Source of the DNA: a virus
Lineage: Duplodnaviria > Heunggongvirae > Uroviricota > Caudoviricetes
Reading direction: 5' to 3' (one strand)
IMG/VR virus record: IMGVR_UViG_2795385890_000001
DNA length: 64,000 nucleotides
Positions within the stretch are counted from its first letter, which is position 1; each line of letters opens with the position of its first letter. The notes under the pieces are model-generated. The model was given only the letters and a program-made list of their open reading frames with translations, made no database searches and had not been told where the DNA came from. Made by a program: the position numbers and the translations under genes. Positions 1 through 64,000 of the stretch are shown here, piece after piece.

Positions 1-37
1 CAGAAGGTTAGGGGTTCGAATCCCTTCGGGCGCACCA
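1..37 (+). tRNA. 3' end of a tRNA gene (T-arm, acceptor 3' strand, CCA), cut by the window edge; probable att core
   Basis: Window begins ...GGTTCGAATCCCTTCGGGCGCACCA: canonical T-loop GGTTCGAATCC, 7-nt acceptor strand, discriminator and CCA. The 5' two-thirds of the tRNA lie outside the window. Confidence 0.55.
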
Positions 38-300
38 TAGGACCGTCATCTTCCGGCGGCTGCTCACCTTCACCCGTGGCTAGCCAACTCGCTGGCACGC
101 CGCAGGCCAACGCCCAAGCGTTGACGACGATCTTCTTCGGCACCGTCCGTCCGCTCTCGCAATTGCCAACCACCGACCGGCCGACTCCCATGAGTTCGGC
201 TAGTTGGTGCTGATCTAGTTGCGCCTCCTCGCGTGCGATCCGTAAGCGGTGTCGCAGGCGGCTCGGGGGGATATTTCCCGATTCGAATGCAGCAGTCATA
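1..300 (-). CDS. XRE-family helix-turn-helix repressor-like protein (C-terminus runs off the window, antisense to the tRNA end)
   Basis: Minus-strand ATG at 300-298 gives MTAAFESGNIPPSRLRHRLRIAREEAQLDQHQLAELMGVGRSVVGNCESGRTVPKK..., a typical XRE/Cro-CI HTH. No stop before position 1, so it is absent from the ORF track. Confidence 0.5.
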
Positions 301-301
301 T

Positions 302-326
302 TGCGCATGGTATGCGCGTACGCGCA
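302..326. promoter_or_regulatory. Operator-like palindromes (TGCGCATGGTATGCGCGTACGCGCA) in the divergent promoter region
   Basis: Perfect 14-bp palindrome TGCGCGTACGCGCA plus inverted GCGCAT/ATGCGC half-sites between the divergent HTH genes. Confidence 0.45.
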
Positions 327-425
327 CGGCCGCAAGTGGGCATAACTGCAACCATCCGCAAACCATGCTTACTTGCTAGCTAAACCCTAAATGGTTCCTA
401 TCTGCACAAATCTCAGACAAGGCAC

Positions 426-695
426 TTGCGTGCAGTTTGCGAATATGCGCAAGATAGGCGCATGCCCGCACGCCCCGATGAGTCGAGCACCACCGCCGAC
501 GAGATCACCGTCAGCAAGGCCGCCACCTTGTATGACGTCTCTAAACGGACTCTCCAGGCACTCGCCGTGTCCGGCCGCATCCCTGCACGGTTGGTCGGCA
601 AGACCTACCTGCTCGACCACCAGGCAGTCCGCCTATACGCACAGGCGCGCCAGGCCACCCGCGACCTCAACGACTACGCCCAGGCCGCGTCATGA
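426..695 (+). CDS. Excisionase/MerR-like HTH_17 DNA-binding protein (Xis- or Cro-like)
   Basis: ITVSKAATLYDVSKRTLQALAVSGRIPARLVGKTYLL matches the excisionase-family winged helix. Transcribed divergently from the XRE gene. Alternative start at 462. Confidence 0.55.
   Translation: MRAVCEYAQDRRMPARPDESSTTADEITVSKAATLYDVSKRTLQALAVSGRIPARLVGKTYLLDHQAVRLYAQARQATRDLNDYAQAAS
444..465. promoter_or_regulatory. Second operator-like inverted repeat ATGCGC-N8-GCGCAT
   Basis: TATGCGCAAGATAGGCGCATGC shares the ATGCGC half-site with the 302-326 palindromes and lies at the 5' end of the excisionase-like gene. Confidence 0.4.
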
Positions 696-1606
696 GCACC
701 GTCGCAGCCACCGCCATGTCCCCGTCGGCCGCCCGTGACCTCACCGAGCGCATCCGCACCACCATTGACCGCGCCTGGGACCTCATCGCCAAGGCATACA
801 CCGACCGCGCCTGGGCTGTCCTCGGATACCCGACCTGGGACGTCTACTGCGAACGCGAGTTCGGGTCCACCTGGTTCAAGCTGCCCCGCGACACCCGCGG
901 CGAGGTAGTGCAGTCCCTGCGCGACCTCGGCCTGTCCACGCGCGCCATCGGCTCCGCGATAGGGGTCGATGACCGCACCGTCCGCCGCGACCTGTCAGGC
1001 GCGGCATCTGCCGCACCTGCGGCTGTCATGGGCACCGACGGCAAGACGTACGCGTCTACCCAGCCTGTCCGCCCTCACCTGGCCGTCGTGCCAGACCTCC
1101 CCACAACCGAAGACCACCCGGAGACCGCCCCGATGTGCGAAGGCGGGACGGCCTCCGGGGTTCCACTGACCCCGTCGCTACTTATCTCTGGCGACGGGTA
1201 CTCAGTCGTGCACAACGCACCCGTGACCGACGGCGTAGAGCCGACCCTCACCTCGTTCGCCATGTGCCCCTGCGGTGCCCGAGCTGAGCTGTACGACAAC
1301 GCCACCCAGGAAGATCGCGAACGCTTCGACGAGTTCGACGACATCCACCGCTACTGCGACGACCCGACAGAACCTGTCGCGGCAGAACCGGAACCCGAGC
1401 CAGCGCCAGCCCCAGCGCGCCGGAAACCGATCACAGACTCCTTCGACGACGCCACCACGGCAGTCACGAAGGCGGTGAAGCGGGTAGAGGCACTGGCGGC
1501 CGACGACCGCTTCGACAAGAACGCGGACCAACTCACCCTTCGCAAGAGCGACCTGGTCCGCGCACGAGACGCGCTGCAACGCGTCATCGAGAAGTTCCCC
1601 TCGTAA
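692..1606 (+). CDS. HTH DNA-binding protein, function unknown
   Basis: ATGA overlap with upstream gene. Internal motif LGLSTRAIGSAIGVDDRTVRRDL resembles an HTH. Acidic C-terminal half. Confidence 0.45.
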   Translation: MSTVAATAMSPSAARDLTERIRTTIDRAWDLIAKAYTDRAWAVLGYPTWDVYCEREFGSTWFKLPRDTRGEVVQSLRDLGLSTRAIGSAIGVDDRTVRRDLSGAASAAPAAVMGTDGKTYASTQPVRPHLAVVPDLPTTEDHPETAPMCEGGTASGVPLTPSLLISGDGYSVVHNAPVTDGVEPTLTSFAMCPCGARAELYDNATQEDRERFDEFDDIHRYCDDPTEPVAAEPEPEPAPAPARRKPITDSFDDATTAVTKAVKRVEALAADDRFDKNADQLTLRKSDLVRARDALQRVIEKFPS

Positions 1607-1626
1607 CCACAACAAGGAGTTGCTTC

Positions 1627-2490
1627 ATGTCGAATGCTATACCGCTGCACCGGCCACCGGCCATCACGACGGACATCGAAACCATCGACGGCCCGACCGC
1701 CGACGCGTACCTCAAGTTCAATACCCACAACCGCCCCCTCAACGAGCGCAAGGTCATCCAGCTGGCCGCCGACATGGAGGCAGGTCGTTGGCAGATGAAC
1801 GGCGAGGCAATCAAATTCGATACCGAGGGCGCTCTGCTGGACGGCCAGCACCGCCTACACGCCGTCTCCTTGTGCGGTGTGTCCATCGACTCGGTCGTAG
1901 TCCGCAACCTGCCGCCCGAAACCCAGATCACCATGGATCAGGGCACCAAACGGTCACCCAGCGACCAACTCAACCTGTCCGGTATCACCGCCTCCAAGTC
2001 TGATGCGTCGGCCGTCAAGACGCTGATCATCTGGGAACGTGGCTGGTTCTACACCGACCGCGCCACAGGCTCCGTCACCAGCGCCGAAATCGTCGAATGG
2101 ACCCTCGCCAACCCCGACACCTTTGAATTGATCAGGCGCGGTACCCACTACACGCGCATCAAGGCACGCCGCGGACTCATCATGGCCGTCTACGCGGGCA
2201 TCGGACGCATCCACGGTGTCGAGGTAACGTCTGAATTCTTCCAACGCACCCTCGACGGCGTCGGCCTCCAAATCGGCTCACCAATCCTTGCACTGCGCAA
2301 CAGGTTCGACCGCGTCCGCGGCGAGGGCTTCAAGATGCCCGACGCCGAGGCCATCGGCTACTTCGTCGCCGCCTTCAACCACTGGCTATCCGACCACCAC
2401 GTGGCCCGGTTGCAGCAGCCCAAGGGAGGCTGGAACAAGACCAACTTCCCGCAGCTCGTCGGCGCACCAGCACAGGAAGTACTCCGGTGA
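1627..2490 (+). CDS. ParB-like nuclease domain protein
   Basis: ParB/Srx N-terminal domain signature (..FDTEGALLDGQHRLHAV..), common in actinophage early regions. RBS AAGGAG upstream. Confidence 0.65.
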   Translation: MSNAIPLHRPPAITTDIETIDGPTADAYLKFNTHNRPLNERKVIQLAADMEAGRWQMNGEAIKFDTEGALLDGQHRLHAVSLCGVSIDSVVVRNLPPETQITMDQGTKRSPSDQLNLSGITASKSDASAVKTLIIWERGWFYTDRATGSVTSAEIVEWTLANPDTFELIRRGTHYTRIKARRGLIMAVYAGIGRIHGVEVTSEFFQRTLDGVGLQIGSPILALRNRFDRVRGEGFKMPDAEAIGYFVAAFNHWLSDHHVARLQQPKGGWNKTNFPQLVGAPAQEVLR

Positions 2491-2586
2491 TCCGCGAGGT
2501 AGTCGTCCCCATGTTTTGGATGCTCCTGTTCGGTGCCTTCATTGGCTTCGTCCTCACGGTCAACGTCATGGCCGCCCGGTGATGGC

Positions 2587-2943
2587 ATGGCGCGCATCCA
2601 CCAACGCCCCGAGTTGCCGATGCACCTCACGGACATCACGAGCGACCAAACCGTCGCCGACGCTGCGCGCCTGCTATCTCTCGACCCGGCAATCGCAGTC
2701 GGCCGCGACCAACTATTCGACGCCATGGCCCGCGAGGAATGGATATTCCGCGGCCGTGACCACCGCTGGATCGCCTACGCCGAATCCGTAACCCTCGGCT
2801 ACCTCGCACTCCACGACGGCGGCGAATACCAAACGCCCACAGGGCAAACCAAAGAACGCCCCAAACAGATCTACCTAACCCCCAACGGCGTCGCCGAAAT
2901 GCACTACCGCCTCGGCGGCAGCCAACAACTAGCGCTCACCTGA
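2587..2943 (+). CDS. Hypothetical protein
   Basis: Protein-like ORF MARIHQRPELPMHLTDITSDQ.... The track ORF starts at 2533, but its first 18 aa are low-complexity, so the ATG at 2587 is preferred. Confidence 0.4.
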   Translation: MARIHQRPELPMHLTDITSDQTVADAARLLSLDPAIAVGRDQLFDAMAREEWIFRGRDHRWIAYAESVTLGYLALHDGGEYQTPTGQTKERPKQIYLTPNGVAEMHYRLGGSQQLALT

Positions 2944-2974
2944 TCAACCACTCACCCAGCACAAGGAGACAGCC

Positions 2975-3124
2975 ATGCCCGTACGCGAAACCAAATGGTG
3001 GCGCCGCGCCCTATTCGGTGTCCAACCGACACCGCCACCGACACCCCCAAGTCCCAACCCAATCTGGGACGAGCTGGCCGCCAAGCACGGCAGCCCCGCC
3101 GAAATCTGGGGTGCAGCAGCATGA
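2975..3124 (+). CDS. Small hypothetical protein (49 aa, Pro-rich)
   Basis: ATG after AAGGAGAC RBS. Stop overlaps the next ATG (ATGA). Below the ORF-track size cut-off. Confidence 0.3.
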   Translation: MPVRETKWWRRALFGVQPTPPPTPPSPNPIWDELAAKHGSPAEIWGAAA

Positions 3125-3735
3125 TTGAGAACACCTCGCAACGCCACCCCATCGAGCACCTAGCTGGCTGCCTGGACGGCAACACCTCCAACTACATCGA
3201 GGGCATGGAGCGGTCCGGGCAACAGCAGCTCCTCAAGTCCGACCTCCTCCCTACCGACGCTGGGCGGGTGTGGTCAGGCGAGGGCGACGCAATGCTCGGC
3301 ATCAACGGCTGGGATGTTCTGGAACAGTGGGGATTCCAACGCGGCGAAATCGTTGAGGGCGACCCGCTGTTCGTCCGCGCCACCCTCCCGGAAGGGTGGT
3401 CACGCAAGGGCAGTGAACACGCCATGCACTCAACCATTGTCGACGACCGCGGCGTTGAACGCGTCAGCGTCTTCTACAAGGCCGCCTTCTACGACCGCCG
3501 CGCCAGCATGTCCGTGATCACCGACCCCGGAGGCAATCTCGGAAGCAACGCGATCTATGGCGACGCCGCCGTGGCCCTGCCGGAGGAATGGGCGGTGCTC
3601 ACCACCGAAGAGCGCGAGGGATTCCGAGGCGCGCTCGATAGCTATCTACGGCGGGCCGAAGAGTATCCAGACATCTACGGGGACCGGGTGCCACGCGTGC
3701 ATAATCTCGTTGCGCTGGTGGAGGCCGCAGCATGA
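3121..3735 (+). CDS. Hypothetical protein
   Basis: MIENTSQRHPIEHLAGCLDGNTSNYIEG...; in-frame part of track ORF 2995..3735, ATGA coupling on both sides. Confidence 0.5.
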   Translation: MIENTSQRHPIEHLAGCLDGNTSNYIEGMERSGQQQLLKSDLLPTDAGRVWSGEGDAMLGINGWDVLEQWGFQRGEIVEGDPLFVRATLPEGWSRKGSEHAMHSTIVDDRGVERVSVFYKAAFYDRRASMSVITDPGGNLGSNAIYGDAAVALPEEWAVLTTEEREGFRGALDSYLRRAEEYPDIYGDRVPRVHNLVALVEAAA

Positions 3736-4033
3736 TGCGCCGACTTCCTACCGTCGCTATGGCTGCCGTGCTGGCGCTCGCTACCGCTGCGCCAGCATCG
3801 GCCGACCGGGTCAACGACGTCGCCAACGACATCGGCGGCGCGGTCTGCGTCATCGTCGGCGCTGACCCAACCTTCCACGGCATCAACAGCATCGGACAGG
3901 CCCTCAACCAGCGCGCGGGTTCACCGACCAGGCCGCCGGACGGGTCATCGCCCTCTCAGTGTCCGCCTACTGCCCGTGGCACCAGCCACTCATCGACCTG
4001 TACACCAAGGCATCTCGCTGGAGGTCAGCGTGA
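3732..4033 (+). pseudogene. Signal-peptide protein gene with an apparent frameshift (frame 0 for residues 1-~62, then +2 frame to TGA 4031-4033)
   Basis: N-terminus MMRRLPTVAMAAVLALATAAPASADRVNDV... is a clean signal peptide. After ~3915 frame 0 becomes P/S/T junk, while the +2 frame reads GFTDQAAGRVIALSVSAYCPWHQPLIDLYTKASRWRSA* and ends coupled to the next gene. Confidence 0.35.
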
Positions 4034-4602
4034 GCCGTGACGTGTGGGTCGTCGACCTGGAAACAACCGGACTGGACCGGAATGTCCACCTCCCTGTTGA
4101 GGTGGCGGCCGTGAACCTCAAGACCGGGCGCGAAATCCGCTTCGTGCCCTTCATTACCGGAGATGAGCTGGGCAAGGCAGACCGGGAAGCCATGCGGATC
4201 AACATGTACTACGAGCAGGGCCTGTACAAGGACCAGCTTGACCGCGACACGTCAATCCGCTGCTACCAAGACGTTTTCGAGCTGCTACAAGGGCAGACCC
4301 TGGCAGGCGCAAACCCCCGATTTGACGCCGACATGCTGCTGATCGGCTACGAGTGGCTACTCCAGCTGGAACCACGGCTACCCGGTGCCAGCACTCGCGT
4401 AGAGGCGCCATGGCATCACCGCCTTGCAGACGTATGCGCCTACGCCGCAGGCACTCTCAACATCCCACCCGACGACATACCCGGCCTCGCTGGGGTGTGC
4501 CAACTACTTGGCGTCACCAACGAGGCCGAGCACACCGCGCTGGGAGACGCCCGCGCGACCGTCGAATGCTTCCGCCGCCTCTACCCCGGGAAGGACCAAT
4601 GA
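4030..4602 (+). CDS. DnaQ-like 3'-5' exonuclease (DEDDh family)
   Basis: Exo motifs VVDLETTGL, FDADML, HTALGDARAT. GTG at 4030 preceded by GGAGGTCAGC RBS. Track ORF starts at 3976. Confidence 0.65.
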   Translation: MSRDVWVVDLETTGLDRNVHLPVEVAAVNLKTGREIRFVPFITGDELGKADREAMRINMYYEQGLYKDQLDRDTSIRCYQDVFELLQGQTLAGANPRFDADMLLIGYEWLLQLEPRLPGASTRVEAPWHHRLADVCAYAAGTLNIPPDDIPGLAGVCQLLGVTNEAEHTALGDARATVECFRRLYPGKDQ

Positions 4603-4853
4603 ACGACCCCGTCGCACGCCACAACCAACTGGTGAGCAAGAACATCGAGATCGCCACGAGCAAGTTGTCTCCCATGGAGCGGCTCCGGAAGCAAGCAGCC
4701 GCCAATTCCAACACCCTCGGGTACGCCGTCTTCCTGGGACTGCAACGACAGGCCAACACCTACGCCGGGGCAGTGCCCGCAGACGAAGTCCAGCGTCGGC
4801 GCCGCCGGAACCGCGCGGCCCGCAAGGCGCGCCGTAGGAACCGCGCGTCATGA
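4599..4853 (+). CDS. Hypothetical protein (basic C-terminus)
   Basis: MNDPVARHNQLVSKNIEIATSK... in frame with track ORF 4353..4853; ATGA overlap with exonuclease stop. Confidence 0.45.
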   Translation: MNDPVARHNQLVSKNIEIATSKLSPMERLRKQAAANSNTLGYAVFLGLQRQANTYAGAVPADEVQRRRRRNRAARKARRRNRAS

Positions 4854-5635
4854 GGAAGGAATGCACCCGGCCCAACTGCACCGAGTTGGTACAGGCCCGC
4901 GGACTGTGCCCGACTCACTACGCCAAGTACCGGCGCCTCGCTGTCTCCGACGGCCGCTGGAGCCCGCTGCACGTACCAGCGGACGACACCCGCGCCCGCG
5001 TCCTCGCCCTCATGGCGGCGGGGGTCGGCATATCCCGGATCGCGGAACTTGCCGGAGTTACCCACCGGGCCATCGACTTCCTGACCCGGGAAGACCAGCG
5101 CCTGGTGAAACGAACCACCCGCGCCGCAATCCTCGCTATCCCGGTGCCCGTGTGTCCGTTTGGGCCACAGATGGCCGCTGGCGCGCGGATAGATGCCACC
5201 GGTTCACGCCGCCGCGTTCTCGCCCTCTCCGCTGTCGGATGGTCGCAACAGCACCTCTCGGTACGCCTCGGGCTACACCCCGGCCGCCTGTCCAAGGTCG
5301 CAACCGGCGCCATCAAGAAGGTCACGGTGTCCCGCGCCCGAGAGATCGACGCCCTGTACCGCGAGTTGCAGGAAGTACCAGGTCCTTCCAATGTCGCGCG
5401 GCGCATCGCCACGCAGAGGGGATGGCCGCCGCCGGTGGCATGGGACGACACCGAAATCGACGACCCCGCCGCAACGGCCCACATCCGCGGAGGACAGGTC
5501 GTATGGATCGACCTCTACCGCGACTACCTCGACCTCGGATTGTCCAACGACCAGATAGCCGAACGCATGGGGGTCACAACGGAATCCGTCGAAGCACGGC
5601 TCAAGCGGCTACGCAAGAAGGGCATAGCGGCATGA
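4850..5635 (+). CDS. DNA-binding protein with N-terminal Cys-rich motif and C-terminal sigma-70 region-4-like HTH
   Basis: CTRPNCTELVQARGLCPTHY at the N-terminus; C-terminal LSNDQIAERMGVTTESVEARLKRLRKKG is HTH-like. Confidence 0.45.
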   Translation: MRKECTRPNCTELVQARGLCPTHYAKYRRLAVSDGRWSPLHVPADDTRARVLALMAAGVGISRIAELAGVTHRAIDFLTREDQRLVKRTTRAAILAIPVPVCPFGPQMAAGARIDATGSRRRVLALSAVGWSQQHLSVRLGLHPGRLSKVATGAIKKVTVSRAREIDALYRELQEVPGPSNVARRIATQRGWPPPVAWDDTEIDDPAATAHIRGGQVVWIDLYRDYLDLGLSNDQIAERMGVTTESVEARLKRLRKKGIAA

Positions 5636-5844
5636 CAGCACGCAAGAAGGCCAAGCCGCTACCGGGTGCCATAACCACCCAGAAACGCAACGACGGCGCC
5701 GGTTGGAGCTGGCGCTGGCTCTCCAACAAGGGCAACGTGCACTTTCACCCGGGACCGTTCCCAACCACCATCGCTGCGCGCGCCGCAGCCCGTAAGTGGG
5801 TACGAGACAAAGTGCTTCGCGAGGCCACTGGTGACGACGAATGA
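5632..5844 (+). CDS. Hypothetical small basic protein
   Basis: MTARKKAKPLPGAITTQKRNDGAGWSWRW...; ATGA coupling at both ends. Confidence 0.4.
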   Translation: MTARKKAKPLPGAITTQKRNDGAGWSWRWLSNKGNVHFHPGPFPTTIAARAAARKWVRDKVLREATGDDE

Positions 5845-6026
5845 GCGCGCGGCGACGCTGCCCAGTGTGCGGTGCAACCGTGTTCCGCACACCCAAGGGC
5901 AACGTCCTCGCACATCACGACCCACATGGCATCGCGCGCTGCCCCATGTCATACGAGAAGTTCGACCTGTGCGAGCCGTGGACCCCACGCGTCAAACACC
6001 TTTGGGAACGGCGCGCCGCAGCGTGA
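5841..6026 (+). CDS. Small zinc-ribbon protein
   Basis: CPVCGATVFRTPKGNVLAHHDPHGIARCP has a CxxC...HxxxC arrangement. Confidence 0.4.
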   Translation: MSARRRCPVCGATVFRTPKGNVLAHHDPHGIARCPMSYEKFDLCEPWTPRVKHLWERRAAA

Positions 6027-6373
6027 CAACAGACGACATCTGGGCAGAGCCGTACATATCCGAGTGGAACGAAGACCTGACCCGTGAGCACGTCAAGGGC
6101 CGGTCAATGGGCTGGTGCGAGTGGTGTGGCAAGCAGCACGGGACTGACATGCACCACCGCCGCAATCGGTCACAGGGCGGCCAGTGGCACCCCGCCAACA
6201 TCGTGCACCTGTGCCGCGACTGCCACCAGTGGGTCACCACCAACCCGGCGGACGCCGAGGCCGTCGGACTCACCCTCACCCACGGCCAGGACCTCTACGA
6301 CACCCCCATAGCGCTGCCTATGCACGACATCTATCTGCACGACAACTACCTACCGAAGGGCCGCAACGCATGA
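6023..6373 (+). CDS. HNH endonuclease
   Basis: CEWCGK...HHRRNRSQGG...NIVHLCRDCH is an HNH/zinc-finger signature. GTG start overlaps the upstream stop (GTGA). Confidence 0.65.
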   Translation: MTTDDIWAEPYISEWNEDLTREHVKGRSMGWCEWCGKQHGTDMHHRRNRSQGGQWHPANIVHLCRDCHQWVTTNPADAEAVGLTLTHGQDLYDTPIALPMHDIYLHDNYLPKGRNA

Positions 6374-7269
6374 CCGCCGCCGATACCAAGCTGATCCCCG
6401 CCGCGGACGGCATGTATGCCGGTATCCCCGACGAGGCATACCACGCCGACCGAGCCAGCCTGTCGTCATCAGGTGCACGCTCCCTGCTGTCACCGTCCTG
6501 CCCCGCGATCTTCCACCACGAGCAGCGGCAGCCACCGAAGCCGAAGAAGCAGTACGACTTCGGACACGCCGCACACAAGTACGTCCTGGGTGAGGGCAGC
6601 GACATCGCAGTCCTGGACCCCGCGGTGCACGGATTGAACAAGGACGGCACACCATCCAAGGCGCCAACACACACCGCCATGTGGCAGCAGGCCGTCGACG
6701 AGGCGCGACAGCGCGGCCAGGTACCAATGAGCGTTGACGAGGACACCAAGGCCCGGGCGATGGCGGCGAAGGTCCGTGAACACCCGCTAGCCGCCGCACT
6801 GCTGGCAGACGGCACCCCGGAGTTGTCCGGGTACTGGCACGACCCAGAAACCGGTGTCCGGCTCCGCTTCCGGCCTGACTGGCTGCCCAACCCCGGCCGC
6901 GGACGTCTCGTCGTCGTCGACTACAAAACCAGCACCAGTGCCAGCCCAGCTCACTTCGCCAAGGCCGCAGCCGAATACGGATACCACCAACAGGTGCCCT
7001 GGTACCTCGACGGACTTGCCGCCGCTGAAATCTCGGACGATGCCGCGTTCGTATTCATCGTCCAGTCGAAGGACGCCCCATATCTGGTGTCCGTCATGGA
7101 ACTTGACCCGCAGGCCGTCGACCTCGGCCGCCGCCGCAACCGCAAGGCCATCGACCTGTACGCCCGATGCGTCGCCAACGACCACTGGCCCGACTACGGC
7201 CAGGGCATCCACCCCGTATCCCTACCCAACTACGCCGTCTACAGCCAAGAAGGAGACCTAGACCAGTGA
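6370..7269 (+). CDS. PD-(D/E)xK exonuclease (RecE/Cas4-like, RecB-nuclease fold)
   Basis: Motifs ...VVVDYKTS... and FIVQSKD...Y fit RecB/Cas4-family nucleases. Lies directly upstream of the annealase, a classic RecE/RecT arrangement. Confidence 0.6.
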   Translation: MTAADTKLIPAADGMYAGIPDEAYHADRASLSSSGARSLLSPSCPAIFHHEQRQPPKPKKQYDFGHAAHKYVLGEGSDIAVLDPAVHGLNKDGTPSKAPTHTAMWQQAVDEARQRGQVPMSVDEDTKARAMAAKVREHPLAAALLADGTPELSGYWHDPETGVRLRFRPDWLPNPGRGRLVVVDYKTSTSASPAHFAKAAAEYGYHQQVPWYLDGLAAAEISDDAAFVFIVQSKDAPYLVSVMELDPQAVDLGRRRNRKAIDLYARCVANDHWPDYGQGIHPVSLPNYAVYSQEGDLDQ

Positions 7270-8471
7270 CCGTCACCGCCTACCAGCCCGTATCCGCTCC
7301 CACCCGTACCGCCACCAGCCAGGCAACGTCTGTGGAGCAGTCCCGCGCAATCGCCGAGGTGCAATCGGCCGTCATTGTCGCGCAACAGATTCCGCGCGAC
7401 CTCAACCGCGCCGAGGCAGAGATGCGGGACGCGTGCAGCCGCTTGGCCATGGCAGTCCAAGCGTTCTACCAGGTACCCAACCGCGGCACCGGCCCATCCG
7501 TCCACCTAATGCGCGAGCTGGCCCGGGTATGGGGCAACGTCCAGTACGGCGTCAACGAATTGCACCGCGACGACACCAGGGGAGAATCAGAGATCCTGGC
7601 CTGGGCGTGGGACGTCCAAACCAACACCCGAGCCACCCGCACCTTCATCGTCCCGCACGCCCGCATGGCCCGCGGTCGGCGCGAAGAGCTGACCGACCTC
7701 GGCGACATCACCAATAACAACAACAACGCTGGCGCACGCGCCGTACGCGAGTGCATCAGCGCGATCCTGCCCAAGTGGTTCACCGAGGAAGCACAAAACC
7801 GGTGCCGCGCCACCCTCGAAAACGGCGAGGGCGTCCCACTCAGTGAGCGCATCGAGAAGATGGTCACCGAGTTCCGTAAGCAGCTGGGCATCACCGAGGC
7901 CCAGATGGAAGCCCGGATCGGAAAGAAGCGCGGGGCCTGGGACGCAGGGGACGTCGCCCAGATGGGCATCACCTACACCTCCATCACCCGCGACGGTCTC
8001 GACAAAAACGAGGCATTCCCGGCCGCGGCATCGTCACTGGCCGACGAAATCACCGCAGCGGCAGCAGAGAAGAAGCAACCAGAAACGGACCCCGAGGCAT
8101 CTACGACCGGTGATCTGGCACCCGACGACCAGCGCGCTACCGAGCGCGAGGGTGCTACAGAGCCCGGGGCCGAGGAGGTCCCCGCGCCGGGCGGTGGTGA
8201 CCCCACGCCGCCGCCCGGCAGCGGCACGTCTGACGGGGACGACCCGGCAGAGGTCAACAGCTGCGGCGATTTCCTGGCCACGAAGAAGGACGTCGGCACT
8301 ATCCGCGGCCTTCTCGCCAACGCCAAGTACTCGTTCCGCACCAAGGAATCCGCTGCCGACGCACTGGCCTACCTCAAGACGGTCATCGGCAGGGACATAT
8401 CGGACATCAACGACCTGTCCGAGTCAGAAGCGGCAGCCATCATCACCGCACTCAACAATAAGGAGAACTAA
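7266..8471 (+). CDS. RecT-like single-strand annealing protein with acidic, disordered C-terminal tail
   Basis: Position after the exonuclease; RecT-family-like N-terminal region; long E/D/P-rich tail. GTG start coupled to the upstream stop. Confidence 0.5.
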   Translation: MTVTAYQPVSAPTRTATSQATSVEQSRAIAEVQSAVIVAQQIPRDLNRAEAEMRDACSRLAMAVQAFYQVPNRGTGPSVHLMRELARVWGNVQYGVNELHRDDTRGESEILAWAWDVQTNTRATRTFIVPHARMARGRREELTDLGDITNNNNNAGARAVRECISAILPKWFTEEAQNRCRATLENGEGVPLSERIEKMVTEFRKQLGITEAQMEARIGKKRGAWDAGDVAQMGITYTSITRDGLDKNEAFPAAASSLADEITAAAAEKKQPETDPEASTTGDLAPDDQRATEREGATEPGAEEVPAPGGGDPTPPPGSGTSDGDDPAEVNSCGDFLATKKDVGTIRGLLANAKYSFRTKESAADALAYLKTVIGRDISDINDLSESEAAAIITALNNKEN

Positions 8472-8475
8472 CCAA

Positions 8476-9363
8476 ATGTCCTGGGAATTCGTAACATTCC
8501 TCATCGTCGGCGGCATCGCACTGCTGCTATTCCTCGGTGGTCTAGGCGTCAAATTCCTAGACCGTGACTCTGAGGGCGCTATCGCCTCGATGGGCACGGG
8601 GCTCATCGGCATCCTGATTGCCTTCGCGGTCCTCCTCATCGGCTGCTTCACGGTCGTCGGTACACGCAAGGTCGGCATCGAGACCGTGTTCGGGCGGCCC
8701 TCCGGCGAAACGCTTTCCAACGGCTTCCATTGGAAGAAGCCGTGGGCGACGGTCGACGAGATGGACGCAGCGGTCCAGATCGACAAGTACGAGGGCAACG
8801 GCCGCATCAAGGTCCGTCTGGGCAACTCGTCCACCGCCGACGCGGACGTGTCCGTGCGCTGGCAGATCAAGCAGGACGCCGCTGACGAGCTGTACGTGCA
8901 ATACCGATCGTTCGACAACGTCCGTACCAACCTGATCACCCGCAACCTCCAGGTCGCACTCAACGATGTGTTCTCCAAGCTGGACCCACTGGCTACCAAG
9001 TGGGCCAACGGATTACCGCTGGAGACATTCGCCAAGGACACCTCCGAGAAGCTGCGGAGGCTCGTCGGAGAACAGGTAGACATCCTCGACGTGGCGGTGC
9101 CCACCATCGACTACGACGACGGCACCGAAGCCCGCATCAATGAGCTGAACGCTGAGCGCGCCAATACAGCGAAAGCGGAGCAGGCGAAGAAGACGGCCAC
9201 TGAACAGGCCGAAGCGAACCGCATCCTCTCGTCATCGGTGTCCAACGACCCCAACGTGATTGTGCAGAACTGCATCACCAAAGCACTCGACAAGGGCATG
9301 TCCCCGTGGGGCTGCTGGCCCGGTACCGGCGCCCTCGCCACGATCCCCGCTCCAACCAAGTAA
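8476..9363 (+). CDS. SPFH / band-7 (stomatin-prohibitin-HflK/C-like) membrane protein
   Basis: Two N-terminal TM helices, then an SPFH core (VGTRKVGIETVFGRP...NGFHWKKPW...VRLGNSSTADADVSVRWQI) and a coiled-coil AKAEQAKK tail. RBS AAGGAGAAC upstream. Confidence 0.65.
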   Translation: MSWEFVTFLIVGGIALLLFLGGLGVKFLDRDSEGAIASMGTGLIGILIAFAVLLIGCFTVVGTRKVGIETVFGRPSGETLSNGFHWKKPWATVDEMDAAVQIDKYEGNGRIKVRLGNSSTADADVSVRWQIKQDAADELYVQYRSFDNVRTNLITRNLQVALNDVFSKLDPLATKWANGLPLETFAKDTSEKLRRLVGEQVDILDVAVPTIDYDDGTEARINELNAERANTAKAEQAKKTATEQAEANRILSSSVSNDPNVIVQNCITKALDKGMSPWGCWPGTGALATIPAPTK

Positions 9364-9390
9364 CACCCAACCCAGAAGGAGAACAGTCCG

Positions 9391-9735
9391 ATGTACGGAA
9401 ACGAACTGCCACCGGGGCTACCGCCCCTATCCGAAACATATGCCAGAGCAGCCAAGTTCGATGTCGCCACCGAACTGATGATCACTACAGTCCTCAAGAT
9501 CGCGGAGAGCGCGGCCGGGAAAATTGAGGCCCTGGCCGAAGAGGGGAAGCTCCCCAAGCGGGCCGCTTACCTGTTGTCCAACGTCGCTGCTAAGGCACAG
9601 GTCGGCGCAGCGTTCGGTGAGAACACGCCGGAGTTCAGGGAAACCATGGTCCGTTTCATGAATGCCGGATGGGTGCCGCCAGTGAAGGATTCAGAGAAGG
9701 GCGCGGCGGACGGAGCGGCGGTGACCCATGGCTGA
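9391..9735 (+). CDS. Hypothetical protein
   Basis: ORF in the + gene train after RBS GAAGGAGAACA. Confidence 0.45.
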   Translation: MYGNELPPGLPPLSETYARAAKFDVATELMITTVLKIAESAAGKIEALAEEGKLPKRAAYLLSNVAAKAQVGAAFGENTPEFRETMVRFMNAGWVPPVKDSEKGAADGAAVTHG

Positions 9736-10102
9736 ACCAGACGAGGACGAGAAGGTAGTTCGCCCCTTCGCCGCCTTCCTACAGGAACTCAACAAGGGCC
9801 GCGTCCATGAAGAGTTGTCCCAAGGTCTCCACGATCTTCTAGCGGCGGTGAAAGCCACCGGCAAGAAGGGCTCCCTCACGCTGACTTTGGTTGTGTCGCA
9901 GGAAAAGAAGACCCCGATGCTGATCATTGACGACGACGTGACGCCCAAGCTCCCGAAGCCGGACCGGACGCGTTCCCTCTGGTTCGTGGACAAGGACGGC
10001 AACCCCACTCGATCCGACCCGAACCAGCTCGATTTCAACTCCATCCAAGCCGTACCCACCCCGGTACCCGCCGAGGACAACACCCGAAAGGAAGCCAACT
10101 AA
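9728..10102 (+). CDS. Hypothetical protein
   Basis: ORF overlaps the upstream stop by 8 nt. Confidence 0.45.
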   Translation: MAEPDEDEKVVRPFAAFLQELNKGRVHEELSQGLHDLLAAVKATGKKGSLTLTLVVSQEKKTPMLIIDDDVTPKLPKPDRTRSLWFVDKDGNPTRSDPNQLDFNSIQAVPTPVPAEDNTRKEAN

Positions 10103-10957
10103 ATGGCATCATTCACCGACACCAGTTCCCGCACGGAGGTCGATGCGACAGCCGACCTCGCCCGGCTGGCCGTTGACCGCGTGGACGCCGTATCACCCGA
10201 TACAGCAGAGGTTTTCACATTCACGGTCCGAAATGACGAGACCCAGCAGTTTCATTCGCTGGAGAAGTACCTGCCGAACCCGCGCCGCCAACGCGGCACC
10301 ACAGCGGTTCTGGATGCGGACAGCCTGAATCTGATCCTGGGTAAGGTCCAGCAGCTCGACGCGCTCGGTTTCGCGGACCGCGCAAGCAACCGGGTGACCG
10401 CGATACTCAATTACGAGGGTTGGGGTGATCACCGGATCGCTCTGCACTTGAAGCACTCTCGTGAGTGGCAGCACTGGTCCCAGCTCGACGGTGAGTTCCT
10501 GCCTCAGGCCAGGTTCGCCGACCACCTCCAGGATGGGCTCTCCGAGATCTACAACCCCCCGGCGGCCGACCTGGTGGAGATTGTGCGGAAGTTTCAGGCC
10601 AAGCGGTCCCTCTCGTTCAAATCGGCACGGGATATCGCCAACGGTGAGGTCCAGTTCGAGTACGTCGAGGAGACCTCGGATGCGGGCGGCGGAACCGCCG
10701 GGACAATCGAGATCCCGCAGGTACTCACGCTGAGGCTCCCGATCTACGAGCGCGGCGCCCGTTACGAACTGCTGGCGCACTTCATGTACCGGCTCGGGCC
10801 GCAGGGCGTCGCGTTCGGATACAAGCTCGACCGGGCACAGGAAGTCGTTGATGCCGCGTTCGACGCCGAGGTCGAGAAAATCACCGACAGCCTGCCCATC
10901 GCGTACGGCCCTGCGCCGGAGCCGGTTCAGCCGTTCAGCAACGAGTACAGCCGGTAG
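10103..10957 (+). CDS. Hypothetical protein (284 aa)
   Basis: Long ORF starting 1 nt after the upstream stop, with protein-like composition. Confidence 0.45.
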   Translation: MASFTDTSSRTEVDATADLARLAVDRVDAVSPDTAEVFTFTVRNDETQQFHSLEKYLPNPRRQRGTTAVLDADSLNLILGKVQQLDALGFADRASNRVTAILNYEGWGDHRIALHLKHSREWQHWSQLDGEFLPQARFADHLQDGLSEIYNPPAADLVEIVRKFQAKRSLSFKSARDIANGEVQFEYVEETSDAGGGTAGTIEIPQVLTLRLPIYERGARYELLAHFMYRLGPQGVAFGYKLDRAQEVVDAAFDAEVEKITDSLPIAYGPAPEPVQPFSNEYSR

Positions 10958-10959
10958 AC

Positions 10960-11172
10960 GTGTCCGCTACCGAACACCATGAGGAAGCCCTGCGTCTCTA
11001 TGAAGAGGCGCAGGGCCTCCCCAAGGCACAGTCCACCCCGCTCATCGCGGAGGCACAGCTCAACGCATCCCTGGCGCTGTACGAGCTGCTAGCGGAATCC
11101 GCGTACAACGCCGGGCCGAACGTCGAGGCCAAAGCCCCGTTCATAGGTGACCCCACATGGAGGACCGAATGA
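10960..11172 (+). CDS. Hypothetical protein
   Basis: GTG-start ORF, alpha-helical composition. Confidence 0.4.
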   Translation: MSATEHHEEALRLYEEAQGLPKAQSTPLIAEAQLNASLALYELLAESAYNAGPNVEAKAPFIGDPTWRTE

Positions 11173-11546
11173 GTCGCCCACGTAAGCAACGGTTCCCGCT
11201 CGCCGCCGTCCTGACCGTCGCCGCCGGGCTACCCGAAGGCGCGCTATGCAAGGTCAGCGAAGTGCAAGCGCTCCTCGGGTTCATGACCGGCGGAACGATC
11301 ACCATCAACCAGGTCCCAAGGGCCAAGGACTTCTGCCAGAAATTCCTCCTAGACCAGCACCGGTTCCTGGACTCGCTCGTACCTGAATCCACCGAAGTGG
11401 AGAAGGTGCGCCGCTGGGGCACCAAGTGTCAGGAGCGCTGGGGCAAGGAAGTGTTGGTAGAAGCGTGCCCCGGGGACGCCTACCAGCATCGCGCCAGCGT
11501 CGATGAACTCCAGCATCTCTGGAGCAGCCGGAAGGCGGCCTCCTGA
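11169..11546 (+). CDS. Hypothetical protein
   Basis: MSRPRKQRFPLAAVLTVAAGLPEG...; ATGA coupling. Confidence 0.45.
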   Translation: MSRPRKQRFPLAAVLTVAAGLPEGALCKVSEVQALLGFMTGGTITINQVPRAKDFCQKFLLDQHRFLDSLVPESTEVEKVRRWGTKCQERWGKEVLVEACPGDAYQHRASVDELQHLWSSRKAAS

Positions 11547-11857
11547 TGCCTGAGTTCGCAGACCTGTTCCCCGGCGCCACCCGCAACGTAGCCAACTACC
11601 GGGGCGACATCGCCGCACACATCCTGGCCGACACCCACCCATTCGGCCCCGACCTACACGGCGCCTACTACGCGCCCGTCTCGGCGGTGTACGACCCGGC
11701 CACCGACCAGACCAAGGTCACGTTCCGCCCGATCCCCCGCCGGCAGCCCACCACCCGGAGACGGGAGCAGCAGCCGTCACCGTTTGGGCTGAACCGGCGC
11801 CAGCGCCGACTACTAGGAGATACCAAGCATGGCAAGCAATCTCGCAGAACTTCTTGA
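11546..11857 (+). CDS. Hypothetical protein
   Basis: ORF start shares one nt with the upstream stop (TGATG). Confidence 0.4.
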   Translation: MPEFADLFPGATRNVANYRGDIAAHILADTHPFGPDLHGAYYAPVSAVYDPATDQTKVTFRPIPRRQPTTRRREQQPSPFGLNRRQRRLLGDTKHGKQSRRTS

Positions 11858-12188
11858 GGTCGGAGCCCGGTACGCGGCGAAAGCTGTCCGCCGCGCCGCA
11901 GACACCATCGAGAACGCCGAGGGCCAGCAGCTCCTCGCGTGGATAACAGGTCTGCGCGCCACCGTCACCCCCGCCGATGAACCGGGAGCCGGGGAGACGA
12001 CGGAGCAGCAGCCAACGGTGGGTGCGGTCATCAAAGTCACCTGCGAGCTGTGCCCTCGCAGCATGGACCAGCTGACCGCCCCGGACACGCTTTGGGTGTG
12101 CCAGGCGTGCGCCATGGGTCATCTGCACTGGGATGGCGTCTCTCGCCATGTGACGCGGACGTACCGGGTGCTGGGGATGTACCCGTGA
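11829..12188 (+). CDS. Hypothetical Cys-rich protein
   Basis: CELCPRS...WVCQACAMGH zinc-ribbon-like motif. Confidence 0.4.
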   Translation: MASNLAELLEVGARYAAKAVRRAADTIENAEGQQLLAWITGLRATVTPADEPGAGETTEQQPTVGAVIKVTCELCPRSMDQLTAPDTLWVCQACAMGHLHWDGVSRHVTRTYRVLGMYP

Positions 12189-12373
12189 AGGTCCAGCTGA
12201 TACGCGGACAAATCACTACCACTGATGGTGTGACCCGCAAGTTCCAGATCGCGCCTCTCGGCTGGATGCAGTGGGGAACCACCGACAAGCAGCTCGGCGA
12301 GACCGTGGATCTGTTGGAGGCGCTGACGCAGGCCGCCGCCGCTCACATCGCCGGGTACGGGGAGCAGCCATGA
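12185..12373 (+). CDS. Hypothetical small protein
   Basis: GTG start overlapping the upstream stop (GTGA); in frame with track ORF 12050..12373. Confidence 0.35.
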   Translation: MKVQLIRGQITTTDGVTRKFQIAPLGWMQWGTTDKQLGETVDLLEALTQAAAAHIAGYGEQP

Positions 12374-12657
12374 ACCCCGAACTGGAAGAAAGGAAATGGG
12401 TCGCCGAGTGCCAGGACTGCCCCACCACCAAGGACGAGGAATACGGCCATGAAGTGAAGGCCACGTGGGAGTTCCCTCGCGGCCGGGAAGGTCTCAAGCA
12501 AGCAGAACGGTTCGCGGTCCGCCACCGCGCTCTGCGCGGGCACAACGTCCAGGTGCTGACTCGCTTGGCCATGACATTCAACCTCTACGACAACCCCGGC
12601 CTGGAGTACCTCCTAGGTCTCGGTGACGCCGGAGACAACATCGGAATCCAGCGATGA
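12370..12657 (+). CDS. Hypothetical protein
   Basis: MNPELEERKWVAECQDCPTTKDEEYGHEVKATWEF...; ATGA coupling. Confidence 0.4.
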   Translation: MNPELEERKWVAECQDCPTTKDEEYGHEVKATWEFPRGREGLKQAERFAVRHRALRGHNVQVLTRLAMTFNLYDNPGLEYLLGLGDAGDNIGIQR

Positions 12658-13127
12658 GCAGCAGCCGCGCGTTCCGCGCCGAGTTTGGCGGCTGGTGCGA
12701 CTACGGCGACGACCCGATCCGGCCCGGCGACGAAGTCCGCTACGACGACGACACCCCTCGTACACACCGCCTGCCCAAACCCAGTAACCCCCACCGACAT
12801 ACGGGACATCTGCCCCAACTGTTGGTGCCAGCACGCAGGAGAATGCGCATGACCGACAGCCCGAAAGTAATAGTGCAGCAGCTCGATTCGAGCATTCTCA
12901 TCGACATCTATCTCGATGGATTCATGACGGGCGCCGCAACCTGCGCGCTCAACTACAGCCAGGACGATGCCGAGGCTGACCGCGTTTCCGAGACTCTCGT
13001 TCGCGCAGTCAAGACAGACCCGGCCGCGATGGAAGAGATACGTCGCGAGGTCCGCGAACGGCTCCTCGGAATCGAAGGTGAGACAAGGAACCTCGACGTA
13101 TTCCACCCGGACTATAAGGAGCGCTGA
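12654..13127 (+). CDS. Hypothetical protein (alternative internal start near 12849)
   Basis: ATGA coupling at the 5' end; an internal ATG (MTDSPKV...) is also preceded by an AGGAG-like RBS. Confidence 0.4.
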   Translation: MSSSRAFRAEFGGWCDYGDDPIRPGDEVRYDDDTPRTHRLPKPSNPHRHTGHLPQLLVPARRRMRMTDSPKVIVQQLDSSILIDIYLDGFMTGAATCALNYSQDDAEADRVSETLVRAVKTDPAAMEEIRREVRERLLGIEGETRNLDVFHPDYKER

Positions 13128-13130
13128 ACA

Positions 13131-13586
13131 ATGGCGACACTCAGAGTGAAACTTGTTCTGGAGGCCGTGATTTGCGACCACTGCGACACGAGCTTCGGTG
13201 TCCCGGTCTGGCTCAGCGGGCACCCGATCCACTGCCCACTCGGGCACCGGAACGAAGGCCGCGAGTTCGAGACGGTGCCGGATACGCCGAACGTTGCTAC
13301 ACCAGAGGGAATCTGGGAAGTGTTGACCGGCGCCGCCGCTGAGGAACTGGAACTGGGCGGCGATGCCGGAAGCGTGGTCGCATGCATTCGAGAGATGTTG
13401 GCCGAGGAAGGGCATGTGGTCGTTCAGGTCCCACGTGTTGCACACAAGGGGCCACGCGATACCGACGCCTCGATGTACGCGGCAGCCGCCGGGCGACTGG
13501 AGCGCGGCTACGGCATAGGTGGCAGCAACCTGACCCGCGCGGTTGCGACACTGCTCAGCTCTGTGGCCGAGGCGGCAGCCCGGTGA
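13131..13586 (+). CDS. Hypothetical zinc-ribbon protein
   Basis: CDHCDTSFG...HCPLGH motif. Confidence 0.4.
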   Translation: MATLRVKLVLEAVICDHCDTSFGVPVWLSGHPIHCPLGHRNEGREFETVPDTPNVATPEGIWEVLTGAAAEELELGGDAGSVVACIREMLAEEGHVVVQVPRVAHKGPRDTDASMYAAAAGRLERGYGIGGSNLTRAVATLLSSVAEAAAR

Positions 13587-13936
13587 GCGCCAACAACTGG
13601 ACTACCTGCTACGCCTGCCAGACCCGGCGTGCCGATGCTAACGACGAACGAATTGCCGAGCAGCGGAAGCTCATCGAAGACGCGTACGGACAGGTGTCAC
13701 AGGAGGAATACGACAGCCTTCGCGGCCGCCTGGAGAGTGCCATTGCAGAGATCGAAGCAGCCCCACTGAGTCAGACCTTCCGCGAAGACTACGAGATCCA
13801 CGGCGCAGAAACCGGTGTCGTAACAGTCAGTTACGGCGGTAGCTGCACCGTATGCGGCTACGGGACAGCGTTCGAGGAACAGCACCCCATCGAGGCCCGC
13901 GAGCTGCACTCCGTGAGAGAGAACCGCCATGGGTGA
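13583..13936 (+). CDS. Hypothetical Cys-rich protein
   Basis: GTG start overlapping the upstream stop. Motifs CYACQ...CTVCGYG. Confidence 0.4.
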   Translation: MSANNWTTCYACQTRRADANDERIAEQRKLIEDAYGQVSQEEYDSLRGRLESAIAEIEAAPLSQTFREDYEIHGAETGVVTVSYGGSCTVCGYGTAFEEQHPIEARELHSVRENRHG

Positions 13937-14867
13937 CAGGACCGGCATCGAATGGACCGATGCCACATGGAATCCCGTAACCGGCTGCGACAAGGTTTCT
14001 CCCGGCTGCGATCACTGCTACGCCGAGACGTTTGCCGAGCGTTGGCGCGGCACGCCGGGGCACTACTTCGAGAGCGGGTTCGATGTGCAGCTGCGACCGG
14101 ACAAGCTCGACTTGCCCCTGCGCTGGACCAAACCGCGCAAGGTGTTCGTCAACTCGATGTCAGACCTGTTCCACGACAAGGTGCCTGACGAGTACATAGC
14201 CCGCGTGTTCGCCGTCATGGCCCTCGCGCCACGACACACTTTCCAGCTGCTAACCAAACGCCACGGCCGCATGCACGCGCTCCTCGGATCTGAGAGGTTC
14301 CCGGGCCTCGTGTACATGGCCATCAACGCACTGCTGGAACACGGTAACCCGCTCCACATCAACGATGTGGCGATCATGGCGGCACTCGACGGCTTCTCTC
14401 GGGGGCGGTTCAAGGTGCTACCCAACGTCTGGTTGGGCGTGAGCGCCGAGGATCAGAAGCGCGCCGACCTACGCATTCCGGCCCTGCTGGATACCTCGGC
14501 AGCCGTGCGGTTCGTCAGCGCCGAGCCGCTCCTCGGGCCGCTGGACATCGCGCGGTTCGCTGAGCACGATGACGCCAAGTACGACGTGCCACCTCTCAGC
14601 TGGGTGATAGTTGGCGGCGAATCCGGTCCTGGCGCAAGGCCGATGCATCCCGAATGGGCTCGCTCGCTACGCGATCAGTGCGTAGCCGCTGGCGTGCCGT
14701 TCCTGTTCAAACAGTGGGGCGAGTGGACACCGAACACAGGACATCAGTACCGGGATTGGGCCAATCTCAGTGATCCCCATGCGTTCGTCATGCGCGTCGG
14801 CAAGAGGCGCGCCGGGCGGGAGCTGGATGGGCGCACATGGGACCAATACCCAGGGGCGGTTGCGTGA
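13929..14867 (+). CDS. Phage Gp37/Gp68-family protein (DUF5131)
   Basis: N-terminus IEWTDATWNPVTGCDKVSPGCDHCYAETF is the hallmark of the Gp37Gp68 family. Confidence 0.6.
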   Translation: MGDRTGIEWTDATWNPVTGCDKVSPGCDHCYAETFAERWRGTPGHYFESGFDVQLRPDKLDLPLRWTKPRKVFVNSMSDLFHDKVPDEYIARVFAVMALAPRHTFQLLTKRHGRMHALLGSERFPGLVYMAINALLEHGNPLHINDVAIMAALDGFSRGRFKVLPNVWLGVSAEDQKRADLRIPALLDTSAAVRFVSAEPLLGPLDIARFAEHDDAKYDVPPLSWVIVGGESGPGARPMHPEWARSLRDQCVAAGVPFLFKQWGEWTPNTGHQYRDWANLSDPHAFVMRVGKRRAGRELDGRTWDQYPGAVA

Positions 14868-15508
14868 TGACGACTGTCTGGTTCGTCTCCGACCTACATA
14901 TCGGGCACGCGCTCGTCGCTGTGATCCGGGCAGAGCGCGCCGGTATCGCCCTGCCGGCCAACCCTGTGGATCGGCAACTCGCGGCTATCGAGTGGCATGA
15001 CCAGACCTTGGCGGAGAAGTGGGATGCCATCGTTCACCCCGGAGACCAGGTATGGGATCTGGGGGACAACAGCTCTGGAACCAACACCGCCCAGATGAAG
15101 TCTCTTGCGTGGCTGTACCAGAGGCCGGGCGAGAAGCACCTGGTTCCGGGTAACCATGACCGGTGCCACCCGATGTACCGCGACGCCCACAAGTGGCAAC
15201 GCGACTACCTCCAGGTGTTTCAGTCGGTGCAGCCGTTCGCGCGGCGCCGTATCGGCGGCCGAACCGTTCTCATGTCGCATCTGCCTTACCTGGGCGACCA
15301 CACCACCGCTGAGCGGTACAACCAGTACCGGCTCCGCGATGAAGGCGCATGGCTTCTCCACGGCCATACCCACAGCACCGCAAGCTATCTGCCGTACGTA
15401 CACCAGCGTCAGCTCCATGTCGGAGTGGATGCCTGGAACCTAGCGCCAGTCGGTATCGACACCCTCGCAGAAGGCATCGAGTTCCTTGAACGGGGTGATG
15501 CGTCGTGA
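14867..15508 (+). CDS. Calcineurin-like metallophosphoesterase
   Basis: Phosphoesterase motifs VSDLHIGH, GDxxD(LGDN), GNHD, GHTHS. ATG shares a base with the upstream TGA. Confidence 0.65.
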   Translation: MTTVWFVSDLHIGHALVAVIRAERAGIALPANPVDRQLAAIEWHDQTLAEKWDAIVHPGDQVWDLGDNSSGTNTAQMKSLAWLYQRPGEKHLVPGNHDRCHPMYRDAHKWQRDYLQVFQSVQPFARRRIGGRTVLMSHLPYLGDHTTAERYNQYRLRDEGAWLLHGHTHSTASYLPYVHQRQLHVGVDAWNLAPVGIDTLAEGIEFLERGDAS

Positions 15509-15990
15509 ACGCCGCCGATGTGCTTGCCGCGCTGCGTAAACACCACCGGGACGCTGCGCTAGTACCCGAAGTGGTGATACACGATGACCACCCAATCTGG
15601 GCTGAGCTGCCCGATGGGCATGGGCAGCCCTACACACGCCGGATAGACGCGCTGATGTTCGACAGCTTGGAACGCACCGCGATTGAGATCAAAGTCTCCA
15701 AAGCCGATGCCGCAAAGGAGACCTGGGAAAAGGTCCAACCGTGGCGCCGGGTGTGCCACAGATTTGTGTATGCGGTACCGGCTGGGCTCATAGAGCATCC
15801 GCCTGTCTACGGGTGCGGGCTGTGGTGGATCCACGACCCGACCCCTTTGTATCCGCATGGTCGCGTCGAGGTGCGCCGCAAAGTCTCGATCAACAAGACA
15901 CCTGAGCAGTTGCCACAGCACGTAATACAGGCCCTCGCGTACCGGGCGGCGGGCGTAGCGAGCATCAAGAGAGCGGGGAATACACCATGA
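15505..15990 (+). CDS. Putative PD-(D/E)xK-fold nuclease-like protein
   Basis: RIDALMFDSLERTAIEIKVSKAD has a D...E-x-K arrangement. GTG start coupled to the upstream stop. Confidence 0.4.
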   Translation: MNAADVLAALRKHHRDAALVPEVVIHDDHPIWAELPDGHGQPYTRRIDALMFDSLERTAIEIKVSKADAAKETWEKVQPWRRVCHRFVYAVPAGLIEHPPVYGCGLWWIHDPTPLYPHGRVEVRRKVSINKTPEQLPQHVIQALAYRAAGVASIKRAGNTP

Positions 15991-16409
15991 CCGACACCCC
16001 TCCAATGCCGGTAAGACTGGATGGCCGCGTGACCGTATCCGAGGGAGAGCTAGCCAACTTGGTTCGGCTGCTGCGCGAGACGGTGGACGACTCATGGCTG
16101 GCGGTCAACTTCAAGCCGGACTACGGCGCTGGCCAGACCAAGAAGATCGATACGAAAGCGGCTCAAGCTCTTGCGATCTCGCTCCTACAGCGGATCAATT
16201 CCACGCGCCTCGGGCACGCCGAGGGCACCGTCGCTACCCATGGGGATGGGCGGCTCGCCCGCCGCTACTACTCGGACGCTGAGCAGCGGTTGACATGGCT
16301 CGTGGTCCAGCCGCCGAGCGACAAGCGGGTGGAAGTCGAAAGTGGTCCCGAGCTCCCCGGCCTCGGCTGGAAAGTCCGCGACGACAAGCCGTGGCAGGTA
16401 GTCCGGTGA
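15987..16409 (+). CDS. Hypothetical protein
   Basis: ATGA-coupled ORF. Confidence 0.45.
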   Translation: MTDTPPMPVRLDGRVTVSEGELANLVRLLRETVDDSWLAVNFKPDYGAGQTKKIDTKAAQALAISLLQRINSTRLGHAEGTVATHGDGRLARRYYSDAEQRLTWLVVQPPSDKRVEVESGPELPGLGWKVRDDKPWQVVR

Positions 16410-17113
16410 CCGCCTACACGTTCAACGTTGAGCCGCCCAAGCACGGCTCGCACATCGAGTTCTACGCGGAGGAGCGGGGGTGCCTGCCGGCCACACCGAA
16501 CCTGGAGCGCGCGAGCCTCCAGAACGCGGTGTTGTTCGGCGGCCCTGCGGTGCGGCGCTGCCTGGAGCAAGCCCCGATTGTCGGTGATCACAAGCACGTG
16601 TTCGTGGACACGAAGGTATCCCTGCTACTGCCGGGTTTCATCCCGGCGATACCGGGCTGGCACACCGATGGCGTTCCACGTCTCCACACCGTGACGGAGA
16701 AGGTCGGTTCACCGTTCAACGCTGGCCCTCCATCTATGAACGCTCAGGGCGCCCAAGAGGCGAAGGGGTACCGGCCCCGGTTCCACACCATCCATGTCGG
16801 AAACCACTGCCCAACAAGGTTCATGCGCAAACCGTGGGTCATTGACCTGGAACATGGCGAGGACTCGGGCCTGTATCGCGAACTGTCTCAAAAGGTTGAG
16901 AGCGCGCCATATTCCGAGCGAGGCGCGTATCTGGATTCTCCGCTGGAGCAGTGGCTTTCGTGGAGTTGGTGGAACGTCCACACCGCGACGCCTGCGGATT
17001 GGCGTGGATGGCGGCTCCTCATCCGGGTGACGGAATCAGACCAGCCCCCGTTGGATTCGGGATTCATCCGGTCCCAGACGCAGGTGTACGTACCCACGGA
17101 GTTCGGCTGGTGA
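16406..17113 (+). CDS. Hypothetical protein with HxD...H motif (possible cupin / 2OG-Fe(II) dioxygenase-like fold)
   Basis: IPGWHTDGVP (HxD) and FHTIHVGNH downstream could form a 2-His-1-carboxylate metal site. GTG start coupled to the upstream stop. Confidence 0.35.
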   Translation: MTAYTFNVEPPKHGSHIEFYAEERGCLPATPNLERASLQNAVLFGGPAVRRCLEQAPIVGDHKHVFVDTKVSLLLPGFIPAIPGWHTDGVPRLHTVTEKVGSPFNAGPPSMNAQGAQEAKGYRPRFHTIHVGNHCPTRFMRKPWVIDLEHGEDSGLYRELSQKVESAPYSERGAYLDSPLEQWLSWSWWNVHTATPADWRGWRLLIRVTESDQPPLDSGFIRSQTQVYVPTEFGW

Positions 17114-17141
17114 ACAACAACAAGACGGAAGGGGAGCGGTA

Positions 17142-18080
17142 GTGCCTCGCGAGTACGGGCGTATGTGGTTCTCGATGTGGACCGATGAGGACTTCTGCGC
17201 GCAGGAGGTGTTCGACAAGCTCCTGTTCTGTGTGCTGATCGCACAACCGGCCATGAACTACGCCGGGGTGCAGCCGATCAACATGCGGCGCTGGCGGAAG
17301 GCCCTTCGCCAGCGCGGGCGCATACCCCAGGAGTCCGCCGTCGAGGAGGCCCTGGTCCGGCTGGAGCGCAGCCGGTACGTGTTCACCGACGAGGACACCG
17401 GGGAGACCTTGGTGCGGTCGTTCATGCGCCGAGACGAGGTCGGAAAGCAGCCCAACGTGATGCTGTCCGCGCTCCGCTCGGCGGCCCATGTGGAGTCGCC
17501 GAAACTCGCGTATGTCCTCGCCGGGGAACTGGAGCGGGTACCGCTGCCCTCCATCGCGGGCGAAAGCCCGAAGGCGTTGAAGCTCCGTGACAACTTGAAG
17601 CGGGCACACGCGGAAGCGTTGGCGCACTTGGGAACCCTTACCCAAGGGTTATCGGAACCCTTTCCTGAACCCTTTGGAGAAGGCTTTGATGAAGGGTTAC
17701 CGGAAGGGTTCACGCCACCTGGGGAAATGGAACCCTTCCCAAAACCCTTTGGAGAAGGGTTCGCGTCAGGGTCGGGTCAGGGTGAGGGTCAGGGTGTTAT
17801 CTCACCTTCCGTAGGTACCTGGTTTGGGGAGCGCTCCGCGCCGCCCCCCGAATTCTGCCCAAAGCACCCCGGCGGCACCGACGACCCGTGCCGCGCATGC
17901 CAGCGCCACCGAGAACGCCGCGAAGCCTGGGACGCCGAACGCCCCGCCCGTGAGAAAGCCGAACGCCGCGCCCGCATCGCCGCCTGCACCGAATGCGGGG
18001 GACGCGGCTGGATCGACAACGACCACGACAGCCTCCGCCGCTGCCAATGCAACCCCGAAGCACCCAAGGAGTCCGCATGA
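17142..18080 (+). CDS. Module protein A1: N-terminal DNA-binding-like domain, repeat-rich linker, C-terminal double CxxC zinc ribbon (paralog of 22296..23240)
   Basis: About 35-40% identical to A2 along its length (DEDTGETLVRSFMRRD / DEDTEELLVRSYIRND; CPKH...CTECGGRGWI / CPKH...CTRCQGGGWI). Linker PFPEPFGEGFDEGLPEGF... encoded by AACCCTT/AAGGGTT repeats. Confidence 0.55.
   Translation: MPREYGRMWFSMWTDEDFCAQEVFDKLLFCVLIAQPAMNYAGVQPINMRRWRKALRQRGRIPQESAVEEALVRLERSRYVFTDEDTGETLVRSFMRRDEVGKQPNVMLSALRSAAHVESPKLAYVLAGELERVPLPSIAGESPKALKLRDNLKRAHAEALAHLGTLTQGLSEPFPEPFGEGFDEGLPEGFTPPGEMEPFPKPFGEGFASGSGQGEGQGVISPSVGTWFGERSAPPPEFCPKHPGGTDDPCRACQRHRERREAWDAERPAREKAERRARIAACTECGGRGWIDNDHDSLRRCQCNPEAPKESA
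17637..17770. repeat. Array of 8 short direct/inverted repeats AACCCTT / AAGGGTT inside gene A1 (iteron-like)
   Basis: GGAACCCTTTCC, TGAACCCTTTGG, GAAGGGTTACC, GGAAGGGTTCAC, GGAACCCTTCCC, AAAACCCTTTGG, GAAGGGTTCGC plus CCAAGGGTTATC within about 130 bp. Confidence 0.5.
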
Positions 18081-18721
18081 CGAGCTACCCCACGAACATG
18101 ACCCTGCGCCCGATCACCGCCTGGCCGCACCAGCTCACCCAGGAACGCCGCCGCTCGAACTTCTCCGCGCAGTGGAGCGAAACCCTCAACCTGCTCGACC
18201 GGGAACTCTGGTATCTCGGGAGCGGCAGGCAGAACGCGTCAGCCGTCCTCCAGATCGCGATGCGTGAGCAAGACTTCCGCATGGACGGGATGCCCCGCGC
18301 CACAGCCAAACCCGAGCACCCCGGCGTCATCCTGAACGTCGAATCCCGCACAGGGCCACTGTCGTTCCCCTGCGACACCTTCACCAACTGGCAGGACAAC
18401 CTCCGCGCCATCGCCCTCGCGCTCGAAGCGCTCCGCAAGGTGGACCGTTACGGCGTCACCCAAACCGGGCAGCAGTACGCCGGGTGGAAGCAACTCCCTT
18501 CCGCAGGAGCTCCAGCCCCCGGAGGCCAATCCGCCGATGACGCTGAACTCCACCTCCGGCTTGCCGCTGGCGACAAAAATTCGCCGCTCGACAAGGTCTA
18601 CCGAGCCGCACGAGCTAGAGCCCACCCGGACCGCAACAGCGGGGACCGTTCCGCGTGGGACGCCGTCGAGGCCGCCGCTGCCGTGCTCCGCGCCTTCGGG
18701 CGCCTCCAGGACCAGCGGTGA
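18077..18721 (+). CDS. J-domain (DnaJ-like) protein
   Basis: C-terminus KVYRAARARAHPDRNSGDRSAWDAVEAAAAVLRAF has the J-domain helix II-HPD-helix III signature. ATGA-coupled. Confidence 0.5.
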   Translation: MTSYPTNMTLRPITAWPHQLTQERRRSNFSAQWSETLNLLDRELWYLGSGRQNASAVLQIAMREQDFRMDGMPRATAKPEHPGVILNVESRTGPLSFPCDTFTNWQDNLRAIALALEALRKVDRYGVTQTGQQYAGWKQLPSAGAPAPGGQSADDAELHLRLAAGDKNSPLDKVYRAARARAHPDRNSGDRSAWDAVEAAAAVLRAFGRLQDQR

Positions 18722-18894
18722 ACGCCCGCGACGAGGTCTGCGCCGGCAGCGGCAAGGTCCCGCTCACCCGACCGCGCAAAGGCCGCGCCTACTGCCCCAC
18801 CTGTCAGCGCTCGTACCGCATCCGCCGCGACGGCGTTATGCCACTCCACCAGAAGCAACGACCCAACCAACCAGCAGCCAAGGAGAACCGATGA
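18718..18894 (+). CDS. Small zinc-ribbon protein (58 aa)
   Basis: CAGSGKV...CPTCQRSY; GTG start coupled to the upstream stop. Confidence 0.35.
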   Translation: MNARDEVCAGSGKVPLTRPRKGRAYCPTCQRSYRIRRDGVMPLHQKQRPNQPAAKENR

Positions 18895-19505
18895 GCACCA
18901 CCACAGGACCGAACAACCACCGATGGCTGCGGAAGTGGCTCCGGCTGGAACCCCACCAGCCCATCGGCGCCGAAGGCGAACCCCCATACCTGCTGCGCTG
19001 GTACGTGATCCCGAGGAACCGCTGGCTGAACGTCTACCTCCACAAGTTCCTACGCGACGACGAAGACCGCGCCCTACACGATCACCCGTGGTGGTTCGTT
19101 TCCATCGTCCTGCGGGGCAGCTACACCGAAATGACACCCACCGGTGAGCGCCGCCGCCGCGCCGGTTCCGTCGCCTTCCGCCCGGCCAAGTGGCGGCACC
19201 GGGTCATCCTCGACAAGACCCTCCAGGAAGTCGGCGAGCTCGAAGCGGGCGGTCGGAGGCCACCGCGCGTGCGGCTATGGAACACCGGGCGCATCCCCTG
19301 CTGGACCCTGATCATCACCGGGCGGCGGAGGCGGCTCTGGGGATTCTGGTGCCGCCGACTGGTTGACACATGGTCAGCGGAAACCTACGACGATCGGGAC
19401 AGGATCGTCGCCTCCACTGACGGTCAGGTCGAGGTCGAACGATTCATCCCGTGGGATGAGTTCGGGGCCGCCGGATGCGGTGAGCCGGTCAGGAGCGACC
19501 GATGA
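18891..19505 (+). CDS. Hypothetical protein with conserved LHDHPWWF motif
   Basis: MSTTTGPNNHRWLRKWLR...LHKFLRDDEDRALHDHPWWFVSIVLRGSYTE; ATGA-coupled. Confidence 0.45.
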   Translation: MSTTTGPNNHRWLRKWLRLEPHQPIGAEGEPPYLLRWYVIPRNRWLNVYLHKFLRDDEDRALHDHPWWFVSIVLRGSYTEMTPTGERRRRAGSVAFRPAKWRHRVILDKTLQEVGELEAGGRRPPRVRLWNTGRIPCWTLIITGRRRRLWGFWCRRLVDTWSAETYDDRDRIVASTDGQVEVERFIPWDEFGAAGCGEPVRSDR

Positions 19506-19735
19506 CCCAGCCGACCCACGAAGGCGCCAGCGCCGCGCCGGAGGCCATACAAACCGCCTTCCAGGAAGGGATCGACCTCGGGCTGCAACTGGCGCGTCTG
19601 TCGCTCTCCGACGTAGCCGACTACGAGGAGACCGCCGAGGACGGCGGACCGGTCATCGCCGACCGGCTGCGCAAGTACGTGACCGTCCTATCCTCGATGC
19701 CCACGACCTACCCGCCCTACGCCGGGGCTCAATGA
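19502..19735 (+). CDS. Hypothetical small acidic protein
   Basis: ATGA-coupled ORF. Confidence 0.4.
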   Translation: MTQPTHEGASAAPEAIQTAFQEGIDLGLQLARLSLSDVADYEETAEDGGPVIADRLRKYVTVLSSMPTTYPPYAGAQ

Positions 19736-20142
19736 TGGTGGAACGGTTGTCGGAGGCTCGGATTCAGGCGCTCATTGCCTCAGAGCTGCCAGAACTGAAC
19801 GGGCAGTTCCAAGGCCATCGAACCGGATGCCAGTGCGCCGCACACTATGACGGACCATGCCCGAACGCCGCCGTCTACGTGATTGAGGCCCACGCGACCG
19901 ATGAATGCAAGGGCGACGGCGTCAACGAGTTCGGCAACTGGGTGATCTTCATGTGCCATGAATGCGCTACCCAAATGGTCATCAAAATCTGCATGGACGT
20001 AGCTTCACGCGGCCTCCACGCGATTCTCACAGGTCGCGATGAATCCCTGCGCTGCGAAACATGCGAAGCGCCGATAAGGAACCACCGGGACATCTTGCGT
20101 TCGGTACGCCCGTACGAGGAGGTGTTCCCTGATGGAGCGTGA
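19732..20142 (+). CDS. Module protein B1 (Cys-rich; paralog of 23434..23838)
   Basis: Shares ..LN.QF.G.R..CQ...H.C..P...V...H..D.C.G....EFGN.V....C..CA.....C..C.AP...I.R.VR.YEEVF with B2. Confidence 0.5.
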   Translation: MMVERLSEARIQALIASELPELNGQFQGHRTGCQCAAHYDGPCPNAAVYVIEAHATDECKGDGVNEFGNWVIFMCHECATQMVIKICMDVASRGLHAILTGRDESLRCETCEAPIRNHRDILRSVRPYEEVFPDGA

Positions 20143-20365
20143 CTGGACACCAGAACAGTTGGGGCTCTGGCGGATACGGAAATCCTTGAAGGGGGAGCGC
20201 CCGCCGTGGCCTGAGCTGCCCCCACTACCCGGCGTCATTCCGACACCCCGTTGGTGGATATGGCGGCCCGGCCAGCTGAAACCCATGGCCGCGTTCGATT
20301 CCCAGCCTGACGCACTCGGCTGCGTCTACGACATCCTGGCGATAGAGAGCAGGAGAAAGACGTGA
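20132..20365 (+). CDS. Module protein C1 (paralog of 23828..24145)
   Basis: RDWTPEQLGLWRIRKSLKGERPPW vs REWTPEQLKRWRIRKAQNGEQTPW in C2. Confidence 0.45.
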   Translation: MERDWTPEQLGLWRIRKSLKGERPPWPELPPLPGVIPTPRWWIWRPGQLKPMAAFDSQPDALGCVYDILAIESRRKT

Positions 20366-21264
20366 CCGCAATGGTATTGGTCGCACTCGCCGCCTTGGCG
20401 CTGGTCGTGTTGTGCAACGTTGCATGGCTCCTCGTCTGGAGCCGGAAGCGTGACAACCCCGGTCCGAACCGGGTTCAGGTGGCTGGCGACAACTCCACAC
20501 AGATATCCGGCACCAACATCACCATCACCGCCGTGAACGGCTCCCTCGCTGCCCACACCATCGACGGCGCCGTCACGATCGGCCAAGGGCAGGCTTCGAC
20601 ATCTCCGCTCAGGGCTGGAATCACGCGGGATGGCCGGTGCTGGGAACAGGCACCCGCATGTGCGTGTGGTTCAGAAGCGTGCCGTGGGCATCCGTCAACG
20701 ATTCAACCTGCCCTCGTTACCAATTTGTACGCCAAGAGCCTCCAGGAGGCTCTCGCCCGAGGCCCGAACGGGCTCGCCAAATCCGACACGATTCGCCCCC
20801 AGACACCGTGGGAACGGCAGCTCGCGGAACAGCAGGAAGGACCCCCGCACTTGGATGACCGCCCCGGACTGGCGGCCATCCTCGCTGGCCTGTACCGAGT
20901 CCAAAGTATCGCGGCCACTTTGAAGATGGGACCAGCCGTCCAGCACGTAGGTGAGCTTCCTGCTGGTCTGTCCTTGAAAGACAAGAACACCTTGTTCTAC
21001 GACGAGACTGAGCGGTGCGGATACCTCTGGACCGGTACACGTTTCGTTATCGAGGGTGCCGAGGCCAGACCTGAGCAACCAGCACCACCCGAGTTCCTAC
21101 TCGGCTACGCCAGCCCCATCCCGGTACGTGAGTTCAAAGCCACCTGCAGCTGCCCTCGCTGCGGCTGGGTGGATGCCCACTACCTCCACACCATAGACCT
21201 GCCCGAAGGCGCCACCATCGGCCGCGAATGCACCAACTGCAAAATGCAGTGGGGTGAGAAATGA
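20362..21264 (+). CDS. Module protein D1: N-terminal TM helix, QISGxNxTITA..GSxAAHTI segment, C-terminal CxCPRCG zinc ribbon (paralog of 24142..24753)
   Basis: Conserved blocks with D2: (V)GDNS.QI.G..ITI.A..GS.AAHTI.G.V and C(S/A)CPRCG....HY....REC..C...W. Confidence 0.5.
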   Translation: MTAMVLVALAALALVVLCNVAWLLVWSRKRDNPGPNRVQVAGDNSTQISGTNITITAVNGSLAAHTIDGAVTIGQGQASTSPLRAGITRDGRCWEQAPACACGSEACRGHPSTIQPALVTNLYAKSLQEALARGPNGLAKSDTIRPQTPWERQLAEQQEGPPHLDDRPGLAAILAGLYRVQSIAATLKMGPAVQHVGELPAGLSLKDKNTLFYDETERCGYLWTGTRFVIEGAEARPEQPAPPEFLLGYASPIPVREFKATCSCPRCGWVDAHYLHTIDLPEGATIGRECTNCKMQWGEK

Positions 21265-21695
21265 TCGCCCACACCCCGGATTCAATCTGGCTGGAACGCA
21301 ACGGGAAACGGTGGCCTATATCCTTCAACCTCTTCTATCAGAAGGATGAACTACCGACTCTCGTCCTGCTTGACACCCTCCACCCCGGAGATCGGATAGA
21401 GCTACCAGGCATCACCACAGAGAGGCCCGCTTGGGTCGATGTTGGAGTTTGGCCCCCTGGTTCTCCTGAGGGTGACAGCGGTTGGTTCATGAGGAAGACG
21501 CATCCATATCGAATCCCGATGGTGTTCAACTCGTTTGACACCTGCCCCGCCTGCGCGACGGAAACAGTCCACCTCATCGAGGTGCCCGAACTCGAAAGAT
21601 TCTGCGACACCGGCTGGGGCGGATGCCCGGTGCGCCGGTATCTCCTTCGCACCTGCATCACCTGTGCCAATTCATGGGAACAGGAGGCCACGTGA
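21261..21695 (+). CDS. Module protein E1 (zinc-binding; paralog of 24750..25202)
   Basis: Shared RNGK(R/K)WPI.F.L......L.DTLHPGD...LP...T......VWPP......W.(M/A)RKTHPYRI....F.(S/A)FDTCP.C......E.P.......RRY.LRTCITC.NSWEQ. Confidence 0.5.
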   Translation: MIAHTPDSIWLERNGKRWPISFNLFYQKDELPTLVLLDTLHPGDRIELPGITTERPAWVDVGVWPPGSPEGDSGWFMRKTHPYRIPMVFNSFDTCPACATETVHLIEVPELERFCDTGWGGCPVRRYLLRTCITCANSWEQEAT

Positions 21696-21916
21696 GCCTT
21701 TCAGTCGATCTAACGGTAAACGGGCTACTGGTCGGTCACGTGGACATCAAGTGCGTTGAGTGGAGCGATTACACGGACACCCGAGGCTACGAATATTCCG
21801 TGACTAGCAGCGACCGAGCGGAACCGGCATCCGGGAGGGTCGATCACTACCACCGCGACGGCGCCCTCGCACTCGTGCACAAGGTGCTCGCCGACTACCT
21901 CGGGGTGAGTAAATGA
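21692..21916 (+). CDS. Hypothetical protein
   Basis: GTG start overlapping the upstream stop; in frame with track ORF 21623..21916. Confidence 0.35.
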   Translation: MSLSVDLTVNGLLVGHVDIKCVEWSDYTDTRGYEYSVTSSDRAEPASGRVDHYHRDGALALVHKVLADYLGVSK

Positions 21917-22293
21917 GCCCACAACGTATCCAGCGGAAACGAGTCAAGGGCTGGAACAAACCAGAAGGCGCCATCATCGTCACCAGGCCGTCCCGATGGG
22001 GCAACCCGTTCAAGGTCGTACCCGCAGGAACAGAGCCCGGCCTATTCAGCCGCCGCCGCGAACGGGTCTGGACCGTCGAGGGTCCCGGAACGTTTTTCCA
22101 GGGCACCGGGACACGTGAATGGGCAGCCGCCTACGCGGTGCGGCTTTACCGCCGCTGGCTCCTCGGCTCCATGAAGCGCGTGGAGGACCTGGTGCCACTT
22201 CTCCGAGGCCACGACCTCTGCTGCTGGTGCCGACTCGACGCCCCCTGCCACGCGGACGTCCTACTAGAACTAGCCAACCAGAAGGAGATATAG
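21913..22293 (+). CDS. DUF4326-family phage protein
   Basis: RPSRWGNPF...LRGHDLCCWCRLDAPCHADVLLEL matches the conserved DUF4326 core. Confidence 0.5.
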   Translation: MSPQRIQRKRVKGWNKPEGAIIVTRPSRWGNPFKVVPAGTEPGLFSRRRERVWTVEGPGTFFQGTGTREWAAAYAVRLYRRWLLGSMKRVEDLVPLLRGHDLCCWCRLDAPCHADVLLELANQKEI

Positions 22294-22295
22294 CT

Positions 22296-23240
22296 GTGCC
22301 GCGCGACCATGGTCGGATTCTGACAATCATATGGCGGGACAAAGACTTTCAGCAGCGATCCGTCGAGGCGCAGCGCATGTACATGCTCCTGTTGTCGCAA
22401 CCGAATGTGAACAATGCCGGTGTCCTGCCGCTGCAACTAAGCAAGTGGGCGAAGGGCTGCGACCAGACCAGCGTCGCCGATGTACGCCGCGCTACAAACG
22501 AACTCGCCGAGCACCTCTATGTGGCATACGACGAGGACACCGAGGAACTGCTGGTCCGCTCGTACATACGCAACGACGGCGTGCTCAAGCACAAATACCT
22601 GTTCGCTAACGCTCTGAAATGCGCCCAGGCCGTCGAATCACCCAGCCTGCGTGCGGTGCTGGCGGCCGAGTTGCGGCGCACCCGTCGTGCCGATGCGGTG
22701 ACGGTCGCCAACCAGATCGACCCATCTGGCCCCGGGCCAGACGGCACCCCGACTGACCCAAGGCCGGACGACGACCCAACGCCCCCAGACAGTGACCTCG
22801 ACGGCATTTCGATGCCATCCGAAACCGACCCCAATGGCATCGAAAACCCATCGCAATCCGATGTGCCATTGGAATGCCATTCCGATGGCATCGCGATCAC
22901 TAGGGGGAAGGGGAAGGGGAGGGGGAAGGGGTCACCTTGGGTAGGTGGTTACGTTGGGGAGGCGCCCACCCGCTGCCCCAAGCACATCAACGACCCGCAC
23001 CCCCCAAACTGCCGCGACTGCATGACAGTCCGACTGGCATCCGAGGCAGCCGCCCAGGAGACAGCTGAACGTCAGAAGTCAGACCGGGCAGCAGCGCTAG
23101 CCCGACGCGAGGCGTGCACCCGCTGCCAGGGCGGCGGCTGGATCGAGGCCGACGACGGTTCCGGCGTCCTGCCCTGCACGTGCCGTAAACCCCTACAGCT
23201 CGTCCCACGACCCACCGACGACCAGAGGGTGGCCGGATGA
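22296..23240 (+). CDS. Module protein A2 (paralog of A1 17142..18080)
   Basis: See A1. GTG start 3 nt after the upstream stop. Linker PSETDPNGIENPSQSDVPLECHSDGIAITRGKGKGRGKG is encoded by ATGCCAT/ATGGCAT repeats. Confidence 0.55.
   Translation: MPRDHGRILTIIWRDKDFQQRSVEAQRMYMLLLSQPNVNNAGVLPLQLSKWAKGCDQTSVADVRRATNELAEHLYVAYDEDTEELLVRSYIRNDGVLKHKYLFANALKCAQAVESPSLRAVLAAELRRTRRADAVTVANQIDPSGPGPDGTPTDPRPDDDPTPPDSDLDGISMPSETDPNGIENPSQSDVPLECHSDGIAITRGKGKGRGKGSPWVGGYVGEAPTRCPKHINDPHPPNCRDCMTVRLASEAAAQETAERQKSDRAAALARREACTRCQGGGWIEADDGSGVLPCTCRKPLQLVPRPTDDQRVAG
22797..22895. repeat. Array of 6 short inverted repeats (A)TGCCAT / ATGGCA(T) inside gene A2 (iteron-like), followed by a GGGGAAGGGGAAGGGGAGGGGGAAGGGG run
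   Basis: ACGGCATTTCGATGCCATCC, CAATGGCATCG, GATGTGCCATTGGAATGCCATTCCGATGGCATCG. The position matches the A1 repeat array, but the repeat sequence is different. Confidence 0.5.
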
Positions 23241-23449
23241 ACGCCAGCGAGAACACGACGGCCCCTCAGCCAGAGATCTTCCACGAGTACGCGCGGCACA
23301 ACATGCTCCGGCAGATCACCCTCGCTGAGATCGACATGAAGCGGGCCACTGTTGCCATCGGAGACAAGGAGGCACAGGACCTGCTCAAGTCGGCGTCCTG
23401 GCACCTGTACGAGGCTTTCAGGGCGATTGGCGGGTGGCAGTGGCCATGA
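23237..23449 (+). CDS. Hypothetical protein
   Basis: ATGA-coupled ORF between A2 and B2. Confidence 0.4.
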   Translation: MNASENTTAPQPEIFHEYARHNMLRQITLAEIDMKRATVAIGDKEAQDLLKSASWHLYEAFRAIGGWQWP

Positions 23450-23838
23450 CCGACGGTCGGCTCACCGACGAGCAGATCGCGGCGCTTGTCGAAACCCAGC
23501 TGGTCGGACTCAATGACCAGTTCATCGGCCGACGCCCCACCTGCCAGCACCCACAACACACGTGCAAGCGGCCGGTCACCGCAGTCGTCTCGGTACACGT
23601 CCTGGACAACTGCGACGGCGAGGAGGCCGACGAGTTCGGCAACGAGGTGTTCCTGTTGTGCACGAATTGCGCACGGGCGCTGTGGATGGCGGCCCAGTGG
23701 GAGGTACGCGACCGCACCGTCGCCGCCACCCGTGCTGGCGTCATACCCATGTGCTCTACCTGCCAGGCGCCGGTGGTCAAGCCATCGCACATCGTCCGCG
23801 ATGTACGCAAATACGAGGAGGTTTTCAATGCACCGTGA
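23434..23838 (+). CDS. Module protein B2
   Basis: Paralog of B1 (see 19732..20142). Confidence 0.5.
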   Translation: MAVAMTDGRLTDEQIAALVETQLVGLNDQFIGRRPTCQHPQHTCKRPVTAVVSVHVLDNCDGEEADEFGNEVFLLCTNCARALWMAAQWEVRDRTVAATRAGVIPMCSTCQAPVVKPSHIVRDVRKYEEVFNAP

Positions 23839-24145
23839 GTGGACCCCGGAGCAGCTAAAGCGTTGGCGCATACGCAAAGCGCAGAACGGCGAACAGACAC
23901 CCTGGCAGCGCCGGGACTGGTCCGCGCTGCCCGACGACGTCCTGACCGCGTCGCCGCAATGGTGCATATGGCGGCCCTGGGAGCAACACCCCATCGCTTG
24001 CGTCGACACCCAGCAAGACGCCATACGGCACGTCATCCTCCAGTTGCAGAGCGCGTACCTACGCGCAGCTGAGCGGGAGCACCTGGAGCGACAGGGCATG
24101 GAGCTAGCACGCATCAACAACCGGCCGCGGGGGTTGGCGTCGTGA
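23828..24145 (+). CDS. Module protein C2
   Basis: Paralog of C1; in frame with track ORF 23486..24145. Confidence 0.45.
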   Translation: MHREWTPEQLKRWRIRKAQNGEQTPWQRRDWSALPDDVLTASPQWCIWRPWEQHPIACVDTQQDAIRHVILQLQSAYLRAAEREHLERQGMELARINNRPRGLAS

Positions 24146-24753
24146 GCGTGCTTCTTGAGGCCCTGGCGCTATTTATTGCGGCTAGTGGCGGATTCACCGC
24201 GTACCTGTTGTCGCTCGGGCATCGCCGACGCGGCAACCAGATCCAGATCTCCGGCGACAATTCCGTCGCGATCCAGACTGGTGGGACCATCACGGTGCAG
24301 GCCAGTAGCGGCAGCATCGCCGCCCACACCATCGTCGGCGACGTGAACGTCGGTGGTGAGCGCTGGGTCGGAGTCGAACCGAACCCACTACGGCGCGCAC
24401 TACTTGCCCGCTCCGGTCCAGGCCAACCGCTGTACATGTTCGGCGAGGTCGACTCCTACGACGAGTTGCCCGGCATGGTCAACGCAGCCACCGACCACAT
24501 CGGCAAGTGGTGGTGGGACCGCACGAGCGAGGTCGCATACCTCTGGCTCGGTCAGGGATACAAAGTCCTAGGTGCACCCGAGATAGCCAAACCGACACGG
24601 CCCGACACCTACCGCTTATCCGAGTTCGTCGCACAATGCGCCTGCCCCCGTTGCGGATTCATCAACACCCACTACATCCAGCCATGCACCCAGGACCCCG
24701 GCTCGGTTACCCGGGAGTGCACGGAGTGTGGACAGACTTGGAGGCAGCAATGA
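24142..24753 (+). CDS. Module protein D2
   Basis: Paralog of D1; shorter central region. Confidence 0.5.
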   Translation: MSVLLEALALFIAASGGFTAYLLSLGHRRRGNQIQISGDNSVAIQTGGTITVQASSGSIAAHTIVGDVNVGGERWVGVEPNPLRRALLARSGPGQPLYMFGEVDSYDELPGMVNAATDHIGKWWWDRTSEVAYLWLGQGYKVLGAPEIAKPTRPDTYRLSEFVAQCACPRCGFINTHYIQPCTQDPGSVTRECTECGQTWRQQ

Positions 24754-25202
24754 CCTATCAGACCGTTCGCCTGGACGATCAGACCACCCCAGTTGCGTTG
24801 CACCGCAACGGTAAGAAGTGGCCAATACCGTTCCGCCTGAACCTCGCACACGACGACTTCATCCGCGCCAGGCTGACCGACACCCTGCACCCCGGCGACA
24901 TCCTGGACCTGCCCTTCAACGTCACCGGCACCATAGTGGAGATCGCCGTATGGCCGCCGAAAGCCCGCGACAACGACGGCCACTGGTTCGCACGCAAGAC
25001 CCACCCATACCGAATCGCCCTGCAATTCCACGCCTTCGATACCTGCCCTCAATGCCACACCCAGGCAGCACACCAGGTCGAGATACCCGAATATGAGACG
25101 TGGTGGGACAGCCCGCTAACCGCCGACTTCCCGCACCGCAGGTACGTCCTCCGCACCTGCATCACATGCCGCAACTCATGGGAACAGGACGAGGCGCAGT
25201 GA
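24750..25202 (+). CDS. Module protein E2
   Basis: Paralog of E1. Confidence 0.5.
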   Translation: MTYQTVRLDDQTTPVALHRNGKKWPIPFRLNLAHDDFIRARLTDTLHPGDILDLPFNVTGTIVEIAVWPPKARDNDGHWFARKTHPYRIALQFHAFDTCPQCHTQAAHQVEIPEYETWWDSPLTADFPHRRYVLRTCITCRNSWEQDEAQ

Positions 25203-25504
25203 GCAGCGCAGGCGCACCGGTCCTATGCGGCTGCGGCCACTACACCCCGGACGTGGCCATGGTGTTGCAAGGCTACGGCTGGACGTGCCCCGGGTGCGGG
25301 CGCCGCTGGGTCAAACACCAGGGCCGCATCTGGTTCCTGGACCCAGGACAAGAGCTGCCCGTAACAGCCTGCCTCAAATGCGGCCAACAGATTGACGACG
25401 ACCAACGATGCATACCCGTCCTAACCGGGCCACCCGTGCCAAACGTCCTCGTACCCAACCACGACTACATCCACCTCTACTGCCTGATAGGAGTAACCCT
25501 GTGA
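25199..25504 (+). CDS. Zinc-ribbon protein
   Basis: CGCGHYTP...CPGCGRRW...CLKCGQQ; GTG start coupled to the upstream stop. Confidence 0.4.
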   Translation: MSSAGAPVLCGCGHYTPDVAMVLQGYGWTCPGCGRRWVKHQGRIWFLDPGQELPVTACLKCGQQIDDDQRCIPVLTGPPVPNVLVPNHDYIHLYCLIGVTL

Positions 25505-26538
25505 CGCAACGTGATCCGCACCGCTGCGCGTTCGGACACCGCTGCGTAAACCACGACTGGTCAACCGTCGTTGACGAAGATGACGCACCCTCCGGCCAAC
25601 TCATTGCCGACGGTGTGATCTGCGGCGGCTGCCTAACCCGCCTCCGGTACGCCGTCAACGGCCTACCCCGGGACTGGGACCGGCTCCACGAAGGCATCGG
25701 GGAACGCGTGTATGTCGACCGAGCACGCGTCACCATGACCTCCACCGCAGCCATCAACCTCAACACCCAACGCGACGCCCTCCAACGCGACATCGTCGAG
25801 ACCGCCGACCGGGCAGCGGAAATGGTGGAACACGCGATGAACCTGACCGGCAGGCAGCGTCACGGCCGCCAGGGCTTCACTGTCCACCAACGTCAGGTAG
25901 TCGCCCGCTCCGTCGCCGTGGTCAGCGAAAACCTGGACGTACTCCTCGCCCAGCCCGCCCAACCCATGCTCGTCTGGGGCCGAGTACCCGACGGCGACGA
26001 GGGCTGGCATCCCCAGCACGGACAACCCCGCCACCTCGTAGACCGCGACGGCGTCGACATCGCCCTCCAACTAATCGAGCTGTCCCGCAACGTCTACCAG
26101 GCCCTCGGACTACCCCGACTACGCCACCACTCCGCCATGCCCTGCCCCGCAGTAAAACGGGACGGCCAGCAGTGCGGCGCCTACACCGTCGGCCGCTGGG
26201 ACGGCACCAGCCAATACGACTGCACCACCTGCGGCCGAACATACGGCGAACGGGAATACCCCTGGCTCCAGCGCGGCGTCATCGACCTCATGCGCGAACT
26301 CGAAGAACGGGAGAAAAACATGCAACTACTCGACCAACTCAAACACCTACTAGCCGAGGCATACTGGCGCCTCGACGGCATCAACGACATGGTCCAGCGT
26401 GTCGCCGACGAGCCACTGCTGGACGAGGCGGGCGCCGGACGACTGGTCGTCGACAAGGTGACCACGATCCTCAACGACGGGCTGGTACCGCACCAGACAC
26501 CCGAGCAGCGGCAGACCACACCGTCGGGCGGCAACTGA
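25501..26538 (+). CDS. Hypothetical protein with N-terminal Cys/His cluster
   Basis: 345-aa ORF, GTG-coupled; HRCAFGHRCVNHDW...CGGCLTRL; C-terminal coiled-coil. Confidence 0.45.
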   Translation: MTQRDPHRCAFGHRCVNHDWSTVVDEDDAPSGQLIADGVICGGCLTRLRYAVNGLPRDWDRLHEGIGERVYVDRARVTMTSTAAINLNTQRDALQRDIVETADRAAEMVEHAMNLTGRQRHGRQGFTVHQRQVVARSVAVVSENLDVLLAQPAQPMLVWGRVPDGDEGWHPQHGQPRHLVDRDGVDIALQLIELSRNVYQALGLPRLRHHSAMPCPAVKRDGQQCGAYTVGRWDGTSQYDCTTCGRTYGEREYPWLQRGVIDLMRELEEREKNMQLLDQLKHLLAEAYWRLDGINDMVQRVADEPLLDEAGAGRLVVDKVTTILNDGLVPHQTPEQRQTTPSGGN

Positions 26539-26894
26539 TGGGCGTGCAGACGGTCGTCAGCACGATCTACAAATGCGACCGGTGCGGGTCCGAGTCCACC
26601 AGCTCCCGGGACTATGAGCGCGGCGCCCACGCAGGCGCCAAGGGTGAGAAGTACTGGTGGTGCGCCGCCTGCTACACCGCCTTCCTCCGTTTCGCCGCCA
26701 ACGAGGGCACCACGCAGGAGGTCTGGCTGGGGTACCAGGGCGACGGCACCGCCCTCCAGGGCGGCTCCCGGCTGCAAGTGGTGTTCGGCGACGAGAGCAC
26801 GGCCCAGGCGTGGTATTCAGGGCTGGAGCCGGGGTCCTGGGACTACCGCAGCATCACCCGGCACAAGGTCGTCAGCGCGGGACAAACCCCGTGA
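26538..26894 (+). CDS. Zinc-ribbon protein
   Basis: YKCDRCGS...WWCAACY; ATG shares a base with the upstream TGA. Confidence 0.45.
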   Translation: MGVQTVVSTIYKCDRCGSESTSSRDYERGAHAGAKGEKYWWCAACYTAFLRFAANEGTTQEVWLGYQGDGTALQGGSRLQVVFGDESTAQAWYSGLEPGSWDYRSITRHKVVSAGQTP

Positions 26895-27244
26895 CCGGCG
26901 CCGCGGTCGAGGACCTGGAGGTCCTGGAGACCCGGGTCTACCGCCGGTACGCCCAGGCAGTCGCCGCCAGCATCCCCGCTATGCCGGACTTCTCCCACTG
27001 GCTGGACATGCTGTCCGCGCCAACCAAGTACACCGTCGACACCGCGCTGGTATGCCCCGGCACCGTCACACAGGTTCCGCAGTTCCCGCCCGAATGCTGG
27101 ATCACGTACCCAGCCCGGCGCCGCGTGTCGCTGATGCTGGCTGACGAGATGCTCAACCGCATCAACGGCGGCAACACCGCGCACGACTGGCTCGCCATGG
27201 CTGGCATCCTGTTGACCTTCGGGGGACGGAGCCGCGAGGCATGA
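26891..27244 (+). CDS. Hypothetical protein
   Basis: GTG-coupled ORF. Confidence 0.4.
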   Translation: MTGAAVEDLEVLETRVYRRYAQAVAASIPAMPDFSHWLDMLSAPTKYTVDTALVCPGTVTQVPQFPPECWITYPARRRVSLMLADEMLNRINGGNTAHDWLAMAGILLTFGGRSREA

Positions 27245-27328
27245 AACCGCGTACCCGGCACCTGCTTCCATGGACCCCAGAGACGGGACATACCAACGTG
27301 TGCCGCAGCCCAGCGATAGGGCACGACT

Positions 27329-27754
27329 ATGACTGATCAGAAGGTTTGGAAGTGGACCGGCGACAGCCGCGAGGACAAGGCGAAACGTGTCGCCCTGTCC
27401 TATCGCCAGCTCCTTGAAGACGTGGCCGCCGGACGCATCACCGACCCCATGCAGGCCCTCATCGAACGCGACAGGTACTGGCAAGACCTCGGCGTCTACT
27501 GGGCGGTGCCATCCGTCGCCCCTGTCGACCAGGAGGCGTGGTTGTCGGCCGCCGACCTCGTCATCCACCTCGCCCACATCGTCCAACTCACCGAGCACCA
27601 GGTCCGAAACTGGGCATACCGGCGACGAAAAGGACTGGGCGACGGCATAACCGAGCGCACCGGACAGGAAGGCAAACCGGAATACAACGTCGCCGACGTG
27701 CTGTCCTACCTGACCCGTCAACGCGTCCGCCGACAGGGAGGCACCAGCGCATGA
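27329..27754 (+). CDS. Putative HTH (Xis/MerR-like) DNA-binding protein
   Basis: LSAADLVIHLAHIVQLTEHQVRNWAYRRRKG resembles an HTH_17 recognition helix region. Confidence 0.4.
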   Translation: MTDQKVWKWTGDSREDKAKRVALSYRQLLEDVAAGRITDPMQALIERDRYWQDLGVYWAVPSVAPVDQEAWLSAADLVIHLAHIVQLTEHQVRNWAYRRRKGLGDGITERTGQEGKPEYNVADVLSYLTRQRVRRQGGTSA

Positions 27755-28095
27755 TCTGGGAACTATGGGCAACCCCGTCCGGCCAGATCTTCTGGCAGCT
27801 CGACAACTGGGGTGGCTTCTACAAATGCGAACCACCCACCGGCGGCCGCGAGACGGTGGATACGCTGCCCGCCGACGCCCGGCCACTGATCAACGACGGC
27901 AGGTGGATCACCGGCGTCATGGACGCCGCCGAAGACGAGGCCCAACGCCGCATCCTGGAGCCCGACTGGCCAACCCAACGTGTAGAACGCCCCTACGAGA
28001 AAGCCCAGCGCCTGCGGTTTGAGCGGTACATGGCAGAGGTCAAGAGCATGACCGCAGCGGCAATCGCCACACCCCAGAATGGCGGAACATCATGA
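27751..28095 (+). CDS. Hypothetical protein
   Basis: ATGA-coupled ORF. Confidence 0.4.
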   Translation: MIWELWATPSGQIFWQLDNWGGFYKCEPPTGGRETVDTLPADARPLINDGRWITGVMDAAEDEAQRRILEPDWPTQRVERPYEKAQRLRFERYMAEVKSMTAAAIATPQNGGTS

Positions 28096-28556
28096 CCGGC
28101 ATCGCCTTCGTTGACGTGACCCTGGCATGGAAACGCATCGAGGATCGTTGGCACAAGGGCCGCTGGTTGTGGGTCGCCCACCACCGCGACGACACCGGTG
28201 GGACGTACACCCTGTTGCCGCGGACAGCGGCGGCGGATACAAGCCCCCGGAGGACCCGGAATGCCCCGAGGGCCAGCACCATCCACCTACAGCTCCGGCA
28301 AGTCATGGCACAGGCGAAACTGGAGGTAACAGCGCTGGTAGCGGGTCTGGCGGTAGCGGTGGGTCCTCGGCGAGTGGAGGGGCTGGCACCGGACGGTGAT
28401 GGTCGCGGCTACCGAGCGGCTATACAGCCAAGCCCCAATCCTGTTGCCGCACCGCTATACCGCGGTATAGCTTCGTTTTCAGACAACAAAACAACGGACG
28501 ACGTGAACAGGATGCAGGTCGGTTATCTCGGGGTACGCCCCCGTAGTTCAAGTTAG
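28092..28556 (+). CDS. Hypothetical protein (only the N-terminal ~70 aa look protein-like; true stop uncertain)
   Basis: ATGA-coupled start. Distal half is low-complexity and overlaps the palindrome/terminator at 28455-28480. Confidence 0.25.
   Translation: MTGIAFVDVTLAWKRIEDRWHKGRWLWVAHHRDDTGGTYTLLPRTAAADTSPRRTRNAPRASTIHLQLRQVMAQAKLEVTALVAGLAVAVGPRRVEGLAPDGDGRGYRAAIQPSPNPVAAPLYRGIASFSDNKTTDDVNRMQVGYLGVRPRSSS
28455..28470. terminator. 16-bp perfect palindrome CTATACCGCGGTATAG followed by TTCGTTTTC (terminator-like; related to the palindrome at 31514)
   Basis: AT-containing perfect palindrome in GC-rich DNA, with a T-run 3' of it, immediately upstream of the tRNA-like repeat array. Confidence 0.4.
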
Positions 28557-28615
28557 AACGCCCCGAGCCAAGCGGGGAAATGGAGCCAAACCCGCCCAGC
28601 GCCAACCACGTTCAC
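28503..28615 (+). ncRNA. Degenerate Y-RNA-like repeat unit 0 (conserved 5'/3' helix elements present, tRNA-like arms decayed)
   Basis: Starts with the conserved block GTGAACAGGATGCAGGTCGGTTATC and ends with CACGTTCAC, which pairs with the 5' GTGAAC. Internal arms are not canonical. Confidence 0.3.
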
Positions 28616-28654
28616 GTCGTACCCCAGACCACAACTACATAGACACCAGATGGT

Positions 28655-28780
28655 GCGAGCAGGACGCAGGTCGGTTACCACTTCTAATGGAGAGGTCGCG
28701 GGTTCGAGTCCCGCCAGCCAGCCCCCGGCTGTAGCTCAGTTGGCAGAGCGCTAAACCCCGGTCAGCACACACACGTTCGC
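28655..28780 (+). ncRNA. Y-RNA-like repeat unit 1 with tRNA-like domain (T-arm GCGGGTTCGAGTCCCGC, acceptor hairpin CAGCCAG/CCGGCTG, D-arm GCTCAGTTGGCAGAGC)
   Basis: Permuted tRNA-like order, no anticodon arm. Outer helix GCGAGC/GTTCGC, inner helix CAGGTCGG/CCGGTCAG. Confidence 0.6.
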
Positions 28781-28817
28781 CCCATCACCCAACACAACTC
28801 CATACACGCATCGGGGT

Positions 28818-28953
28818 GCGACCAGGACGCATGGTCGGTTATCGCATTCGGAGCGGGAGGTCGCAGGTTCAAATCCTGCCCCCGGCATCACATGTCCGGG
28901 GTAGCTCAGCCTGGCAGAGCGCCTAAAACACCGGTCGGCACACACACGGTCGC
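28818..28953 (+). ncRNA. Y-RNA-like repeat unit 2 (T-arm GCAGGTTCAAATCCTGC, acceptor hairpin CCCCGGC/TCCGGGG, D-arm GCTCAGCCTGGCAGAGC)
   Basis: Outer helix GCGACC/GGTCGC compensates relative to unit 1. Confidence 0.6.
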
Positions 28954-28987
28954 GCCCCCTGACACAACTCCATAGACGCAGCACGGT

Positions 28988-29115
28988 GTGAACAGGACGT
29001 CAGTCGGTTAACTCCTTTCACGAGAGAGACGCGGGTTCGAATCCCGTCGACCACGAAAGTGGTTGTAGCTCAGTGGCCTAGAGCGCTTAACCCCGGCAGA
29101 CACCCACACGCTCAC
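28988..29115 (+). ncRNA. Y-RNA-like repeat unit 3 (T-arm GCGGGTTCGAATCCCGT, acceptor hairpin CGACCAC-gaaa-GTGGTTG, D-arm GCTCAGTGGCCTAGAGC)
   Basis: Perfect 7-bp closed acceptor hairpin; outer helix GTGAAC/GCTCAC. Confidence 0.6.
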
Positions 29116-29154
29116 ACCGCCTCAAACGCCAGCAGACGCACGCGCGCAGGCGGT

Positions 29155-29285
29155 GTGGACAGGACGCAGGGCGGTTACCAAAACAGTCAGGTGTGGGTTC
29201 GAGCCCCACCACCTCGATCGCGGGGTGTAGCCCAATTGGTAGAGGCAATTGTCCACATACGCCGGTCAGCACCCCACACGCCCAC
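29155..29285 (+). ncRNA. Y-RNA-like repeat unit 4 (T-arm GTGGGTTCGAGCCCCAC, acceptor hairpin CACCTCG-atcg-CGGGGTG, weakened D-arm)
   Basis: Outer helix GTGGAC/GCCCAC; D-arm TAGCCCAATTGGTAGAGGC is partly degenerate. Confidence 0.5.
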
Positions 29286-29329
29286 ACCACCTACGCGCAC
29301 GCACGACAGACAACCCGATGTGAACAGGA

Positions 29330-29434
29330 CGCTCGGTCGGTTATCACTCAATTGGTTAATGCAGGTTCAAGCCCTGTCGCCCGCACCCAGTGCGGGTGTA
29401 AAAGCGAAATCCCGGTCAGCACAAACACGTTCAC
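29330..29434 (+). ncRNA. Y-RNA-like repeat unit 5 (T-arm GCAGGTTCAAGCCCTGT, acceptor hairpin CGCCCGC/GCGGGTG, D-arm deleted)
   Basis: Outer helix GTGAAC/GTTCAC is perfect; D-arm replaced by TAAAAGCGAAAT. Confidence 0.45.
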
Positions 29435-29464
29435 ATCACCCGCCCAATAGCCCTCGCGGGTGGC

Positions 29465-29537
29465 ACGAGCAGGATCGCAGTCGGTTACCCCACCCCTCGC
29501 AAGGATGACGAACCCCGGCGGCCCTTCACACGTTCGC
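29465..29537 (+). ncRNA. Degenerate terminal repeat remnant (conserved CGAGCAGGATCGCAGTCGGTTACC ... CACACGTTCGCG only)
   Basis: Has the conserved 5' and 3' helix blocks but no T-arm or D-arm. Lies directly before the RBS of the Ro60 gene. Confidence 0.25.
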
Positions 29538-29569
29538 GCCGCCCGCACCCTCTAACAAGGAGATGCACG

Positions 29570-31285
29570 GTGGACGTTCTCACCACTATCGGAACCCGTA
29601 AGACGCCGCAGTCGCAGCAGGCGGACCCCCGGCAGGTGAAGAACTCCGCCGGTGGCTACACCTTCACCATCGACGACGAGGCCCTGCTGCACCGCTTCCT
29701 CACCCTCGGCACCGACGGCGGCACCTACTACACCAACGCCCCCGACCTCACCAAGGACACAGCGGCCGTCGTGCTCCGCGCAGCAGCCGCCGACCCAGTC
29801 CGCCTCGTCCAGCACATCGTCGAGGTGTCCGTGGACGGACGCGCACCCCGGCAGAACCCGGCCCTGTTCGCCCTCGCCATCGCCGCCGCAGCAGAGGACG
29901 TCGACGGCCGCCGCGCCGCAGCAGCCGCCCTGCCCACGGTCGCCCGCACCGGCACTCAGCTCTACACGTTCGTCAAGTACATGGAGCAGTTCCGCGGGTG
30001 GGGCCGCGCCATGCAGCGGGCCGTCGGCGGCTGGTACCTCGACAAGCCCGTCGACCGCCTCGCCTACCAGCTGGTCAAGTACCGGCAGCGCGAAGGCTGG
30101 ATGCACCGGGACCTCCTGCGCCTGTCTGGCCCCGCCACGGCGGACCCGGCCCGCCGCCTCGCCTTCAACTGGGCAGTCGGCAAGGGCCTGAACGACTACA
30201 TCGGCAAGATCCGGCCCCTCACCGCCGAGCAGTTGAAGGCAGGGGAGCGCAACGCCTCCCGGCCCAAGCTGCCGAATGTCGAGCTGTCGGTTGACCACCC
30301 CCTGGCGATCATCGAGGACTTCGAGGACGCCCAGCGCGCCAGCCAACCCAAGGAATGGGTGAGCATCATTCGACGTGGCAACGGCCTTCCGTGGGAAGCG
30401 TTGCCAGACGTCGCGCTCAACTTCACCGCTGTGTGGGAAGCGCTGATTGAGCATGGGCTGCCGCAGACGGCTTTGATGCGCCAACTGCCTCGTCTGACCC
30501 GGCACGGCGTCCTGCATGGTGAATATCTGGATCGTGTCGTTGCTCAGCTCCAGGACGCCGACCGTCTACGCAAGGGCCGCGTCCACCCGGTCAACGTCCT
30601 GATCGCGCAGCGCACCTACGCGTCCGGGCATTCGGCGCGCGGCGACTCCACCTGGACGCCGGAACGCAAGGTCGTGGATGCCCTGGACGCCGCGTTCTAC
30701 AACGCCTACGGAGCGGTAGAGCCGTCGGGCAAGCGCACCCTGCTGGCGCTGGACGTGTCCGGCTCCATGGGCGCCGCGATCTCAGGTATGCCGCTGACAT
30801 GCCGCGAGGCCGCAGCCGCACTCGCACTCGTCACCACCAACGTCGAGCCCAACCACGAGGTCGTCGGCTTCACCGACGGCCGACAGGCCGCGCGCTCGGG
30901 CTACGGCTACCGGTCCCAGCACCACATCACCCCGCTGGACATCACACCGCGCCGCCGTCTCGACGACGTCTGCCGGTACACCGCCGGACTCAGCTTCGGC
31001 GCTACCGACTGCGCACTCCCCATGCTGTGGGCACAGCAGTCCAAGCGCGAGTTCGACACGTTCGTGGTCATCACCGACAACGAGACCTGGTTCGGCGACG
31101 TCCACCCGCACCAGGCGCTCCGCGACTACCGCAACAAGATGGGCATCAACGCCCGCCTGATCGTTGTCGGCATGACGGCAACCCGCTTCACCATCGCCGA
31201 CCCCGCCGACCCCGGCCAGCTCGACGTATCCGGTTTCGACTCAGCTGTCCCGCAGCTGATCTCGGACTTCTCAGCCGGACTGTAG
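29570..31285 (+). CDS. rsr: Ro60-like TROVE-domain protein with C-terminal vWA/MIDAS domain (Rsr ortholog)
   Basis: N-terminus KNSAGGYTFTIDDEALLHRFLTLGTDGGTYYTNAPDLTKDTAAVVLR...GRAPRQNPALFALAIAAA is the Ro60/Rsr TROVE signature. C-terminus LALDVSGSM is a MIDAS DxSxS motif of vWA. RBS AAGGAG before the GTG start. Confidence 0.8.
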   Translation: MDVLTTIGTRKTPQSQQADPRQVKNSAGGYTFTIDDEALLHRFLTLGTDGGTYYTNAPDLTKDTAAVVLRAAAADPVRLVQHIVEVSVDGRAPRQNPALFALAIAAAAEDVDGRRAAAAALPTVARTGTQLYTFVKYMEQFRGWGRAMQRAVGGWYLDKPVDRLAYQLVKYRQREGWMHRDLLRLSGPATADPARRLAFNWAVGKGLNDYIGKIRPLTAEQLKAGERNASRPKLPNVELSVDHPLAIIEDFEDAQRASQPKEWVSIIRRGNGLPWEALPDVALNFTAVWEALIEHGLPQTALMRQLPRLTRHGVLHGEYLDRVVAQLQDADRLRKGRVHPVNVLIAQRTYASGHSARGDSTWTPERKVVDALDAAFYNAYGAVEPSGKRTLLALDVSGSMGAAISGMPLTCREAAAALALVTTNVEPNHEVVGFTDGRQAARSGYGYRSQHHITPLDITPRRRLDDVCRYTAGLSFGATDCALPMLWAQQSKREFDTFVVITDNETWFGDVHPHQALRDYRNKMGINARLIVVGMTATRFTIADPADPGQLDVSGFDSAVPQLISDFSAGL

Positions 31286-31291
31286 GAACGC

Positions 31292-31519
31292 GTGGACCCA
31301 AGGGCACAGCAGGCGCGGGAGCATCATCGGCTATCAGGTGATGCCTCCCGCGTCGGCGCATTGCACCGCGACCAGCGCGATGCCATAGTGCGGAACCTCT
31401 GGGATACGGAGCGTGAGAAGTGGACCTACGCCACCCTTGCCGCGGCGGTCGAATGCTCACCACAACTCATCCAGAAAATCATCGACGGCCGCACTGGAAC
31501 CACTCGACATAGCGTATAG
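31292..31519 (+). CDS. Small putative HTH protein
   Basis: TYATLAAAVECSPQLIQKIIDGRTG is helix-turn-helix-like. Its stop overlaps the 31514 palindrome. Confidence 0.35.
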   Translation: MDPRAQQAREHHRLSGDASRVGALHRDQRDAIVRNLWDTEREKWTYATLAAAVECSPQLIQKIIDGRTGTTRHSV

Positions 31520-31529
31520 CGCGCTATAC
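31514..31529. promoter_or_regulatory. 16-bp perfect palindrome GTATAGCGCGCTATAC in an AT-rich intergenic island (related to 28455-28470)
   Basis: Perfect palindrome with the same TATA(C/G)CGCG(G/C)TATA architecture as the one upstream of the RNA array, followed by ATTAGAAATAT. Confidence 0.4.
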
Positions 31530-31538
31530 ATTAGAAAT

Positions 31539-31790
31539 ATGCGTAAGGCGTCGAAAATCAAATGCTCACAAACTGACTCGATTATCGCCCCCGCCGTCGC
31601 TGACTCGGATTTCTGGTCTTATGTCGTCACGCTCCCTAGCCGCGACGCACGCGGGCCAGCCGTGAAGTACAACGGCTGCCGCCGCTCTACGACCGGCCGG
31701 TGGAATCTGCGAGATCTCGTCACGGGCTCCCCGGTCGGCTGGGGCTATGCCGACGACGAGGTTGTGGTGCTGGAGGTGCTCAGCCGATAA
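31539..31790 (+). CDS. Hypothetical protein
   Basis: ATG after the AT-rich spacer; MRKASKIKCSQTDSIIAPAV... Confidence 0.35.
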   Translation: MRKASKIKCSQTDSIIAPAVADSDFWSYVVTLPSRDARGPAVKYNGCRRSTTGRWNLRDLVTGSPVGWGYADDEVVVLEVLSR

Positions 31791-31834
31791 CCCGCATGCC
31801 CCCGAACGCCATTCGATCAAGGAGACCTAGGCCA

Positions 31835-32164
31835 ATGACCACCACGTACACCGTTACTCGTGAACAGCTCGACGCCTTCCAGGTGACCCTCGACGACCTC
31901 GATGAGGAGGTTAGTGCCCAGGTTCGCGATGACTACAGCGGCCGAGGCATGTACGGCAACACATGCATCGGCGTCGTCATGGGTGACCTTCGATTCCTGC
32001 CCGCGATCACCGCCGAGTTGGCGTACATCGTTGGTGAACTCGCGTCCAGCGACGACGTCATCGCACTGACCGAGTTCCTGTGGGAATTGCCCACCGAGAC
32101 CGACAGCATGGGCCGCAGCACCATCGTCTACTGGCCCAACGTCCGACTCGCCACGGACTACTGA
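31835..32164 (+). CDS. Hypothetical acidic protein
   Basis: RBS AAGGAGACC; MTTTYTVTREQLDAFQVTLDDL... Confidence 0.45.
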   Translation: MTTTYTVTREQLDAFQVTLDDLDEEVSAQVRDDYSGRGMYGNTCIGVVMGDLRFLPAITAELAYIVGELASSDDVIALTEFLWELPTETDSMGRSTIVYWPNVRLATDY

Positions 32165-32169
32165 CCGCG

Positions 32170-32598
32170 ATGGATTTCAAAACTGCTGCCATGGTGACCC
32201 CAACCATCGGAGCCCCTGTGCCCACCCCACGCATGTTCGGCCTAGGCGCTGTCTTGACTGTCACCACGGACGTGTTCCTGGTGGCCGACATTGGCGACAT
32301 CTACGAACTCCTCAACTACATGACCGGCGACAACCTCTTCACCCACCAATTGCCCCGCGCCGCAGGCGAATGCAAGCCAGCACTGCTGGAACAACACCCC
32401 CAGCTGGCCGCCGTCGATGTACCCGAACTGCCAGACGCAGACGCTTATATGGCCCACCTTGCCGATCTGGAGAAGGTGCACGGCGCCGAACTGGCCGTCG
32501 CACCGCTGGCCACGGGCGCGCACAAGCGCATCAATCCGTTGACCGAGCTAGCTGACATGATGCCCGGCAAGCCCGTAATCGCGGTGATCGCACCATGA
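32170..32598 (+). CDS. Hypothetical protein
   Basis: MDFKTAAMVTPTIGAPVP...; in frame with track ORF 32080..32598. Confidence 0.45.
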   Translation: MDFKTAAMVTPTIGAPVPTPRMFGLGAVLTVTTDVFLVADIGDIYELLNYMTGDNLFTHQLPRAAGECKPALLEQHPQLAAVDVPELPDADAYMAHLADLEKVHGAELAVAPLATGAHKRINPLTELADMMPGKPVIAVIAP

Positions 32599-33029
32599 GC
32601 GCCAAGGAGCTGCCGCGCTGGATGCATGTGGGCGCCAACGTAGTCCAGGTGCGACCTGACCGATACCACGGCGACATCGTCAGTTCAGGCACGGTCTCTC
32701 GCATCCTGGCCCGCGACATCGTCGTTGTCGGAACGGGCGGGTCAGAGCTGGTGCGGTTCCACCGTAACGACTACAACCAGGGAGACGACGAGTACTACCG
32801 CTCATCCGGGTACGGCAGTTGGCACGGCATCACGCACAGGATGTATAGGGCCGACGACCCCCGCGCCGTGACAGCCATCTATCGGTCGAAGGTGCGGGGC
32901 GGAGTCAAGCTCCTCAAGAAGGCGGTCGACAGTATCGATGACCCGGCGTCGCCAGAAACTCCGGACGCCCTCGACGCCATAGCGGCCCACGCCACCAAGC
33001 TGGCCCGATTCATCAGGGACGGCCAATGA
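32595..33029 (+). CDS. Hypothetical protein
   Basis: ATGA-coupled ORF. Confidence 0.45.
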   Translation: MSAKELPRWMHVGANVVQVRPDRYHGDIVSSGTVSRILARDIVVVGTGGSELVRFHRNDYNQGDDEYYRSSGYGSWHGITHRMYRADDPRAVTAIYRSKVRGGVKLLKKAVDSIDDPASPETPDALDAIAAHATKLARFIRDGQ

Positions 33030-33331
33030 TCCGGGAGTTGGGCCTACGGCGGTGGCTGGCGTGGCGTCTGGTTCAGCTGGCCCACCGTATTGCCGACACC
33101 ACGGTCACGGAGCGCATTGTGATCGTGGCACCGGATGGAGGCCCCGTCGCTGAGTGGGAGATCGAGGGAGACGCCTACGGCAGCGGCGTGTCCAGCCAGA
33201 CCGGCCTCACCCACTTCGCGCCCGGCTATACCGCGCTGCACATATTCGACGGCGAGCCCACCTACCCGTACGACCTCCACTCGATGACCGCGTGGGCGCG
33301 GCTGTGCGCCTGGGAGGCAGCGAACCGGTGA
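33026..33331 (+). CDS. Hypothetical protein
   Basis: ATGA-coupled ORF. Confidence 0.4.
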   Translation: MIRELGLRRWLAWRLVQLAHRIADTTVTERIVIVAPDGGPVAEWEIEGDAYGSGVSSQTGLTHFAPGYTALHIFDGEPTYPYDLHSMTAWARLCAWEAANR

Positions 33332-34002
33332 GGAACCCGGAGGCCGATGTCGTCGACGCGATAGCCGCGCTTGTCGACAAACAGCTCCAACAAGAGGCGT
33401 CGGGCTACGACCACAACATCAACCAGGACTCCTGCCCGAAGTGCGGCGGCCCCTGGCACGGCCTCGTACGCGGCTCCTGCCCGGGCGCGACCGGCATACG
33501 GGGAAGTGACCCGGAGCGATTACCAGCGCCTCTCCTTGCCCAGCTGACAATTCCTGCCACGCCGCGGCCCTGGACTGAGCAGCGTCACTCGTACCCCGTC
33601 ACTCCCAGCGACGACGAAACGCTCCTATCAGAGTTCATTCTGGTCATCGCTGAGCCGATGCCCATCGAGTTCCGGGCAGTTGAGACGCCCGAGGAGTACC
33701 GGCTACTTCCGAGCCGCCACTGGACAGTCGACATCAGGTGTGAGTCGTCCTACGCCCATGCAACAGACATGCTCTGGCTTCGGATACGGTTCGGCGACCA
33801 ATATCTGAGGCACATCGTTCCGTACGCAGCTGTGTACGGTGCGCGTCCTGGCCTACGCCTGCTCCATACCTCGATTCCGAACCTGGCGGACAGCTACGTG
33901 GAGTTGTTCACCCACCCGACCTACGGGGTTGTCGCATGGTTCCGTATCAAAGGCGGTGCCTTTCAACTGCGTCTACGCTTCGCAGGGTTGGGGCATCCGT
34001 GA
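33328..34002 (+). CDS. Hypothetical protein with CPKCGG zinc-ribbon motif
   Basis: GTG-coupled start; in frame with track ORF 33154..34002. Confidence 0.45.
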   Translation: MRNPEADVVDAIAALVDKQLQQEASGYDHNINQDSCPKCGGPWHGLVRGSCPGATGIRGSDPERLPAPLLAQLTIPATPRPWTEQRHSYPVTPSDDETLLSEFILVIAEPMPIEFRAVETPEEYRLLPSRHWTVDIRCESSYAHATDMLWLRIRFGDQYLRHIVPYAAVYGARPGLRLLHTSIPNLADSYVELFTHPTYGVVAWFRIKGGAFQLRLRFAGLGHP

Positions 34003-34445
34003 CCGACAACCTGCCCGCCCCCGCGTCGCAGTCGGTGATTGCGCGTCGACTGCTCGGCCCTGCCGACTGCTGGTGGCGCCTTGGTCCCAATATCCGTAGC
34101 AGCAGGACTGCGGAGGAGCGCGGCTTGGTCAACGTGGTGCAACACGTCGACTTCGACAGCAAGGGCTTTAGCAAGGGCTTCTACCTCACTATCGAGCTGC
34201 GCGACGGCTACACACAAGACGTCTGGCCGTCCGCCTACAACGTGGTGCTTACCGAGCCAGACAACATCGACTTCTATCCACCGACACGTGTTGTGCCACA
34301 ACGTTTGAAGGCACTAGACCTACTCATCGAACGACCACCACTCCTTCGTATCCCGTTGGAATGGCAGCAGATAACCCGCCGGGGCGACCATGTCCACCCC
34401 GGCGAAGACATGCACAACTGGAGGTACGACAACCCATGGCTTTAG
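33999..34445 (+). CDS. Hypothetical protein
   Basis: GTG-coupled start. Confidence 0.45.
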   Translation: MTDNLPAPASQSVIARRLLGPADCWWRLGPNIRSSRTAEERGLVNVVQHVDFDSKGFSKGFYLTIELRDGYTQDVWPSAYNVVLTEPDNIDFYPPTRVVPQRLKALDLLIERPPLLRIPLEWQQITRRGDHVHPGEDMHNWRYDNPWL

Positions 34446-34984
34446 ACACCGACCGCATGACATCGGCCCGGGACATCCAGGCACTGATCGACTGCACGCA
34501 TCTGGCGCAGATCGAGCACGCGCAGTACATCGAGGGCACCCTGTACATCACCCGGCGGCAGCTGGAGGCTATCGAGGCCACCAGCCCGGGTTTGCCGACG
34601 AACATGACGTCTTACATCGCCCTCGGCTCCATCCCAGTGCGCGTTCTAGACCCTGGCGTACCAGTCCAGCTACCCAGCGGCGACGTGGTCATCTACTTAC
34701 CGGAGCTGCGCTCCCTGTGCGTCGTCAACGCCGCGACCGCACCGGTGTTCACGCAGCACGCCACCCCCCACCCGGAGGGGGTGGCCCGGGTGCGCGACGC
34801 TATCTGGGAGGAGCTGGAGCGGCAGGCCGAACGCTTCGGGCACGTCGACCGCGACCGGTCGGTTGTCGCCATGACTGCCATTGAGCTGGATATGGACCGG
34901 GTTGCGGCCGCAGCGATCAACGCCGTCAACGCGCCACCGGGACCACGCGCTGGTCGGCGCGACCAAGCTGTCGGTGGCAGCTGA
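34436..34984 (+). CDS. Hypothetical protein
   Basis: MALDTDRMTSARDIQALIDCTHLAQIEHAQYIEG...; overlaps the upstream gene by 10 nt. Confidence 0.45.
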   Translation: MALDTDRMTSARDIQALIDCTHLAQIEHAQYIEGTLYITRRQLEAIEATSPGLPTNMTSYIALGSIPVRVLDPGVPVQLPSGDVVIYLPELRSLCVVNAATAPVFTQHATPHPEGVARVRDAIWEELERQAERFGHVDRDRSVVAMTAIELDMDRVAAAAINAVNAPPGPRAGRRDQAVGGS

Positions 34985-34997
34985 TAGAACAGCGGAC

Positions 34998-35402
34998 ATG
35001 GGACGCCGTGTTGAGGCATTGATCAGGCAAGCCATCGCGGGCATACCTAATCTGCTGGGCACTACGCAAACGCGCTTGGGCGACAGCCACCCCACCACGG
35101 TGGTTTACACCCCGGAGGAGGTGGCAGCCCGCATAGCGTCGGTTCTGCCGCCACTTCTCCAGTCGGTTGGCTGTCTGTTGGTGGAGCTGCCAGACGTTGC
35201 TCGGGACGAGTTCGGGTCCGAGTCGGTCCGGGTACCACTGGGCGGTCAACCGTGGGCAGATGGCACTATCCGGCTGCACCGCACGCCGCGTGGCAACCGG
35301 CTAACCCTGTCCGGCATACCGGCGCCGCTCGCGGCCGACGACGCCCCAACCGTTGCCGCCGCGCTCCTTGCGACGCATTTAGCAGCCGTACAGCCGAGCT
35401 AG
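34998..35402 (+). CDS. Hypothetical protein
   Basis: First ATG with protein-like sequence downstream, within track ORF 34881..35402. Confidence 0.4.
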   Translation: MGRRVEALIRQAIAGIPNLLGTTQTRLGDSHPTTVVYTPEEVAARIASVLPPLLQSVGCLLVELPDVARDEFGSESVRVPLGGQPWADGTIRLHRTPRGNRLTLSGIPAPLAADDAPTVAAALLATHLAAVQPS

Positions 35403-35420
35403 GCGTTTCCCCGGTAGGTT

Positions 35421-35720
35421 GTGGCCATGACGGAGGCATACATCGGGATCAAGGTCTACCGCTACGACAACCCGATATACGACCAGTTCGGCACCGGGGC
35501 GCAGTGGCTGATACTCCCGGACGGGAGCCTGCTCGTCCATGACCCCAACGGCACCAAGCAACAACTGATTGACAATCCGCTGGTGCCGCCCAGCCCCACC
35601 CCGAGAACACCGCGCTGGTTCACCTATGCGCCCCGTGACCTGGAGAGAATTGAGGCGGTCGAACCGCCCAGCCCAGACCTCAGGCAGATGGTCGACGAAG
35701 CCCTCAACAGGCCCCGATAG
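35421..35720 (+). CDS. Hypothetical protein
   Basis: ORF with upstream GGTAGG RBS. Confidence 0.4.
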   Translation: MAMTEAYIGIKVYRYDNPIYDQFGTGAQWLILPDGSLLVHDPNGTKQQLIDNPLVPPSPTPRTPRWFTYAPRDLERIEAVEPPSPDLRQMVDEALNRPR

Positions 35721-35726
35721 ATCCCT

Positions 35727-36335
35727 ATGTACGCCGGGTTGGAGAGCGTCACCGCGGTTCTATTCGCAGACGGCCAGGGCGGGAACTCTGAGCTGGGGAT
35801 GCCGTCCTGGCTACAGGTGCTCCTCTATGCAACGTTCGGGGGCGGGCTGGCTGCCACTATCTCCGTGGGCGCGTTCCACGAGGTCGCGAAGCAGCTAGCG
35901 CAGCACTCACGTTTAACCCGGGGCCTATCGACAGCTCTGTTCCTCCTTGGCGCAGCGGCCGTCGTTGTTGGTGGTATCGCGACCCTGGTCCTTGGCCTAA
36001 ATCCTGCCGTTTTCAGCGCCTCGGCCGTATTCGGCAGCTACGCAATGTGGATGGGTCACCGGCTGAGTCGGTTGTCGTTCGACCTGACCGACGGGCACAC
36101 CGCCAAGCTGCTGGCGCAGGAATCACTCAGGGAGAAGACGATTGCCAACGACCGTGCCGAGTTCCAACTGGAGCAGGAGCAGCAGGACGCCGACCTCACT
36201 AGGCGTGAACGGGCTGCGCGCATCATGGCCGAGGAGATCAGGTACCGGCGGGAAGCGTTGGAGCTAGATCAACGACTGCGGGAGCTGCCGGAGCCACCGA
36301 CCGACCCCGACGACGACAATAGGTCCAGCGAGTAA
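35727..36335 (+). CDS. Membrane protein (3-4 predicted TM helices) with C-terminal coiled-coil
   Basis: Hydrophobic segments VLLYATFGGGLAATISVGAF and LFLLGAAAVVVGGIATLVLGL; charged helical tail. Confidence 0.5.
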   Translation: MYAGLESVTAVLFADGQGGNSELGMPSWLQVLLYATFGGGLAATISVGAFHEVAKQLAQHSRLTRGLSTALFLLGAAAVVVGGIATLVLGLNPAVFSASAVFGSYAMWMGHRLSRLSFDLTDGHTAKLLAQESLREKTIANDRAEFQLEQEQQDADLTRRERAARIMAEEIRYRREALELDQRLRELPEPPTDPDDDNRSSE

Positions 36336-36407
36336 TCCCCTGGTCGTAGCCATGTCCCGCCGTCGTGGCTCGGAGACGTCTCGGACACAGTCTGGCACCA
36401 TGTCGGC

Positions 36408-36734
36408 ATGGCGCTGACATGGAATGCAGGGGAGTTGCACGATGCCGCGGAGAAGGTGCTCCAGCTTGAGGCCGAAGTCCGCAGAGACCCCGAATACCAG
36501 GCGTTCGGTCAGCTCGAACGCATCGCCGATTCAGTCGGGGTCAGCAGCCAAGACGGCATGACGGCGTCGCTCGATCAACTGCTGCACACCTACCGGGAAA
36601 CACCTGTACCTGCCGACGTGATCCAGTTCTTCGGCGACGTGCTCTGGAAGGCGGCCCGCGCCGCCGAAGAGACCCAGCTTGAGATCAACCGCCAGTGCGC
36701 CCGGCTGTGGCGGGGATTCCCATATACCGGCTGA
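36408..36734 (+). CDS. Hypothetical protein
   Basis: Last ORF before a strong terminator. Confidence 0.4.
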   Translation: MALTWNAGELHDAAEKVLQLEAEVRRDPEYQAFGQLERIADSVGVSSQDGMTASLDQLLHTYRETPVPADVIQFFGDVLWKAARAAEETQLEINRQCARLWRGFPYTG

Positions 36735-36815
36735 CCGACACACCCGTCTGACCTGCATACGGGGATGCGCCCGTATCACGTGTTATACATATGTCGTTGG
36801 CACCGCTGTGCCTTG

Positions 36816-36852
36816 AACGCCCCCGGACCTCACCCCGGGGGCGTTTCGTTTA
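36816..36852 (+). terminator. Rho-independent terminator (AACGCCCCCGG-ACCTCA-CCGGGGGCGTT + TCGTTTAT)
   Basis: Perfect 11-bp GC stem, 6-nt loop and T-rich tail; ends the early/middle gene train. Confidence 0.6.
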
Positions 36853-37065
36853 TCCGCTTCCCGCCCCGCGCCGCGTCAACCCGGTACCGCTGATACTGCC
36901 GGTAAGCGCGCGACCCCAGGTTCGCCGCGTGCTCGGCGCCAGGGTCACCAGGTACGCCACCACATCGCCGCCCGGCCTGTCGGGCGGGTGGTACGCCGAT
37001 GCCCAGGACGCCCCAACTCCTTGGGGGTGAGGGCGCGCTGCGCCGCGCTGGCGGGAAGCCCCAGG

Positions 37066-37077
37066 CCGGTGCACCGG
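37066..37077. promoter_or_regulatory. 12-bp palindrome CCGGTGCACCGG; second copy of the core (CCCGGTGCACC) at 37145-37155, both upstream of the late operon start
   Basis: Two copies of the GGTGCACC palindrome about 80 bp apart in the 335-bp non-coding gap before the gene at 37188. Confidence 0.35.
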
Positions 37078-37187
37078 GCCGCCATTTGCCCTCGCGTGGA
37101 ACAAGCTGGGCAGCTATCGCGTCACGGCCGAACGGGTAACTAGGCCCGGTGCACCCTAAACATGTTGTTACGCAGGGAGATACACGC

Positions 37188-37493
37188 ATGGACGATTCTT
37201 CGATCCTGCCCGGTCAACGTCCATCAAACACACTGATTGACCGGATGCTGGACAAGCTGATTGACCGAGTACTGGACCGCGTATTCGCGCGAATAGGCGA
37301 GCTGGACGACAAGCTGCCCGTGATCGCCGACGCCGTTACCCGCGCAATCCTGGACCGCACTGGCCTCAACAAGCTCGACGAACTCGCAAAAACCATTGTG
37401 ACAGAGCTACTTTCACGCCTACGCGGTCTCCCGTCCATCCCCTTCAAGAACCTCTTCCCCAACCTAGGAGACCCTGATGGCCGCACGCCTTGA
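37188..37493 (+). CDS. Hypothetical protein (first gene after the non-coding gap)
   Basis: RBS CAGGGAGATACACGC + ATG; helical repeats LIDRMLDKLIDRVLDRVF. Confidence 0.45.
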   Translation: MDDSSILPGQRPSNTLIDRMLDKLIDRVLDRVFARIGELDDKLPVIADAVTRAILDRTGLNKLDELAKTIVTELLSRLRGLPSIPFKNLFPNLGDPDGRTP

Positions 37494-37827
37494 GATCCGC
37501 TTCAACGACCGCGTCATCTACTTGCAGGACGTCGACGAATACACCATCGACACCACCGCGGAGGGCACGGTAACGCTGGCCGCCATCGAGTCCGGGCATC
37601 GCGCCGACCCCGCCGCCCCGACCGGCACCGTCATGGACGGCGTCTTCAGCCTCGACAACCTGCCGCCCGAGTCCGTCGTCATCGCGCCGGACGCCCACCT
37701 CAGCGATGTCGCCAACCAGGACCCCGAGGTGCTGGAGACCGTGCACACCGGTGAGGCGTACACCACTACCGGCGGCGAGGACGACACCCCGGCGGCGGAC
37801 ACCGGTAAGGGCGCCAAGGGCAAGTGA
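37477..37827 (+). CDS. Hypothetical protein
   Basis: Overlapping-start ORF in the gene train. Confidence 0.45.
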   Translation: MAARLEIRFNDRVIYLQDVDEYTIDTTAEGTVTLAAIESGHRADPAAPTGTVMDGVFSLDNLPPESVVIAPDAHLSDVANQDPEVLETVHTGEAYTTTGGEDDTPAADTGKGAKGK

Positions 37828-38306
37828 GCGCTCTGCCAGAGTCGTTCACGGTCAGCTACGACACCTGGGCAGGTGTCACCGACCGCCAGACCGACCCGGA
37901 CAACGAGCCGGACATCCGACCCGTCACCGGCACCATCCTGTTCCGGTACCGGGTGCCGTCCGGCTGGGCGTTCCGCGCCGCCGAGTACGACCCACGCCCC
38001 ACCGACTTCGCGCTCGACACCTTCACCGCCCGTCTCGACGAGGGCCGATTGAAGCAGCTGGATGGCACGGTCAACGTCAAGCTCATCGCCAACACCCCGC
38101 TCCTGGCGTGGGATCAACCGCTGTACATCGACATCAGCTTCTCCAACATCGTGTTCAACCGCGGTGACCGGTCATGGCGGAACTTCGCCATCGTCGCCCC
38201 CACCACCGGTGGTGGGACGGTCAACCTGACCACGGTGCAGCGGTACCCGTTCCTCACGCCGCAGCAGTACGAGGGCTGGTTCCAGAACCACCCGGCGCCC
38301 GTCTGA
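37824..38306 (+). CDS. Hypothetical protein
   Basis: GTG-coupled ORF. Confidence 0.45.
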   Translation: MSALPESFTVSYDTWAGVTDRQTDPDNEPDIRPVTGTILFRYRVPSGWAFRAAEYDPRPTDFALDTFTARLDEGRLKQLDGTVNVKLIANTPLLAWDQPLYIDISFSNIVFNRGDRSWRNFAIVAPTTGGGTVNLTTVQRYPFLTPQQYEGWFQNHPAPV

Positions 38307-38677
38307 TGCGCGCCGGTGTCGTAGTCGCCCGCAGCCGTGAGGACGGGGAGCGGCTGGCCGACCTACTGGACCTGACCGGCTGGCAGATCATCACACCGGG
38401 ACAGTCCAGCCAGGGGCGCCGCTGCAAGCCCGTGGTGATCACCACCGACCCCGACCTCCTCACCCCGGACGTCGTGGCCGCCGTCGTAGGCATGGCGTAT
38501 CCGGCGTCCCAGCCGCTGACCTTCTACACCCTGCTCCTCACACTGCCCACCCCTGCCGCACCGGCACCGCGCGCCCCAGAGGTGTGCGGGCACTGCGGCC
38601 AGCAGCTCGGCGGCACATGCCCCGGCTGCCACCGCCGCCAGCACGACCACACCAAGAAGAAGTGCTACCTGTGCTGA
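38306..38677 (+). CDS. Hypothetical protein with C-terminal Cys cluster
   Basis: CGHCGQQLGGTCPGCHRRQHDHTKKKCYLC; ATG shares a base with the upstream TGA. Confidence 0.4.
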   Translation: MRAGVVVARSREDGERLADLLDLTGWQIITPGQSSQGRRCKPVVITTDPDLLTPDVVAAVVGMAYPASQPLTFYTLLLTLPTPAAPAPRAPEVCGHCGQQLGGTCPGCHRRQHDHTKKKCYLC

Positions 38678-39054
38678 CGCAACCCGCCCTCCACGACCCG
38701 CTGCTGCGAGCAGTGATCGACGAGGCAGGTCTGACCATGACCTGCAACCTATGGCTCCAAGGAGACCCAGCCATGTTCCACAGCACCCCCGCCAGTCACG
38801 CAGACATCGACCACCGGTTCAACTACCACCGACCCGATGCCGACCAGGTCACCCGCCACGAGACCATCCGTGGGAAGTGCAAGGACCTGGCGCACGACCT
38901 CGACTCGATCCTCCCGCCGGGCCGCGAGAAGGCCCTCGCGTTGACCAAGCTGGAGGAAGCGCTGATGTGGGGCAACGCAGCCATCGCCCGCGAGGTCCTG
39001 CGGGAGCCGATCGCTAACGCCCACCAGCTCGTCATCCAGGACCACCACGCATGA
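38671..39054 (+). CDS. Hypothetical protein
   Basis: GTG start overlapping the upstream stop; conserved-looking core HRFNYHRPDADQVTRHETIRGKCKDLAHDLD. Confidence 0.4.
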   Translation: MLTQPALHDPLLRAVIDEAGLTMTCNLWLQGDPAMFHSTPASHADIDHRFNYHRPDADQVTRHETIRGKCKDLAHDLDSILPPGREKALALTKLEEALMWGNAAIAREVLREPIANAHQLVIQDHHA

Positions 39055-39494
39055 CCACCGCGGAGCAGGTCCACCAGGACGCTGTCGCTGGCCCGAAGGT
39101 CACTGTGGTCACCGTCAGCGGCGACCGCCAGCACGGCAAGACGCACATCCTGCTCGACCTCGTCGCCGGTGAGCTTCGGCGCGGCCGGTTCGTGCTGTAC
39201 GAGACGTCGGACTGGCCCGTGGCGCAGGAGCACCACCGCAACCTCGTCGACGCCCATCTCATGCCGGGCATCGACGTGCTGGAGCGGGTCTGCCGAAGTG
39301 CTAACGACCTGTCCGTCCGGCACCGTTCCGGCGGCCGGGTCCAGTTCCTGTCCATCGGCCGGAGCCGCAGCGGTGCGCACTACCGGGCAGACACGTACGT
39401 CTTCGATGACGTCCCGGTGCCGCGGGAGCTGCTGTACGGGCCGCCCGCCCGCATCTACCACGCGCCGCGCGCCGATGATCGGCTGTTCTGGTGA
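39051..39494 (+). CDS. Hypothetical protein
   Basis: ATGA-coupled ORF. Confidence 0.45.
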   Translation: MTTAEQVHQDAVAGPKVTVVTVSGDRQHGKTHILLDLVAGELRRGRFVLYETSDWPVAQEHHRNLVDAHLMPGIDVLERVCRSANDLSVRHRSGGRVQFLSIGRSRSGAHYRADTYVFDDVPVPRELLYGPPARIYHAPRADDRLFW

Positions 39495-39922
39495 GCAACC
39501 AGCGCACGATCCGCGCCGTTATCCCGGTCCTGCCCGACATGGACATGGACCAGGTGCTCTGGCACACCCGCGAGTCGATTGAGACCACCGCGGCGGCCGA
39601 CGGCCTCACCGTCGTCGCGGTCACGTCGGCCGTAATCCCGGTCGACGCCCTCCCGAAGGACCCCAACACCGGGGTACCGCTCGCAGCCGCCAACCTTGAC
39701 CGGCCACTCGCCGAGTACACGTTCTGCGAGTTCGTAGCGACCGTAGAGCGACCCGAGGCTGACACCAGTAACCCCCCATGCGGCTACTGCGGACACCCCT
39801 CCCACGCCGACGGCAAGTGCGAGCATCCTGCCCCGAACTGGTTGGGCGGCCCTGAGGCCCTGTGCACCAGCTGCCCCGGTGACGGCGACGTCCGCGGCCA
39901 CAAGCCCGTGGGTCTCCACTGA
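39491..39922 (+). CDS. Hypothetical protein with C-terminal Cys/His cluster
   Basis: GTG-coupled; CGYCGHPSHADGKCEHP...CTSCPGDG. Confidence 0.45.
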   Translation: MSNQRTIRAVIPVLPDMDMDQVLWHTRESIETTAAADGLTVVAVTSAVIPVDALPKDPNTGVPLAAANLDRPLAEYTFCEFVATVERPEADTSNPPCGYCGHPSHADGKCEHPAPNWLGGPEALCTSCPGDGDVRGHKPVGLH

Positions 39923-40185
39923 TGACCGGCCAGCGCATCGGATATGTCGACATGATCACCGGTGCCGTCTACATCGACCACGTGAGCGGCAAGAAGTATT
40001 CAGGGGTCCATGCCTTCGGCGGACTTACACCTGACTTAGAACCACCCGCCTGCCCGTCGCGCCGGTCACCGGACCCCCTCGCCCGTGCCCTCGCGCTCAT
40101 CACCGACGCTCACGACACGGTCCGCTATCTGACTGCGCCCCGCTGGAAGCGGCCACTGCTGCGCCTGTTGCGCTGGCTCCGCTGA
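39922..40185 (+). CDS. Hypothetical protein
   Basis: Start shares a base with the upstream stop. Confidence 0.4.
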   Translation: MTGQRIGYVDMITGAVYIDHVSGKKYSGVHAFGGLTPDLEPPACPSRRSPDPLARALALITDAHDTVRYLTAPRWKRPLLRLLRWLR

Positions 40186-40400
40186 TGGCCGACAACGTAA
40201 TCCAACTCAACCCGCCGACCACCACCAACCACCGCTGCATCAAATGCGGTAGTGAGTGGTTCCGGCTGGACGGCACCCTGGCCGGACCCGGCGCACCCGC
40301 CCACGGCGCCGTGGTCCTGGCCGCGGACGACCGCATCCGCATCACCGGCTACTGCGGCACACCCCGCTGCCTGGAGTGCGGCCACCTGGTGGCGGTCTAG
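40185..40400 (+). CDS. Zinc-ribbon protein
   Basis: CIKCGSEW...CGTPRCLECGH. Confidence 0.4.
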   Translation: MADNVIQLNPPTTTNHRCIKCGSEWFRLDGTLAGPGAPAHGAVVLAADDRIRITGYCGTPRCLECGHLVAV

Positions 40401-41152
40401 TGCTGTACGTGGTGACTGGCCCGCCTGCCGCAGGCAAGTCCACGTGGATACAGGCCAACGCCCAGCCCGGCGACATCACCATCGACTACGACGCCATCGC
40501 CAACGTCCTCACCCCGCCCCACGGTGACCCCCACACCCACCCCGAGCACGTGAAGGCCGTAACGAAGGCAGCCCGGCAGGCAGCCATAGACGCCGCCGTC
40601 CTACTGATCGCCACCACCGACGTGTACGTCATCCACTCCACCCCCAGCGAGGCCCTGCTCACCAAGTACCGGGCACTGGGCGCAGAGGTCGTAACCATCA
40701 ACCCCGGCAAGGACGTCGTACTCGCCCGCGCCCAGCAGCAGCGGCCCCACAACATCCAGCAGGCAGCACGCCACTGGTACGAGACCCACGACGAAGCGCC
40801 CACCACACCCGTGGACCCCGCCGACGTACCCGGACTGGACGCAGACGGACGCCCACGCTCCCGCGCCTACCGCAAGCTCGTCGCCGACTTCCGCACAGCC
40901 TGCGCCCACCACACCAACGACGACGGCACCACCGGAGCACCCTGCTGGATCTGCCACCGCCCCATCGACTACACCATCACCGACCCCTACCACCCCGACG
41001 TCTTCAACGCCGACCACGCCGCACCCGTCAAGGAACGCCCCGAGCTGGCCATGGACATCAACAACCTCCGGCCCTCCCACCGCGACTGCAACCTCAAACG
41101 CGGCACCGACGACGCCCACATCGACATCGGTTTGCCCTCAGAGCAGTGGTGA
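40400..41152 (+). CDS. P-loop NTPase (kinase-like AAA_33-type) fused to a C-terminal HNH endonuclease
   Basis: Walker A VLYVVTGPPAAGKST at the N-terminus. C-terminus CWICHRPIDY...ADHAAPV...PSHRDCNLKRG is an HNH motif. Sits just upstream of the terminase genes. Confidence 0.55.
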   Translation: MLYVVTGPPAAGKSTWIQANAQPGDITIDYDAIANVLTPPHGDPHTHPEHVKAVTKAARQAAIDAAVLLIATTDVYVIHSTPSEALLTKYRALGAEVVTINPGKDVVLARAQQQRPHNIQQAARHWYETHDEAPTTPVDPADVPGLDADGRPRSRAYRKLVADFRTACAHHTNDDGTTGAPCWICHRPIDYTITDPYHPDVFNADHAAPVKERPELAMDINNLRPSHRDCNLKRGTDDAHIDIGLPSEQW

Positions 41153-41301
41153 CGCTGAAACGCCCTGTACGCCCCCGTGCCACAGAGGACCGATGACACC
41201 CAACTCCCCACAAACGGCCGTCTCAGGGCCAACCAGAGGGGTAAGGGGCCTCCGAAACTTCAAACGCCCAGCCGAGGCCCATGCCGCCCGGCTTGTGTCC
41301 T

Positions 41302-41310
41302 CCCCCCCCC
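41302..41310. repeat. Homopolymeric C9 tract 23 bp upstream of the ParB-methyltransferase ATG (inside the longer in-frame ORF starting at 41177)
   Basis: TCCTCCCCCCCCCGACG; longest mononucleotide run noticed in the window. Confidence 0.5.
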
Positions 41311-41332
41311 GACGAAAGTTGACGGAATCCAC

Positions 41333-42790
41333 ATGGCCATGACCCCCGAGGACCTGGTCGTCCGAGTGTTTGCTGTAACCGACCTGAGGACTTTCGCCGG
41401 CAATCCGCGCCGGGGCCAGGTCGACGCCATCGTCCAGTCGCTGTCCCGTCATGGCCAGTACCGGCCCATTGTCGTCAACGCGGGCACTAAGACAGGTCGC
41501 CCCATGGAGGTGCTGGCGGGCAACCACACCCTCCTGGCGGCCCGCAAGCTGGGCTGGGACACCATCAGCGCCACGTTGCTGGACGTGTCCGAGCAGCAGG
41601 CCAAGGCCATCGTCGCGGCCGACAACCGTTTGTCCGACCTCGGTGACTACGACACCGCAGAACTGCTGGCGCTCCTGGAGGGCTTGGACGAGCTGGACGG
41701 CACCGGATACTCGGCGGCCGACTTGGAAGAGTTGGCGGCCGAGCTGAACCCGGGCGAGGGGGACACCGAGGGCGCCAAGGCGACGCTGGCCGAGCGGTTC
41801 GGTGTGCCGCCGCTGTCGGTGCTGGACGCACGGCAGGGTCCGTGGCGCGACCGCGGCCGGGCATGGAAGGCGTTAGGCATCGCCTCGGTCGAGGGCCGCG
41901 CGGTCGCCGGACAGATGGCCTACCAGGCAGCACAGACGGTCTACAAGAACTGGTACCAGGTCAAGAACACCGCCGAGGCGAAGCTAGGCCGGACCCTGGC
42001 CGACGACGAGATCATCGAGCGGTACGGCGACCAGCTCAAGCAGTACGAGGGCGGCCACGTCTCGGTGTTCGACCCCGTGCTGGCGGAGCTGCTGGTGACC
42101 TGGTTCTCCCCACCTGGCGCCGCGGTGGTCGATCCGTGGGCCGGTGGCAGCGTCCGCGGCATCGTGTCGTCCGCAATCGGCCGCCGGTACCGCGGCATAG
42201 ACCTGTCCGCAGACCAGATCGCAGAGAACGACGAGCAGTGGGCGGCGGTTGAGCCGAACCTGTACAACCCAGGCCCGAGGCCGGAATGGGTGCAGGGCGA
42301 CTCCCGGGAGCTGCTCAAGACCTTCGACGCTGACTCCTTCGACATGATGATCGGCTGCCCTCCGTACTACGACCTGGAGCAGTACTCCAAGGACCCGGCG
42401 GACCTATCCGCCATGTCGACGGCCGAATTCGACCAGGCGTTCATCGAGACCATCGGGGAGGTGGCGCGCGTGCTCATCGATGACTCATTCGCCTGCCTGG
42501 TGGTCGGGTCCGTGCGCGACAAGCGCGGAGACCTGCGGGACATGCGGGCACTCGTGCAGCGCGCCGCCACAGAGGCCGGTATGAAGCTGGCCAACGACGC
42601 TGTGCTCGTGCAGGCAGTCGGCTCCAACCGGTTCACTGCCGCCAAGCAGTTCACGCAGGGCCGCTCACTGGGACGCACCCACCAGGACATCCTCGTGCTG
42701 GTCAAGGGCGACCGGAAACGGGCTGCCCGCCGGTGCGGTGAGGTCCAGATGGTCATCGACCCCCCAGCAGATGAGGACGGCAGCGACTAG
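41333..42790 (+). CDS. ParB-like nuclease domain fused to a DNA (N6-adenine/N4-cytosine) methyltransferase
   Basis: N-terminal ParB/Srx motif LAGNHTLLAARKLGW. MTase motif I DPWAGGS and motif IV GCPPYY. Start at the ATG 23 bp after the C9 tract (track ORF starts at 41177). Confidence 0.65.
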   Translation: MAMTPEDLVVRVFAVTDLRTFAGNPRRGQVDAIVQSLSRHGQYRPIVVNAGTKTGRPMEVLAGNHTLLAARKLGWDTISATLLDVSEQQAKAIVAADNRLSDLGDYDTAELLALLEGLDELDGTGYSAADLEELAAELNPGEGDTEGAKATLAERFGVPPLSVLDARQGPWRDRGRAWKALGIASVEGRAVAGQMAYQAAQTVYKNWYQVKNTAEAKLGRTLADDEIIERYGDQLKQYEGGHVSVFDPVLAELLVTWFSPPGAAVVDPWAGGSVRGIVSSAIGRRYRGIDLSADQIAENDEQWAAVEPNLYNPGPRPEWVQGDSRELLKTFDADSFDMMIGCPPYYDLEQYSKDPADLSAMSTAEFDQAFIETIGEVARVLIDDSFACLVVGSVRDKRGDLRDMRALVQRAATEAGMKLANDAVLVQAVGSNRFTAAKQFTQGRSLGRTHQDILVLVKGDRKRAARRCGEVQMVIDPPADEDGSD

Positions 42791-43239
42791 TGCGCGCCGC
42801 CGAACGCCTGGAGCGGGACATGAAGGCAGTGCGGCTGTTCATCGCCGGTAAGTCCTTCCGCGCCATCCAGGAGGCATGCGGCTACAACACCCTGGCCGCC
42901 TGCCACAAGGCGGTACGCCGCGAGATGGCGAAGTCAGAACGGCGCGACCTGCTCCGCGACAAGGCATTCGACGTCTACCTAGAGCGGCTGGAGGCACTGT
43001 GGGCCGCCCACTATCCGCGGGCGGTCGCTGGGGACACCCGATCTGCTGAACACTGCCGCCGCGTCGCCCAGCAGGAGGCCCGGCTATTCGGGCTTGAGCC
43101 AGCGGCCGGGAGCCGGGTCGGCGGAGACCCGCCGGACCCTGACGGAAACGAAGACGATGAGAGCACCGAGGGCAGCGGCGATGCCAGCGGTGACAACGTG
43201 AGTGACCTCGACGAGTGGCGTTCTCGACAGAACGCTTAG
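42790..43239 (+). CDS. Terminase small subunit (HTH-type)
   Basis: Position directly upstream of TerL; N-terminal HTH LFIAGKSFRAIQEACGY; acidic C-terminus. Confidence 0.5.
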   Translation: MRAAERLERDMKAVRLFIAGKSFRAIQEACGYNTLAACHKAVRREMAKSERRDLLRDKAFDVYLERLEALWAAHYPRAVAGDTRSAEHCRRVAQQEARLFGLEPAAGSRVGGDPPDPDGNEDDESTEGSGDASGDNVSDLDEWRSRQNA

Positions 43240-44812
43240 GGGACACACGGTCCCCAGGCTGTTCACGCCACCCCTAGCTGATCACTGCGACCCCGACCTA
43301 CCCGAGACCTGCGAATGCGGGTGTGGCCTAAACCCCGCTACCTCGTGGGGCTTTGGCTGCATCGACTTTCTCGAAAATGTCGTCAACTGGGAACTTCTGC
43401 CGTACCAGAAGTGGCTCTACATCCACGCCCTGGAGAAGGGCGCCAACGGAACCGGATTCAGGTTCCGCACCGTCTGCATTTTGATCGCCCGCCAGAACGG
43501 CAAAACCCAGTGGCTGCGCGGCCTCGGCCTCTGGCGCCTGTACCTCAACAAGACCGGCCGCCCGATGGTCGGGAAGCCACCGGCGGCGAAAACGGTCCTG
43601 ATCGCCGCGCAGGGCCTGGAGTACGCCGAGGCGACGCTGGGCGAAGTCGTCATCAACGTCGACGAATGCCCAGCTCTCAAGCGGGAATTCGTCAAGCACG
43701 TACAGACGAACGGCAAGCACCGGATGCTGCTGACTGGCCGCCGGTCATGGCGCGCGGTCGCCGCAAACCGCAAGGGCGGCCGTTCCTTCTCCGTCGATCT
43801 GGCGCAGCTGGACGAGCTGCGCGAGCACCACGACTGGCTGGCCTGGGATGCCATCGTCCCGACCACTACTGCCCGGCCAAACAGCCAAGTTGTCTGCGCA
43901 TCCAACGCCGGTGACAAGCGCTCCATGGTGCTTCGTTCTGTCCGGCAGGGCTGCCTAGAGGACATCTACCGGCGGGACACCGACGGCACCAGCACCGGCC
44001 TATTCGAGTGGTCGGCGCCGGACGACGCCGAGCCGAGTAACCGGTCGGTGTGGCCCATGGCCAACCCTGCCCTCGGCTGGCTGCCGGGCCACGACGAGGA
44101 GTCACTGGCCGCCAAGTACGAGGCGAAGCGCGGCGACATCGCCGGATTCAAGACCGAGCACCTATGCCAATGGGTCGACACCTTGTTGCCCGGAATCATC
44201 GAGCCCGAGCACTGGGCGGAAACGATGGACCCGGACTCACGCAGGGCTGAGGGGGCGCCTGTGTGGGCTGCCGTAGACGTCAACTTCCAACGCTCCCGCG
44301 CATATATCGCCATCGCGGCGCGCCGCGCGGACGGCCTTCTACACGTCGAGGTCGTGAAGGCCGGACGCGGAACCGACTGGATCATCCCGTGGTTCACCGA
44401 CTCCACACGCGCCGGAAAGTTCGTCGCAGTGGCTGTACAGGTCCGCGGTGCGCCAGCCTCCGGGCTGATCGAGGGCATGGAAAAGGCCGAAATCCCAGTG
44501 CTGGAGTGGGGCGGCCCGGACCTTGCGAAGGCGTGCGGCGACTTCTACGACGGCCTCGTGCAACGCGGCATCAAGCACCGGCCCCAGGCAGCACTAGATA
44601 CCGCCGCCGCATCCGCCGCAGCGAAATCACTAGGCGACGCATGGGTATTCGACCGCAAGGGAAGCCCAGTCGACGCCTCTCCGCTGGTTGCCTGCGCCGC
44701 GGCGGCGTGGGCCGAATCCAAGGGGGTACCGGAGCCAGACCCGGTACCTGAAATCCATGAATGGCCCGACGACGAGGAGATCGCACGATGGGAACGAGGG
44801 GAGTTTGAGTGA
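43202..44812 (+). CDS. Terminase large subunit
   Basis: Walker A ILIARQNGKTQW; Terminase_6-like ATPase plus C-terminal RNaseH-like nuclease region; 536 aa. Confidence 0.8.
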   Translation: MTSTSGVLDRTLRGHTVPRLFTPPLADHCDPDLPETCECGCGLNPATSWGFGCIDFLENVVNWELLPYQKWLYIHALEKGANGTGFRFRTVCILIARQNGKTQWLRGLGLWRLYLNKTGRPMVGKPPAAKTVLIAAQGLEYAEATLGEVVINVDECPALKREFVKHVQTNGKHRMLLTGRRSWRAVAANRKGGRSFSVDLAQLDELREHHDWLAWDAIVPTTTARPNSQVVCASNAGDKRSMVLRSVRQGCLEDIYRRDTDGTSTGLFEWSAPDDAEPSNRSVWPMANPALGWLPGHDEESLAAKYEAKRGDIAGFKTEHLCQWVDTLLPGIIEPEHWAETMDPDSRRAEGAPVWAAVDVNFQRSRAYIAIAARRADGLLHVEVVKAGRGTDWIIPWFTDSTRAGKFVAVAVQVRGAPASGLIEGMEKAEIPVLEWGGPDLAKACGDFYDGLVQRGIKHRPQAALDTAAASAAAKSLGDAWVFDRKGSPVDASPLVACAAAAWAESKGVPEPDPVPEIHEWPDDEEIARWERGEFE

Positions 44813-44982
44813 TCAGGTTTGCCGTAGCAACGCTCGTTGAGCTGCTAGGAATCTTCGCGATTGTCGCTGGCGTGTGGGTAATTTACCCCCCAGCAGGGCT
44901 AATTGTCACCGGAATAGGTTGTGTAGCAATAGGTTTAGCAATAGACCCGCCTCCTAGCCGTGAGCGGCGGACTGAGCAGTGA
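44809..44982 (+). CDS. Small membrane protein (57 aa, two hydrophobic helices) in a local low-GC island
   Basis: VIRFAVATLVELLGIFAIVAGVWVIYPPAGLIVTGIGCVAIGLAIDPP. About 52% GC vs about 68% around it; AT-rich codons (ATA, TTA, AAT). Coupled to TerL stop and portal start. Confidence 0.35.
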   Translation: MIRFAVATLVELLGIFAIVAGVWVIYPPAGLIVTGIGCVAIGLAIDPPPSRERRTEQ

Positions 44983-46286
44983 GCTTCCTGTCCCGCATCT
45001 TCACCGGCGCACCCGCGGTGGAGGAGCGGGCCATCACCAGCTCGTCATTTGTGCCCACCCCGGCCGAGGACGCCGCGATGAACGGCATGTACGGGTACGG
45101 GTCCATGACGCCGACGGGCACCCGCGAGATGCAGGTCGCCGCCTTCTCCGCCTGCGTAACGCTTCTCGCCGACACCATCGCCGCGCTGCCGCTTGTCGCA
45201 TACCGACGCCAGGGCAAGACCAAGGTGGCCCTCGACCCCCAGCCCGTCATCGTCCAACAGCCTTACGTAGAAAACACGATCTTCGACTGGGTCTGGATGC
45301 TGGTTGAAGCGCTGGCTGTAACTGGAAACGGCTACGGCTACATAACATCCCGCGGACCAGACGACCGGCCACGTGGCATCATGCCCGTCCATCCCGACTG
45401 CATCACAGTGGAGATGCCCGACAAGGACCGGTGGCCCAACCCCAACTATTACGTTGAGGGCAGCAAGGTCGACCGCTCCGACATCCTCCATATCAAGCGT
45501 TACCCCATCGCCGGAGCGGCACTCGGGCTGTCCCCTGTACAACGCGCAGCAGCAGCCGTCGGCATCGCCCTTGCCGCAGAACGATACGGCCTCAACTACT
45601 TCCGCGACTCAGCCAACCCCAGCTCTGTCCTTGAAACAGACCTCGTCCTAGACGCCACGGCAACCAAGAATCTGCAACAGCAATGGATCGCCAGCCATGG
45701 CGGCCGTCGCCGCCCCGCGATCCTGTCCGGCGGGGTGAAGTGGCGTCCAATCGCCATATCACCCAACGAGTCCCAGTTCCTGGAGACGCGCAAGTACCAG
45801 CGCGGCGAGATCGCCATGCTGTTCCGTATCCCGCCCCACATGATCGGCGACACCGAGAAGACGACCTCATGGGGTACCGGCATCGAACAGCAGTCCACCG
45901 GCTTCGTCCGGTACACCCTGCGCCCCTGGCTCACCTGCATTGAGCAGCAACTGTCCACACTGCTCCCGCGCGGCGTCTTCGTGAAGTTCGACGTCAACGA
46001 CCTGCTCCGCGGCGACATCAAGTCCCTATGGACGTCCTACAAGGCCGGTCGCGACGCCGGTGTCTACAGCGTCAACGACATCCGCGAACGCGAGGACATG
46101 GAACCCGTGGAGGGCGGTGACATCCGGCTGCAACCCACCAACATGGCGCCCCTTGGCTGGACGCCCCCGGACCCACCCGGGACGTCCGAGGCAGAGCCAG
46201 CACCCGAGGACGACGAGACCCCCGAAGAAGAACCGGCCGACGAACCCGACGAGGACGAAGAAGGCACGGGACAGGAGGACCAATGA
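44979..46286 (+). CDS. Portal protein (HK97 family)
   Basis: 435 aa between terminase and protease; acidic C-terminus. Confidence 0.75.
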   Translation: MSFLSRIFTGAPAVEERAITSSSFVPTPAEDAAMNGMYGYGSMTPTGTREMQVAAFSACVTLLADTIAALPLVAYRRQGKTKVALDPQPVIVQQPYVENTIFDWVWMLVEALAVTGNGYGYITSRGPDDRPRGIMPVHPDCITVEMPDKDRWPNPNYYVEGSKVDRSDILHIKRYPIAGAALGLSPVQRAAAAVGIALAAERYGLNYFRDSANPSSVLETDLVLDATATKNLQQQWIASHGGRRRPAILSGGVKWRPIAISPNESQFLETRKYQRGEIAMLFRIPPHMIGDTEKTTSWGTGIEQQSTGFVRYTLRPWLTCIEQQLSTLLPRGVFVKFDVNDLLRGDIKSLWTSYKAGRDAGVYSVNDIREREDMEPVEGGDIRLQPTNMAPLGWTPPDPPGTSEAEPAPEDDETPEEEPADEPDEDEEGTGQEDQ

Positions 46287-47167
46287 CCACCAACACCATT
46301 CGCGCCGACCGCGACAACCGCAAGGACGTCTGGGAGCACCGCCGGACATCCTCGTTCGAAGTCCGCGAGGACAGCGACACCATCACCCTCACCGGGTACG
46401 CGTCGACGTTCGAGCCGTACGAGATGTACGGCGGCCCCGACGCTGGCGGCTGGATCGAGCAGCTGGACAGGGCCGCCTTCACCAACACCCTCCGTGAGAA
46501 GCCGGACCTCCACCTGCTGATCAACCACGAGGGCATGCCGCTTGCGCGCACCAAGTCCGACACCCTCCAGCTGAGCGTCGACCGGCACGGCCTCAAGATC
46601 ACAGCCCAGCTCGACCGGTCCGACCCCGACGTACAACGGCTGGAGCCGAAGATGCGCCGCGGGGACATGGACGAGATGTCCTTCGCTTTCCGCGTGAAGG
46701 GCCAGAAGTGGGAGTGCACCGAGGAATTCCCGGAGGACAACTACGCCCTCCGCACCATCACTGAGGTCTCGCTGCACAAGGGAGATGTGTCCGTGGTCAA
46801 CTTCGGCGCCAACCCCACCACCAGCGCCGAACTCAAGTCAGTCGACCAGGCCCTCGCGTTCCTGGCCGACTGCGACCCCGGCGCGCTCGCTGAAATCCGA
46901 TCCGACGGGGAACTTCTCCGCCGAGCACGCGCCGTCTTGAACTCCCTCGGCAGCATCGACAAGGTTGCCGCGGTGCAGGCGGCCCATACCACGGCCCGCG
47001 CCGCCGCAGACGCTGCATCTGCCGCAGCCCAGCTCATGCAATCTCGGTCCGAGGACGACGCCCCCAAGGGCATGTCGCTGCGAGAGGCCATGGCCCGCCA
47101 GGGCTTTGCGTCTGAGGACGGCTCCGTGCTGTCCCTCAACGACGCGCTCGCAGTCATCGACCGGTAA
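46283..47167 (+). CDS. Prohead protease (HK97-family S78)
   Basis: Sits between portal and capsid; C-terminal region can act as scaffold. Confidence 0.7.
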   Translation: MTTNTIRADRDNRKDVWEHRRTSSFEVREDSDTITLTGYASTFEPYEMYGGPDAGGWIEQLDRAAFTNTLREKPDLHLLINHEGMPLARTKSDTLQLSVDRHGLKITAQLDRSDPDVQRLEPKMRRGDMDEMSFAFRVKGQKWECTEEFPEDNYALRTITEVSLHKGDVSVVNFGANPTTSAELKSVDQALAFLADCDPGALAEIRSDGELLRRARAVLNSLGSIDKVAAVQAAHTTARAAADAASAAAQLMQSRSEDDAPKGMSLREAMARQGFASEDGSVLSLNDALAVIDR

Positions 47168-47218
47168 CACCCGGCGCCAGAAGGCGCCCCACAAATTCCA
47201 CCCGACGCATCAACCGCA

Positions 47219-47247
47219 AGGCCCCCGGCACCCCGGGGGCCTTTTTC
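47219..47247 (+). terminator. Rho-independent terminator-like hairpin (GGCCCCCGG-CACC-CCGGGGGCC + TTTTTCG)
   Basis: Perfect 9-bp GC stem with a T5 tail between the protease and capsid genes. Confidence 0.5.
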
Positions 47248-47356
47248 GTGCGCCGGGTCGAACGGCCTGCCCCCGCTCGGGGCCGCCGGTGCCCAGCTCG
47301 GGCCGCCCACCAAATCGAAACGCCCACAAGGGCATACACGAAAGGAACGAACCTCA

Positions 47357-48751
47357 ATGACTGAGTCTGTTGAGGAAGCACGCATCAAGCGGCTGGGTTC
47401 GCTGCGTGCCACGGCCGAGTCCGAGCTGGAGACCCTCGTGGCACAGCGGACGGCCATCACCGAAATCGTCAAGGAAGAGGCCCGTGAGGACCTCACCCCT
47501 GAGGAAGACGTCGATTTCCGCGCGAAGTCGGCCGCGATCAAGGCGAAGCAGGGTGAGATCGCGGGCTACAACGAGCGCATCCAGGAGCTGTCCGACGAGA
47601 TCGAGCGGTCCGGGAAGCTGAACGACGAGGCCGCCAAGGTCCGTCGCGCACAGGCCCGGGTCGAATCGGTCAAGGAAGCAGCCGCCTACGCCAAGGGCAA
47701 CGGCCGGTCCTACCTCCAGGACCTCATGCGGGTCCAGCGGAACATGGACCCCAACGGCAAGAGCCTGGAACGGCTCCAGCGTCACGCCCAGGACGTCGCC
47801 AGCGACTCCGAGTACCGCGACCTGGACCGTACCGACGGCAACGGCGGCTACTTCGTGCCCCCGGCCTGGCTGGTCAACCAGTACGTGCCCCTGGCGCGCG
47901 CTGGCCGCGCCTACGCCAACCTGGTCACCTCCCAGCCGCTGCCGTCCGGCACCGACAGCATCAACATCCCCAAGGTCACCGCGGGGACCGCGACTGCTGT
48001 CCAGACGGCCGATAACGCGGCCGTCGCCGAGCAGGACCTCGACGACAACTTCATCGAGGCCAAGGTGCGGACCGTCGCCGGTCAGCAGGACGTCGCTATC
48101 CAGCTCCTGGATCAGTCGCCCGTCAACTTCGACGAGGTCGTCTTCCAGGATCTGATCGCGGACTTCGGCACCAAGCTAGACCTCCAGGTCCTTGCAGGTT
48201 CCGGGGCCAGTGGCCAGGTGCTGGGTGTCCACGGCACCCCGGGCATCGGAACCATCGCCATTACCGCGCTGACGGTGGCCTCGTTCTACGCGGCCATCGC
48301 AGACGCTATCCAGCGGGTACACACCAGCCGGTTCCTGCCCCCGACGCACATCGTGATGCACCCCCGCCGTTGGGGCTGGCTCACCGCGTCGCTGGACGGC
48401 GACCAGCGCCCGCTCGTGCTGCCTGCGGCCAACGCGCCGCAGAACGCCCTCGCCACCCTGGACGCCGTCGCGTCCCAGCAGGTGGTCGGCCAGCTCCAGG
48501 GCCTGCCGGTGGTGACCGACCCCAACATCGGCACCGCGTACGGCACCGGCACCAACGAGGACGTTGTGTACGTGCAGCGCTCCGCGGACCTGCTGCTGTT
48601 CGAGTCGGGTATCCGTACCCGCACCCTGCCGGAGCCGGGCGCGAAGAACCTGACGGTGTGCCTCCAGGTGTACGGCTACCTGGCCTTCACCGCCGGGCGC
48701 TACCCGCAGTCCGTGGTCGAGATCGGCGGACTGACCCCGCCCGCATTCTGA
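47357..48751 (+). CDS. Major capsid protein (HK97 fold) with N-terminal coiled-coil delta/scaffold domain
   Basis: 464 aa. First ~110 aa charged coiled coil, then a capsid-like body. RBS AAAGGAACGAACC upstream. Confidence 0.75.
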   Translation: MTESVEEARIKRLGSLRATAESELETLVAQRTAITEIVKEEAREDLTPEEDVDFRAKSAAIKAKQGEIAGYNERIQELSDEIERSGKLNDEAAKVRRAQARVESVKEAAAYAKGNGRSYLQDLMRVQRNMDPNGKSLERLQRHAQDVASDSEYRDLDRTDGNGGYFVPPAWLVNQYVPLARAGRAYANLVTSQPLPSGTDSINIPKVTAGTATAVQTADNAAVAEQDLDDNFIEAKVRTVAGQQDVAIQLLDQSPVNFDEVVFQDLIADFGTKLDLQVLAGSGASGQVLGVHGTPGIGTIAITALTVASFYAAIADAIQRVHTSRFLPPTHIVMHPRRWGWLTASLDGDQRPLVLPAANAPQNALATLDAVASQQVVGQLQGLPVVTDPNIGTAYGTGTNEDVVYVQRSADLLLFESGIRTRTLPEPGAKNLTVCLQVYGYLAFTAGRYPQSVVEIGGLTPPAF

Positions 48752-48842
48752 CCCACCGCTAGGGCCACCCACCGCCCCGTAACCCGGGGCGGTGGGTGCG
48801 CCCAGCACCACGACACGACAACAACAGAGGAGCCGAAATCCC

Positions 48843-49184
48843 ATGGCACTAAAGAAGCGCGACGCCGTCGCCGACACCGTCGCCGCACTGGAGACCAAGC
48901 GCGAATTGCTGGCGTCCCTCGGCGAAGACACCTCCGCCATCGACGCCAAGCTCGCCGAGTGGCGCGCAGACATTGACCCGGTCGAGCCCGCCCCGCCGGT
49001 CGAGAACAAGGTCGCCCCCGCGGCGCCGGAGAAGGCAACCCCGCCCGCATCAGAGAACGCCTCCGTCAAGCCCGGCAAGGCCGCGCCCACCAAGGCAACC
49101 GCCGCCAAGTCAGAACCCGCACCGGCACAGGCGAAGACCGAGGAGACCAAGGCCGCTAATGGCGGACCTGGTAACGACAACTGA
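48843..49184 (+). CDS. Hypothetical Ala/Pro/Lys-rich protein
   Basis: MALKKRDAVADTVAALETKRELLASLG... then a low-complexity tail; position after the capsid gene. Confidence 0.4.
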   Translation: MALKKRDAVADTVAALETKRELLASLGEDTSAIDAKLAEWRADIDPVEPAPPVENKVAPAAPEKATPPASENASVKPGKAAPTKATAAKSEPAPAQAKTEETKAANGGPGNDN

Positions 49185-49713
49185 CCTCGGCAAGTTCGAG
49201 GCCGGTGACCCGCAGTGGTTCCTCGACACCGCTGAATCGGCGGTGCGTGACTACTGCGACTGGCACATCGCACCGTCTCGCCGCGAGGTGGATCGCCGAT
49301 GCGAGATAGGGGAGCGCGGCATCATCATGCTGCACTCCCTGCACGTCACCGATGTCGAGTCCGTGAAGGTCGACGGCCAGGTGCTCGAACCAGACGAATA
49401 CGACTGGGACGAGGCGGGATTCATTACACGGACCCGCACCACCTGGCCGCGCGGCCGGTACTGGCCAGTGTTCGGGCTGCCCTCACCGCGCTACGCCTAC
49501 GTCACCTTCACTCACGGCTACCCGGAGGTACCGCTGGCCGTGAAGGCGGTGATCCTGGAGTTGGCCTCCAGCGGCATCGAGCTGCCGTCATCGGTAGCCA
49601 CCGAGGCCACCGGCGGCCCGTTCCGCATCAAATTCAAGGGCACGGCGGGCCTGTCACTCAACAACGACCACCGCTCCCGGCTGGCGGACTACCGCATCCA
49701 GGCCATCGCGTGA
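49159..49713 (+). CDS. Head-tail connector / adaptor protein
   Basis: Size and position after the capsid gene. Overlaps the upstream ORF by 26 nt in another frame. Confidence 0.5.
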   Translation: MADLVTTTDLGKFEAGDPQWFLDTAESAVRDYCDWHIAPSRREVDRRCEIGERGIIMLHSLHVTDVESVKVDGQVLEPDEYDWDEAGFITRTRTTWPRGRYWPVFGLPSPRYAYVTFTHGYPEVPLAVKAVILELASSGIELPSSVATEATGGPFRIKFKGTAGLSLNNDHRSRLADYRIQAIA

Positions 49714-50087
49714 GCATCATCCCCGAGCCCTACGACATCGCGCACTACCCGTACAGCGCGACAACGGGAAATAACGCGCACGGCAACACCATTGGTGGCG
49801 TGGCGCAGACCCCGACAACCCGGCGGGCAATGGCCTTCTACCCCCGCGGTGAACGCGCCGCCGACAGAGTCGAGCCGGTAGCACCGGAGTACGTGGCCCG
49901 GCACATCGCCGAGTTGACGATGCTGGTGAAGGACCCAACCGTCTACAAAACCCAGGACCAGGTCGACATCCACGGCGCCCGCTTCGATGTCGTCGGTATG
50001 GGAGCTGACGGTGACTGGCGCAACGGGCCATGGCGGAAGTACTCGCGGATGTTCGGCGGGGAAATCTCTCTCAAGCGGGTCGGCTAG
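49710..50087 (+). CDS. Head-tail joining (head closure) protein
   Basis: GTG-coupled ORF in the connector region. Confidence 0.45.
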   Translation: MSIIPEPYDIAHYPYSATTGNNAHGNTIGGVAQTPTTRRAMAFYPRGERAADRVEPVAPEYVARHIAELTMLVKDPTVYKTQDQVDIHGARFDVVGMGADGDWRNGPWRKYSRMFGGEISLKRVG

Positions 50088-50335
50088 TGGCCGTACGCAT
50101 CAAGTACAACATGGCAGGGTTCCGCAAGATCCGACACGCATACGGGGAGTACGTCGAGCAGATCGCCCGCCAGGCCGCCGAGGGCCTGCCCGACGGCTAC
50201 GTGATTGTCGTGCAACGTGATCCAAACACGCAGCGTCCACGCATCTTCATCGTCGCCGCATCATATGCAGCCCGCCGCGACGACGCCGCCAACTCGCGGC
50301 TCCTCAAACTGATCGCCGGATTACGGGGCCGCTGA
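50087..50335 (+). CDS. Hypothetical neck/tail completion protein
   Basis: GTG shares a base with the upstream TAG; alternative ATG at 50111. Confidence 0.4.
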   Translation: MAVRIKYNMAGFRKIRHAYGEYVEQIARQAAEGLPDGYVIVVQRDPNTQRPRIFIVAASYAARRDDAANSRLLKLIAGLRGR

Positions 50336-50772
50336 TGCCCGCCCTATACCCGGCCATGCTGCCCGCCGACATGGTGGCCCTTGCCGTCACCTACCTGACA
50401 CCCCAACCCGCCCTGACGGTTCCGGTCGGCTCCAAACTGCCGCCCACCCGCACCGACACCACGCTGCCCGACGGATTCCTGCGAGTCGAGTTCGGCGGCG
50501 GCTCCCGCGCCAACCTCCTCGAATGGGACCTCGACCTCATCCTGTTCGGCTATCACCCCGATGAGGTTGAAGCGTCGACTATCTCGCGGATCGCGACAGC
50601 ACTCATGGACGCCGCGACCGGCCTCACCATCGACACCTGGTACGTCGTCTGGGCACGCGCCACGAGCCTGACACACGAGTCGAAGGACCCGAACGTGGCG
50701 ACACCCCGGTACCGGTCGATGGTCACCTGGCGCGTCCAGGGCCAACCCATCGGCTCACCCATCACCCCATAA
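50335..50772 (+). CDS. Hypothetical tail-terminator-like structural protein
   Basis: Start shares a base with the upstream stop; lies directly before the major tail protein. Confidence 0.4.
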   Translation: MPALYPAMLPADMVALAVTYLTPQPALTVPVGSKLPPTRTDTTLPDGFLRVEFGGGSRANLLEWDLDLILFGYHPDEVEASTISRIATALMDAATGLTIDTWYVVWARATSLTHESKDPNVATPRYRSMVTWRVQGQPIGSPITP

Positions 50773-50848
50773 CTCACCGCCCCCGCGCGGGAGATCAGGC
50801 CGTCCCGTCCGGGGCGGCCTTTCGCATATCACGAGAGGAAAGCCCCGC

Positions 50849-51430
50849 ATGGCTCTCAACAATGTGCTGGAGCTGGCCGCCCCGTCCCCGCGGGTCACCG
50901 GCGGCGTCCTGCGTGCACCGGTCGGCACCACCCTGCCGACCACCGCTATCGGCGCCCCCGCCGTGGCCTTCAACAACCTTGGCCACGTCGGTAAGGACGG
51001 CCTGGAACGCACCGAGGACCGGTCGAACCAGGAGGAGTACAACTGGGGTGGCGACCTAGTCGCGGTGCTCCAGGAAAAGTACGGCCTGGAAATCAAGTTC
51101 AAGCTGCTCCAGGTCAACAACGTCGACGTGCAGAAGGCCGTGCACGGTGCATCCAACGTCACCGTCACCCCGGCCAGCACCACGTCCGGCACCGAGATCA
51201 AGGCCGAACTGAACGCCAAGCTCCTGGACACGGGCGCATGGATTTTCGACGGCTTCTACAACCTGATCTCCATGCGCCTGGTCATCCCGATCGGTCGTAT
51301 CACCGCCGTCGCGCCCATCAAGTGGACGCACTCCGAACTGGCGGCCTACGAGTGCACGCTCAAGCCGTTCCCCGACGCCGACGGTAACCACGGCTACCAG
51401 TACTGGAACGACGGCGTGGTGACGATTTGA
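50849..51430 (+). CDS. Major tail protein
   Basis: 193 aa, beta-rich, strong RBS GAGAGGAAAGCC; located before the tail chaperone and tape measure. Confidence 0.65.
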   Translation: MALNNVLELAAPSPRVTGGVLRAPVGTTLPTTAIGAPAVAFNNLGHVGKDGLERTEDRSNQEEYNWGGDLVAVLQEKYGLEIKFKLLQVNNVDVQKAVHGASNVTVTPASTTSGTEIKAELNAKLLDTGAWIFDGFYNLISMRLVIPIGRITAVAPIKWTHSELAAYECTLKPFPDADGNHGYQYWNDGVVTI

Positions 51431-51825
51431 GCACCACCACCGCGCGCAAGGCATCGCCCCGCAAGGCGGGCGCGAAGAAGGCAACCGCACCAGCGGCAGC
51501 CGACGCACCGGTGGACGAGACGAAGGAGGCCCCCGCTCCAGCGGGGGCACCTTCTCCGTACCCCGACGGAACGGCCCTATTCGAATTCACGACCAGCAGC
51601 GGGTATGTCGTCCAGTTTCCGAAGTACTCGGAGATCACGCCACCTACCCGCCAATTCTGGTGGGCGCTATACCAACTGGACGAGACCTTCCAGGCGTTCG
51701 AGTGGATGGACTGGGCAGGAGTGCCCAAGGAAATCCAGCTCCGCGTCGTCGGCCTCGACGATGACGAATACAAGGCTGTCTTCGACGCCTGGTTCGCCGA
51801 CTCCAAACTGACCGCGGGGGAATAG
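51427..51825 (+). CDS. Tail assembly chaperone (G-like); -1 frame extension (T-like) continues to 52259
   Basis: TTG start overlapping the major tail stop. Ends ...ACC GCG GGG GAA TAG. The -1 frame stays open from about 51813 to 52259 (track ORF 51945..52259), the classic G/GT arrangement upstream of the tape measure. Confidence 0.5.
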   Translation: MSTTTARKASPRKAGAKKATAPAAADAPVDETKEAPAPAGAPSPYPDGTALFEFTTSSGYVVQFPKYSEITPPTRQFWWALYQLDETFQAFEWMDWAGVPKEIQLRVVGLDDDEYKAVFDAWFADSKLTAGE

Positions 51826-52255
51826 GTGCGCTCACCCGGGCCATCGGCCAGCACTGGCACGCGGTCGAGCGCGACCTCATATCGCTAGACAAGGACTCCG
51901 ACTTCGACGACCGGCGGCTGCCTGTTGCCAAGCTCGGGTCCATCGTGCTGGCCGCACCCCCCGGCACCGCGGTCTACCACGCCATCCACGGCGGGTGGAC
52001 CCGGGAATCTCACCTGCTAGCTGCCCAGATGGAGCAGCACGCGGGCCTGGTCACCATGCCCCAGCGCATTGCCCGTGAGGGCGTAGACCCCAACGCCCCT
52101 GTGCCGCAACCTGAGCGGCCGGTGGGGCCACCACCGCCAGGGCTACTCACCTGCGACGAGATGCCACTTGACGAATTCGAGCGGCTACGCGCAGCCAACT
52201 ACGCGCTGGGCGAGTCCCCCGGTCGCGTCATCGGAATGAAGAAAGGAGTAACCGG

Positions 52256-55200
52256 TTGAGTCCAGCAGTCGCCGCCGTTGAACTGGCGCAAGTATGGGTG
52301 CCACTCATGCCCGAGGCGTCCGGCCTCGCCGCGGGCGTCGAACGCATCGGCCGCGACGCGGAACGCCGCTTCGGCCGTGCCACCCGCACCATGGGCGCCG
52401 ACATGGCCCGCAACCTTGCCGCCAGCGGCAAGTCGGCGGTCGACGCACTCCGCCAGGCCGAACGTGCGGAGAAGGCACTCGCGACTGCGAAGAAGGCAGA
52501 CGCGGACGCCACCGGCCGCCTCTCCGTCGCACAGACACGACTCAACGAACTCAACGAGAAGAGCAGGGCCACAGCCACTCAGCGGGCCGCCGCTGAGGAA
52601 GGAGTGGCGCGGGCGCGGCGCGCGCAGGAGCTGTCGACACAGAATCTGACCCGCGCCACCCGGGACCTGGAGCGTGCGCAGAAGGCGCAGTCACAGGCGT
52701 CCAGTCAGGTCAAGATGCCGTTCGGTGCCGGGCTCATCATGCGGGCCGAGGCGTACGGGTCGGACTCCGGCGCCCGCTTCGCGCAGGGCTTCCAGCGCGC
52801 CCTCAACACCGGCGCCGCACTGGCAGCAGGCGGCGGGTTCATTGCCGCCGTCAAAAGTGTTGTAGACACGGGCCTTTCGTTCGACTCGGCACTCAACACC
52901 ATGCAGGGCGTCACCCGCGCACTACCTGAACAGATGGCCGCCGTATCGCGGCGCGCCCGCGAGCTGGGCGCCGACACCCAGCTCGCCGGGGTATCAGCCT
53001 CCGACGCAGCCCAGGCGATGACCGAACTGGCCAAGGGCGGATTCGACGTCGACCAGTCCATGTCAGCGGCCCGCGGCACCCTGCAATTGGCCACCGCCGC
53101 ACAGGTATCCGCAGCAGAAGCGGCCAAGATTCAGGCCAACGCCCTCCACGCCTTCGGAATGGACGCCAACCAGGCGGCCAATATGGCCGACATGTTGGCG
53201 AACGTCGCCAACGCGTCCACCGGCGACATCGGCGACTTTGCGCTCGGGCTCCAGCAGGCCGGTGCCGTCGCCCACGGTTTCGGCCTGACAGCCCAGGACA
53301 CCATCACTGCCCTCGGACTTCTGGCCAACGCCGGTATCCGCGGCTCCGATGCAGGCACCCTCATCAAGACCTCGCTCCAGGCCATCACTGACCAGGGCAA
53401 CCCCGCCCAGGGCGCCATCGAAAGCCTGGGACTGACCCTGTACGACACCACCGGCAAGTTCGTCGGCTACCGCTCCATGCTGGAACAGGTTGCCGCAGCG
53501 TCAAAGAGGATGACCGAAGAGGAGTTCCAGGCCGACACCAACATCCTATTCGGCTCCGACGCCATGCGCGCCGCCATGGTCGCAGCCGGTGGCGGCGTCC
53601 AGATGTTCGACGAGATGTTCCGGGCCGTCGGCCGCGCCGGTGGTGCCAGCGAGATGGCCGCCGCCCAGATGCAGGGCCTACCAGGGGTGGTTGAAGGGCT
53701 CAAGAACACCGCCGAGAGCGCGAAACTTGCTCTTTACGATCTTGTTTCGCCGTCCTTGCAGTCAGCCGGTCGGGGGATGACCAGCTGGCTGGACAAGGCC
53801 GCCGATGCGATGCGTGACCTCCGCACCGGCGGTGGCGGCAGCGGTACCGCGGTCGACCAGATCCGGCAGGGCTGGCGCGACATTTCCAGCGCTGCCAAGG
53901 ACCTGGCACCCTCTCTCGCTGCTGCGTCCAAGGCCATAGCAATGGGCGCCGGAGCAACTGCCGTAGCAGGCTGGCGTGCACTAGGTTTCGCCATGCAGGC
54001 GTTGGAGCCGCCGCTGAAACTGGTAGCCGACATCCTCGGCAACAACCAATGGCTCACCACCGGTCTCGTAGCAGTCCTCACCGCCCTATACCTCAAGTCC
54101 AAGCTGACCGGCCCCGCTCTACAGGTTGCCGCCAAGGCCACCCAGGCATGGGGCACCGCCTTTGCGGGATGGCGTACCCCCGCTGCGCAGGCACAGCAGG
54201 CCATGGAGAACGCGACACGAGCTGCTGGCGAATCGACACGCGCACAACGCGGATGGGTCACGCAGATGCGGGACAGCTATAACCAGGCTGCCGACCGGTC
54301 CCTGTTCTTCTCCCGCACCGCAGGAACCGCCGGGGCAGCCATGACCGGCATGAAGCTCGCCGGGTCCGGGGTCCTGTCCATGCTCGGCGGCCCGTGGGGC
54401 GTCGCCGCCGCCGGTGTCGGCATCGCGATGGGCATGATTGCCGACGCCCACCAGAAGGCCGCGCAGAAGGCGCAGGAGCAGAAGCAGGCCGAGGAGGAAT
54501 TGCGCGCCACCCTGGACCAGGACACCGGGCGCGTCACCGACGAAACCCGTAGGAAGGCCGCCGAGCGGTTCGGCAAGGAAGACCCCTACAAGACCACCGA
54601 CATCGGGCGCGCCAAGGGCCTAGGCATCGACCCAAACATGTTGGTAGACGCCGCAACTGGAACAGGAAACGCGCAGGCGTACGACATCATCAAGAAGCTG
54701 GCGCTAGACAAGGGCGTGCGGGAGGGCTTGGACAAGGTCTCTATCACCGGATCAGGCGGTACGAAGCTGGACTGGAAGGTGATCCAGCAGCAATACCAGG
54801 CGATGGGGGTGTCATCCGACGAGCTGTACAACGCGCTCCTCAAGGAGGGCAACGGCTGGGACACTGTCAACGAGAAGATTGCAAAGTACCGCACGGCCAA
54901 CCCCGGTGACCAAAATCTCGTTGGTCTGCAACAGATTATCGACGCCATGCCCGACGCTAATGAGTCGCTTATCACGCTAACTCAGAACGTCAACGAGCAG
55001 CGACGCGAGACGGACAAGGGCGCACAGTCGTTGCGGGACCGTGCAGAAGCCCAGTACGGCTTGTGGAAGGCGACCGAGGAAGGCACCGCCAGGTTCAAGG
55101 AACTCGGCGCTGCCATCGTGTCGGTGCCCAACAACAAGTCGATAGACCTCAAGGTCGACCCGGCGAAGTACGACGAGACGAAGAAGAAACTCGAAGAACT

Positions 55201-56962
55201 CGGGTACACCGTCACGCAGCTGCCCGGCGGAATCGTAAAGGTCACCGCCGCAACCGATGAGGCGCAGAAGCGTTTCAACGACCTGGTGTACAAGGTCAAT
55301 AACACGACCGCCACCCTTCCTATAGACCTCAAACTGGCCAACTCGCTCGGCGCGATTTTGCCGCCCGGATTGCAGGGGGTATTCAGCGCAGCCACCCTCG
55401 CCGGGCAGGTACCCGGCCGCGCCTCCGGTGGACATGTCGACAGCCGCGGCGTCATCAGCGGCCCTGGGTCGGGCACCAGCGACTCCATCCTCGCCCGCGT
55501 AATAGGCGGCGGTGGTGCTGGGGGATTAATCAAGGTATCCAACCGGGAGTCGATCAACACTGCGCAGTCCACGCGCGACAACATGCCGCTCATCAACGCC
55601 ATGAACCGCGGCTGGGTACCGTCCGCCAACTTCCTGCGAATCCTCACCGGCATACCCGGATACGCGGGCGGAGGCCCCATCTCCATCGAGGACGCAGCCA
55701 ACGACATGGCGGGTGCGCCCTACGTCCGCGGCGGCCACGGCCCATCCGGTACCGACTGCTCCGGCGCCGCATCCGTCCTTGTCAACGCCGCCGTCGGCCA
55801 GCCCCTGTACGGCGAGCGGATGGCGACCGGGAACGCAGCCGATTGGCTCGCGGCACGCGGCGCCATCATGGGCCGCGGACCAGCAGGCACCCTCCGCGTT
55901 GGATGGAAGAACGGCGGCCCCGGAGGCGGCCACATGGCCGTCACGCTGCCCGACGGCCGTAACGCTGAATCCGGTGGCAGCGTAGGCAAGTTCACCGTCG
56001 GTGCGGGCGCCGCGGGCGCCGACGACCCCCAGTTCACCAACCAGGCGTACATCCCCATGAACGCCATGTACCCCGACGGCTGGCCCAGCGGTGCAGCGGG
56101 TGGCGGCTACAGCATGTACGGCTCCGGCAGCGGAGGAGGCGGGGCAGGCGGCTATGGCGGTGGGGGAAGCGGTGGGGGCGGCGCATCCCCGGCCCAGCGA
56201 CGTCAACTGCGGGACGCAGAGCAGAAGGTCCAGGACAAGCAGTTCGACATCGAACAGGCACAGCGCAAGCTCGACGAACTCCAGGGCAAGAAGAACGTCA
56301 AGCCGTCCGAGCAGGCAGCCGCCGAGGAGCGGCTATCCCGGGCGCAGCGCGAGCACAAGGACGCATTGGACGACCTGTCCACGAAGCAAGAACAGGTCAA
56401 CGACGCCGACGCCCGGGGCCGCGATGGACGCGGCCAGCAGCCGGGCAGCGGCCCCGATGGAAAGAGCTTCGCCAAGGACATGATGTCTGGCGCCATGGAG
56501 ATGTTCGGCCTCGACGGCTCCATCTTCTCCAACCCCATGGACTGGGGAATCTTCAAGCTGTTCACCGGAGGCGCCAACGCCATCGGCGGAATGCTCAAGA
56601 ACGCATTCGGCGGCCCGCAGCAGCAGCAGAACCCCTTGGGTACTCAGGCCATGCGCAACAACCGCCATGGCCCAGGCGGCGCCCCCGGCCCCGGCAACGG
56701 AGGCCTCGGAGAGTTCGACTTCGGCGACGGCGGCATGGGCGTAGTCGGCGACGCACTCCAGGCAGCGCTTCCACAGGTCGGCGACTTCCTGCCCAACAGC
56801 CAGAACCCGGGCGGGAACAACTACACGACCAACCAGAACAGCAACAACAGCAACGCCACCGGTGCCGCGTTCTACGGCCCCGTCACCATCAACGACCCAG
56901 GAGGCCTGGTGAAGCCGCCCGACCGGATGAACACCCGGATGACGGGACTGCCTAGGCCGTGA
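52256..56962 (+). CDS. Tape measure protein with embedded NlpC/P60-like peptidase domain and Gly-rich segment
   Basis: 1568 aa, TTG start. About 55690-56000 encodes AGAPYVRGGHGPSGTDCSGAASVLVNAAVGQPLYG...GGGHMAVTLPDG (Cys...His peptidase core), followed by GGGYSMYGSGSGGGGAGGYGGGGSGGGG. Confidence 0.8.
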   Translation: MSPAVAAVELAQVWVPLMPEASGLAAGVERIGRDAERRFGRATRTMGADMARNLAASGKSAVDALRQAERAEKALATAKKADADATGRLSVAQTRLNELNEKSRATATQRAAAEEGVARARRAQELSTQNLTRATRDLERAQKAQSQASSQVKMPFGAGLIMRAEAYGSDSGARFAQGFQRALNTGAALAAGGGFIAAVKSVVDTGLSFDSALNTMQGVTRALPEQMAAVSRRARELGADTQLAGVSASDAAQAMTELAKGGFDVDQSMSAARGTLQLATAAQVSAAEAAKIQANALHAFGMDANQAANMADMLANVANASTGDIGDFALGLQQAGAVAHGFGLTAQDTITALGLLANAGIRGSDAGTLIKTSLQAITDQGNPAQGAIESLGLTLYDTTGKFVGYRSMLEQVAAASKRMTEEEFQADTNILFGSDAMRAAMVAAGGGVQMFDEMFRAVGRAGGASEMAAAQMQGLPGVVEGLKNTAESAKLALYDLVSPSLQSAGRGMTSWLDKAADAMRDLRTGGGGSGTAVDQIRQGWRDISSAAKDLAPSLAAASKAIAMGAGATAVAGWRALGFAMQALEPPLKLVADILGNNQWLTTGLVAVLTALYLKSKLTGPALQVAAKATQAWGTAFAGWRTPAAQAQQAMENATRAAGESTRAQRGWVTQMRDSYNQAADRSLFFSRTAGTAGAAMTGMKLAGSGVLSMLGGPWGVAAAGVGIAMGMIADAHQKAAQKAQEQKQAEEELRATLDQDTGRVTDETRRKAAERFGKEDPYKTTDIGRAKGLGIDPNMLVDAATGTGNAQAYDIIKKLALDKGVREGLDKVSITGSGGTKLDWKVIQQQYQAMGVSSDELYNALLKEGNGWDTVNEKIAKYRTANPGDQNLVGLQQIIDAMPDANESLITLTQNVNEQRRETDKGAQSLRDRAEAQYGLWKATEEGTARFKELGAAIVSVPNNKSIDLKVDPAKYDETKKKLEELGYTVTQLPGGIVKVTAATDEAQKRFNDLVYKVNNTTATLPIDLKLANSLGAILPPGLQGVFSAATLAGQVPGRASGGHVDSRGVISGPGSGTSDSILARVIGGGGAGGLIKVSNRESINTAQSTRDNMPLINAMNRGWVPSANFLRILTGIPGYAGGGPISIEDAANDMAGAPYVRGGHGPSGTDCSGAASVLVNAAVGQPLYGERMATGNAADWLAARGAIMGRGPAGTLRVGWKNGGPGGGHMAVTLPDGRNAESGGSVGKFTVGAGAAGADDPQFTNQAYIPMNAMYPDGWPSGAAGGGYSMYGSGSGGGGAGGYGGGGSGGGGASPAQRRQLRDAEQKVQDKQFDIEQAQRKLDELQGKKNVKPSEQAAAEERLSRAQREHKDALDDLSTKQEQVNDADARGRDGRGQQPGSGPDGKSFAKDMMSGAMEMFGLDGSIFSNPMDWGIFKLFTGGANAIGGMLKNAFGGPQQQQNPLGTQAMRNNRHGPGGAPGPGNGGLGEFDFGDGGMGVVGDALQAALPQVGDFLPNSQNPGGNNYTTNQNSNNSNATGAAFYGPVTINDPGGLVKPPDRMNTRMTGLPRP

Positions 56963-57972
56963 GGTTCATCCGGCAGTCCGAGATCCCCGCCTACGACCAA
57001 TGGGACAAGCTGCCGAAGGCCCTCCAGGGCCTAGACACCCGGATCGTCCACATCTCACCGGACGGCGACTTCACCGACATGTACGGCGGAGTCAACGCCG
57101 GACGTCAAGGCGTGCAGCTGTCCGAAGACATTGAGGGCGAGCACCACTGGCCTTTCGAGCTACTGCTAACCGAGGGCGCCTATGAGCTTGGGGCCACCGT
57201 CGAACGCGCCAACATCCTCAAACGCGAGATCAACTTCACCGTCTCTATCGGTGGTAAGGGAGTGCCGTTCAACAACTTCCAGTACCGGATGGCTGAGGAC
57301 CGCTGGTTCCGCGGCCAGGACGAGAACCGTGACGGATGGCTCGGCATCTACACCCGCTTCTCCGGCTGGCGTTGGATCAGGGTCCGGCCCGCCCAGACCG
57401 TAGGCGGCAGCCAGAAGCGCGACCCTGTAGCCTTCGGCAACAACTTCGCCAAGTGGCCGATGAAGTGGCTGGCGCAGAAGCCGTACTACAGCAAGCCGTC
57501 CATCTGGGCGACGTGGCAGAACAACCCCGCCACCGCAGCACAATTCGGTGGCGACGGCGAAGGCATCATCGTCCTGCCCAACCGTGGCGACCTGGAGTCC
57601 TACACCCAATTCATAGTCCCGCCCGGCCGGTGCTGGGTTGAGGACGGCGACAGCGGACGCATGGTCGAACTACCCCTGATCGCCCCTTCGGACGGATACG
57701 TCCTCGTCGACACCGACCCCAAGGAGCGGACACTCACCGCATCCAACGATCCGGTCGACAACATCTTCTACCAGATCGCCAGGCGCTCAAAGATATTGGA
57801 CTTCCTACTGCACGACCTGGCAGCCACCGGTGAGCCGGTGTGGAAGCGATTTGACAAGCGGTTCCAAGCATCAGTCCCATCCAGGCACGTCGCGCAGATC
57901 CGGGTCAAGCACAGCAACCCCAATGCCAAGATCACCGCGATACTGCCGCAACGCTATAAGAGGTCTCGGTAG
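56959..57972 (+). CDS. Minor tail protein (distal tail/Dit-like position)
   Basis: First gene after the tape measure, GTG-coupled. Confidence 0.55.
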   Translation: MRFIRQSEIPAYDQWDKLPKALQGLDTRIVHISPDGDFTDMYGGVNAGRQGVQLSEDIEGEHHWPFELLLTEGAYELGATVERANILKREINFTVSIGGKGVPFNNFQYRMAEDRWFRGQDENRDGWLGIYTRFSGWRWIRVRPAQTVGGSQKRDPVAFGNNFAKWPMKWLAQKPYYSKPSIWATWQNNPATAAQFGGDGEGIIVLPNRGDLESYTQFIVPPGRCWVEDGDSGRMVELPLIAPSDGYVLVDTDPKERTLTASNDPVDNIFYQIARRSKILDFLLHDLAATGEPVWKRFDKRFQASVPSRHVAQIRVKHSNPNAKITAILPQRYKRSR

Positions 57973-59808
57973 GTGACTAGCGCACTCCTAGATGGCGTAC
58001 AGCACGGATTGACCACAGCGCCACTGGAGTTCACGCGCTGGCTCAACGACGCCCTCGTAGACACGATGAACCGGCCGACCAAGCCGGACCCGGCCACAGA
58101 CCCCATGTCGGCCTACAAGTACCTGCGCGGCCGACGTGACGCCATTGAAGGTGCGGCACGCCAGCGCCCCATGCTGCGCCTCTTCGACAAGAACATGGAC
58201 CCCATCGCCCAGATCGCGGGCGAGCGGCTGGCGTCCGTCGAGGAGATGAGTTCGGACTCTGGTCAGGCGAATGTCGTACTGCGGTACGACAACTGGCTCA
58301 CCGACTTCATCCTCCAACAGACGAAGATTCACGAGGACCTGCACCTCGTCGTCGACCCCATCCCGACACAGCCAACCTGGCGGACCCGGTGGGGCGGGAA
58401 GGTCACCGGCATCAACGCCAAGCGTGACTCGTCCGGCGTCCACACGCTGGAGCTGGAGGCGATCAGCAACCGGCAGCACGCAAAGAACCTGCTCTTCGCC
58501 GCTAACCCCGTGTTTCCTCCCGAGGTACAGCTGCCGAAAATGTGGGTGCTACCAGGCAATACGCGCACCATCTTGTCCGCGTCCATGTTCATCAACCTGG
58601 CGCGCCTGTTCTTCCCGCTCCTGTCCATCCCGACCAACGTCTTCAACCCGTTCGGCTGGCTCAACGGCGGCATCAGCGGACTCGACCCGCTGTCCTGGCC
58701 GCTGCAAGTCGCTTTCGTCAACCCCATCCTCGACCAGTCCCGCCTCTCCGTCATCGGCGCCGCGTGGACCGACTGGCACTCGGCGATGAACGACATGTTG
58801 AAGGACGCTGGCTGCGACTTCCGCGCCTACACCTGGCTCCAGGAAGACAAGGACTCCCCGCACACCGAACTCGTAGACCTGGTGCGCGGCACCGTCGCTG
58901 AGGACGCCGTCAACGACGCCACTCGGCCGCACCGCAACTGCATCGTCTTCGCCATCGAGGACAAGTCGGGCGTTACCGGCCCAACCGGAACGGCCGCCGA
59001 CGGCGTCATCAACCTCATCGGCGCCACGTTGGACGACATGATCACCGAAACCCTCATCAACCTCGATGAGGACGGCGACGGCGAGACCGATCCGGTGTTC
59101 CGAAAGCTGCTCGGCGTCGCACCCGAGAAGCCGAAAACCATATGGTACGACGGCCAATTCAGCGGAATCATCGAGTCAGAGCGCCGACAACACAAGGGGC
59201 CAGTCAAGACGGTGATGACGGGCTCCCGTAGCCCGCAGATTGTCAACCAAGCGCAGACATTTGCTATCAGATACGCGCTGTCGCAACTGGCGCAGGTAAT
59301 CAACTATGCAATAGGCGCCTACCAGCAGCCGGGCACCGAAGGTCTGGACAACCTCTACCAAGGCCAGCTGGACAATACTTTGCTGGCGTGGATGCGCTTC
59401 ACTGATCCGCGCCGCGCTCTCTGGACCGGCGACATGGCCTGGCAGGAGCATTTCGAGAAGGGCGGCGGCACCGCCTACACCCTGTCCGGTGTCGTCACCA
59501 TGCGCGTCGGCCACTACAAAACCCGTGCCTGGCAGGGCTTTACGGTCAAGGTCGTCAACGGCCGACCACACGCCATAGACATCGACATCGGCCTGGGCGA
59601 CCGGGCCGGGTTCGAGCAGGGCGGCATCATCTTCGTCGACCAGATCACCGCCATAAAGCGAACATGGTCCCGAAGTGAGCCAGTCACAGTGCAACTGGCC
59701 ATCGGCGATGACAGCGACAAGGAAGACCCCGCAGCGCGGGGTCTTCGTGCATTGCAGGCCGTTTGGACGACCCTGTCCCAATTCCTCGGCGAAGGGACCA
59801 TCTTCTGA
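57973..59808 (+). CDS. Minor tail protein (tail-associated, Tal-like position)
   Basis: 611 aa, second gene after the tape measure. Confidence 0.55.
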   Translation: MTSALLDGVQHGLTTAPLEFTRWLNDALVDTMNRPTKPDPATDPMSAYKYLRGRRDAIEGAARQRPMLRLFDKNMDPIAQIAGERLASVEEMSSDSGQANVVLRYDNWLTDFILQQTKIHEDLHLVVDPIPTQPTWRTRWGGKVTGINAKRDSSGVHTLELEAISNRQHAKNLLFAANPVFPPEVQLPKMWVLPGNTRTILSASMFINLARLFFPLLSIPTNVFNPFGWLNGGISGLDPLSWPLQVAFVNPILDQSRLSVIGAAWTDWHSAMNDMLKDAGCDFRAYTWLQEDKDSPHTELVDLVRGTVAEDAVNDATRPHRNCIVFAIEDKSGVTGPTGTAADGVINLIGATLDDMITETLINLDEDGDGETDPVFRKLLGVAPEKPKTIWYDGQFSGIIESERRQHKGPVKTVMTGSRSPQIVNQAQTFAIRYALSQLAQVINYAIGAYQQPGTEGLDNLYQGQLDNTLLAWMRFTDPRRALWTGDMAWQEHFEKGGGTAYTLSGVVTMRVGHYKTRAWQGFTVKVVNGRPHAIDIDIGLGDRAGFEQGGIIFVDQITAIKRTWSRSEPVTVQLAIGDDSDKEDPAARGLRALQAVWTTLSQFLGEGTIF

Positions 59809-60419
59809 TGGCCGCCGACCGGCCAGGCAAGGCGCACCGCGTACCGGCAGACCAGACGCCCTCACCGGCGGCCGACACTGCGACGCTGTCCCCGCGCGAC
59901 CTTGCCGTCTGTGTGGCTGCTGACGACGCCGAAAATGGCGACCTCACACCAGATATGCAGGTAGGACTCGACGCCGGACTGGACATCGAGCAGGCGGCGA
60001 AGGTCGCAGAAATGCGTGAGATACAGCGCGCATACCTGGAGCTGCTGGAGGTCATGGAGTACCCGGTCGACCAGAACGGGCGCGTCCACGACCTCAACCA
60101 CATGTCCGCCACCATCCTCGCAATCGCCTGGACCGCAGTGCTGTACGGCTTCCGCCGCACCGCCACCGCGCACATCAAGAAGCGCCGTATGCACGGCCCG
60201 GGCATCTACGAGAACGCGTGCACGTGGGTGGACGTCAACGCTCCCGACGATGCCGAACGAGACCTACAGCCAGGCGATTACAGCGACGACCGACTCCGCC
60301 CGCCCGACGTCCGCGGACTAGCCGCGCGCCGCGACGGCGAGGGGCCGGTCTTGACCGCCGAGTGGCACACGAAGCCAGAGGTCCGCTACACCGACGCACC
60401 CCGTCCCAAGGAGGACTAG
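59808..60419 (+). CDS. Hypothetical tail-region protein
   Basis: ATG shares a base with the upstream TGA; in frame with track ORF 59763..60419. Confidence 0.4.
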   Translation: MAADRPGKAHRVPADQTPSPAADTATLSPRDLAVCVAADDAENGDLTPDMQVGLDAGLDIEQAAKVAEMREIQRAYLELLEVMEYPVDQNGRVHDLNHMSATILAIAWTAVLYGFRRTATAHIKKRRMHGPGIYENACTWVDVNAPDDAERDLQPGDYSDDRLRPPDVRGLAARRDGEGPVLTAEWHTKPEVRYTDAPRPKED

Positions 60420-61823
60420 ATGACTTCACCGGTACCACCCATCGGCCTGATGGTGTACCTCAAGTCGCTGCTGACGAACACCCACATCTACGCCGTGGTG
60501 TCCGATGGCGCGACACCGGACCAGTACGCGGTCACCATGGAAATCCAAGGCGACCAGGCGACTTTGGTGGTTCCCGCTCTCATGGGTCCGCAGGGTCCGG
60601 CCGGTACCAACGCCTTCGCACTGCGCCTCCAGAAGTCGATGATCGATGACCCCGAGGACCTGCCGACCAACCTCCAGGACATCGAGGAGGACATCGGCAA
60701 GTACTGGATCATGAACCACTACGCCACCGTCAACGAGGTCCAGACGGTGACACTCAACGGCAACCCCACTTCCTTCACCATCGCGTACGACGGCCAGCCG
60801 ACCGCATCCATCGCCGGTAACGCCACCGCCCAGGCATTCGAGGACGCGCTGGTTGCCCTGCCCAACGTCTCGACCGGCGACGTCGAGGTCGTCGGCAACC
60901 CCGGCGGCCCCTACACGGTGACCTTCGCCGGTTCCAAGGCCGGTATTGGGCAGCCGCAGATGACCGGCACGCCCACCGGCGGCACCAGCCCTTCCGTGGT
61001 CGTGACAACCGAGCAGGAGGGCGTCACCAACCTCATCGGGTCTCGCGCCTACATCTGGTTCGGCACGGAGTACCGAATCTTGATGATGGGATCGGAAGGC
61101 CCCCCGGGGCCGGTGCCCCAGATCAGCTGGAGCGTTGAGCTTCTCCCGCCGGAGGGCGCCCAGGACTCCTACGTCCACCAGACCGGCTCCCCGTACGCGC
61201 CGTCGTGCCGCCTGTACTTGAAGGTCCCGCGCGGCCCGCAAGGTCCCGCCGCCAGCCTTGGGCAGGCCCCGGACGTCGACATGTCCACCCCGCCACAACA
61301 CCTCCAGGTTCTGGGCTTCGACGAGAACATCGGGGCATCCGGTAAGTGGCGGCCCATGTCCATTGGGTCGATCCTGCCCAGGCCGTTCACGGTGCCCGAG
61401 GCAGCGTTCACCAACTTCCAGGGCTTCTCCACCCGGGCACCCATCGGGTCCTTTGCCATTCCCGCGCAACCGTTCCCGTGGAAGCCGATTGTGTTCGGGA
61501 AAATCAAGGCGACTGGTGTGGAGCTGGATCAGGACCCGCTCATCATCGGCTGCGAGGTGCGGCTGGGACACCCCACCTCCGGCCAGCTCATTGCCCGCGG
61601 CTTCGGTAACACCTCCCAGTGGGCGCACATGTCGCCGCACGCCTCGACACCGTCCGACCCCACCATGGCCATCACGCCGGACAACACCTACGCCCTGGTG
61701 CCCGCCAACCACACCGGCAACCAGGGCACCGTCTACGTCAACCTGTACAACGACGGCCTGGCCGGTGCCTACCTGTTCGACAAGGCCAACGCCCAGCTGT
61801 ACGTCGAGGTCATGCCGGTCTAA
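60420..61823 (+). CDS. Minor tail protein with collagen-like G-x-y triplet patches (fibre-like)
   Basis: MGPQGPAGTNAF, GPPGPVPQ and GPQGPAAS segments; 467 aa. Confidence 0.55.
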   Translation: MTSPVPPIGLMVYLKSLLTNTHIYAVVSDGATPDQYAVTMEIQGDQATLVVPALMGPQGPAGTNAFALRLQKSMIDDPEDLPTNLQDIEEDIGKYWIMNHYATVNEVQTVTLNGNPTSFTIAYDGQPTASIAGNATAQAFEDALVALPNVSTGDVEVVGNPGGPYTVTFAGSKAGIGQPQMTGTPTGGTSPSVVVTTEQEGVTNLIGSRAYIWFGTEYRILMMGSEGPPGPVPQISWSVELLPPEGAQDSYVHQTGSPYAPSCRLYLKVPRGPQGPAASLGQAPDVDMSTPPQHLQVLGFDENIGASGKWRPMSIGSILPRPFTVPEAAFTNFQGFSTRAPIGSFAIPAQPFPWKPIVFGKIKATGVELDQDPLIIGCEVRLGHPTSGQLIARGFGNTSQWAHMSPHASTPSDPTMAITPDNTYALVPANHTGNQGTVYVNLYNDGLAGAYLFDKANAQLYVEVMPV

Positions 61824-64000
61824 TGCCTCGGTCAGTCGATCTGGTCCCGCAGAACTTCAAGACGGAATACGACCCGACCAACCAACTCGCCCAGGACCCG
61901 GCCCTCAAGAAGACGATCACCAACCTCGGCGACGTCCTCAAGCAGCTGCCGGTGATGATCCAGAAGGAGCTCCAGCGGCTCATCGACTCGCTGCTGGGAA
62001 TCGCCACCAACCCCATCCCCGAAATCATCGAGTGGCTGGACGAGCTGAAAAAGGGCATCGCCAACGTCCTGTCGTGGATCAAGCCTGGACTGCTGCCGCT
62101 TATCCCCCTGTCACAGATAGGCGAGTGGTTCCCGAACCTGCTCCTCAACGGCGGCTTCGACACCGACGCCGCGGTGGTCGACAACCCGGATTGGTTGTGG
62201 GACGGCACCATCGGCCGCACCAGCCCTTTGGGATCGGTCAAGGCCGTCATGGCAGGGACCGCAAAATACCTGCACTCCAACGCCATACCGGTGGCCAAGA
62301 AGCAGCACTTGGAACTGGAGGTATTCACCCGCTGGCAGGGCCTCACCGCCGGTGCTGGCACCAACCCCATCCGGCTGGTCGTCACCTCGTACCTGGCGGG
62401 CAACCCCGTCTCGTCGACAGTCGTTGCCCAGCACCAACCGTCGGCGGCCGACAGCAGCGGATGGGTGGAACTGCACGGCACCTACACCGTGCCCGACACC
62501 GGCGTCGACGAAGTCCGCACCACGCTCCTAGTGACCGGCGACGCCACCGCAGGCACCGTATGGTTCGACGACGCCGACACTTGGAAGACCGGAAAGCTCC
62601 CGCAGGACTACGTCCAGGATCTGGTCACCCAGCTGGAACAGTTCGGCACCGACATCGGCAACGCCTTGGAGGAGCTGGCACACAAGGTCGGACTGGACCG
62701 CTTCAAGGAGTTCTTCGACACCGTCGCCGGTCAGGTCAACGCCGAAATCGGCGACATCCAAAACCGTCTCGCGGCAATCACCGCTGACGGCAAGATCGAC
62801 GCCGCAGAGATCTTGGGCTTGCTCGGCCTAGGCAACATCCCGCTACTCCCGCAGACCAAGGTCACCGATCTCCCCGATCTCAACGCCCAGCTGAACCAGA
62901 TACGGGACATCTTCGCCGGGCTCGTTGTCACACCCATCAACTCGACCATCCAGGCAGTCAAGGACTGGTTCGGGCTGAGCAACAACAAGACTCAGAAGCT
63001 CACCGCTGGCGGGACACTGAACGCGGGCGACGTCGTCGGCAATTTCGACATGGGCCGGGTCAACGATCTGGTCAGCAACCTCGGCAACATGCTAACCGGG
63101 GTCAAAACCGGCGCCGACGGAACAGCCACGGGCACAACGGGAACCATCGGCGAGCAGATCAACCAGGCCAAGGACTCACTACTCTCGCTGCTCGGCCTGT
63201 CCCGCGATGCCCTCAAGAGCGCCATCGCGGCACAGACAACGCTCCAAGAGCAGGAAACCGAACAGAACACCGGCGGCGGCAACAGCTACAGCTTCACCTT
63301 CTCCGGTGCCGACGGCGCCGCGCTGAACTCGACAGACTGGACCACCGGACCCAACCCTGGCGATATCACCATCCGCGGGGACTCGGGGTACGCGGGCGTC
63401 AAGAACGGCAACCCAGACGGGTACTTCTTCGCCAGCCCGAACTACACCTACGCCACCGACGGCCAATCAGCCTCATTTGTGTTGGGCGACACACAGAACG
63501 GCAACTACTACTCCGGTGTCTACATCCGATGCGACTCGGGCCGCACCCAGGGCGCCTACTGCCTGGCCAAAGAGGGCGAAATCCGCATCGGCAAGTTCAC
63601 CCGCTCGGGCACCAGCTGGTCATTCAGCGCACCCCTGACCCTGCAAACCGGTCTCTCGGCGGTCAAGCAGGGCGCGCGCATCGAGATCCGCTGCTCCGGC
63701 ACCAACTACTTCGTCCGCGTCAACGGCCGCCAAATCCTCTCGGCCACCGACGCAGGCAACTCCATCAACATCGGTGCCGCATACCGGTATTCGATGTTCA
63801 GTGTGCAGCGGGCAAGTCCGTTCTTCACTTACGACTCCTACCGCATCGCCGCCTTCGCGATGTCCGACTACACCTCAGCGGGAGCGGGATTCTCGATGTC
63901 AAACTCGTGGAGCATCCGACGCGACAGCACCGCCGACGTCACCTACGGCCCCTATTCCTCCGGCGCATTCCCGTCCGGGTTCTTCACATTCAACGACTAC
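61823..64000 (+). CDS. Minor tail protein (large, 3'-partial; continues beyond the window)
   Basis: ATG shares a base with the upstream TAA. At least 726 codons open to the window end; Gly/Thr/Ser-rich beta-type C-terminal region typical of fibre/receptor-binding proteins. Confidence 0.55.
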   Translation, partial: MPRSVDLVPQNFKTEYDPTNQLAQDPALKKTITNLGDVLKQLPVMIQKELQRLIDSLLGIATNPIPEIIEWLDELKKGIANVLSWIKPGLLPLIPLSQIGEWFPNLLLNGGFDTDAAVVDNPDWLWDGTIGRTSPLGSVKAVMAGTAKYLHSNAIPVAKKQHLELEVFTRWQGLTAGAGTNPIRLVVTSYLAGNPVSSTVVAQHQPSAADSSGWVELHGTYTVPDTGVDEVRTTLLVTGDATAGTVWFDDADTWKTGKLPQDYVQDLVTQLEQFGTDIGNALEELAHKVGLDRFKEFFDTVAGQVNAEIGDIQNRLAAITADGKIDAAEILGLLGLGNIPLLPQTKVTDLPDLNAQLNQIRDIFAGLVVTPINSTIQAVKDWFGLSNNKTQKLTAGGTLNAGDVVGNFDMGRVNDLVSNLGNMLTGVKTGADGTATGTTGTIGEQINQAKDSLLSLLGLSRDALKSAIAAQTTLQEQETEQNTGGGNSYSFTFSGADGAALNSTDWTTGPNPGDITIRGDSGYAGVKNGNPDGYFFASPNYTYATDGQSASFVLGDTQNGNYYSGVYIRCDSGRTQGAYCLAKEGEIRIGKFTRSGTSWSFSAPLTLQTGLSAVKQGARIEIRCSGTNYFVRVNGRQILSATDAGNSINIGAAYRYSMFSVQRASPFFTYDSYRIAAFAMSDYTSAGAGFSMSNSWSIRRDSTADVTYGPYSSGAFPSGFFTFNDY

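Follow-up and report, generated by a model that had tools for sequence, protein, structure and literature searches.

The 64-kb window analysed here belongs to contig FSLV01000003.1 of Mycobacteroides abscessus (GCA_900138275.1) and covers the left 64 kb of a prophage of cluster MabK, in which a module of five genes, A to E, is present twice in tandem. We consider it very probable that these modules are orthologous, each stemming from the early region of one of two diverged lineages of this phage group, and that very recent homologous recombination joined them. The prophage is therefore described as an unusually clean case of phage mosaicism rather than as an old duplication. All features are listed in Table 1.

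Table 1. Features of the two modules, their junctions and the putative origin repeats (positions in the window)
Feature	Position	Strand	Evidence or remark
Left crossover zone	8830..8955	+	inside the gene of a band-7-like membrane protein
Type-1-derived patch, 13.2 kb	8944..22160	+	0 mismatches in 13,217 nt to Logan ERR2524344_99 (L039/L027)
A1, RepA_N-like initiator	17142..18080	+	predicted winged-helix N-terminal domain, disordered linker, Cys/His C-terminal domain
Putative A1 iterons	17632..17762		9 x [G/T/A]AACCCTT, both orientations, spacing ~12 bp
G-run tract (G-quadruplex-type motif), directly 3' of the A1 repeats	17769..17794	+	one of two in the window on the + strand
214-aa protein, weak J-domain-like C-terminus	18077..18721	+	phrog_9210, HPD motif
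58-aa zinc-ribbon-like protein	18718..18894	+	phrog_6601; gene call in L027
204-aa protein, HDHPWWF motif	18891..19505	+	phrog_4786, E 6e-49, family label 'cysteine dioxygenase'
77-aa protein	19502..19735	+	gene call in relatives
B1, small multi-Cys protein	19732..20142	+	phrog_2857 family
C1, 77 aa, not Cys-rich	20132..20365	+	BLASTP pair with C2
D1	20362..21264	+	hydrophobic N-terminal segment, C-terminal zinc ribbon (read off the sequence)
E1, beta-rich, CPxC...CxxC zinc ribbon	21261..21695	+	
74-aa gene, next after E in type-1 phages	21692..21916	+	phrog_3491; gene calls
Chimeric DUF4326 gene	21913..22293	+	PF14216, E 1e-20
Right crossover tract TACCGCCGCTGGCT, 14 nt, common to both parents	22147..22160	+	flanking mismatches
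Right arm, type-2 (module-2-only) backbone	22147..33386	+	1 mismatch (28227) in 11,240 nt to ERR494950_47 (L029)
A2, second initiator, A1 family	22296..23240	+	phrog_3171; 33% identity to A1
Putative A2 origin repeats	22801..22893		4 exact palindromic ATGSCAT cores and 2 variants
G-run tract, directly 3' of the A2 repeats	22903..22941	+	
70-aa gene, A2-B2 interval	23237..23449	+	gene calls in L029 and prophiGD43A-5
B2, 130 aa	23446..23838	+	start as in relatives' gene calls
C2	23828..24145	+	BLASTP pair with C1
D2	24142..24753	+	BLASTP pair with D1
E2	24750..25202	+	BLASTP pair with E1

A first-pass annotation of this DNA had described five paralogous pairs in the same order. BLASTP comparisons indeed showed full-length homology for all five pairs, with gene order and strand shared by the two copies (E 1e-10 to 1e-46). 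The identities are 29–50% instead of the 30–40% given there: 33% for A1/A2 (317 columns, E 8e-34), 37% for B1/B2 (E 1e-24), 47% for C1/C2 (E 2e-17), 43% (E 2e-10) and 29% (E 1.6e-13) in two segments for D1/D2, and 50% for E1/E2 (E 9e-47). When the A to E proteins were compared pairwise, no match better than E 0.005 was found between proteins of different letters. The global alignment scores of the pairs are 13–27 standard deviations above those of composition-preserving shuffles, showing that the similarity goes beyond the generic CxxC motifs to which the paralogy might have been restricted. At the DNA level just short collinear remnants connect the two copies, the best being 68% identity over 194 nt in E.

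The four extra genes between A1 and B1 and the single 70-aa gene between A2 and B2 agree with the gene calls in related phages, and these calls also make 23446 the more likely start of B2 than the previously assigned 23434. The proposal that all members are Cys-rich or zinc-ribbon, DNA-binding-like proteins holds in part, the exceptions being C with one and two Cys and the N-terminal half of A, a predicted winged helix. Similarly, the term replication/regulation cassette is justified for gene A and not for B to E, to which no function can be assigned. The hydrophobic N-terminal segment of D1 is a probable membrane anchor, as judged from its sequence. B1 and B2 alone match phrog_2857 weakly (E 0.002), 46 of 52 HMMER homologues of B match this family with a best E of 1.4e-13, and Obliviate gp70 aligns to the B profile at 96% probability. 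The family label 'tail fiber protein' is not credible for B, a zinc-ribbon protein of 100–135 aa from the early region. Regarding the inserted genes, the 214-aa product possesses the HPD motif of the J-domain protein it had been taken for, but its match to Pfam DnaJ (PF00226) stays below the cut-off of 27.8 bits (14.1 bits for the whole protein, 16.9 bits for its last 73 aa). In Gordonia phage records this gene family is named 'DnaJ-like chaperonin'. Family searches with the 77-aa protein encoded just before B1 gave no match.

The evidence for a recombination between two lineages comes from two contigs which carry one module each. Logan ERR2524344_99 has only a type-1 module and is identical to the window throughout the patch, and ERR494950_47 has only a type-2 module and shows no mismatch to positions 9–8843 and 22147–28226. 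Positions 28227–33386 are also 100% identical to ERR494950_47 by BLAST, with 1,812 extra nt in this contig at position 28227. As both parents have been sampled at 100% identity, the right junction can be resolved to 14 nt, bounded by position 22146, where the last mismatch to type 2 is found, and position 22161 with the first mismatch to type 1. This tract is located inside the DUF4326 gene, where an alignment of six sequences reveals a type-1 sequence in the 5' two-thirds and a type-2 sequence in the 3' third. No other gene of the region is as well conserved as DUF4326, which shows ~85% identity between the parents. At the left junction the window follows the type-2 parent contig (L043) with 100% identity over 9–8843 and the type-1 parent (L039), likewise at 100%, from 8944 onwards, and in between informative sites alternate in patches with no single clean switch, reflecting either heteroduplex repair or true parents slightly unlike the sampled ones. 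The band-7-like gene in which this junction lies directly follows the RecE/RecT-like genes of the phage (6370–8471).

As demonstrated by comparison with the two parents at the nucleotide level, 13.2 kb of a type-1 phage were transferred as a patch into a type-2 phage, with the left exchange in the band-7 gene at about 8830–8955 and the right exchange in the DUF4326 tract at 22147–22160; the phage's own RecE/RecT-like pair might have catalysed both. The doubling can be explained by the gene order, which is gene34 – A1 J x2 x3 x4 B1 C1 D1 E1 – 74aa – DUF4326 – gene43 in type-1 phages and gene34 – DUF4326 – A2 y1 B2 C2 D2 E2 – gene42 – gene43 in type-2 phages. Since DUF4326 is located downstream of the module in the former and upstream of it in the latter, the patch added module 1 while module 2 was kept. 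B to E belong to the backbone of this phage lineage, and their location between the two DUF4326 positions is the only reason for their doubling. Compared to its type-2 parent the recombinant gained ~4.5 kb from the patch and has 1.8 kb less at position 28227. The earlier idea of a mosaic cassette taken over from a related phage is thus supported and can be sharpened to a homologous patch replacement of 13.2 kb with its right crossover in DUF4326.

The annotation had alternatively suggested an ancient tandem duplication in situ with both copies kept by sub-functionalisation, which would require that the single-module relatives have lost one copy. Such a history would agree with the deep divergence of the copies (29–50% amino acid identity) and with ten intact ORFs, but the latter are uninformative, as the sequences have remained free of mutations since they were joined. 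We regard it as highly improbable and reject it, because each copy together with kilobases of flanking sequence is 100% identical to a different single-module phage, the switch between them falls within one gene and the junction is the DUF4326 crossover. This identity also indicates a very recent union, leaving no time to sub-functionalise. Moreover, a synteny analysis of about 20 related loci, including six distinct type-1 loci, twelve type-2 loci, one of a third type (L025) and cluster-Y phages such as Bipper, revealed one module in each and none with two, and single-module phages of type 1 and of type 2 were found in several Mycobacteroides species. A second initiator gene was not detected in any of 309 phage records matching A (tblastn, one place per record), nor a second copy in the records matching E (n=9) or B (n=9), again with one match place per record.

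Relative to prophiGD43A-5, positions 17117–21947 resemble a clean insertion of 4.8 kb, as would be expected if module 1 were a self-mobile cassette (a satellite or insertion element with its own recombinase) that inserted beside module 2. However, a recombinase, terminal repeats and a target duplication were not seen, the imported DNA comprises 13.2 kb with ~20 ordinary backbone genes and is bordered on either side by a point of homologous exchange, and type-1 phages carry the module at the orthologous backbone position, so that this origin is extremely unlikely.

Strains of M. abscessus frequently harbour several prophages (PMC8092301) and both junctions are located within genes common to the two phage types, so one might think of an assembly chimera of two co-resident prophages formed via DUF4326 and the band-7 gene. 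We find this very unlikely. The longest identical run of the parents in DUF4326 is ~17 bases, with 14 at the junction, which is too short for a misjoin in a k-mer graph, and both joins are in frame. The prophage is embedded in a contig of 615,160 nt with host flanks on it, the longest contig carrying the recombinant, and the locus taken from it (L041) matches positions 1–15635 of the window at 100%. In addition, the chimeric DUF4326 protein (exact matches SIG30902.1/SIH56493.1/WP_074376296.1) is recorded in two NCBI assemblies with separate accession series (SIG*, SIH*), as are the fusion protein encoded at 28092–28556 and exact copies of A1, E1, A2 and E2, although the two assemblies may be clonal isolates from one pipeline and thus perhaps not fully independent. 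The recombinant genome is real.

The product of gene A is a replication initiator whose organisation resembles that of the RepA_N initiators from plasmids of Gram-positive bacteria and that of lambda O. By full-length profile match A1 (E 1.3e-83, residues 1–308) and A2 (E 1.4e-70, residues 1–290) are members of phrog_3171 ('replication initiation protein'), the actinophage family called 'RepA-like replication initiator' in SEA-PHAGES. Neither protein matches Pfam RepA_N (PF06970) at E up to 0.1, no Pfam domain is assigned to the family in the 120 listed of 212 database clusters, and a 48-sequence profile found no homologue in the PDB at E ≤0.1. The AF2 model of A has a pLDDT above 90 for residues 10–170, below 50 for 205–230 and of 85–95 for 232–305. 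It predicts a winged helix with RepA_N/DnaD-like fold as N-terminal domain and, confidently modelled, a long helix plus a Cys/His cluster as C-terminal domain (232–305).

Both genes contain a repeat array in or beside the part encoding the low-confidence linker. All six exact copies of GAACCCTT found in the 64 kb fall into a 131-bp segment of A1 (aa 164–208), a repeat count reached in none of 200 codon shuffles, and the repeats are kept in relatives. The same codon-shuffle test found a central repeat cluster in seven of ten family members and no significant one in the other three. In A2 the array covers aa 169–199 with spacings of 11/22/29/11/11 bp, and its motifs lie partly inside CGATGSCATCG. 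Of the 11 ATGSCAT sites in the window four are clustered in an 80-bp stretch of A2, and the region holds the inverted repeats I1 and I3 and the top clustered 9-mer of the window, although by exact k-mer statistics the cluster is weaker (codon-shuffle p 0.05–0.08).

In translation the A1 repeats give E-P-F and E-G-F tripeptides several times over, and the peptide pattern of the linker is seen again in the family alignment, so that the repeats might reflect nothing but selection for a repetitive linker peptide, with the origin elsewhere. We judge this to be unlikely, since both orientations of the motifs are present, a copy in another reading frame encodes G-T-L, and disorder is predicted for the linker. 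The codon choice throughout is for rare codons, with GAA for eight of eight Glu codons (background 37%), two TTA codons (background 1 in 321 Leu codons) and TTT, and the heptamer AACCCTT recurs in the Gordonia phages Jambalaya and GAL1 and in Thermobifida phage P1312, whose initiators are 34–43% identical to A1 (tblastn). The position of the repeats is evident from the sequence and codon usage points to a constraint on them at the DNA level; most likely they are iterons of the cognate origin, to which the initiator would bind. Given that the motifs of A1 and A2 differ, two initiator-origin pairs with separate specificities are probably present in the recombinant, in line with the two specificity types that had been suspected.

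An origin within the initiator gene is known from phage lambda, where the iterons of ori-lambda are located inside gene O, in the part coding for the inter-domain linker, and among lambdoid phages O/iteron modules of different specificity types are reassorted. The putative iterons of A share this location, but A has no detectable sequence relationship to lambda O and no lambda P-like helicase loader was identified beside it. In the RepA_N initiator of pSK41 the origin is central in rep, the linker is dispensable and the C-terminal domain binds DnaG (PMC5703833). Different from these plasmid initiators (pSK41 Rep; PDB 4PTA), A has no Pfam RepA_N match, carries a Cys/His metal-binding domain at its C-terminus, shows 7–8 bp repeats in both orientations instead of four tandem Rep boxes and belongs to an integrated prophage of high-GC Actinobacteria. 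For the cluster A extrachromosomal mycobacteriophages, which are plasmid prophages with parABS, the analogy with lambda has led to the proposal of an origin in or beside repA, and repeats were not detected (PMC7157519); compared by description, both initiators are mycobacteriophage-encoded, whereas the A family occurs in integrating phages and has clear intragenic repeats. Two initiator genes are carried by 11% of S. aureus theta plasmids (PMC5703833), and like these multi-replicon plasmids, the recombinant would have acquired two (here putative) initiator-origin pairs of different type in one replicon via recombination or cointegration, but here the carrier is a phage and the pairs are of one family, 5 kb apart in one early operon.

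With regard to mosaicism, in which phage genomes evolve in modules through homologous recombination at conserved genes, phage recombinases have been described to recombine diverged sequences (PMC3945230) and laboratory recombinants of two temperate mycobacteriophages have been isolated (PMC10700106). As in the present case, related temperate phages exchange there at short, imperfect homologies, resulting in block-wise mosaics; relaxed recombination has been described for RecT/Rad52-like recombinases of phages (PMC3945230), and a RecE/RecT-like pair is encoded here. The difference is that the two parents have DUF4326 on opposite sides of the module, by which the exchange led to an addition, that is a heterologous tandem of two orthologous modules, and not to a replacement.

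All ten ORFs of the two modules (A1–E1 in module 1, which also holds four extra genes, and A2–E2 in module 2) are present as first described, on the plus strand and with overlapping stop and start codons. BLASTP found a match for each gene under the same letter in the other module (see table) and no comparable match between different letters. As the global alignment scores of the A–E pairs additionally lie 13–27 standard deviations over shuffled controls, the similarity represents full-length homology, even if at the DNA level only a few short collinear remnants are left between the modules. The duplication of a five-gene module proposed in the first-pass annotation is therefore real and goes beyond generic CxxC motifs. 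Some details had to be corrected: B2 is a gene but probably starts at 23446 and not at 23434, C is not Cys-rich, whereas all members had been described as Cys-rich or zinc-ribbon proteins, and the protein described as 'J-domain' matches the J-domain model only below threshold.

Module gene pairs compared by BLASTP and coordinates of the features discussed
Feature	Position	Identity	E value	Remark
A1/A2		33%	8e-34	
B1/B2		37%	1e-24	
C1/C2		47%	2e-17	
D1/D2		43% and 29%	2e-10 and 1.6e-13	two segments
E1/E2		50%	9e-47	
Type-1 tract	8944-22160			
Type-2 tracts	9-8843 and 22147-28226			
Further type-2 match (BLAST)	28227-33386	100%		
Left junction	~8830 to ~8955			in band-7 gene
Right junction	22146/22161			type-2-discordant sites end/type-1-discordant sites begin
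DUF4326 gene	21913-22293			chimeric
HDHPWWF protein gene	18891-19505			204 aa
A1 repeat array	17632-17762			
A2 repeat array	22801-22893			
G-quadruplex-type motif in A1	17769-17794			+ strand
G-quadruplex-type motif in A2	22903-22941			+ strand
Fusion ORF	28092-28556			
Accessory site	28227			
Putative tRNA-like element	28646-28724			
Ro60/TROVE gene	29570-31285			

The window matches the Mycobacterium phages prophiT37-1 and prophiGD43A-5, the latter a cluster MabK prophage of M. abscessus (PMC8092301), from base 1 of each, and its positions 1–15635 are 100% identical to contig FSLV01000003.1 of GCA_900138275.1, where host genes lie left of the prophage. Both phages carry the copy-2 module only, with the DUF4326 gene ahead of it, and the contigs found via E1 relatives carry the copy-1 module only, downstream of which come a 74-aa gene and DUF4326, in this order. 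A tblastn survey over 22 loci revealed six distinct type-1 loci, 12 type-2 loci, the locus L025 and cluster-Y phages, none of them with two modules, and each of the 309 phage records matching A1 does so in one place. E and B each match only nine phage records, the same nine for both, and E found no match in a genome-contig collection, probably because each species is represented there by one genome. In the locus L025 (IMGVR_UViG_2802429060_000011, 6080–10400) an A1-type initiator (97% identity) is combined with a third, diverged B (37%) and E (44–50%), thus the initiator and the B–E genes reassort independently. In cluster-Y phages like Bipper, other genes stand between the B–C pair (gp86, gp87) and the D–E pair (gp93, gp94), and DUF4326 (gp95) lies downstream of E. 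Besides DUF4326, a second gene is placed differently in the two lineages, namely that of the HDHPWWF protein (phrog_4786, 'cysteine dioxygenase'). Type-1 phages have it between A1 and B1, and in type-2 phages a 59% identical homologue (locus L001, 6485–7069) is encoded about 6 kb ahead of the module.

The old paralogy, one of the two readings offered in the first-pass annotation, is contradicted, as each module together with its flanks is 100% identical to a different single-module phage. The type-1 tract shows 0 mismatches in 13,217 nt to the type-1 phage Logan ERR2524344_99, and the sequence on both sides of it is identical to the type-2 phage Logan ERR494950_47. From these identities it follows that about 8.7 kb of type-2 backbone was exchanged for 13.2 kb of type-1 DNA. 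The discordant sites place the right exchange inside TACCGCCGCTGGCT in the DUF4326 gene. Because this gene follows the module in type-1 phages but precedes it in type-2 phages, A1–E1 and the four extra genes were gained and A2–E2 remained untouched. The tandem is thus heterologous: one recent homologous patch exchange stacked the orthologous modules of two lineages. A self-mobile cassette as origin of module 1 was also considered and rejected. As the sequence has gained no substitutions since then, the intact copies are no evidence of selection or sub-functionalisation. At the left junction, within the band-7 gene, there is no single switch; informative sites of the two types take turns over five or more short patches, an expected outcome of heteroduplex mismatch repair or of several template switches. 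RecE-like and RecT-like proteins are encoded directly upstream of this junction and this phage pair might have catalysed the exchange; such phage recombinases have been reported to recombine diverged sequences (PMC3945230).

An exact 108-nt junction string is absent in IMG/VR. An assembly chimera was also considered. The parents share identical runs of at most about 17 bases in DUF4326, which makes a k-mer misassembly unlikely, and the chimeric DUF4326 protein (SIG30902.1, SIH56493.1) as well as the fusion protein of the ORF further downstream (SIG31137.1, SIH56904.1) occur in two NCBI accession series. The exact A1, E1, A2 and E2 are present in the same two series (SIG*, SIH*), and the remaining series contain proteins from one parent only. 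We therefore rejected an artefact, which we regard as highly improbable, in favour of a true recombinant. The process itself is of a known kind, phage mosaicism, here resolved unusually well: mosaic formation is caught in the act, with both parents at 100% identity, a crossover within 14 nt and a clear cause of the gain in a conserved gene having changed sides of the module. It follows as a caution that diverged tandem 'paralogues' in phage genomes are not necessarily old duplications, since orthologous modules from two lineages can be stacked in a single step.

Among the genes following the initiator, B belongs to phrog_2857, labelled 'tail fiber', and its profile matches about 95 clusters at 50% identity. 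As B is a multi-Cys protein of 100–135 aa encoded in the early region beside an initiator, this label is not credible and looks like a propagated annotation error; the RefSeq entry for Obliviate gp70 (locus L005, 7080–7376) carries the same label. In the Gordonia phage Obliviate a B homologue directly follows the initiator and in Bipper one lies near a differently typed Rep. No B homologue was found in the fetched loci (1.5–7 kb flank) around seven other members of the initiator family, and B as a universal initiator partner was therefore dropped. D combines a hydrophobic N-terminus with a zinc ribbon at its C-terminus, and E gave a beta-rich model with a zinc ribbon at moderate confidence and no informative structural match. 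Neither sigma-70-like promoters nor an excess of terminator-like sites were detected in 14–27 kb, which is probably a single early operon, and no Rfam family was matched in 14–32 kb.

Further downstream, every relative compared carries extra DNA at exactly the accessory site, where the window has none. In the type-2 parental locus L029 and in L031 it amounts to 1,812 nt and holds five genes on the minus strand, and in prophiGD43A-5 it is a BrnT-like toxin/antitoxin pair. The window ORF across this point encodes a fusion whose C-terminus differs, and the site looks like a hot spot of accessory-gene exchange. Beside the Ro60/TROVE gene ARAGORN called a tRNA-Arg(tct), a tRNA-Thr is annotated in the corresponding region upstream of the Ro-like gene in prophiGD43A-5, and no tRNA or other family reached the Rfam gathering score in 14–32 kb. 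The element might represent the tRNA-like portion of an RNA resembling Y RNAs.

A is a member of phrog_3171 ('replication initiation protein'), a large family in actinobacterial prophages with no Pfam domain among the 120 members listed. Its AlphaFold model (48 sequences, pLDDT 85) shows an N-terminal domain (residues 10–170) and, after a disordered stretch (about 180–230), a C-terminal helix plus Cys/His domain, both modelled with confidence. In A1, the DNA encoding the linker and the last part of the N-terminal domain contains the strongest local repeat cluster in the window. This array contains all six exact copies of GAACCCTT and three copies with one mismatch, in both orientations and with about 12 bp spacing, a count never matched by codon-shuffle controls. 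All eight Glu codons in the region are GAA (background 37%), two Leu codons are TTA (background 1/321), four TTT codons are present and one repeat copy is out of frame relative to the others; judged by codon usage and this copy, the repeats appear to be constrained at the DNA level. At the same relative position A2 has four palindromic ATGSCAT cores, out of 11 exact sites in 64 kb, and two variants, with weaker k-mer statistics than A1. Directly 3' of each putative iteron array lies one of the only two canonical plus-strand G-quadruplex-type motifs of the window. Both encode Gly-rich linker peptides and might instead or also act as DNA-level elements for origin unwinding or R-loop formation.

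A central repeat cluster is present in seven of ten initiator family members examined. The heptamer AACCCTT, as in A1, occurs in the Gordonia phages Jambalaya (gp60, L050) and GAL1 (gp67, L052) and in the Thermobifida phage P1312 (gp087, L051), a one-base variant, GATCCCTT, in Obliviate gp69 (L005), and GGGACCC in prophiT49-1 gp32 and Mask gp84 (L004, L049). The family thus seems to use a small number of conserved iteron types, with one heptamer shared across host genera. The repeats lie inside the initiator gene as in lambda O with ori-lambda, and centrally at the linker as in pSK41 Rep, where the Rep boxes are central in rep, the linker is dispensable and the C-terminal domain binds DnaG (PMC5703833). 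From this layout and their different repeats, A1 and A2 are probably two initiator–origin pairs of different specificity. As a candidate lytic origin for an initiator family widespread in actinophages, the intragenic arrays are a useful secondary result and could aid replicon building for Mycobacteroides, Gordonia and relatives.

The recombinant is also a natural construct for studying interference between two origin specificities in one phage. It seems rather unlikely that it is a working two-replicon phage, in which the GAACCCTT/A1 and ATGSCAT/A2 pairs would both fire after induction with the B–E sets as matched accessories. If so, it could replicate despite one origin type being blocked, e.g. 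by a co-resident MabK prophage or a host defence titrating one initiator, and the conserved AACCCTT arrays that initiator genes carry in phages of Gordonia, Thermobifida and Mycobacteroides would be a general portable origin class of high-GC Actinobacteria.

Follow-up and report, generated by a model that had tools for sequence, protein, structure and literature searches.

Phased repeat arrays within two paralogous initiator-like genes of an M. abscessus prophage as candidate phage replication origins

Why should the linker-encoding DNA of two paralogous phage genes be built from short repeats that run in both directions? The preliminary description of this M. abscessus prophage took such repeats for protein-binding DNA and proposed two initiator/origin pairs, each with a repeat sequence of its own. 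We analyzed the whole stretch of 64,000 nucleotides that holds both genes (hereafter the window), and compared the genes and their repeats with homologues from other phages and prophages.

Two paralogous genes in one prophage

The two genes, A1 and A2, and the block that carries A1 are located as follows.

17142..18080, plus strand: A1, 312 aa, with a predicted winged-helix N-terminal domain, a disordered linker and a Cys-rich (zinc-ribbon-like) C-terminal domain
17835..18077, plus strand: A1 C-terminal domain, CPKHP...CRAC ... CTEC...CQC, with a confident model (helix 251-280 plus a hairpin)
22296..23240, plus strand: A2, 314 aa, a paralogue of A1, starting at GTG 22296
17117..21947, plus strand: A1-carrying block missing from prophiGD43A-5 (blastn against MW584167)

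Both products match the phrog_3171 profile (A1, E 1.3e-83 over residues 1-308; A2, E 6.3e-70). This family is almost exclusively phage-borne and almost absent from plasmids, and its initiator name, the SEA-PHAGES 'RepA-like replication initiator', is annotation-based. Homologues were found in 254 phage records, many of them annotated as replication initiation protein or RepA-like replication initiator. In the literature we found no functional, binding or replication data for the phrog_3171 family, no earlier description of these arrays and no mapped origin for the family. The structure model predicts a disordered A1 linker and reveals no AAA+ domain. The recognition helix of A1 is predicted at about residues 48-76. 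The A1-type C-terminal domain, presumed to be a host-replisome recruitment module, also occurs fused to an unrelated N-terminal domain in a set of relatives (L043-L048). The mechanical open reading frame of A2 begins at 22119; the GTG at 22296 matches the annotated start of an orthologue, and A2 shares 96% nucleotide identity with the region holding prophiGD43A-5 gp36.

As sequence, the two proposed initiator/origin pairs are both present, but their pairing looks like a recent mosaic join that brought the A1 and A2 genes together by recombination. The junction of this mosaic with the A2-type arm falls at about 22278. Contig L085 is 99.8% identical to window positions 9142-22278, diverges thereafter and carries an unrelated 333-aa gene at the place of A2; it possesses A1 only, and prophiGD43A-5 possesses A2 only.

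Repeat arrays and adjoining elements

The repeats and the elements on their 3' side are listed below.

17631..17765, no strand assigned: putative A1 iteron array of ten units of 12 bp, each with GAACCCTTC or the complementary GAAGGGTTC as its core
17766..17795, plus strand: A1 G-rich, C-poor hexamer tract, TCAGGGTCGGGTCAGGGTGAGGGTCAGGGT, peptide SGSGQGEGQG, fitting the G-quadruplex consensus
17799..17819, plus strand: A1 conserved box, ATCTCACCTTCCGTAGGTACC, with a TCACCT core
22800..22892, no strand assigned: putative A2 iteron array made up of six odd palindromes of 9 bp (consensus GATGSCATC), about 11 bp apart
22903..22931, plus strand: A2 G-rich tract, GGGGGAAGGGGAAGGGGAGGGGGAAGGGG, peptide RGKGKGRGKG
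22932..22955, plus strand: A2 conserved box, TCACCTTGGGTAGGTGGTTACGTT, with 1 variable position in 11 sequences

Exact copies of the A1 heptamer AACCCTT/AAGGGTT start at 17633, 17644, 17656, 17668, 17692, 17704, 17731, 17743 and 17755, and a degenerate tenth copy, AAGGCTT, starts at 17680. These nine are the only copies on either strand of the 64-kb window and all fall within 129 bp (17633-17761), whereas a shuffled window holds a mean of 2.65 copies scattered across 64 kb. Start-to-start spacings are 11, 12, 12, 24, 12, 27, 12 and 12, with the orientation +-++--++-. The array first described as eight copies at 17637-17770 is therefore real, its count and range now corrected. The site reads GAA-CCC/GGG-TTC, a palindrome except for the central triplet, and the codons for EPF and EGF (GAA CCC TTC and GAA GGG TTC) are in-frame mutual reverse complements.

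The A2 9-mers start at 22800, 22811, 22833, about 22862, 22873 and 22884 (spacings 11, 22, about 29, 11 and 11). Six copies had been reported at 22797-22895; the array holds up, but only four copies of ATGCCAT/ATGGCAT are exact (22812, 22834, 22874 and 22885), and two carry one mismatch (ACGGCAT at 22801 and GTGCCAT at 22863). The copies occupy frames 0, 1, 0, 2 and 1, that is, all three reading frames. A scan for 7-mer clusters (both strands, 150-nt windows, whole window) ranked the A1 array first and placed the A2 array joint second with one other 4-copy cluster.

Codon choice within the arrays is unusual. With the protein held fixed, synonymous resampling (3000 resamples for each motif) gave on average 0.54 A1 motifs and never more than 4, against 9 observed, and on average 0.37 A2 motifs and never more than 3, against 4 observed; these motif-specific statistics are post hoc, because the motifs were picked from the data. 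The maximum 7-mer cluster did not separate A2 from its resamples (264 of 2000 reach 4), and only the motif-specific test did so. The A1 array draws on rare codons (GAA for 8 of 8 Glu, TTT for 4 of 7 Phe, TTA twice for Leu, GGG for 5 of 9 Gly), and the per-codon likelihood of its codon choice is much lower than that of the rest of the gene. Among five A1 orthologues, 3 of 63 core positions vary compared with 19 of 72 spacer positions (Fisher 8e-4), and variable third codon positions number 1 of 19 inside the cores versus 89 of 256 elsewhere in the gene (p 0.009). A comparison of ten A2 orthologues shows no variation at the three 3' sites; the first, degenerate site turns into a perfect GATGGCATC, and at another site the middle base flips from G to C. 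The changes at degenerate sites go toward the consensus.

A feature newly recognized here lies on the 3' side of each array: a G-rich hexamer tract with a CTCACCT box. The plus strand of the window contains just two G3+N1-7 x4 motifs, namely the A1 tract and the A2 tract. Only 1 of 35 positions in the A1 tract varies among orthologues, with 0 of 11 third positions variable (p 0.018), and its codon test is modest (G-C 12 versus a mean of 6.4, p about 0.03). The A2 tract encodes all five Gly as GGG (15% usage) and both Arg as AGG (8%), reaches a G-C of 20 where 5000 resamples average 8.3 and never exceed 19, and differs among orthologues by one GGGGAA unit. The notion of a purely DNA-driven G-quadruplex motif was tempered: 18-32% of synonymous resamples also give one, because x-Gly repeats create GGG at codon junctions. 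Only the overall G excess reaches significance, strongly in A2, weakly in A1. As for the box, TCACCT stands at the equivalent place in 13 of 30 lineages versus 5% expected, and in A1 it encodes Ser-Pro through the rare codons TCA (12%) and CCT (9%).

Arrays among homologues and selection on the DNA

Homologues were retrieved with the full-length query, the N-terminal domain alone giving 0 matches, and a scan of genome contigs yielded 7 loci only. In 20 of 25 phylogenetically non-independent lineages, the linker zone contains the top-ranking 7-mer cluster found in the gene and its 1.5-kb flanks; a clear exact-heptamer array is absent in 5 of the 25. Repeats at this position in other phages, on which the origin proposal had been made to depend, were found in most of the lineages surveyed. 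AACCCTT linker arrays occur in phages and prophages of Gordonia, Rhodococcus, Mycolicibacterium, Thermobifida, Arthrobacter and Corynebacterium, with 0 copies outside the gene across 11 motif-bearing loci, and 40 of 69 spacings pooled from ten lineages are exactly 12 bp.

This distribution qualifies the idea of paralogue-specific repeats, which holds within the window but not beyond it, the A1 motif being shared by phages and prophages of at least six genera. The AACCCTT core is common to both N-terminal domain subtypes, and since it serves domains only 25-40% identical to one another, a private initiator specificity would be odd and there is room for a shared host factor. The same motif accompanies at least three different C-terminal domains, at least three unrelated ones being attached to one N-terminal domain family (A1 type, P1312 type and GAL1/Thimann/Sbash type), and relatives that join the A1-type C-terminal domain to a different N-terminal domain bear different repeats; in these comparisons the motif tracks the N-terminal and not the C-terminal domain. 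Close relatives can also differ (GGGACCC in prophiT36-1, AACCCTT in M. canariasense).

Mixed orientation, which had been offered as the hallmark of a protein-binding array, does not serve as one. The sites are quasi-palindromic, and the patterns differ among homologues: -++++++- in G. soli, +++-++ in Jambalaya and all direct in the L007 group. The A2 site is an odd palindrome, GATG-S-CATC, and therefore its orientation is a matter of the central base only, a base that flips between orthologues.

The Arthrobacter phages Brent, LeeroyJ and Mufasa8 place the array outside the initiator frame altogether. In each the N-terminal domain gene stops and the array lies 3' of the stop codon, in DNA annotated as non-coding in Brent and LeeroyJ and overlain in Mufasa8 by a small annotated 'hypothetical' CDS in another frame. 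A short-period tandem tract, A-rich in the non-coding versions, follows each array, and in Brent and LeeroyJ the same CTCACCT box comes after it.

Judged by codon choice, frame independence, orthologue conservation and about 30 homologues, the arrays are under selection as DNA and not as peptide. The DNA-level constraint that had been suspected in this low-complexity linker is upheld, with codon usage, reading frames, orthologues, homologues and the arrays outside the initiator frame in agreement.

Three rival readings were weighed against this evidence. The linker might be selected for its E-P-F/E-G-F motifs, for example as acidic-Pro-Phe replisome contacts, with the DNA symmetry incidental; EPF/EGF-like peptides indeed recur in many homologues, and nearly all copies in the A1 subfamily share one reading frame. 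This reading is largely refuted already and we regard it as very improbable, given the rare codons and the synonymous resampling, the spacer residues that are free to vary while core third positions are not, the Arthrobacter arrays that persist past the stop codon, and the spread across all three frames not only in A2 but also in GAL1, Portcullis and P1312, whose AACCCTT copies are spaced at 11 or 8 bp. Neutral slippage or template switching in a tolerant linker would accord with a highly variable linker length and with a G-tract that changes by whole GGGGAA units among orthologues, yet one heptamer at one 12-bp phase recurs in phages and prophages of several genera whose proteins share 25-55% identity, and conservation is higher in the cores than in the spacers, and slippage is accordingly very unlikely. 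Equally hard to credit is a regulatory fold of the inverted repeats, an mRNA hairpin or DNA cruciform that would control how the initiator is translated or transcribed. The A1 region does fold better than its shuffles (z -2.9; 1 shuffle in 200 did equally well), but the A2 region is undistinctive (z -1.1), pairing partners are not kept because the orientation patterns of G. soli, Jambalaya and the L007 group are unconserved, and an Rfam search of 16.5-24 kb returned no family matches; on the grounds of orientation and the ordinary A2 fold, the RNA hairpin was rejected.

A candidate origin within the initiator gene

We consider it probable that each array constitutes the iterons of a phage origin placed inside the gene of its own initiator, in the linker-encoding DNA. 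The layout is of the iteron type, with at least three phased short sites in an initiator gene: ten at 12 bp in A1 and six at about 11 bp in A2. From these features we infer binding, the identity of the binding protein, unwinding and origin firing. The predicted winged-helix N-terminal domain of A1 would bind the 9-bp sites GAACCCTTC, 12 bp apart, and the N-terminal domain of A2 would bind the 9-bp palindromes GATGSCATC, about 11 bp apart. About ten closely phased sites could then bring initiator molecules together as an oligomer along approximately one helical face. Duplex opening or host-factor placement may occur at the short-period, strand-asymmetric G-rich tract and the CTCACCT box, with the Cys-rich C-terminal domain possibly recruiting the host helicase or primase.

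Other customary marks of an origin were sought around the arrays. The AT-rich unwinding element that the preliminary description had suggested looking for was not found, neither the A1 nor the A2 array having a classical or separate one beside it. The lowest 40-nt GC of the A1 gene (45%) lies instead inside the array, which a G-rich tract then follows in place of a lambda-type AT-rich region. DnaA-box matches were at chance level without enrichment, and GC skew at 1-kb resolution displayed no obvious origin-type switch.

Gene-internal origins are already known from lambda O and from staphylococcal RepA_N plasmids; the candidates described here lie in an unstudied family of actinobacterial phages. 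RepA_N initiators combine an origin-binding winged-helix N-terminal domain, an origin-encoded linker and a host-variable C-terminal domain, and pSK41 Rep binds four boxes central in rep, its central linker being encoded by the origin (PMC5703833). A1 and A2 appear to share the three-part plan of the RepA_N plasmid initiators of Firmicutes (pSK41 Rep, pTZ2162 RepA and pAD1 RepA): at least three unrelated types of C-terminal domain, and repeat arrays central in the gene, selected as DNA, over a predicted disordered linker. Modules of N-terminal domain and origin, known or putative, have been swapped in both groups (pPR9 among RepA_N; L043-L048, GAL1, P1312 and L083 here), and the modeled N-terminal domain of the A1/A2 family most closely resembles that of a RepA_N plasmid initiator. 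Pfam scans of A1 and A2 at E up to 1 gave only chance matches below the cut-off and no RepA_N (PF06970), scans of several C- and N-terminal domains gave nothing above the cut-off, and a PDB profile search with the N-terminal domain alignment gave nothing meaningful. The present family differs in belonging to phages of high-GC Actinobacteria and almost never to plasmids, in having about ten 9-bp sites at 11-12 bp where pSK41 has four Rep boxes, and in the G-rich tract after the sites.

Lambda O binds DNA through its N-terminal domain and recruits the helicase loader through its C-terminal domain, and lambda iterons measure about 19 bp each. [quoted passage not shown] In Stx phages the array has been recoded with synonymous codons (PMC7466680). 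The mid-gene position is thus shared with lambda O/ori-lambda and its Stx-phage variants, whereas the sites here are 9 bp and their coding versions lack an AT-rich region; Phage_rep_O was not matched, no Pfam family reaching the cut-off for A1 or A2. Internal origins are likewise found in SPP1 gene 38/oriL and in the replisome-organizer genes of TP901-1, r1t and Tuc2009, which differ in protein family, hosts and repeat architecture, and no sequence relationship to these Firmicute phage proteins was detected. At oriC, 9-bp DnaA boxes of either orientation follow one another every 11 bp or so and border a short-period tract (DnaA-trios) that the initiator binds as single-stranded DNA; the layout of sites followed by a hexamer-period, strand-asymmetric tract is alike by analogy only, the protein being unrelated. 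Another phage-encoded initiator in Mycobacterium is the RepA of cluster A mycobacteriophages (Miko, Jeeves), whose origin its authors place within or next to repA (Wetzel et al., 2020; PMC7157519). That protein is related to pMSC262-type plasmid Rep and supports extrachromosomal prophage maintenance, and its authors saw no repeats (PMC7157519). By its description it stands apart from A1 and A2, and cluster A RepA phages are absent among the listed homologue matches.

Two further readings assign the arrays another task or another reader, and we judge each improbable. The initiator may bind them for autoregulation, copy control or incompatibility through titration or handcuffing, with the true origin elsewhere. 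The lack of an AT-rich unwinding element beside the arrays suits this reading, and plasmid iteron arrays also serve control and handcuffing (PMC5397158). The non-coding Arthrobacter versions, however, read as classic iterons followed by an A-rich tandem tract, the 64-kb window holds no other comparable repeat cluster, and a gene-internal array is the origin in the two best-studied analogues. Alternatively, a host or other phage protein and not the N-terminal domain could read the repeats, or the DNA could act as a partition centromere, packaging signal or bend. An identical AACCCTT core with both N-terminal domain subtypes in several host genera would suit such a reader, and 11-12 bp phasing is also typical of ParR-type centromeres. 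Against this, the array always sits at the end of the N-terminal domain and nowhere else in the loci, relatives with a different N-terminal domain have different repeats, the motif changes between the close lineages A2, Llij and CaptainKirk2, and no partition genes are adjacent.

Within the preferred reading of an origin inside the initiator gene, a more specific proposal is tentative and, in our view, doubtful: that high-GC actinobacterial phages use a distinct origin design of about ten quasi-palindromic 9-bp sites spaced at 11-12 bp, with a core (GAACCCTTC) common to phages and prophages of several genera, and then, in place of an AT-rich unwinding element, a short-period, strand-asymmetric G-rich tract and a conserved CTCACCT box, whether translated or non-coding. 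The tract would then act as a DnaA-trio-like track for the initiator filament on single-stranded DNA, or as an opener prone to R-loops or G-quadruplexes that the initiator gene's own transcription would drive.

The phrog_3171 family spans cluster F mycobacteriophages, many Gordonia, Rhodococcus and Arthrobacter phages, and common M. abscessus prophages, for which the arrays provide precise candidate origins of about 200 bp each. If the origin reading is true, these modules would furnish compact replicons, possibly compatible with one another, for Mycobacterium and related genera, as well as landmarks for the engineering of therapeutic phages, in which an origin hidden in coding sequence would have to be spared. 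They would also be a clear instance of dual coding, the peptide (EPF/EGF) being dictated by DNA-binding sites, and the phage of this window presents a natural case of two initiator/candidate-origin modules in one genome.

Two initiator genes and their arrays in a mosaic prophage

The two paralogous initiator genes of this Mycobacterium abscessus prophage, A1 and A2, match phrog_3171, 'replication initiation protein' (E = 1.3e-83 and 6.3e-70, respectively), and neither matched a Pfam family; a protein with exactly the A1 sequence has been recorded from M. abscessus. The G+C content of the window is ~65%.

Features of the two initiator loci
17142-18080, + strand: gene A1, 312 aa
22296-23240 (best estimate): gene A2, start GTG 22296, the annotated start position of its orthologue gp36
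17631-17765: repeat array in the linker-encoding DNA of A1
22800-22892: repeat array in the linker-encoding DNA of A2
17766-17795 (A1), 22903-22931 (A2): G-rich, C-poor hexamer-period tract directly 3' of each array
17799-17819 (A1), 22932-22955 (A2): box (A/T)TCTCACCT...GTA(A/G)(G/C)T, ~5-10 nt 3' of the tract

The mechanical ORF for A2 opens at 22119, 59 codons 5' of the likely GTG; the extension (22119-22295) is Arg/Pro-rich, overlaps the preceding gene and is probably not translated.

All nine copies of AACCCTT found on either strand of the 64 kb lie at 17633-17761, in the order +-++--++-, and a gap in this array is filled by a degenerate tenth copy (AAGGCTT, 17680), giving ten 12-bp units. 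The preliminary description had recognized both arrays, which are real, with small errors in counts and coordinates: it gave the A1 cluster eight copies at 17637-17770, and the six copies of ATGCCAT/ATGGCAT it assigned to A2 are six sites, four exact (22812-22891) and two with one mismatch (22801 and 22863). In an unbiased scan of all 7-mers in the window, the A1 array ranks first and the A2 array ties for second, level with a GGTGCAC cluster (37064-37157). The latter belongs to a palindrome, GGCC(C)GGTGCACC(GGGCC), present in two copies ~80 bp apart (37064-37080 and 37144-37157) that are apparently intergenic, shortly before an ATG at 37189, and may be an operator or terminator.

The window is collinear from base 1 with the M. 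abscessus prophage prophiGD43A-5 (MW584167), at 92-96% identity where aligned, and has, relative to it, an extra block, 17117-21947, that starts with A1. Contig L085 (75 kb), from another M. abscessus sample, matches window positions 9142-22278 at 99.8% identity and carries both A1 and its array in identical form; it diverges after 22278, where an unrelated 333-aa gene occupies the place of A2. Viral contigs with close A1 orthologues (n = 5) and those with close A2 orthologues (n = 10) do not overlap. Phages with A1 only and phages with A2 only therefore exist, and that of the window is a recently formed mosaic with both initiator modules. Its junction lies near 22278, next to a shared DUF4326 gene, and A1, A2 and their arrays are all intact. 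No replication-related PHROG matches were found among the genes between A1 and A2, so these phages probably rely on host replisome proteins. The gene directly 5' of the initiator encodes an HNH or other endonuclease in many Gordonia and Mycobacterium phages (loci L062, L063, L067, L073, L074, L076, L089 and L090); in the window this position is taken by genes of unknown function (16295-17113, phrog_1843; 21913-22293, DUF4326).

Selection on the DNA or on the peptide

Four independent lines agree in pointing to selection on the array DNA and not on the peptide it encodes. Codon choice in the A1 array has a mean log-probability of -0.71 per codon versus -0.38 for the rest of the gene, with GAA for all eight Glu (33% genome usage), TTT for four of seven Phe (7%), TTA for Leu twice (1%) and GGG for five of nine Gly (15%). 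When the protein was held fixed and codons were drawn anew from genome usage, the nine observed A1 motifs compared with a mean of 0.54 and a maximum of 4 (3000 resamples), and the four in A2 with a mean of 0.37 and a maximum of 3. A generic max-cluster statistic sets A1 apart (0/2000 resamples reach the observed value) and fails to do so for A2 (264/2000). The A2 copies fall in reading frames 0, 1, 0, 2 and 1, and the homologues in phages GAL1, Portcullis and P1312 carry AACCCTT in all three frames, with spacings of 11 or 8 bp; in A1, EPF (GAA-CCC-TTC) and EGF (GAA-GGG-TTC) are in-frame reverse complements.

In five relatives with 92-97% identity to A1, variation at core positions (3 of 63) is confined to one copy, and 19 of 72 spacer positions vary (Fisher 8e-4); at third codon positions the figures are 1/19 in cores versus 89/256 elsewhere in the gene (p = 0.009). 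The three 3' sites show no variation among ten A2 orthologues; the first site, degenerate in the window, is a perfect GATGGCATC in some of them, and the central base of another site switches from G to C.

In three Arthrobacter phages the homologous gene encodes the N-domain only, ends in a stop codon and is followed directly by the array.

Arrays after the stop codon
L075 1972-2290: Mufasa8
L087 2053-2353: Brent
L088 2044-2303: LeeroyJ

The Mufasa8 array comprises 5 + 7 units of GAACCCTTC/GAAGGGTTC exactly 12 bp apart and is overlain by a small 'hypothetical' CDS (1947-2255) in a different frame, which is probably spurious. That of Brent has at least 10 units of GAAGACCCTTC/GAAGGGGTC spaced by 12 or 24 bp, and in both Brent and LeeroyJ the array lies within an annotated non-coding gap of 260-300 bp.

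The mixed orientation of the copies, taken in the preliminary description as the hallmark of a protein-binding array, loses that meaning on closer inspection. GATG-S-CATC, the A2 site, is a palindrome of odd length whose two 'orientations' differ in the central base only, and the A1 nine-mer, GAA-CCC/GGG-TTC, is palindromic save for its central triplet, with + and - copies flanked alike. Homologues also differ in pattern (Gordonia soli -++++++-, Jambalaya +++-++, the L007 group direct copies only), which disfavors a conserved RNA hairpin or cruciform. Folding gave z = -2.9 for the A1 region and only -1.1 for A2, and no Rfam family was matched.

Linker repeats across the family

Homologues were detected by tblastn in 254 phage records (Mycobacterium 118, Gordonia 114, Arthrobacter 16, Rhodococcus 4, Thermobifida 1, Corynebacterium 1) and in one of 72,556 plasmids. 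The plasmid match (NZ_CP079864.1, 40700-41563) sits on a 49-kb non-mobilizable 'plasmid' of Mycobacterium sp. SMC-2 that may be an extrachromosomal phage. About 30 lineages were inspected individually. A lack of repeats at this position in homologues, which the preliminary description named as grounds for refuting its reading, is not what they show: when the gene was scanned together with 1.5 kb on either side, the top 7-mer cluster fell in the linker zone, 9.5% of the scanned DNA, in 20 of 25 lineages (binomial 1e-16, the lineages not being independent), and a clear exact-heptamer array is absent from five of the 25.

AACCCTT arrays occur in Gordonia phages Jambalaya, Portcullis, Phlop and GAL1, Thermobifida phage P1312, Arthrobacter phage Mufasa8, Corynebacterium phage Bran, and prophage-like loci of two Rhodococcus, Mycolicibacterium canariasense and Gordonia soli, with 5-13 copies per array and none beyond the gene. 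Of 69 spacings pooled from ten lineages, 40 measure exactly 12 bp and six 11 bp. Other lineages have different cores in the same place: AAGGGAT(C), GGGWCCC, TAACCCC, AAGCCTT, AACCGTT or GGAACAG. AACCCTT is found with at least three different C-domains, and the repeats differ in loci L043-L048, where an unrelated N-domain (MRIRSIKPEFW...) is joined to an A1-type Cys-rich C-domain; the motif thus tracks the N-domain family and not the C-domain. Shuffling at the linker is seen in L043-L048 and also in L068, L072, L083, L089 and L090, and the A1-type N-domain is joined to at least two other C-domains.

GATC forms part of the repeat core (AAGGGATC; GGGATCAAGGG) in CaptainKirk2, JuJu, Archis and the L043 group.

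GATC-containing repeats
L062-L064 1982-2111
L043 2987-3020

Many GATC-core phages have a DNA methyltransferase gene a few genes 5' of the initiator, which hints at methylation control of the origin. In Gordonia phage Thimann an annotated helicase loader gene follows the initiator gene.

Flanking elements and the origin reading

The G-rich tracts contain the only two G-quadruplex-type motifs (G3+N1-7 x4) on the + strand of the 64-kb window, and the locus-wide maximum of G over C (36 nt) falls at the same spot in 16 of 26 lineages, although the tract peptides are very different (GQGEGQG, KGKGRGKG, RVRVGVR, VEVGV, GVGVGV). Codon resampling supports DNA-level selection strongly in A2 (G-C of 20 versus a maximum of 19 in 5000 resamples) and weakly in A1 (p about 0.03). 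Because 18-32% of resamples also yield a quadruplex motif, the motif as such is in part a consequence of the peptide. The box occurs in 13 of 30 lineages versus 5% expected, including the non-coding gaps of Brent (L087, about 2300-2320) and LeeroyJ (L088, about 2255-2275); in A1 and A2 it reads Ser-Pro through the rare codons TCA and CCT. Part of it seems to resemble the 16S rRNA 3' end. The post-stop Arthrobacter versions have 7-8-nt A/C-rich or AT-rich tandem repeats in place of the G-rich tract. A search beside the arrays for AT-rich unwinding elements, proposed in the preliminary description, found no separate one, the lowest 40-nt GC of A1 (45%) falling within the array itself, and DnaA-box matches were at chance level.

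An AlphaFold2 model of A1 (62 sequences, mean pLDDT 84.9) is confident for the N-domain (1-170) and C-domain (232-305) and falls below pLDDT 50 at residues 198-230. In the protein, the array corresponds to residues 164-207, and the G-rich tract and box to the residues after it, up to ~226. The pSK41 Rep offers an apt resemblance: it binds four Rep boxes in the middle of rep, the origin DNA encodes its central linker, its C-domain is host-specific and binds DnaG, and its module of N-domain plus origin has been exchanged in nature (PMC5703833). The lambdoid origin likewise places repeats in the middle of an initiator gene, O, where additional iterons lengthen the protein (PMC7466680).

The most likely reading of these sequences, and one we consider probable, is that each array holds the iterons of an origin embedded in its own initiator gene. 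On this reading, binding, unwinding and firing would take place at that origin, of which the G-rich tract and the CTCACCT box would form additional parts. We found no prior description of these arrays in the literature. The arrangement is of a known kind, now in a large, experimentally unstudied family in which A1-only and A2-only phages occur and the phage of the window holds both modules intact.

Follow-up and report, generated by a model that had tools for sequence, protein, structure and literature searches.

Tandem Y RNAs encoded directly upstream of a Ro60 ortholog, and co-oriented with it, are known from the rsr locus of M. smegmatis, where processing of one precursor gives separate YrlA and YrlB RNAs that accumulate bound to Rsr (PMC4201824). 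Several small RNAs are likewise encoded upstream of rsr in D. radiodurans and Salmonella; in the Rsr-Yrn1-PNPase complex (RYPER) of the former and the rsr-yrlBA-rtcBA system of the latter, a Y RNA stem binds the Ro ring and a distal module tethers PNPase. The tRNA-like arms of Yrn1 are ordered, relative to the 5' end, unlike those of YrlA RNAs, and deletion of the Yrn1 T arm leaves complex assembly unaffected (Chen 2014, PMC4201824). Phage Ro60 with Y RNAs is also already known. Cluster C mycobacteriophages (ET08 and 21 others) encode a Ro60 with a YrlA-type tRNA-like RNA upstream on the same strand (Chen 2014, PMC4201824), and the accessible part of a 2025 report on Thermus phage phiLo describes Y-RNA-like genes directly upstream of a phage Ro60, with binding and a ternary complex of Ro60, two Yrl RNAs and host PNPase demonstrated in vitro; that part ascribes a CGAA motif to the two Yrls and mentions no tRNA-like domain (PMC12135203). 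Given publication since 2014 (PMC4201824), biochemistry in 2025 (PMC12135203) and a tandem arrangement at nearly all of the 130 other Ro loci that we surveyed (nearly every actinobacterial Ro gene among them), the first-pass annotation of the DNA analysed here overstated the case in calling a phage-borne array unusual.

The locus that we describe lies in a 64-kb stretch of a MabK prophage (64,000 nt, hereafter the window) that runs from RecET and early genes to terminase and tail genes. The prophage is 76 kb long, temperate and of siphovirus type, with seven Y RNA units and no true tRNA. The 1.05 kb directly upstream of Ro (28496-29546, + strand) encodes seven co-oriented, structurally conserved RNAs (U1-U7; Table 1), and the locus is very probably a Ro60-Y RNA module belonging to a temperate Mycobacterium abscessus phage of the MabK cluster. 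It shares with the M. smegmatis rsr locus the position and orientation of the Y RNAs, the 5' block (GAUCGGUUACC vs GGUCGGUUACC), an identical 3' CACACG block, the V, T, acceptor, D order with a 7-bp acceptor-like hairpin, and the spacer motif CACAACUNCA; the two Ro proteins are 65% identical. By contrast, the host locus has two units rather than seven, its YrlB retains a T arm that the last unit of the window lacks, and the window module is phage-borne, amid early lytic genes. Cluster C phages differ from the temperate, tRNA-free window prophage in being lytic myoviruses of about 155 kb with about 30 tRNAs; cluster C-comparable loci (L108, L109 and L121) have just two or three units, and the Ro proteins of L108 and L109 are only 54-55% identical to that of the window. 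The phiLo lineage is very distant from the window, whose seven units belong to the actinobacterial YrlA type. In Salmonella the operon is under RtcR control and has a link to RtcB/RtcA, whereas we found no RNA repair genes near the window's Ro module. For the MabK prophage group, the literature searched holds no description of a large, diversified RNA array.

Table 1. Features of the Ro60-Y RNA locus, in window coordinates. R1 and R2 are the covariance models described in the text.
Feature	Position	Strand	Evidence
Perfect 18-bp palindrome (GCTATACCGCGGTATAGC), then T-rich run	28454..28480	+	Terminator-like match, 25 nt upstream of U1
U1, atypical Y RNA	28496..28624	+	R1 49.1 bits, E = 3e-9, outside training set
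U2, closest YrlA homolog	28647..28789	+	Rfam YrlA 37.6 bits; R1 146 bits
U3, YrlA-type	28810..28962	+	Rfam YrlA 36.7 bits over full model; R1 130.9 bits
U4, YrlA-type	28980..29124	+	Rfam YrlA 26.5 bits; R1 140.5 bits
U5, YrlA-type	29147..29294	+	Rfam YrlA 25.8 bits; R1 123 bits
U6, T arm without D arm	29312..29443	+	R1 101 bits
U7, minimal 90-nt Y RNA	29457..29546	+	R1 36.5 bits, E = 2e-6, outside training set; R2 40.2 bits
Ribosome-binding site AAGGAG	29557..29562	+	Read from sequence; 7 nt before Ro GTG start
Ro60/Rsr ortholog gene, 571 aa	29570..31285	+	Pfam TROVE and vWA_Ro60, PDB matches

The units share a long terminal stem and two conserved blocks, one on the 5' side containing GGUCGGUUA and one on the 3' side containing CACACG. 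The first-pass annotation had recognised a tandem array and seven copies of a conserved block, and both observations stand (CAGGAY-N3-7-KCGGTTA, starting at 28508, 28660, 28823, 28993, 29160, 29325 and 29470), although its count of about six units has to be raised to the seven found by covariance model. It had also assigned T and D arms to five units: the five T arms, with GGTTCRA loops, are present (28701, 28866, 29034, 29196 and 29364), but only four units, U2-U5, have a D arm. These four follow the YrlA order, with the T arm first, then the acceptor-like hairpin, closed and 7 bp long, and last the D arm; the D arm is missing from U6, and the T arm from U1 and U7. CCGG...CACACG closes six units, with a variant 3' block in U1. 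U2 runs from its terminal stem through the GGUCGGUUA block, V arm, T arm (GCGGGUUCGAGUCCCGC), acceptor-like hairpin (CAGCCAG-CCC-CCGGCUG) and D arm (UAGCUCAGUUGGCAGAGC) to the 3' block (CCGGUCAGCACACACACG), and the 5' probe for M. smegmatis YrlA (PMC4201824) is almost identical to its sequence. U3 has T arm GCAGGUUCAAAUCCUGC, a bulged 9-bp acceptor-like hairpin and D arm UAGCUCAGCCUGGCAGAGC; U4 has T arm GCGGGUUCGAAUCCCGU, a perfect 7-bp acceptor-like hairpin with a GAAA tetraloop, and D arm UAGCUCAGUGGCCUAGAGC; U5 has T arm GUGGGUUCGAGCCCCAC, a 7-bp acceptor-like hairpin containing G3.U70 (CACCUCG-AUCG-CGGGGUG) and a weaker D arm (UAGCCCAAUUGGUAGAGGC), and its outer extra stem reaches about 29142-29298. 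U6 combines T arm GCAGGUUCAAGCCCUGU with a 9-bp hairpin. The terminal stem of U1 (ACGACGUGAAC/GUUCACGUCGU; 5' block CAGGAUGCAGGUCGGUUA) encloses a small hairpin capped by UACG and another that resembles a D arm (UAGUUCAAGUUAGAAC). U7, in the YrlB position immediately before the Ro gene, consists of a 15-bp terminal stem and a GUCGGUUA block, with no tRNA-like part; the published motif GNCGAAN0-1G has no literal match in the units, which carry GUCGGUUA instead.

We searched with two covariance models, R1, trained only on U2-U5 and U6 of the window, and the broader R2, which was used on 130 other Ro loci. Across the 64-kb window R1 returns exactly seven matches, all on the + strand within 28495-29546 and including the untrained U1 and U7, and R2 returns the same seven. 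R1 also recovers M. smegmatis YrlA (107 bits), for which Rsr binding is experimentally established, and YrlB (45.6 bits), and these matches contain the Northern probes of PMC4201824; by covariance-model comparison, the seven RNAs are homologous to YrlA and YrlB. The Rfam YrlA scan suggested by the first-pass annotation gives no match at the gathering score (69) and, with an E-value threshold, four units at 25.8-37.6 bits, below that score. The miss at the gathering score is uninformative for actinobacterial YrlA, because the validated M. smegmatis YrlA itself reaches just 45.1 bits. All seven units fold with a terminal stem whose sequence varies between units while pairing is kept; single-unit folding z-scores are modest (-0.7 to -2.9; U1, -2.85). 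Among 148 units, counted in alignments fitted to the model itself, 94.6% of cells are paired versus 32-45% with slid partners, 31 of the 34 base pairs in the model vary in a compensatory way, and the covariation score is 0.479 versus <=0.09 in slid controls; the 77 phage units alone give the same picture. The earlier reading of a phage Ro60 with a YrlA-type tRNA-like array is thus borne out by the recovery of validated YrlA and YrlB and by covariation that supports the fold. As direct repeats in tandem, recurring about every 145-170 bp, the units might instead act as DNA, as iterons, attachment sites or protein-binding repeats, but the compensatory changes, the placement of units on the Ro strand in almost all loci and the homology to RNAs detected by Northern blot make this scarcely credible.

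Canonical T and D arms are also common to the window units and to phage tRNA arrays such as that of the MabI prophage prophiGD54-2 (21 tRNAs; PMC8092301), where tandem tRNA-shaped genes likewise lie in the early region. Indeed, ARAGORN calls a tRNA-Arg(tct) at 28646-28724, inside U2, and MW584167 (prophiGD43A-5) annotates a tRNA-Thr(tgt) at the orthologous place; the latter is part of U2, of which we found no report in the literature searched. A reading of the region as clustered tRNA genes of degenerate or unusual form is nonetheless exceedingly improbable: the units lack an anticodon arm, their acceptor is a closed hairpin that sits, in a permuted order, between a leading T arm and a trailing D arm, and the Rfam tRNA models, whose gathering scores are 29 and 47, give only 16-18 bits. 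Moreover, the supposed anticodon is UCU in one copy and UGU in another, the two differing at only 2 of 79 positions, and what the called tRNA uses as acceptor and D region is the 5' strand predicted to bind Ro. Unlike phage tRNA arrays, the window units have a predicted Ro-binding terminal helix and are linked to Ro. We judge the ARAGORN call false.

The protein encoded downstream matches Pfam TROVE (9e-46) and vWA_Ro60 (6.5e-64), as had been expected, and aligns over nearly its full length with D. radiodurans Rsr (PDB 2nvo, 7e-103), 9nen (6e-101) and 1yvp (3e-100). Its architecture comprises a TROVE HEAT-repeat ring and a Ro60-type vWA domain with the MIDAS motif DVSGS (residues 395-399), in which D395, S397 and S399 are invariant in an alignment of 12 sequences. 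These matches identify the open reading frame as a full-length Ro60/Rsr and agree with its earlier description as a protein with an unambiguous Ro60/TROVE N-terminus and a vWA MIDAS; GenBank MW584167 and OQ417969 label the gene 'Ro-like RNA binding protein'.

Where the Ro of another prophage is about 75-76% identical to that of the window, and only 59% identical at third codon positions, positional orthologs of the units reach 77-89% identity; between paralogs of the array, identity is just 39-77%. Judged from this conservation, every unit is maintained by selection as a distinct gene, and the first-pass description of progressively decayed units is refuted, since each is a positional ortholog conserved across diverged prophages. 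Array and Ro are common to prophages at about 75% identity whose flanks otherwise barely align. U1 orthologs in MabK relatives are 97-99% identical; U3 is found in the window and in L084/L085 and is missing from prophiGD43A-5 and prophiT37-1, with a 78% identical ortholog in L092. The U6 ortholog of L092 (89% identity) likewise has no D arm, a form kept in distant prophages. R2 places units upstream of Ro in 129 of the 130 other loci (the exception is L129), almost always on the Ro strand. Most loci have a short unit directly upstream of Ro, and the window units, which point the same way as the Ro gene, stop just 23 nt short of its start codon (30 bp in the first-pass annotation), a gap that contains the ribosome-binding site; we found no separate promoter or terminator between array and Ro. 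The array might act mainly in cis, as a structured Ro mRNA leader: by binding Y-like helices of its own transcript before processing, Ro60 would autoregulate translation or stability, with free Y RNAs as a by-product. We consider this unlikely: the homologous M. smegmatis YrlA and YrlB are discrete processed Rsr-bound RNAs (PMC4201824), seven diversified units that conserve tRNA-like domains would be superfluous in a leader, and three Promicromonospora loci (L021, L024 and L055) each have one strong YrlA-like match on the opposite, minus strand, 1.4-2.7 kb upstream (L114 has one weak minus-strand match).

We propose that rightward transcription of the early-lytic block of phage genes probably yields a single RNA spanning all seven units and the Ro message, and that cleavage within the C/A-rich spacers of 17-26 nt then probably separates the units of this Ro60-Y RNA module, as in the processing of the M. 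smegmatis YrlA/YrlB precursor. The terminal helix of each RNA would bind the outer surface of the Ro60 ring via its conserved 5' strand (CAGGACGCAGGUCGGUUA), and the variable inner module, a tRNA-like elbow in U2-U5 (T arm, 7-bp acceptor-like hairpin, D arm) and reduced in U1, U6 and U7, would serve as an adaptor or gate. Such an adaptor could tether Ro60 to host factors such as PNPase, retargeting structured-RNA decay or quality control during infection, and seven differing inner modules could offer one Ro ring several alternative partners or regulators. PNPase may be the partner by analogy with the Ro60-Y RNA-PNPase complexes documented for D. radiodurans, Salmonella and phiLo, the functional model being the same as that in the accessible part of the phiLo report (PMC12135203). 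An alternative possibility is that the tRNA-like domains work largely without Ro, as decoys or sponges that occupy host enzymes recognising tRNA, such as RNase P, the CCA-adding enzyme, modification enzymes and toxins or defence nucleases that cleave tRNA; Ro would only stabilise them. Four to five units have tRNA-like T, acceptor and D elements, and acceptor-like stems are mostly 7 bp (perfect 7 bp in 81 of 143 surveyed units). Arrays are also larger in viral contigs (up to nine units, in one contig) than at bacterial genome loci (at most four), a difference of which we found no report in the literature searched, and a BrnT-like ribonuclease toxin cassette lies directly upstream in sibling prophages. 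However, the anticodon arm, the usual anticodon-nuclease target, is missing from the units, U1 and U7 are conserved though they have no tRNA-like part, and the toxin cassette is absent from the window, so its linkage to the module is not obligatory. We regard a decoy role as improbable.

The toxin-antitoxin cassette that neighbours the module in prophiGD43A-5 has been described within early lytic genes, and RNA-seq of that lysogen as mostly silent outside the toxin-immunity locus (PMC8092301); we therefore presume that the array and Ro are expressed in the lytic phase or on induction by stress. The region upstream of U1 yielded no consensus promoter. The palindrome located there occurs once in the window, and its position is conserved only in close MabK relatives; it may terminate transcription of the genes upstream, or serve as an operator or promoter-overlapping site.

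We consider a phage-encoded Ro particle to be the best-supported model of this locus. Both domains anticipated for the protein by the first-pass annotation are present in Pfam searches, namely the HEAT-repeat ring of TROVE (PF05731, residues 23-347, E = 9.3e-46) and a C-terminal Ro60-type vWA domain (PF25045, residues 389-567, E = 6.5e-64), and solved Ro60/Rsr chains match it over nearly its full length (D. radiodurans Rsr 2nvo, 6.9e-103; 9nen, 5.8e-101, residues 14-568; 1yvp, 3.3e-100). The MIDAS motif (DxSxS) reads DVSGS at residues 395-399, with D395, S397 and S399 unchanged across 12 Ro relatives (alignment A1), and the two closest GenBank records label the ortholog "Ro-like RNA binding protein". 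A small ORF immediately 3' of Ro has a weak, sub-threshold match to a helix-turn-helix, and an ORF ~0.8 kb 3' of Ro matches DUF7736 (Pfam, 7.5e-25); no function was recognised for the other Ro neighbours in Pfam or PHROGs, and the same searches of the ten neighbouring ORFs identified no RNA repair, RNA processing or RNase gene.

Upstream of Ro, a pattern search found seven copies of CAGGAY-N3-7-KCGGTTA along with five T loops (GGTTCRA) and six 3' blocks (CCGG...CACACG), confirming the siting of the repeats and the seven conserved-block copies and five T arms noted at first reading; a repeat finder recovers the same repeat families at a spacing of ~150-170 nt. The array had been described as having about six units. 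We count seven (U1-U7), since R1, a covariance model built from five of them (U2-U6), and R2, a broader covariance model, each return exactly seven matches. Those of R1 in the 64-kb window all fall within 28495-29546 on the + strand, and include the two units on which it was not trained, U1 (E = 3e-9) and U7 (E = 2e-6); R2 returns the identical seven and nothing further. T arms are absent from U1 and U7, and there are four D arms (U2-U5) rather than the five originally listed, with none in U6. All seven units lie upstream of the Ro start on its strand, at distances of 23-1075 nt; the gap from U7 to the GTG is thus 23 nt, not the 30 bp first given, and contains AAGGAG.

In every unit, the 5' and 3' ends are predicted to pair as a long terminal helix, whose sequence varies between units while pairing is kept. 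Inward of this helix, every unit has a conserved internal loop, in which CAGGACGCA faces CACACAC, followed by an inner helix, GGUCGG/CCGGUC. In U2-U5 the inner helix encloses a variable hairpin, then a canonical T arm, then a closed acceptor-like hairpin (7-9 bp, with loops CCC, CAC, GAAA and AUCG) and finally a canonical D arm with its GG dinucleotide. None of the seven units has an anticodon arm; in the modelled folds, a putative Ro-binding helix occupies the position of the anticodon stem.

This YrlA-type structure is backed by covariation. Standard pairs fill 92% of cells in 77 phage units and 94.6% in 148 phage and bacterial units, compared with 31-41% and 32-45%, respectively, when the pairing partners are slid; compensatory changes occur in 23/34 pairs (77 units) and 31/34 pairs (148 units). 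The covariation scores are 0.292 (slid, <=0.082) for the smaller set and 0.479 (slid, <=0.09) for the larger, from alignments fitted to the model and hence biased toward the structure, with a large margin over the controls. A plain MAFFT alignment of five window units likewise shows covariation in the terminal stem. We relied on covariation because single-sequence folding energies are only weakly better than those of shuffled sequences (z -0.7 to -2.9). The units might be nothing other than repeats at the level of DNA, as their recovery by a repeat finder would allow; with pairing maintained in this way, we give that reading next to no chance.

Ro60/Rsr proteins are characterised by binding of Y RNA and misfolded RNA, and YrlA RNAs by expression, binding by Ro, modification by TruB/DusA and cleavage by RNase P. 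At gathering scores, no Rfam family matches the window. With an E-value threshold, YrlA (RF02553) is the only family matched repeatedly, at 37.6 bits for U2, 36.7 for U3, 26.5 for U4 and 25.8 for U5 (gathering score 69), such that the Infernal scan suggested in the first-pass annotation is negative at the gathering score and positive below it for these four units. This threshold is uninformative for Actinobacteria, because it misses not only every window unit but also the experimentally validated YrlA of M. smegmatis (L132, the rsr locus, 2739-2803), which scores 45.1 bits with the tRNA-like core alone aligned; the null result in the window is therefore no evidence of absence, and RF02553 appears to under-detect actinobacterial members. 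R1 matches the M. smegmatis rsr locus at both YrlA (107 bits; E = 9e-23) and YrlB (45.6 bits), and the Northern probe sequences for these RNAs (Chen et al., 2014; PMC4201824) fall within the matches. Both RNAs have been shown to be bound by Rsr (PMC4201824), and the match of a model made from window units to an Rsr-bound YrlA sustains the original proposal of a YrlA-type Ro/Y-RNA module. An array that precedes Ro on the same strand could alternatively be a leader of the Ro mRNA that acts in cis; alongside the match to Rsr-bound RNAs, we regard this as improbable.

The order that defines YrlA is a permuted one, V arm, T arm, acceptor-like stem, D arm (PMC4201824). U2-U5 have this order within a helix of the 5' and 3' ends; U1, U6 and U7 are Y-RNA-like, not full YrlA. 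All seven lie on the same strand as the Ro60 ortholog and within the <=4 kb used by Chen et al. (2014) to assign YrlA. The published 5' motif, GNCGAAN0-1G, is not matched literally, the units having G(G/U)CGGUUA, i.e. GNCGGU; since the validated YrlA and YrlB of M. smegmatis have this variant too (GAUCGGUUA), it is a shared actinobacterial form. The M. smegmatis RNAs further resemble the window units in their GAUCGGUUACC and CACACG blocks, 7-bp acceptor-like hairpin and spacer motif CACAACUNCA. U7 (90 nt) has the motif and stem and occupies the position of YrlB, between the YrlA-type units and Ro, but it lacks the T arm found in M. smegmatis YrlB, for which the R1 alignment consists mainly of the terminal-stem blocks and that arm. 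The spacers after U1, U2 and U3 contain CACAACU(A/C)CAUA, and the YrlA-YrlB spacers of M. smegmatis (L132 2839) and M. wolinskyi (L006 3849) read CACAACUUCA; judged from sequence, this shared motif could be a conserved inter-unit processing signal.

Features of the window, and unit counts at Ro loci in the census
Feature or locus group	Position	Strand	Detail
ORF across junction	28092-28556		Gene-48-like start; probably not a real gene
Junction (cassette absent)	28230
Palindrome and T run	28454-28480		GCTATACCGCGGTATAGC, then TTCGTTTTCA
CAGGAY-N3-7-KCGGTTA copies	starts 28508, 28660, 28823, 28993, 29160, 29325, 29470	+	n = 7
U1 terminal helix (predicted)		+	ACGACGUGAAC (5' strand) / GUUCACGUCGU (3' strand)
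U3 terminal helix (predicted)		+	GGGGUGCGACC (5' strand) / GGUCGCGCCCC (3' strand)
U7 terminal helix (predicted)		+	GCGGGUGGCACGAGC (5' strand) / GUUCGCGCCGCCCGC (3' strand)
Spacer motif after U1, U2, U3	28630-28640, 28793-28803, 28963-28973		CACAACU(A/C)CAUA
ARAGORN tRNA-Arg(tct) call	28646-28724		Single call
U5 acceptor-like hairpin	29193-29240
Ro60/Rsr ORF	29570-31285	+	571 aa; GTG start at 29570
Small ORF 3' of Ro	31292-31519
DUF7736 ORF	32080-32598
Bacterial genome loci			<=4 units per locus (81 loci, 195 matches)
Cluster-C-like large myophages (L108, L109, L121)			2-3 units
L091-L095, L100			5 units
L107			5 units
MabK prophages including window			5-7 units
L105, L116			6 units
L103, 110-kb uncultivated viral contig IMGVR_UViG_3300019888_000107	2867-3983 of locus		9 contiguous units; largest array in census

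Annotation tools place a tRNA within the array. ARAGORN makes one call, tRNA-Arg(tct), and at the orthologous site (26001-26079; L001 6247-6325) the GenBank record of prophiGD43A-5, MW584167, annotates a tRNA-Thr(tgt), which Table 1 of Dedrick et al. (PMC8092301) counts as the single tRNA of that prophage. The two copies differ at 2/79 positions, including one in the putative anticodon, and the units score 16.4 bits with the Rfam tRNA model (gathering score 29) and 18.4 bits with tRNA-Sec (gathering score 47). On the permuted arms, the closed acceptor hairpin, the low tRNA scores and the changing "anticodon", we reject canonical tRNA identity, and it is vanishingly improbable that the units are true tRNA genes. 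Indeed, the earlier view that the units lack an anticodon arm, and that none is a normal tRNA, is borne out by arm order, folds and tRNA model scores. Because its segment corresponds to the 5' part of U2, the MW584167 annotation is very likely wrong; correcting it is a practical gain of this analysis. Canonical T and D arms could also make the units tRNA decoys that work independently of Ro; we hold this to be very improbable. The acceptor-like hairpin of U5 has G3.U70 and G2-C71 with A at the discriminator position, a combination that constitutes the identity set of alanyl-tRNA synthetase. We set an alanine identity aside, since close orthologs (L001, L002, L084, L086 and L090) have C as the discriminator and G.U at 3-70, found in 10/112 stems, is no commoner there than at other stem positions; the resemblance is probably due to chance.

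Our census covered 132 Ro loci, among them 80 from bacterial genomes and 48 from viral contigs encoding a Ro relative, searched with R1 and R2; units were counted as R2 matches at E <= 1e-3. Since matches lie immediately upstream of Ro on the same strand in nearly all loci, tandem Y RNA arrays are the rule. The final match before Ro tends to be a short unit (80-120 nt), and among the loci searched only L129 lacks an R2 match. Three Promicromonospora loci are exceptions to the near-universal co-orientation, each with one strong YrlA-like match that lies 1.4-2.7 kb upstream of Ro but on the other strand (L021 2423-2563, L024 1421-1564 and L055 1326-1467, all -). The first-pass annotation had judged a phage-borne multi-unit array unusual, a view that is overstated given the near-universality of tandem arrays upstream of Ro and viral arrays of up to nine units, all nine with the terminal stem and motifs (L103). 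The window array is near the top of the size range, not unique. Arrays that reach 5-9 units in viral contigs, versus <=4 in the bacterial loci searched, point to a phage-specific, genetically testable use of Ro.

Units of the window array are 39-77% identical to one another, and MabK relatives have a positional ortholog of each at 88-100% identity. A second prophage group (L091-L095) has orthologs of U2, U3, U6 and U7 at 86%, 78%, 89% and 77% identity, respectively, with a Ro protein that is 76% identical and Ro third codon positions that are 59% identical. Because ortholog identity exceeds that of third codon positions, sequence comparison indicates that the array is ancient and that each unit is under purifying selection. 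On the same numbers we reject the idea that the units are progressively decayed; the one clear case of decay seen is in the MabK relative L086, whose U4 (3428-3577) has lost its 3' strand, with both the 3' block and the outer stem. Copy number varies, with U3 found in the window, L084 and L085 and missing from prophiGD43A-5 and prophiT37-1. The array and Ro are ~75% identical to those of prophages whose flanks barely align, and therefore behave as a mosaic module.

Conservation of Ro60-Y RNA particles extends from bacteria to humans, and what they do is still poorly defined. Infections with the pathogen M. abscessus are hard to treat, and its strain diversity, like the outcome of phage therapy, is shaped by its prophages. 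A prophage bringing a complete Ro particle and seven distinct Y RNAs, each maintained by selection, is a compact natural system in which to study the function of individual Y RNA effector modules. Under the model of a phage-encoded Ro particle, the seven RNAs would probably be released from a common transcript; each unit may bind Ro60 via the conserved 5' strand of its terminal helix, with GGUCGGUUA as the proposed Ro-binding motif; and the inner module of each unit would tether or gate Ro, most plausibly toward host PNPase. A Ro-Y RNA-PNPase arrangement is documented in D. radiodurans and Salmonella (PMC4201824), and a 2025 study describes a Ro60-Yrl-PNPase complex in vitro for Thermus phage phiLo (PMC12135203).

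A more speculative extension, which we think unlikely, is that actinobacteriophages expanded one or two host-type Y RNAs into 5-9 diverged, individually conserved adaptors or decoys for one Ro60. As adaptors, units with different tRNA-like or reduced effector modules would programme a single phage Ro60 ring to recruit PNPase, other RNases, RNase P, the CCA-adding enzyme and possibly synthetases; as decoys, tRNA-shaped units would counter host tRNA-targeting defences during lytic growth. If true, a multi-adaptor array would be a multi-guide device for the takeover of RNA metabolism, not a redundant rise in copy number.

The kind of module is already known, given that mycobacteriophage Ro60 dates from 2003, as cited in PMC4201824, and that YrlA-like RNAs adjoin Ro in 22 phages (Chen et al., 2014; PMC4201824); a Listeria phage study and a screen of mycobacteriophage LeBron likewise discuss phage Ro. 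New relative to the literature found are an array of seven units in MabK prophages, the ancient conservation of its individual units, and the equivalence of the MW584167 tRNA-Thr to the 5' part of U2. The literature searched yielded no description of larger arrays in viral contigs than in bacterial loci.

The window is itself a MabK-cluster prophage of M. abscessus; it begins at position 1 of the prophage record and is 92-98% identical to prophiGD43A-5 and prophiT37-1, with RecE/RecT and early genes followed by the Ro module and then by terminase and tail genes. Both prophages carry a BrnT-like toxin-antitoxin cassette just upstream of the array, on the opposite strand, which the window lacks. 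Dedrick et al. (PMC8092301) place the cassette within early lytic genes and describe the lysogen as mostly silent beyond the toxin-immunity locus, from which we infer that the Ro module is most likely expressed in lytic growth. The stretch missing from the window is ~1.2-1.3 kb (L001 4518-5828; L002 4673-5837) and in prophiGD43A-5 comprises the end of gene 48 and the opposite-strand BrnT-like toxin/antitoxin pair; its deletion leaves an ORF that runs from a gene-48-like start through formerly non-coding sequence into U1. A consensus scan found no consensus promoter upstream of U1. A perfect palindrome of 18 bp, with a T run after it, lies 25 nt upstream of U1; it occurs nowhere else in the window, is kept only in close MabK relatives, and may serve as a terminator or operator. 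A possible, weak promoter-like sequence, TTGCCG-N18-TAGCTT, overlaps this palindrome.
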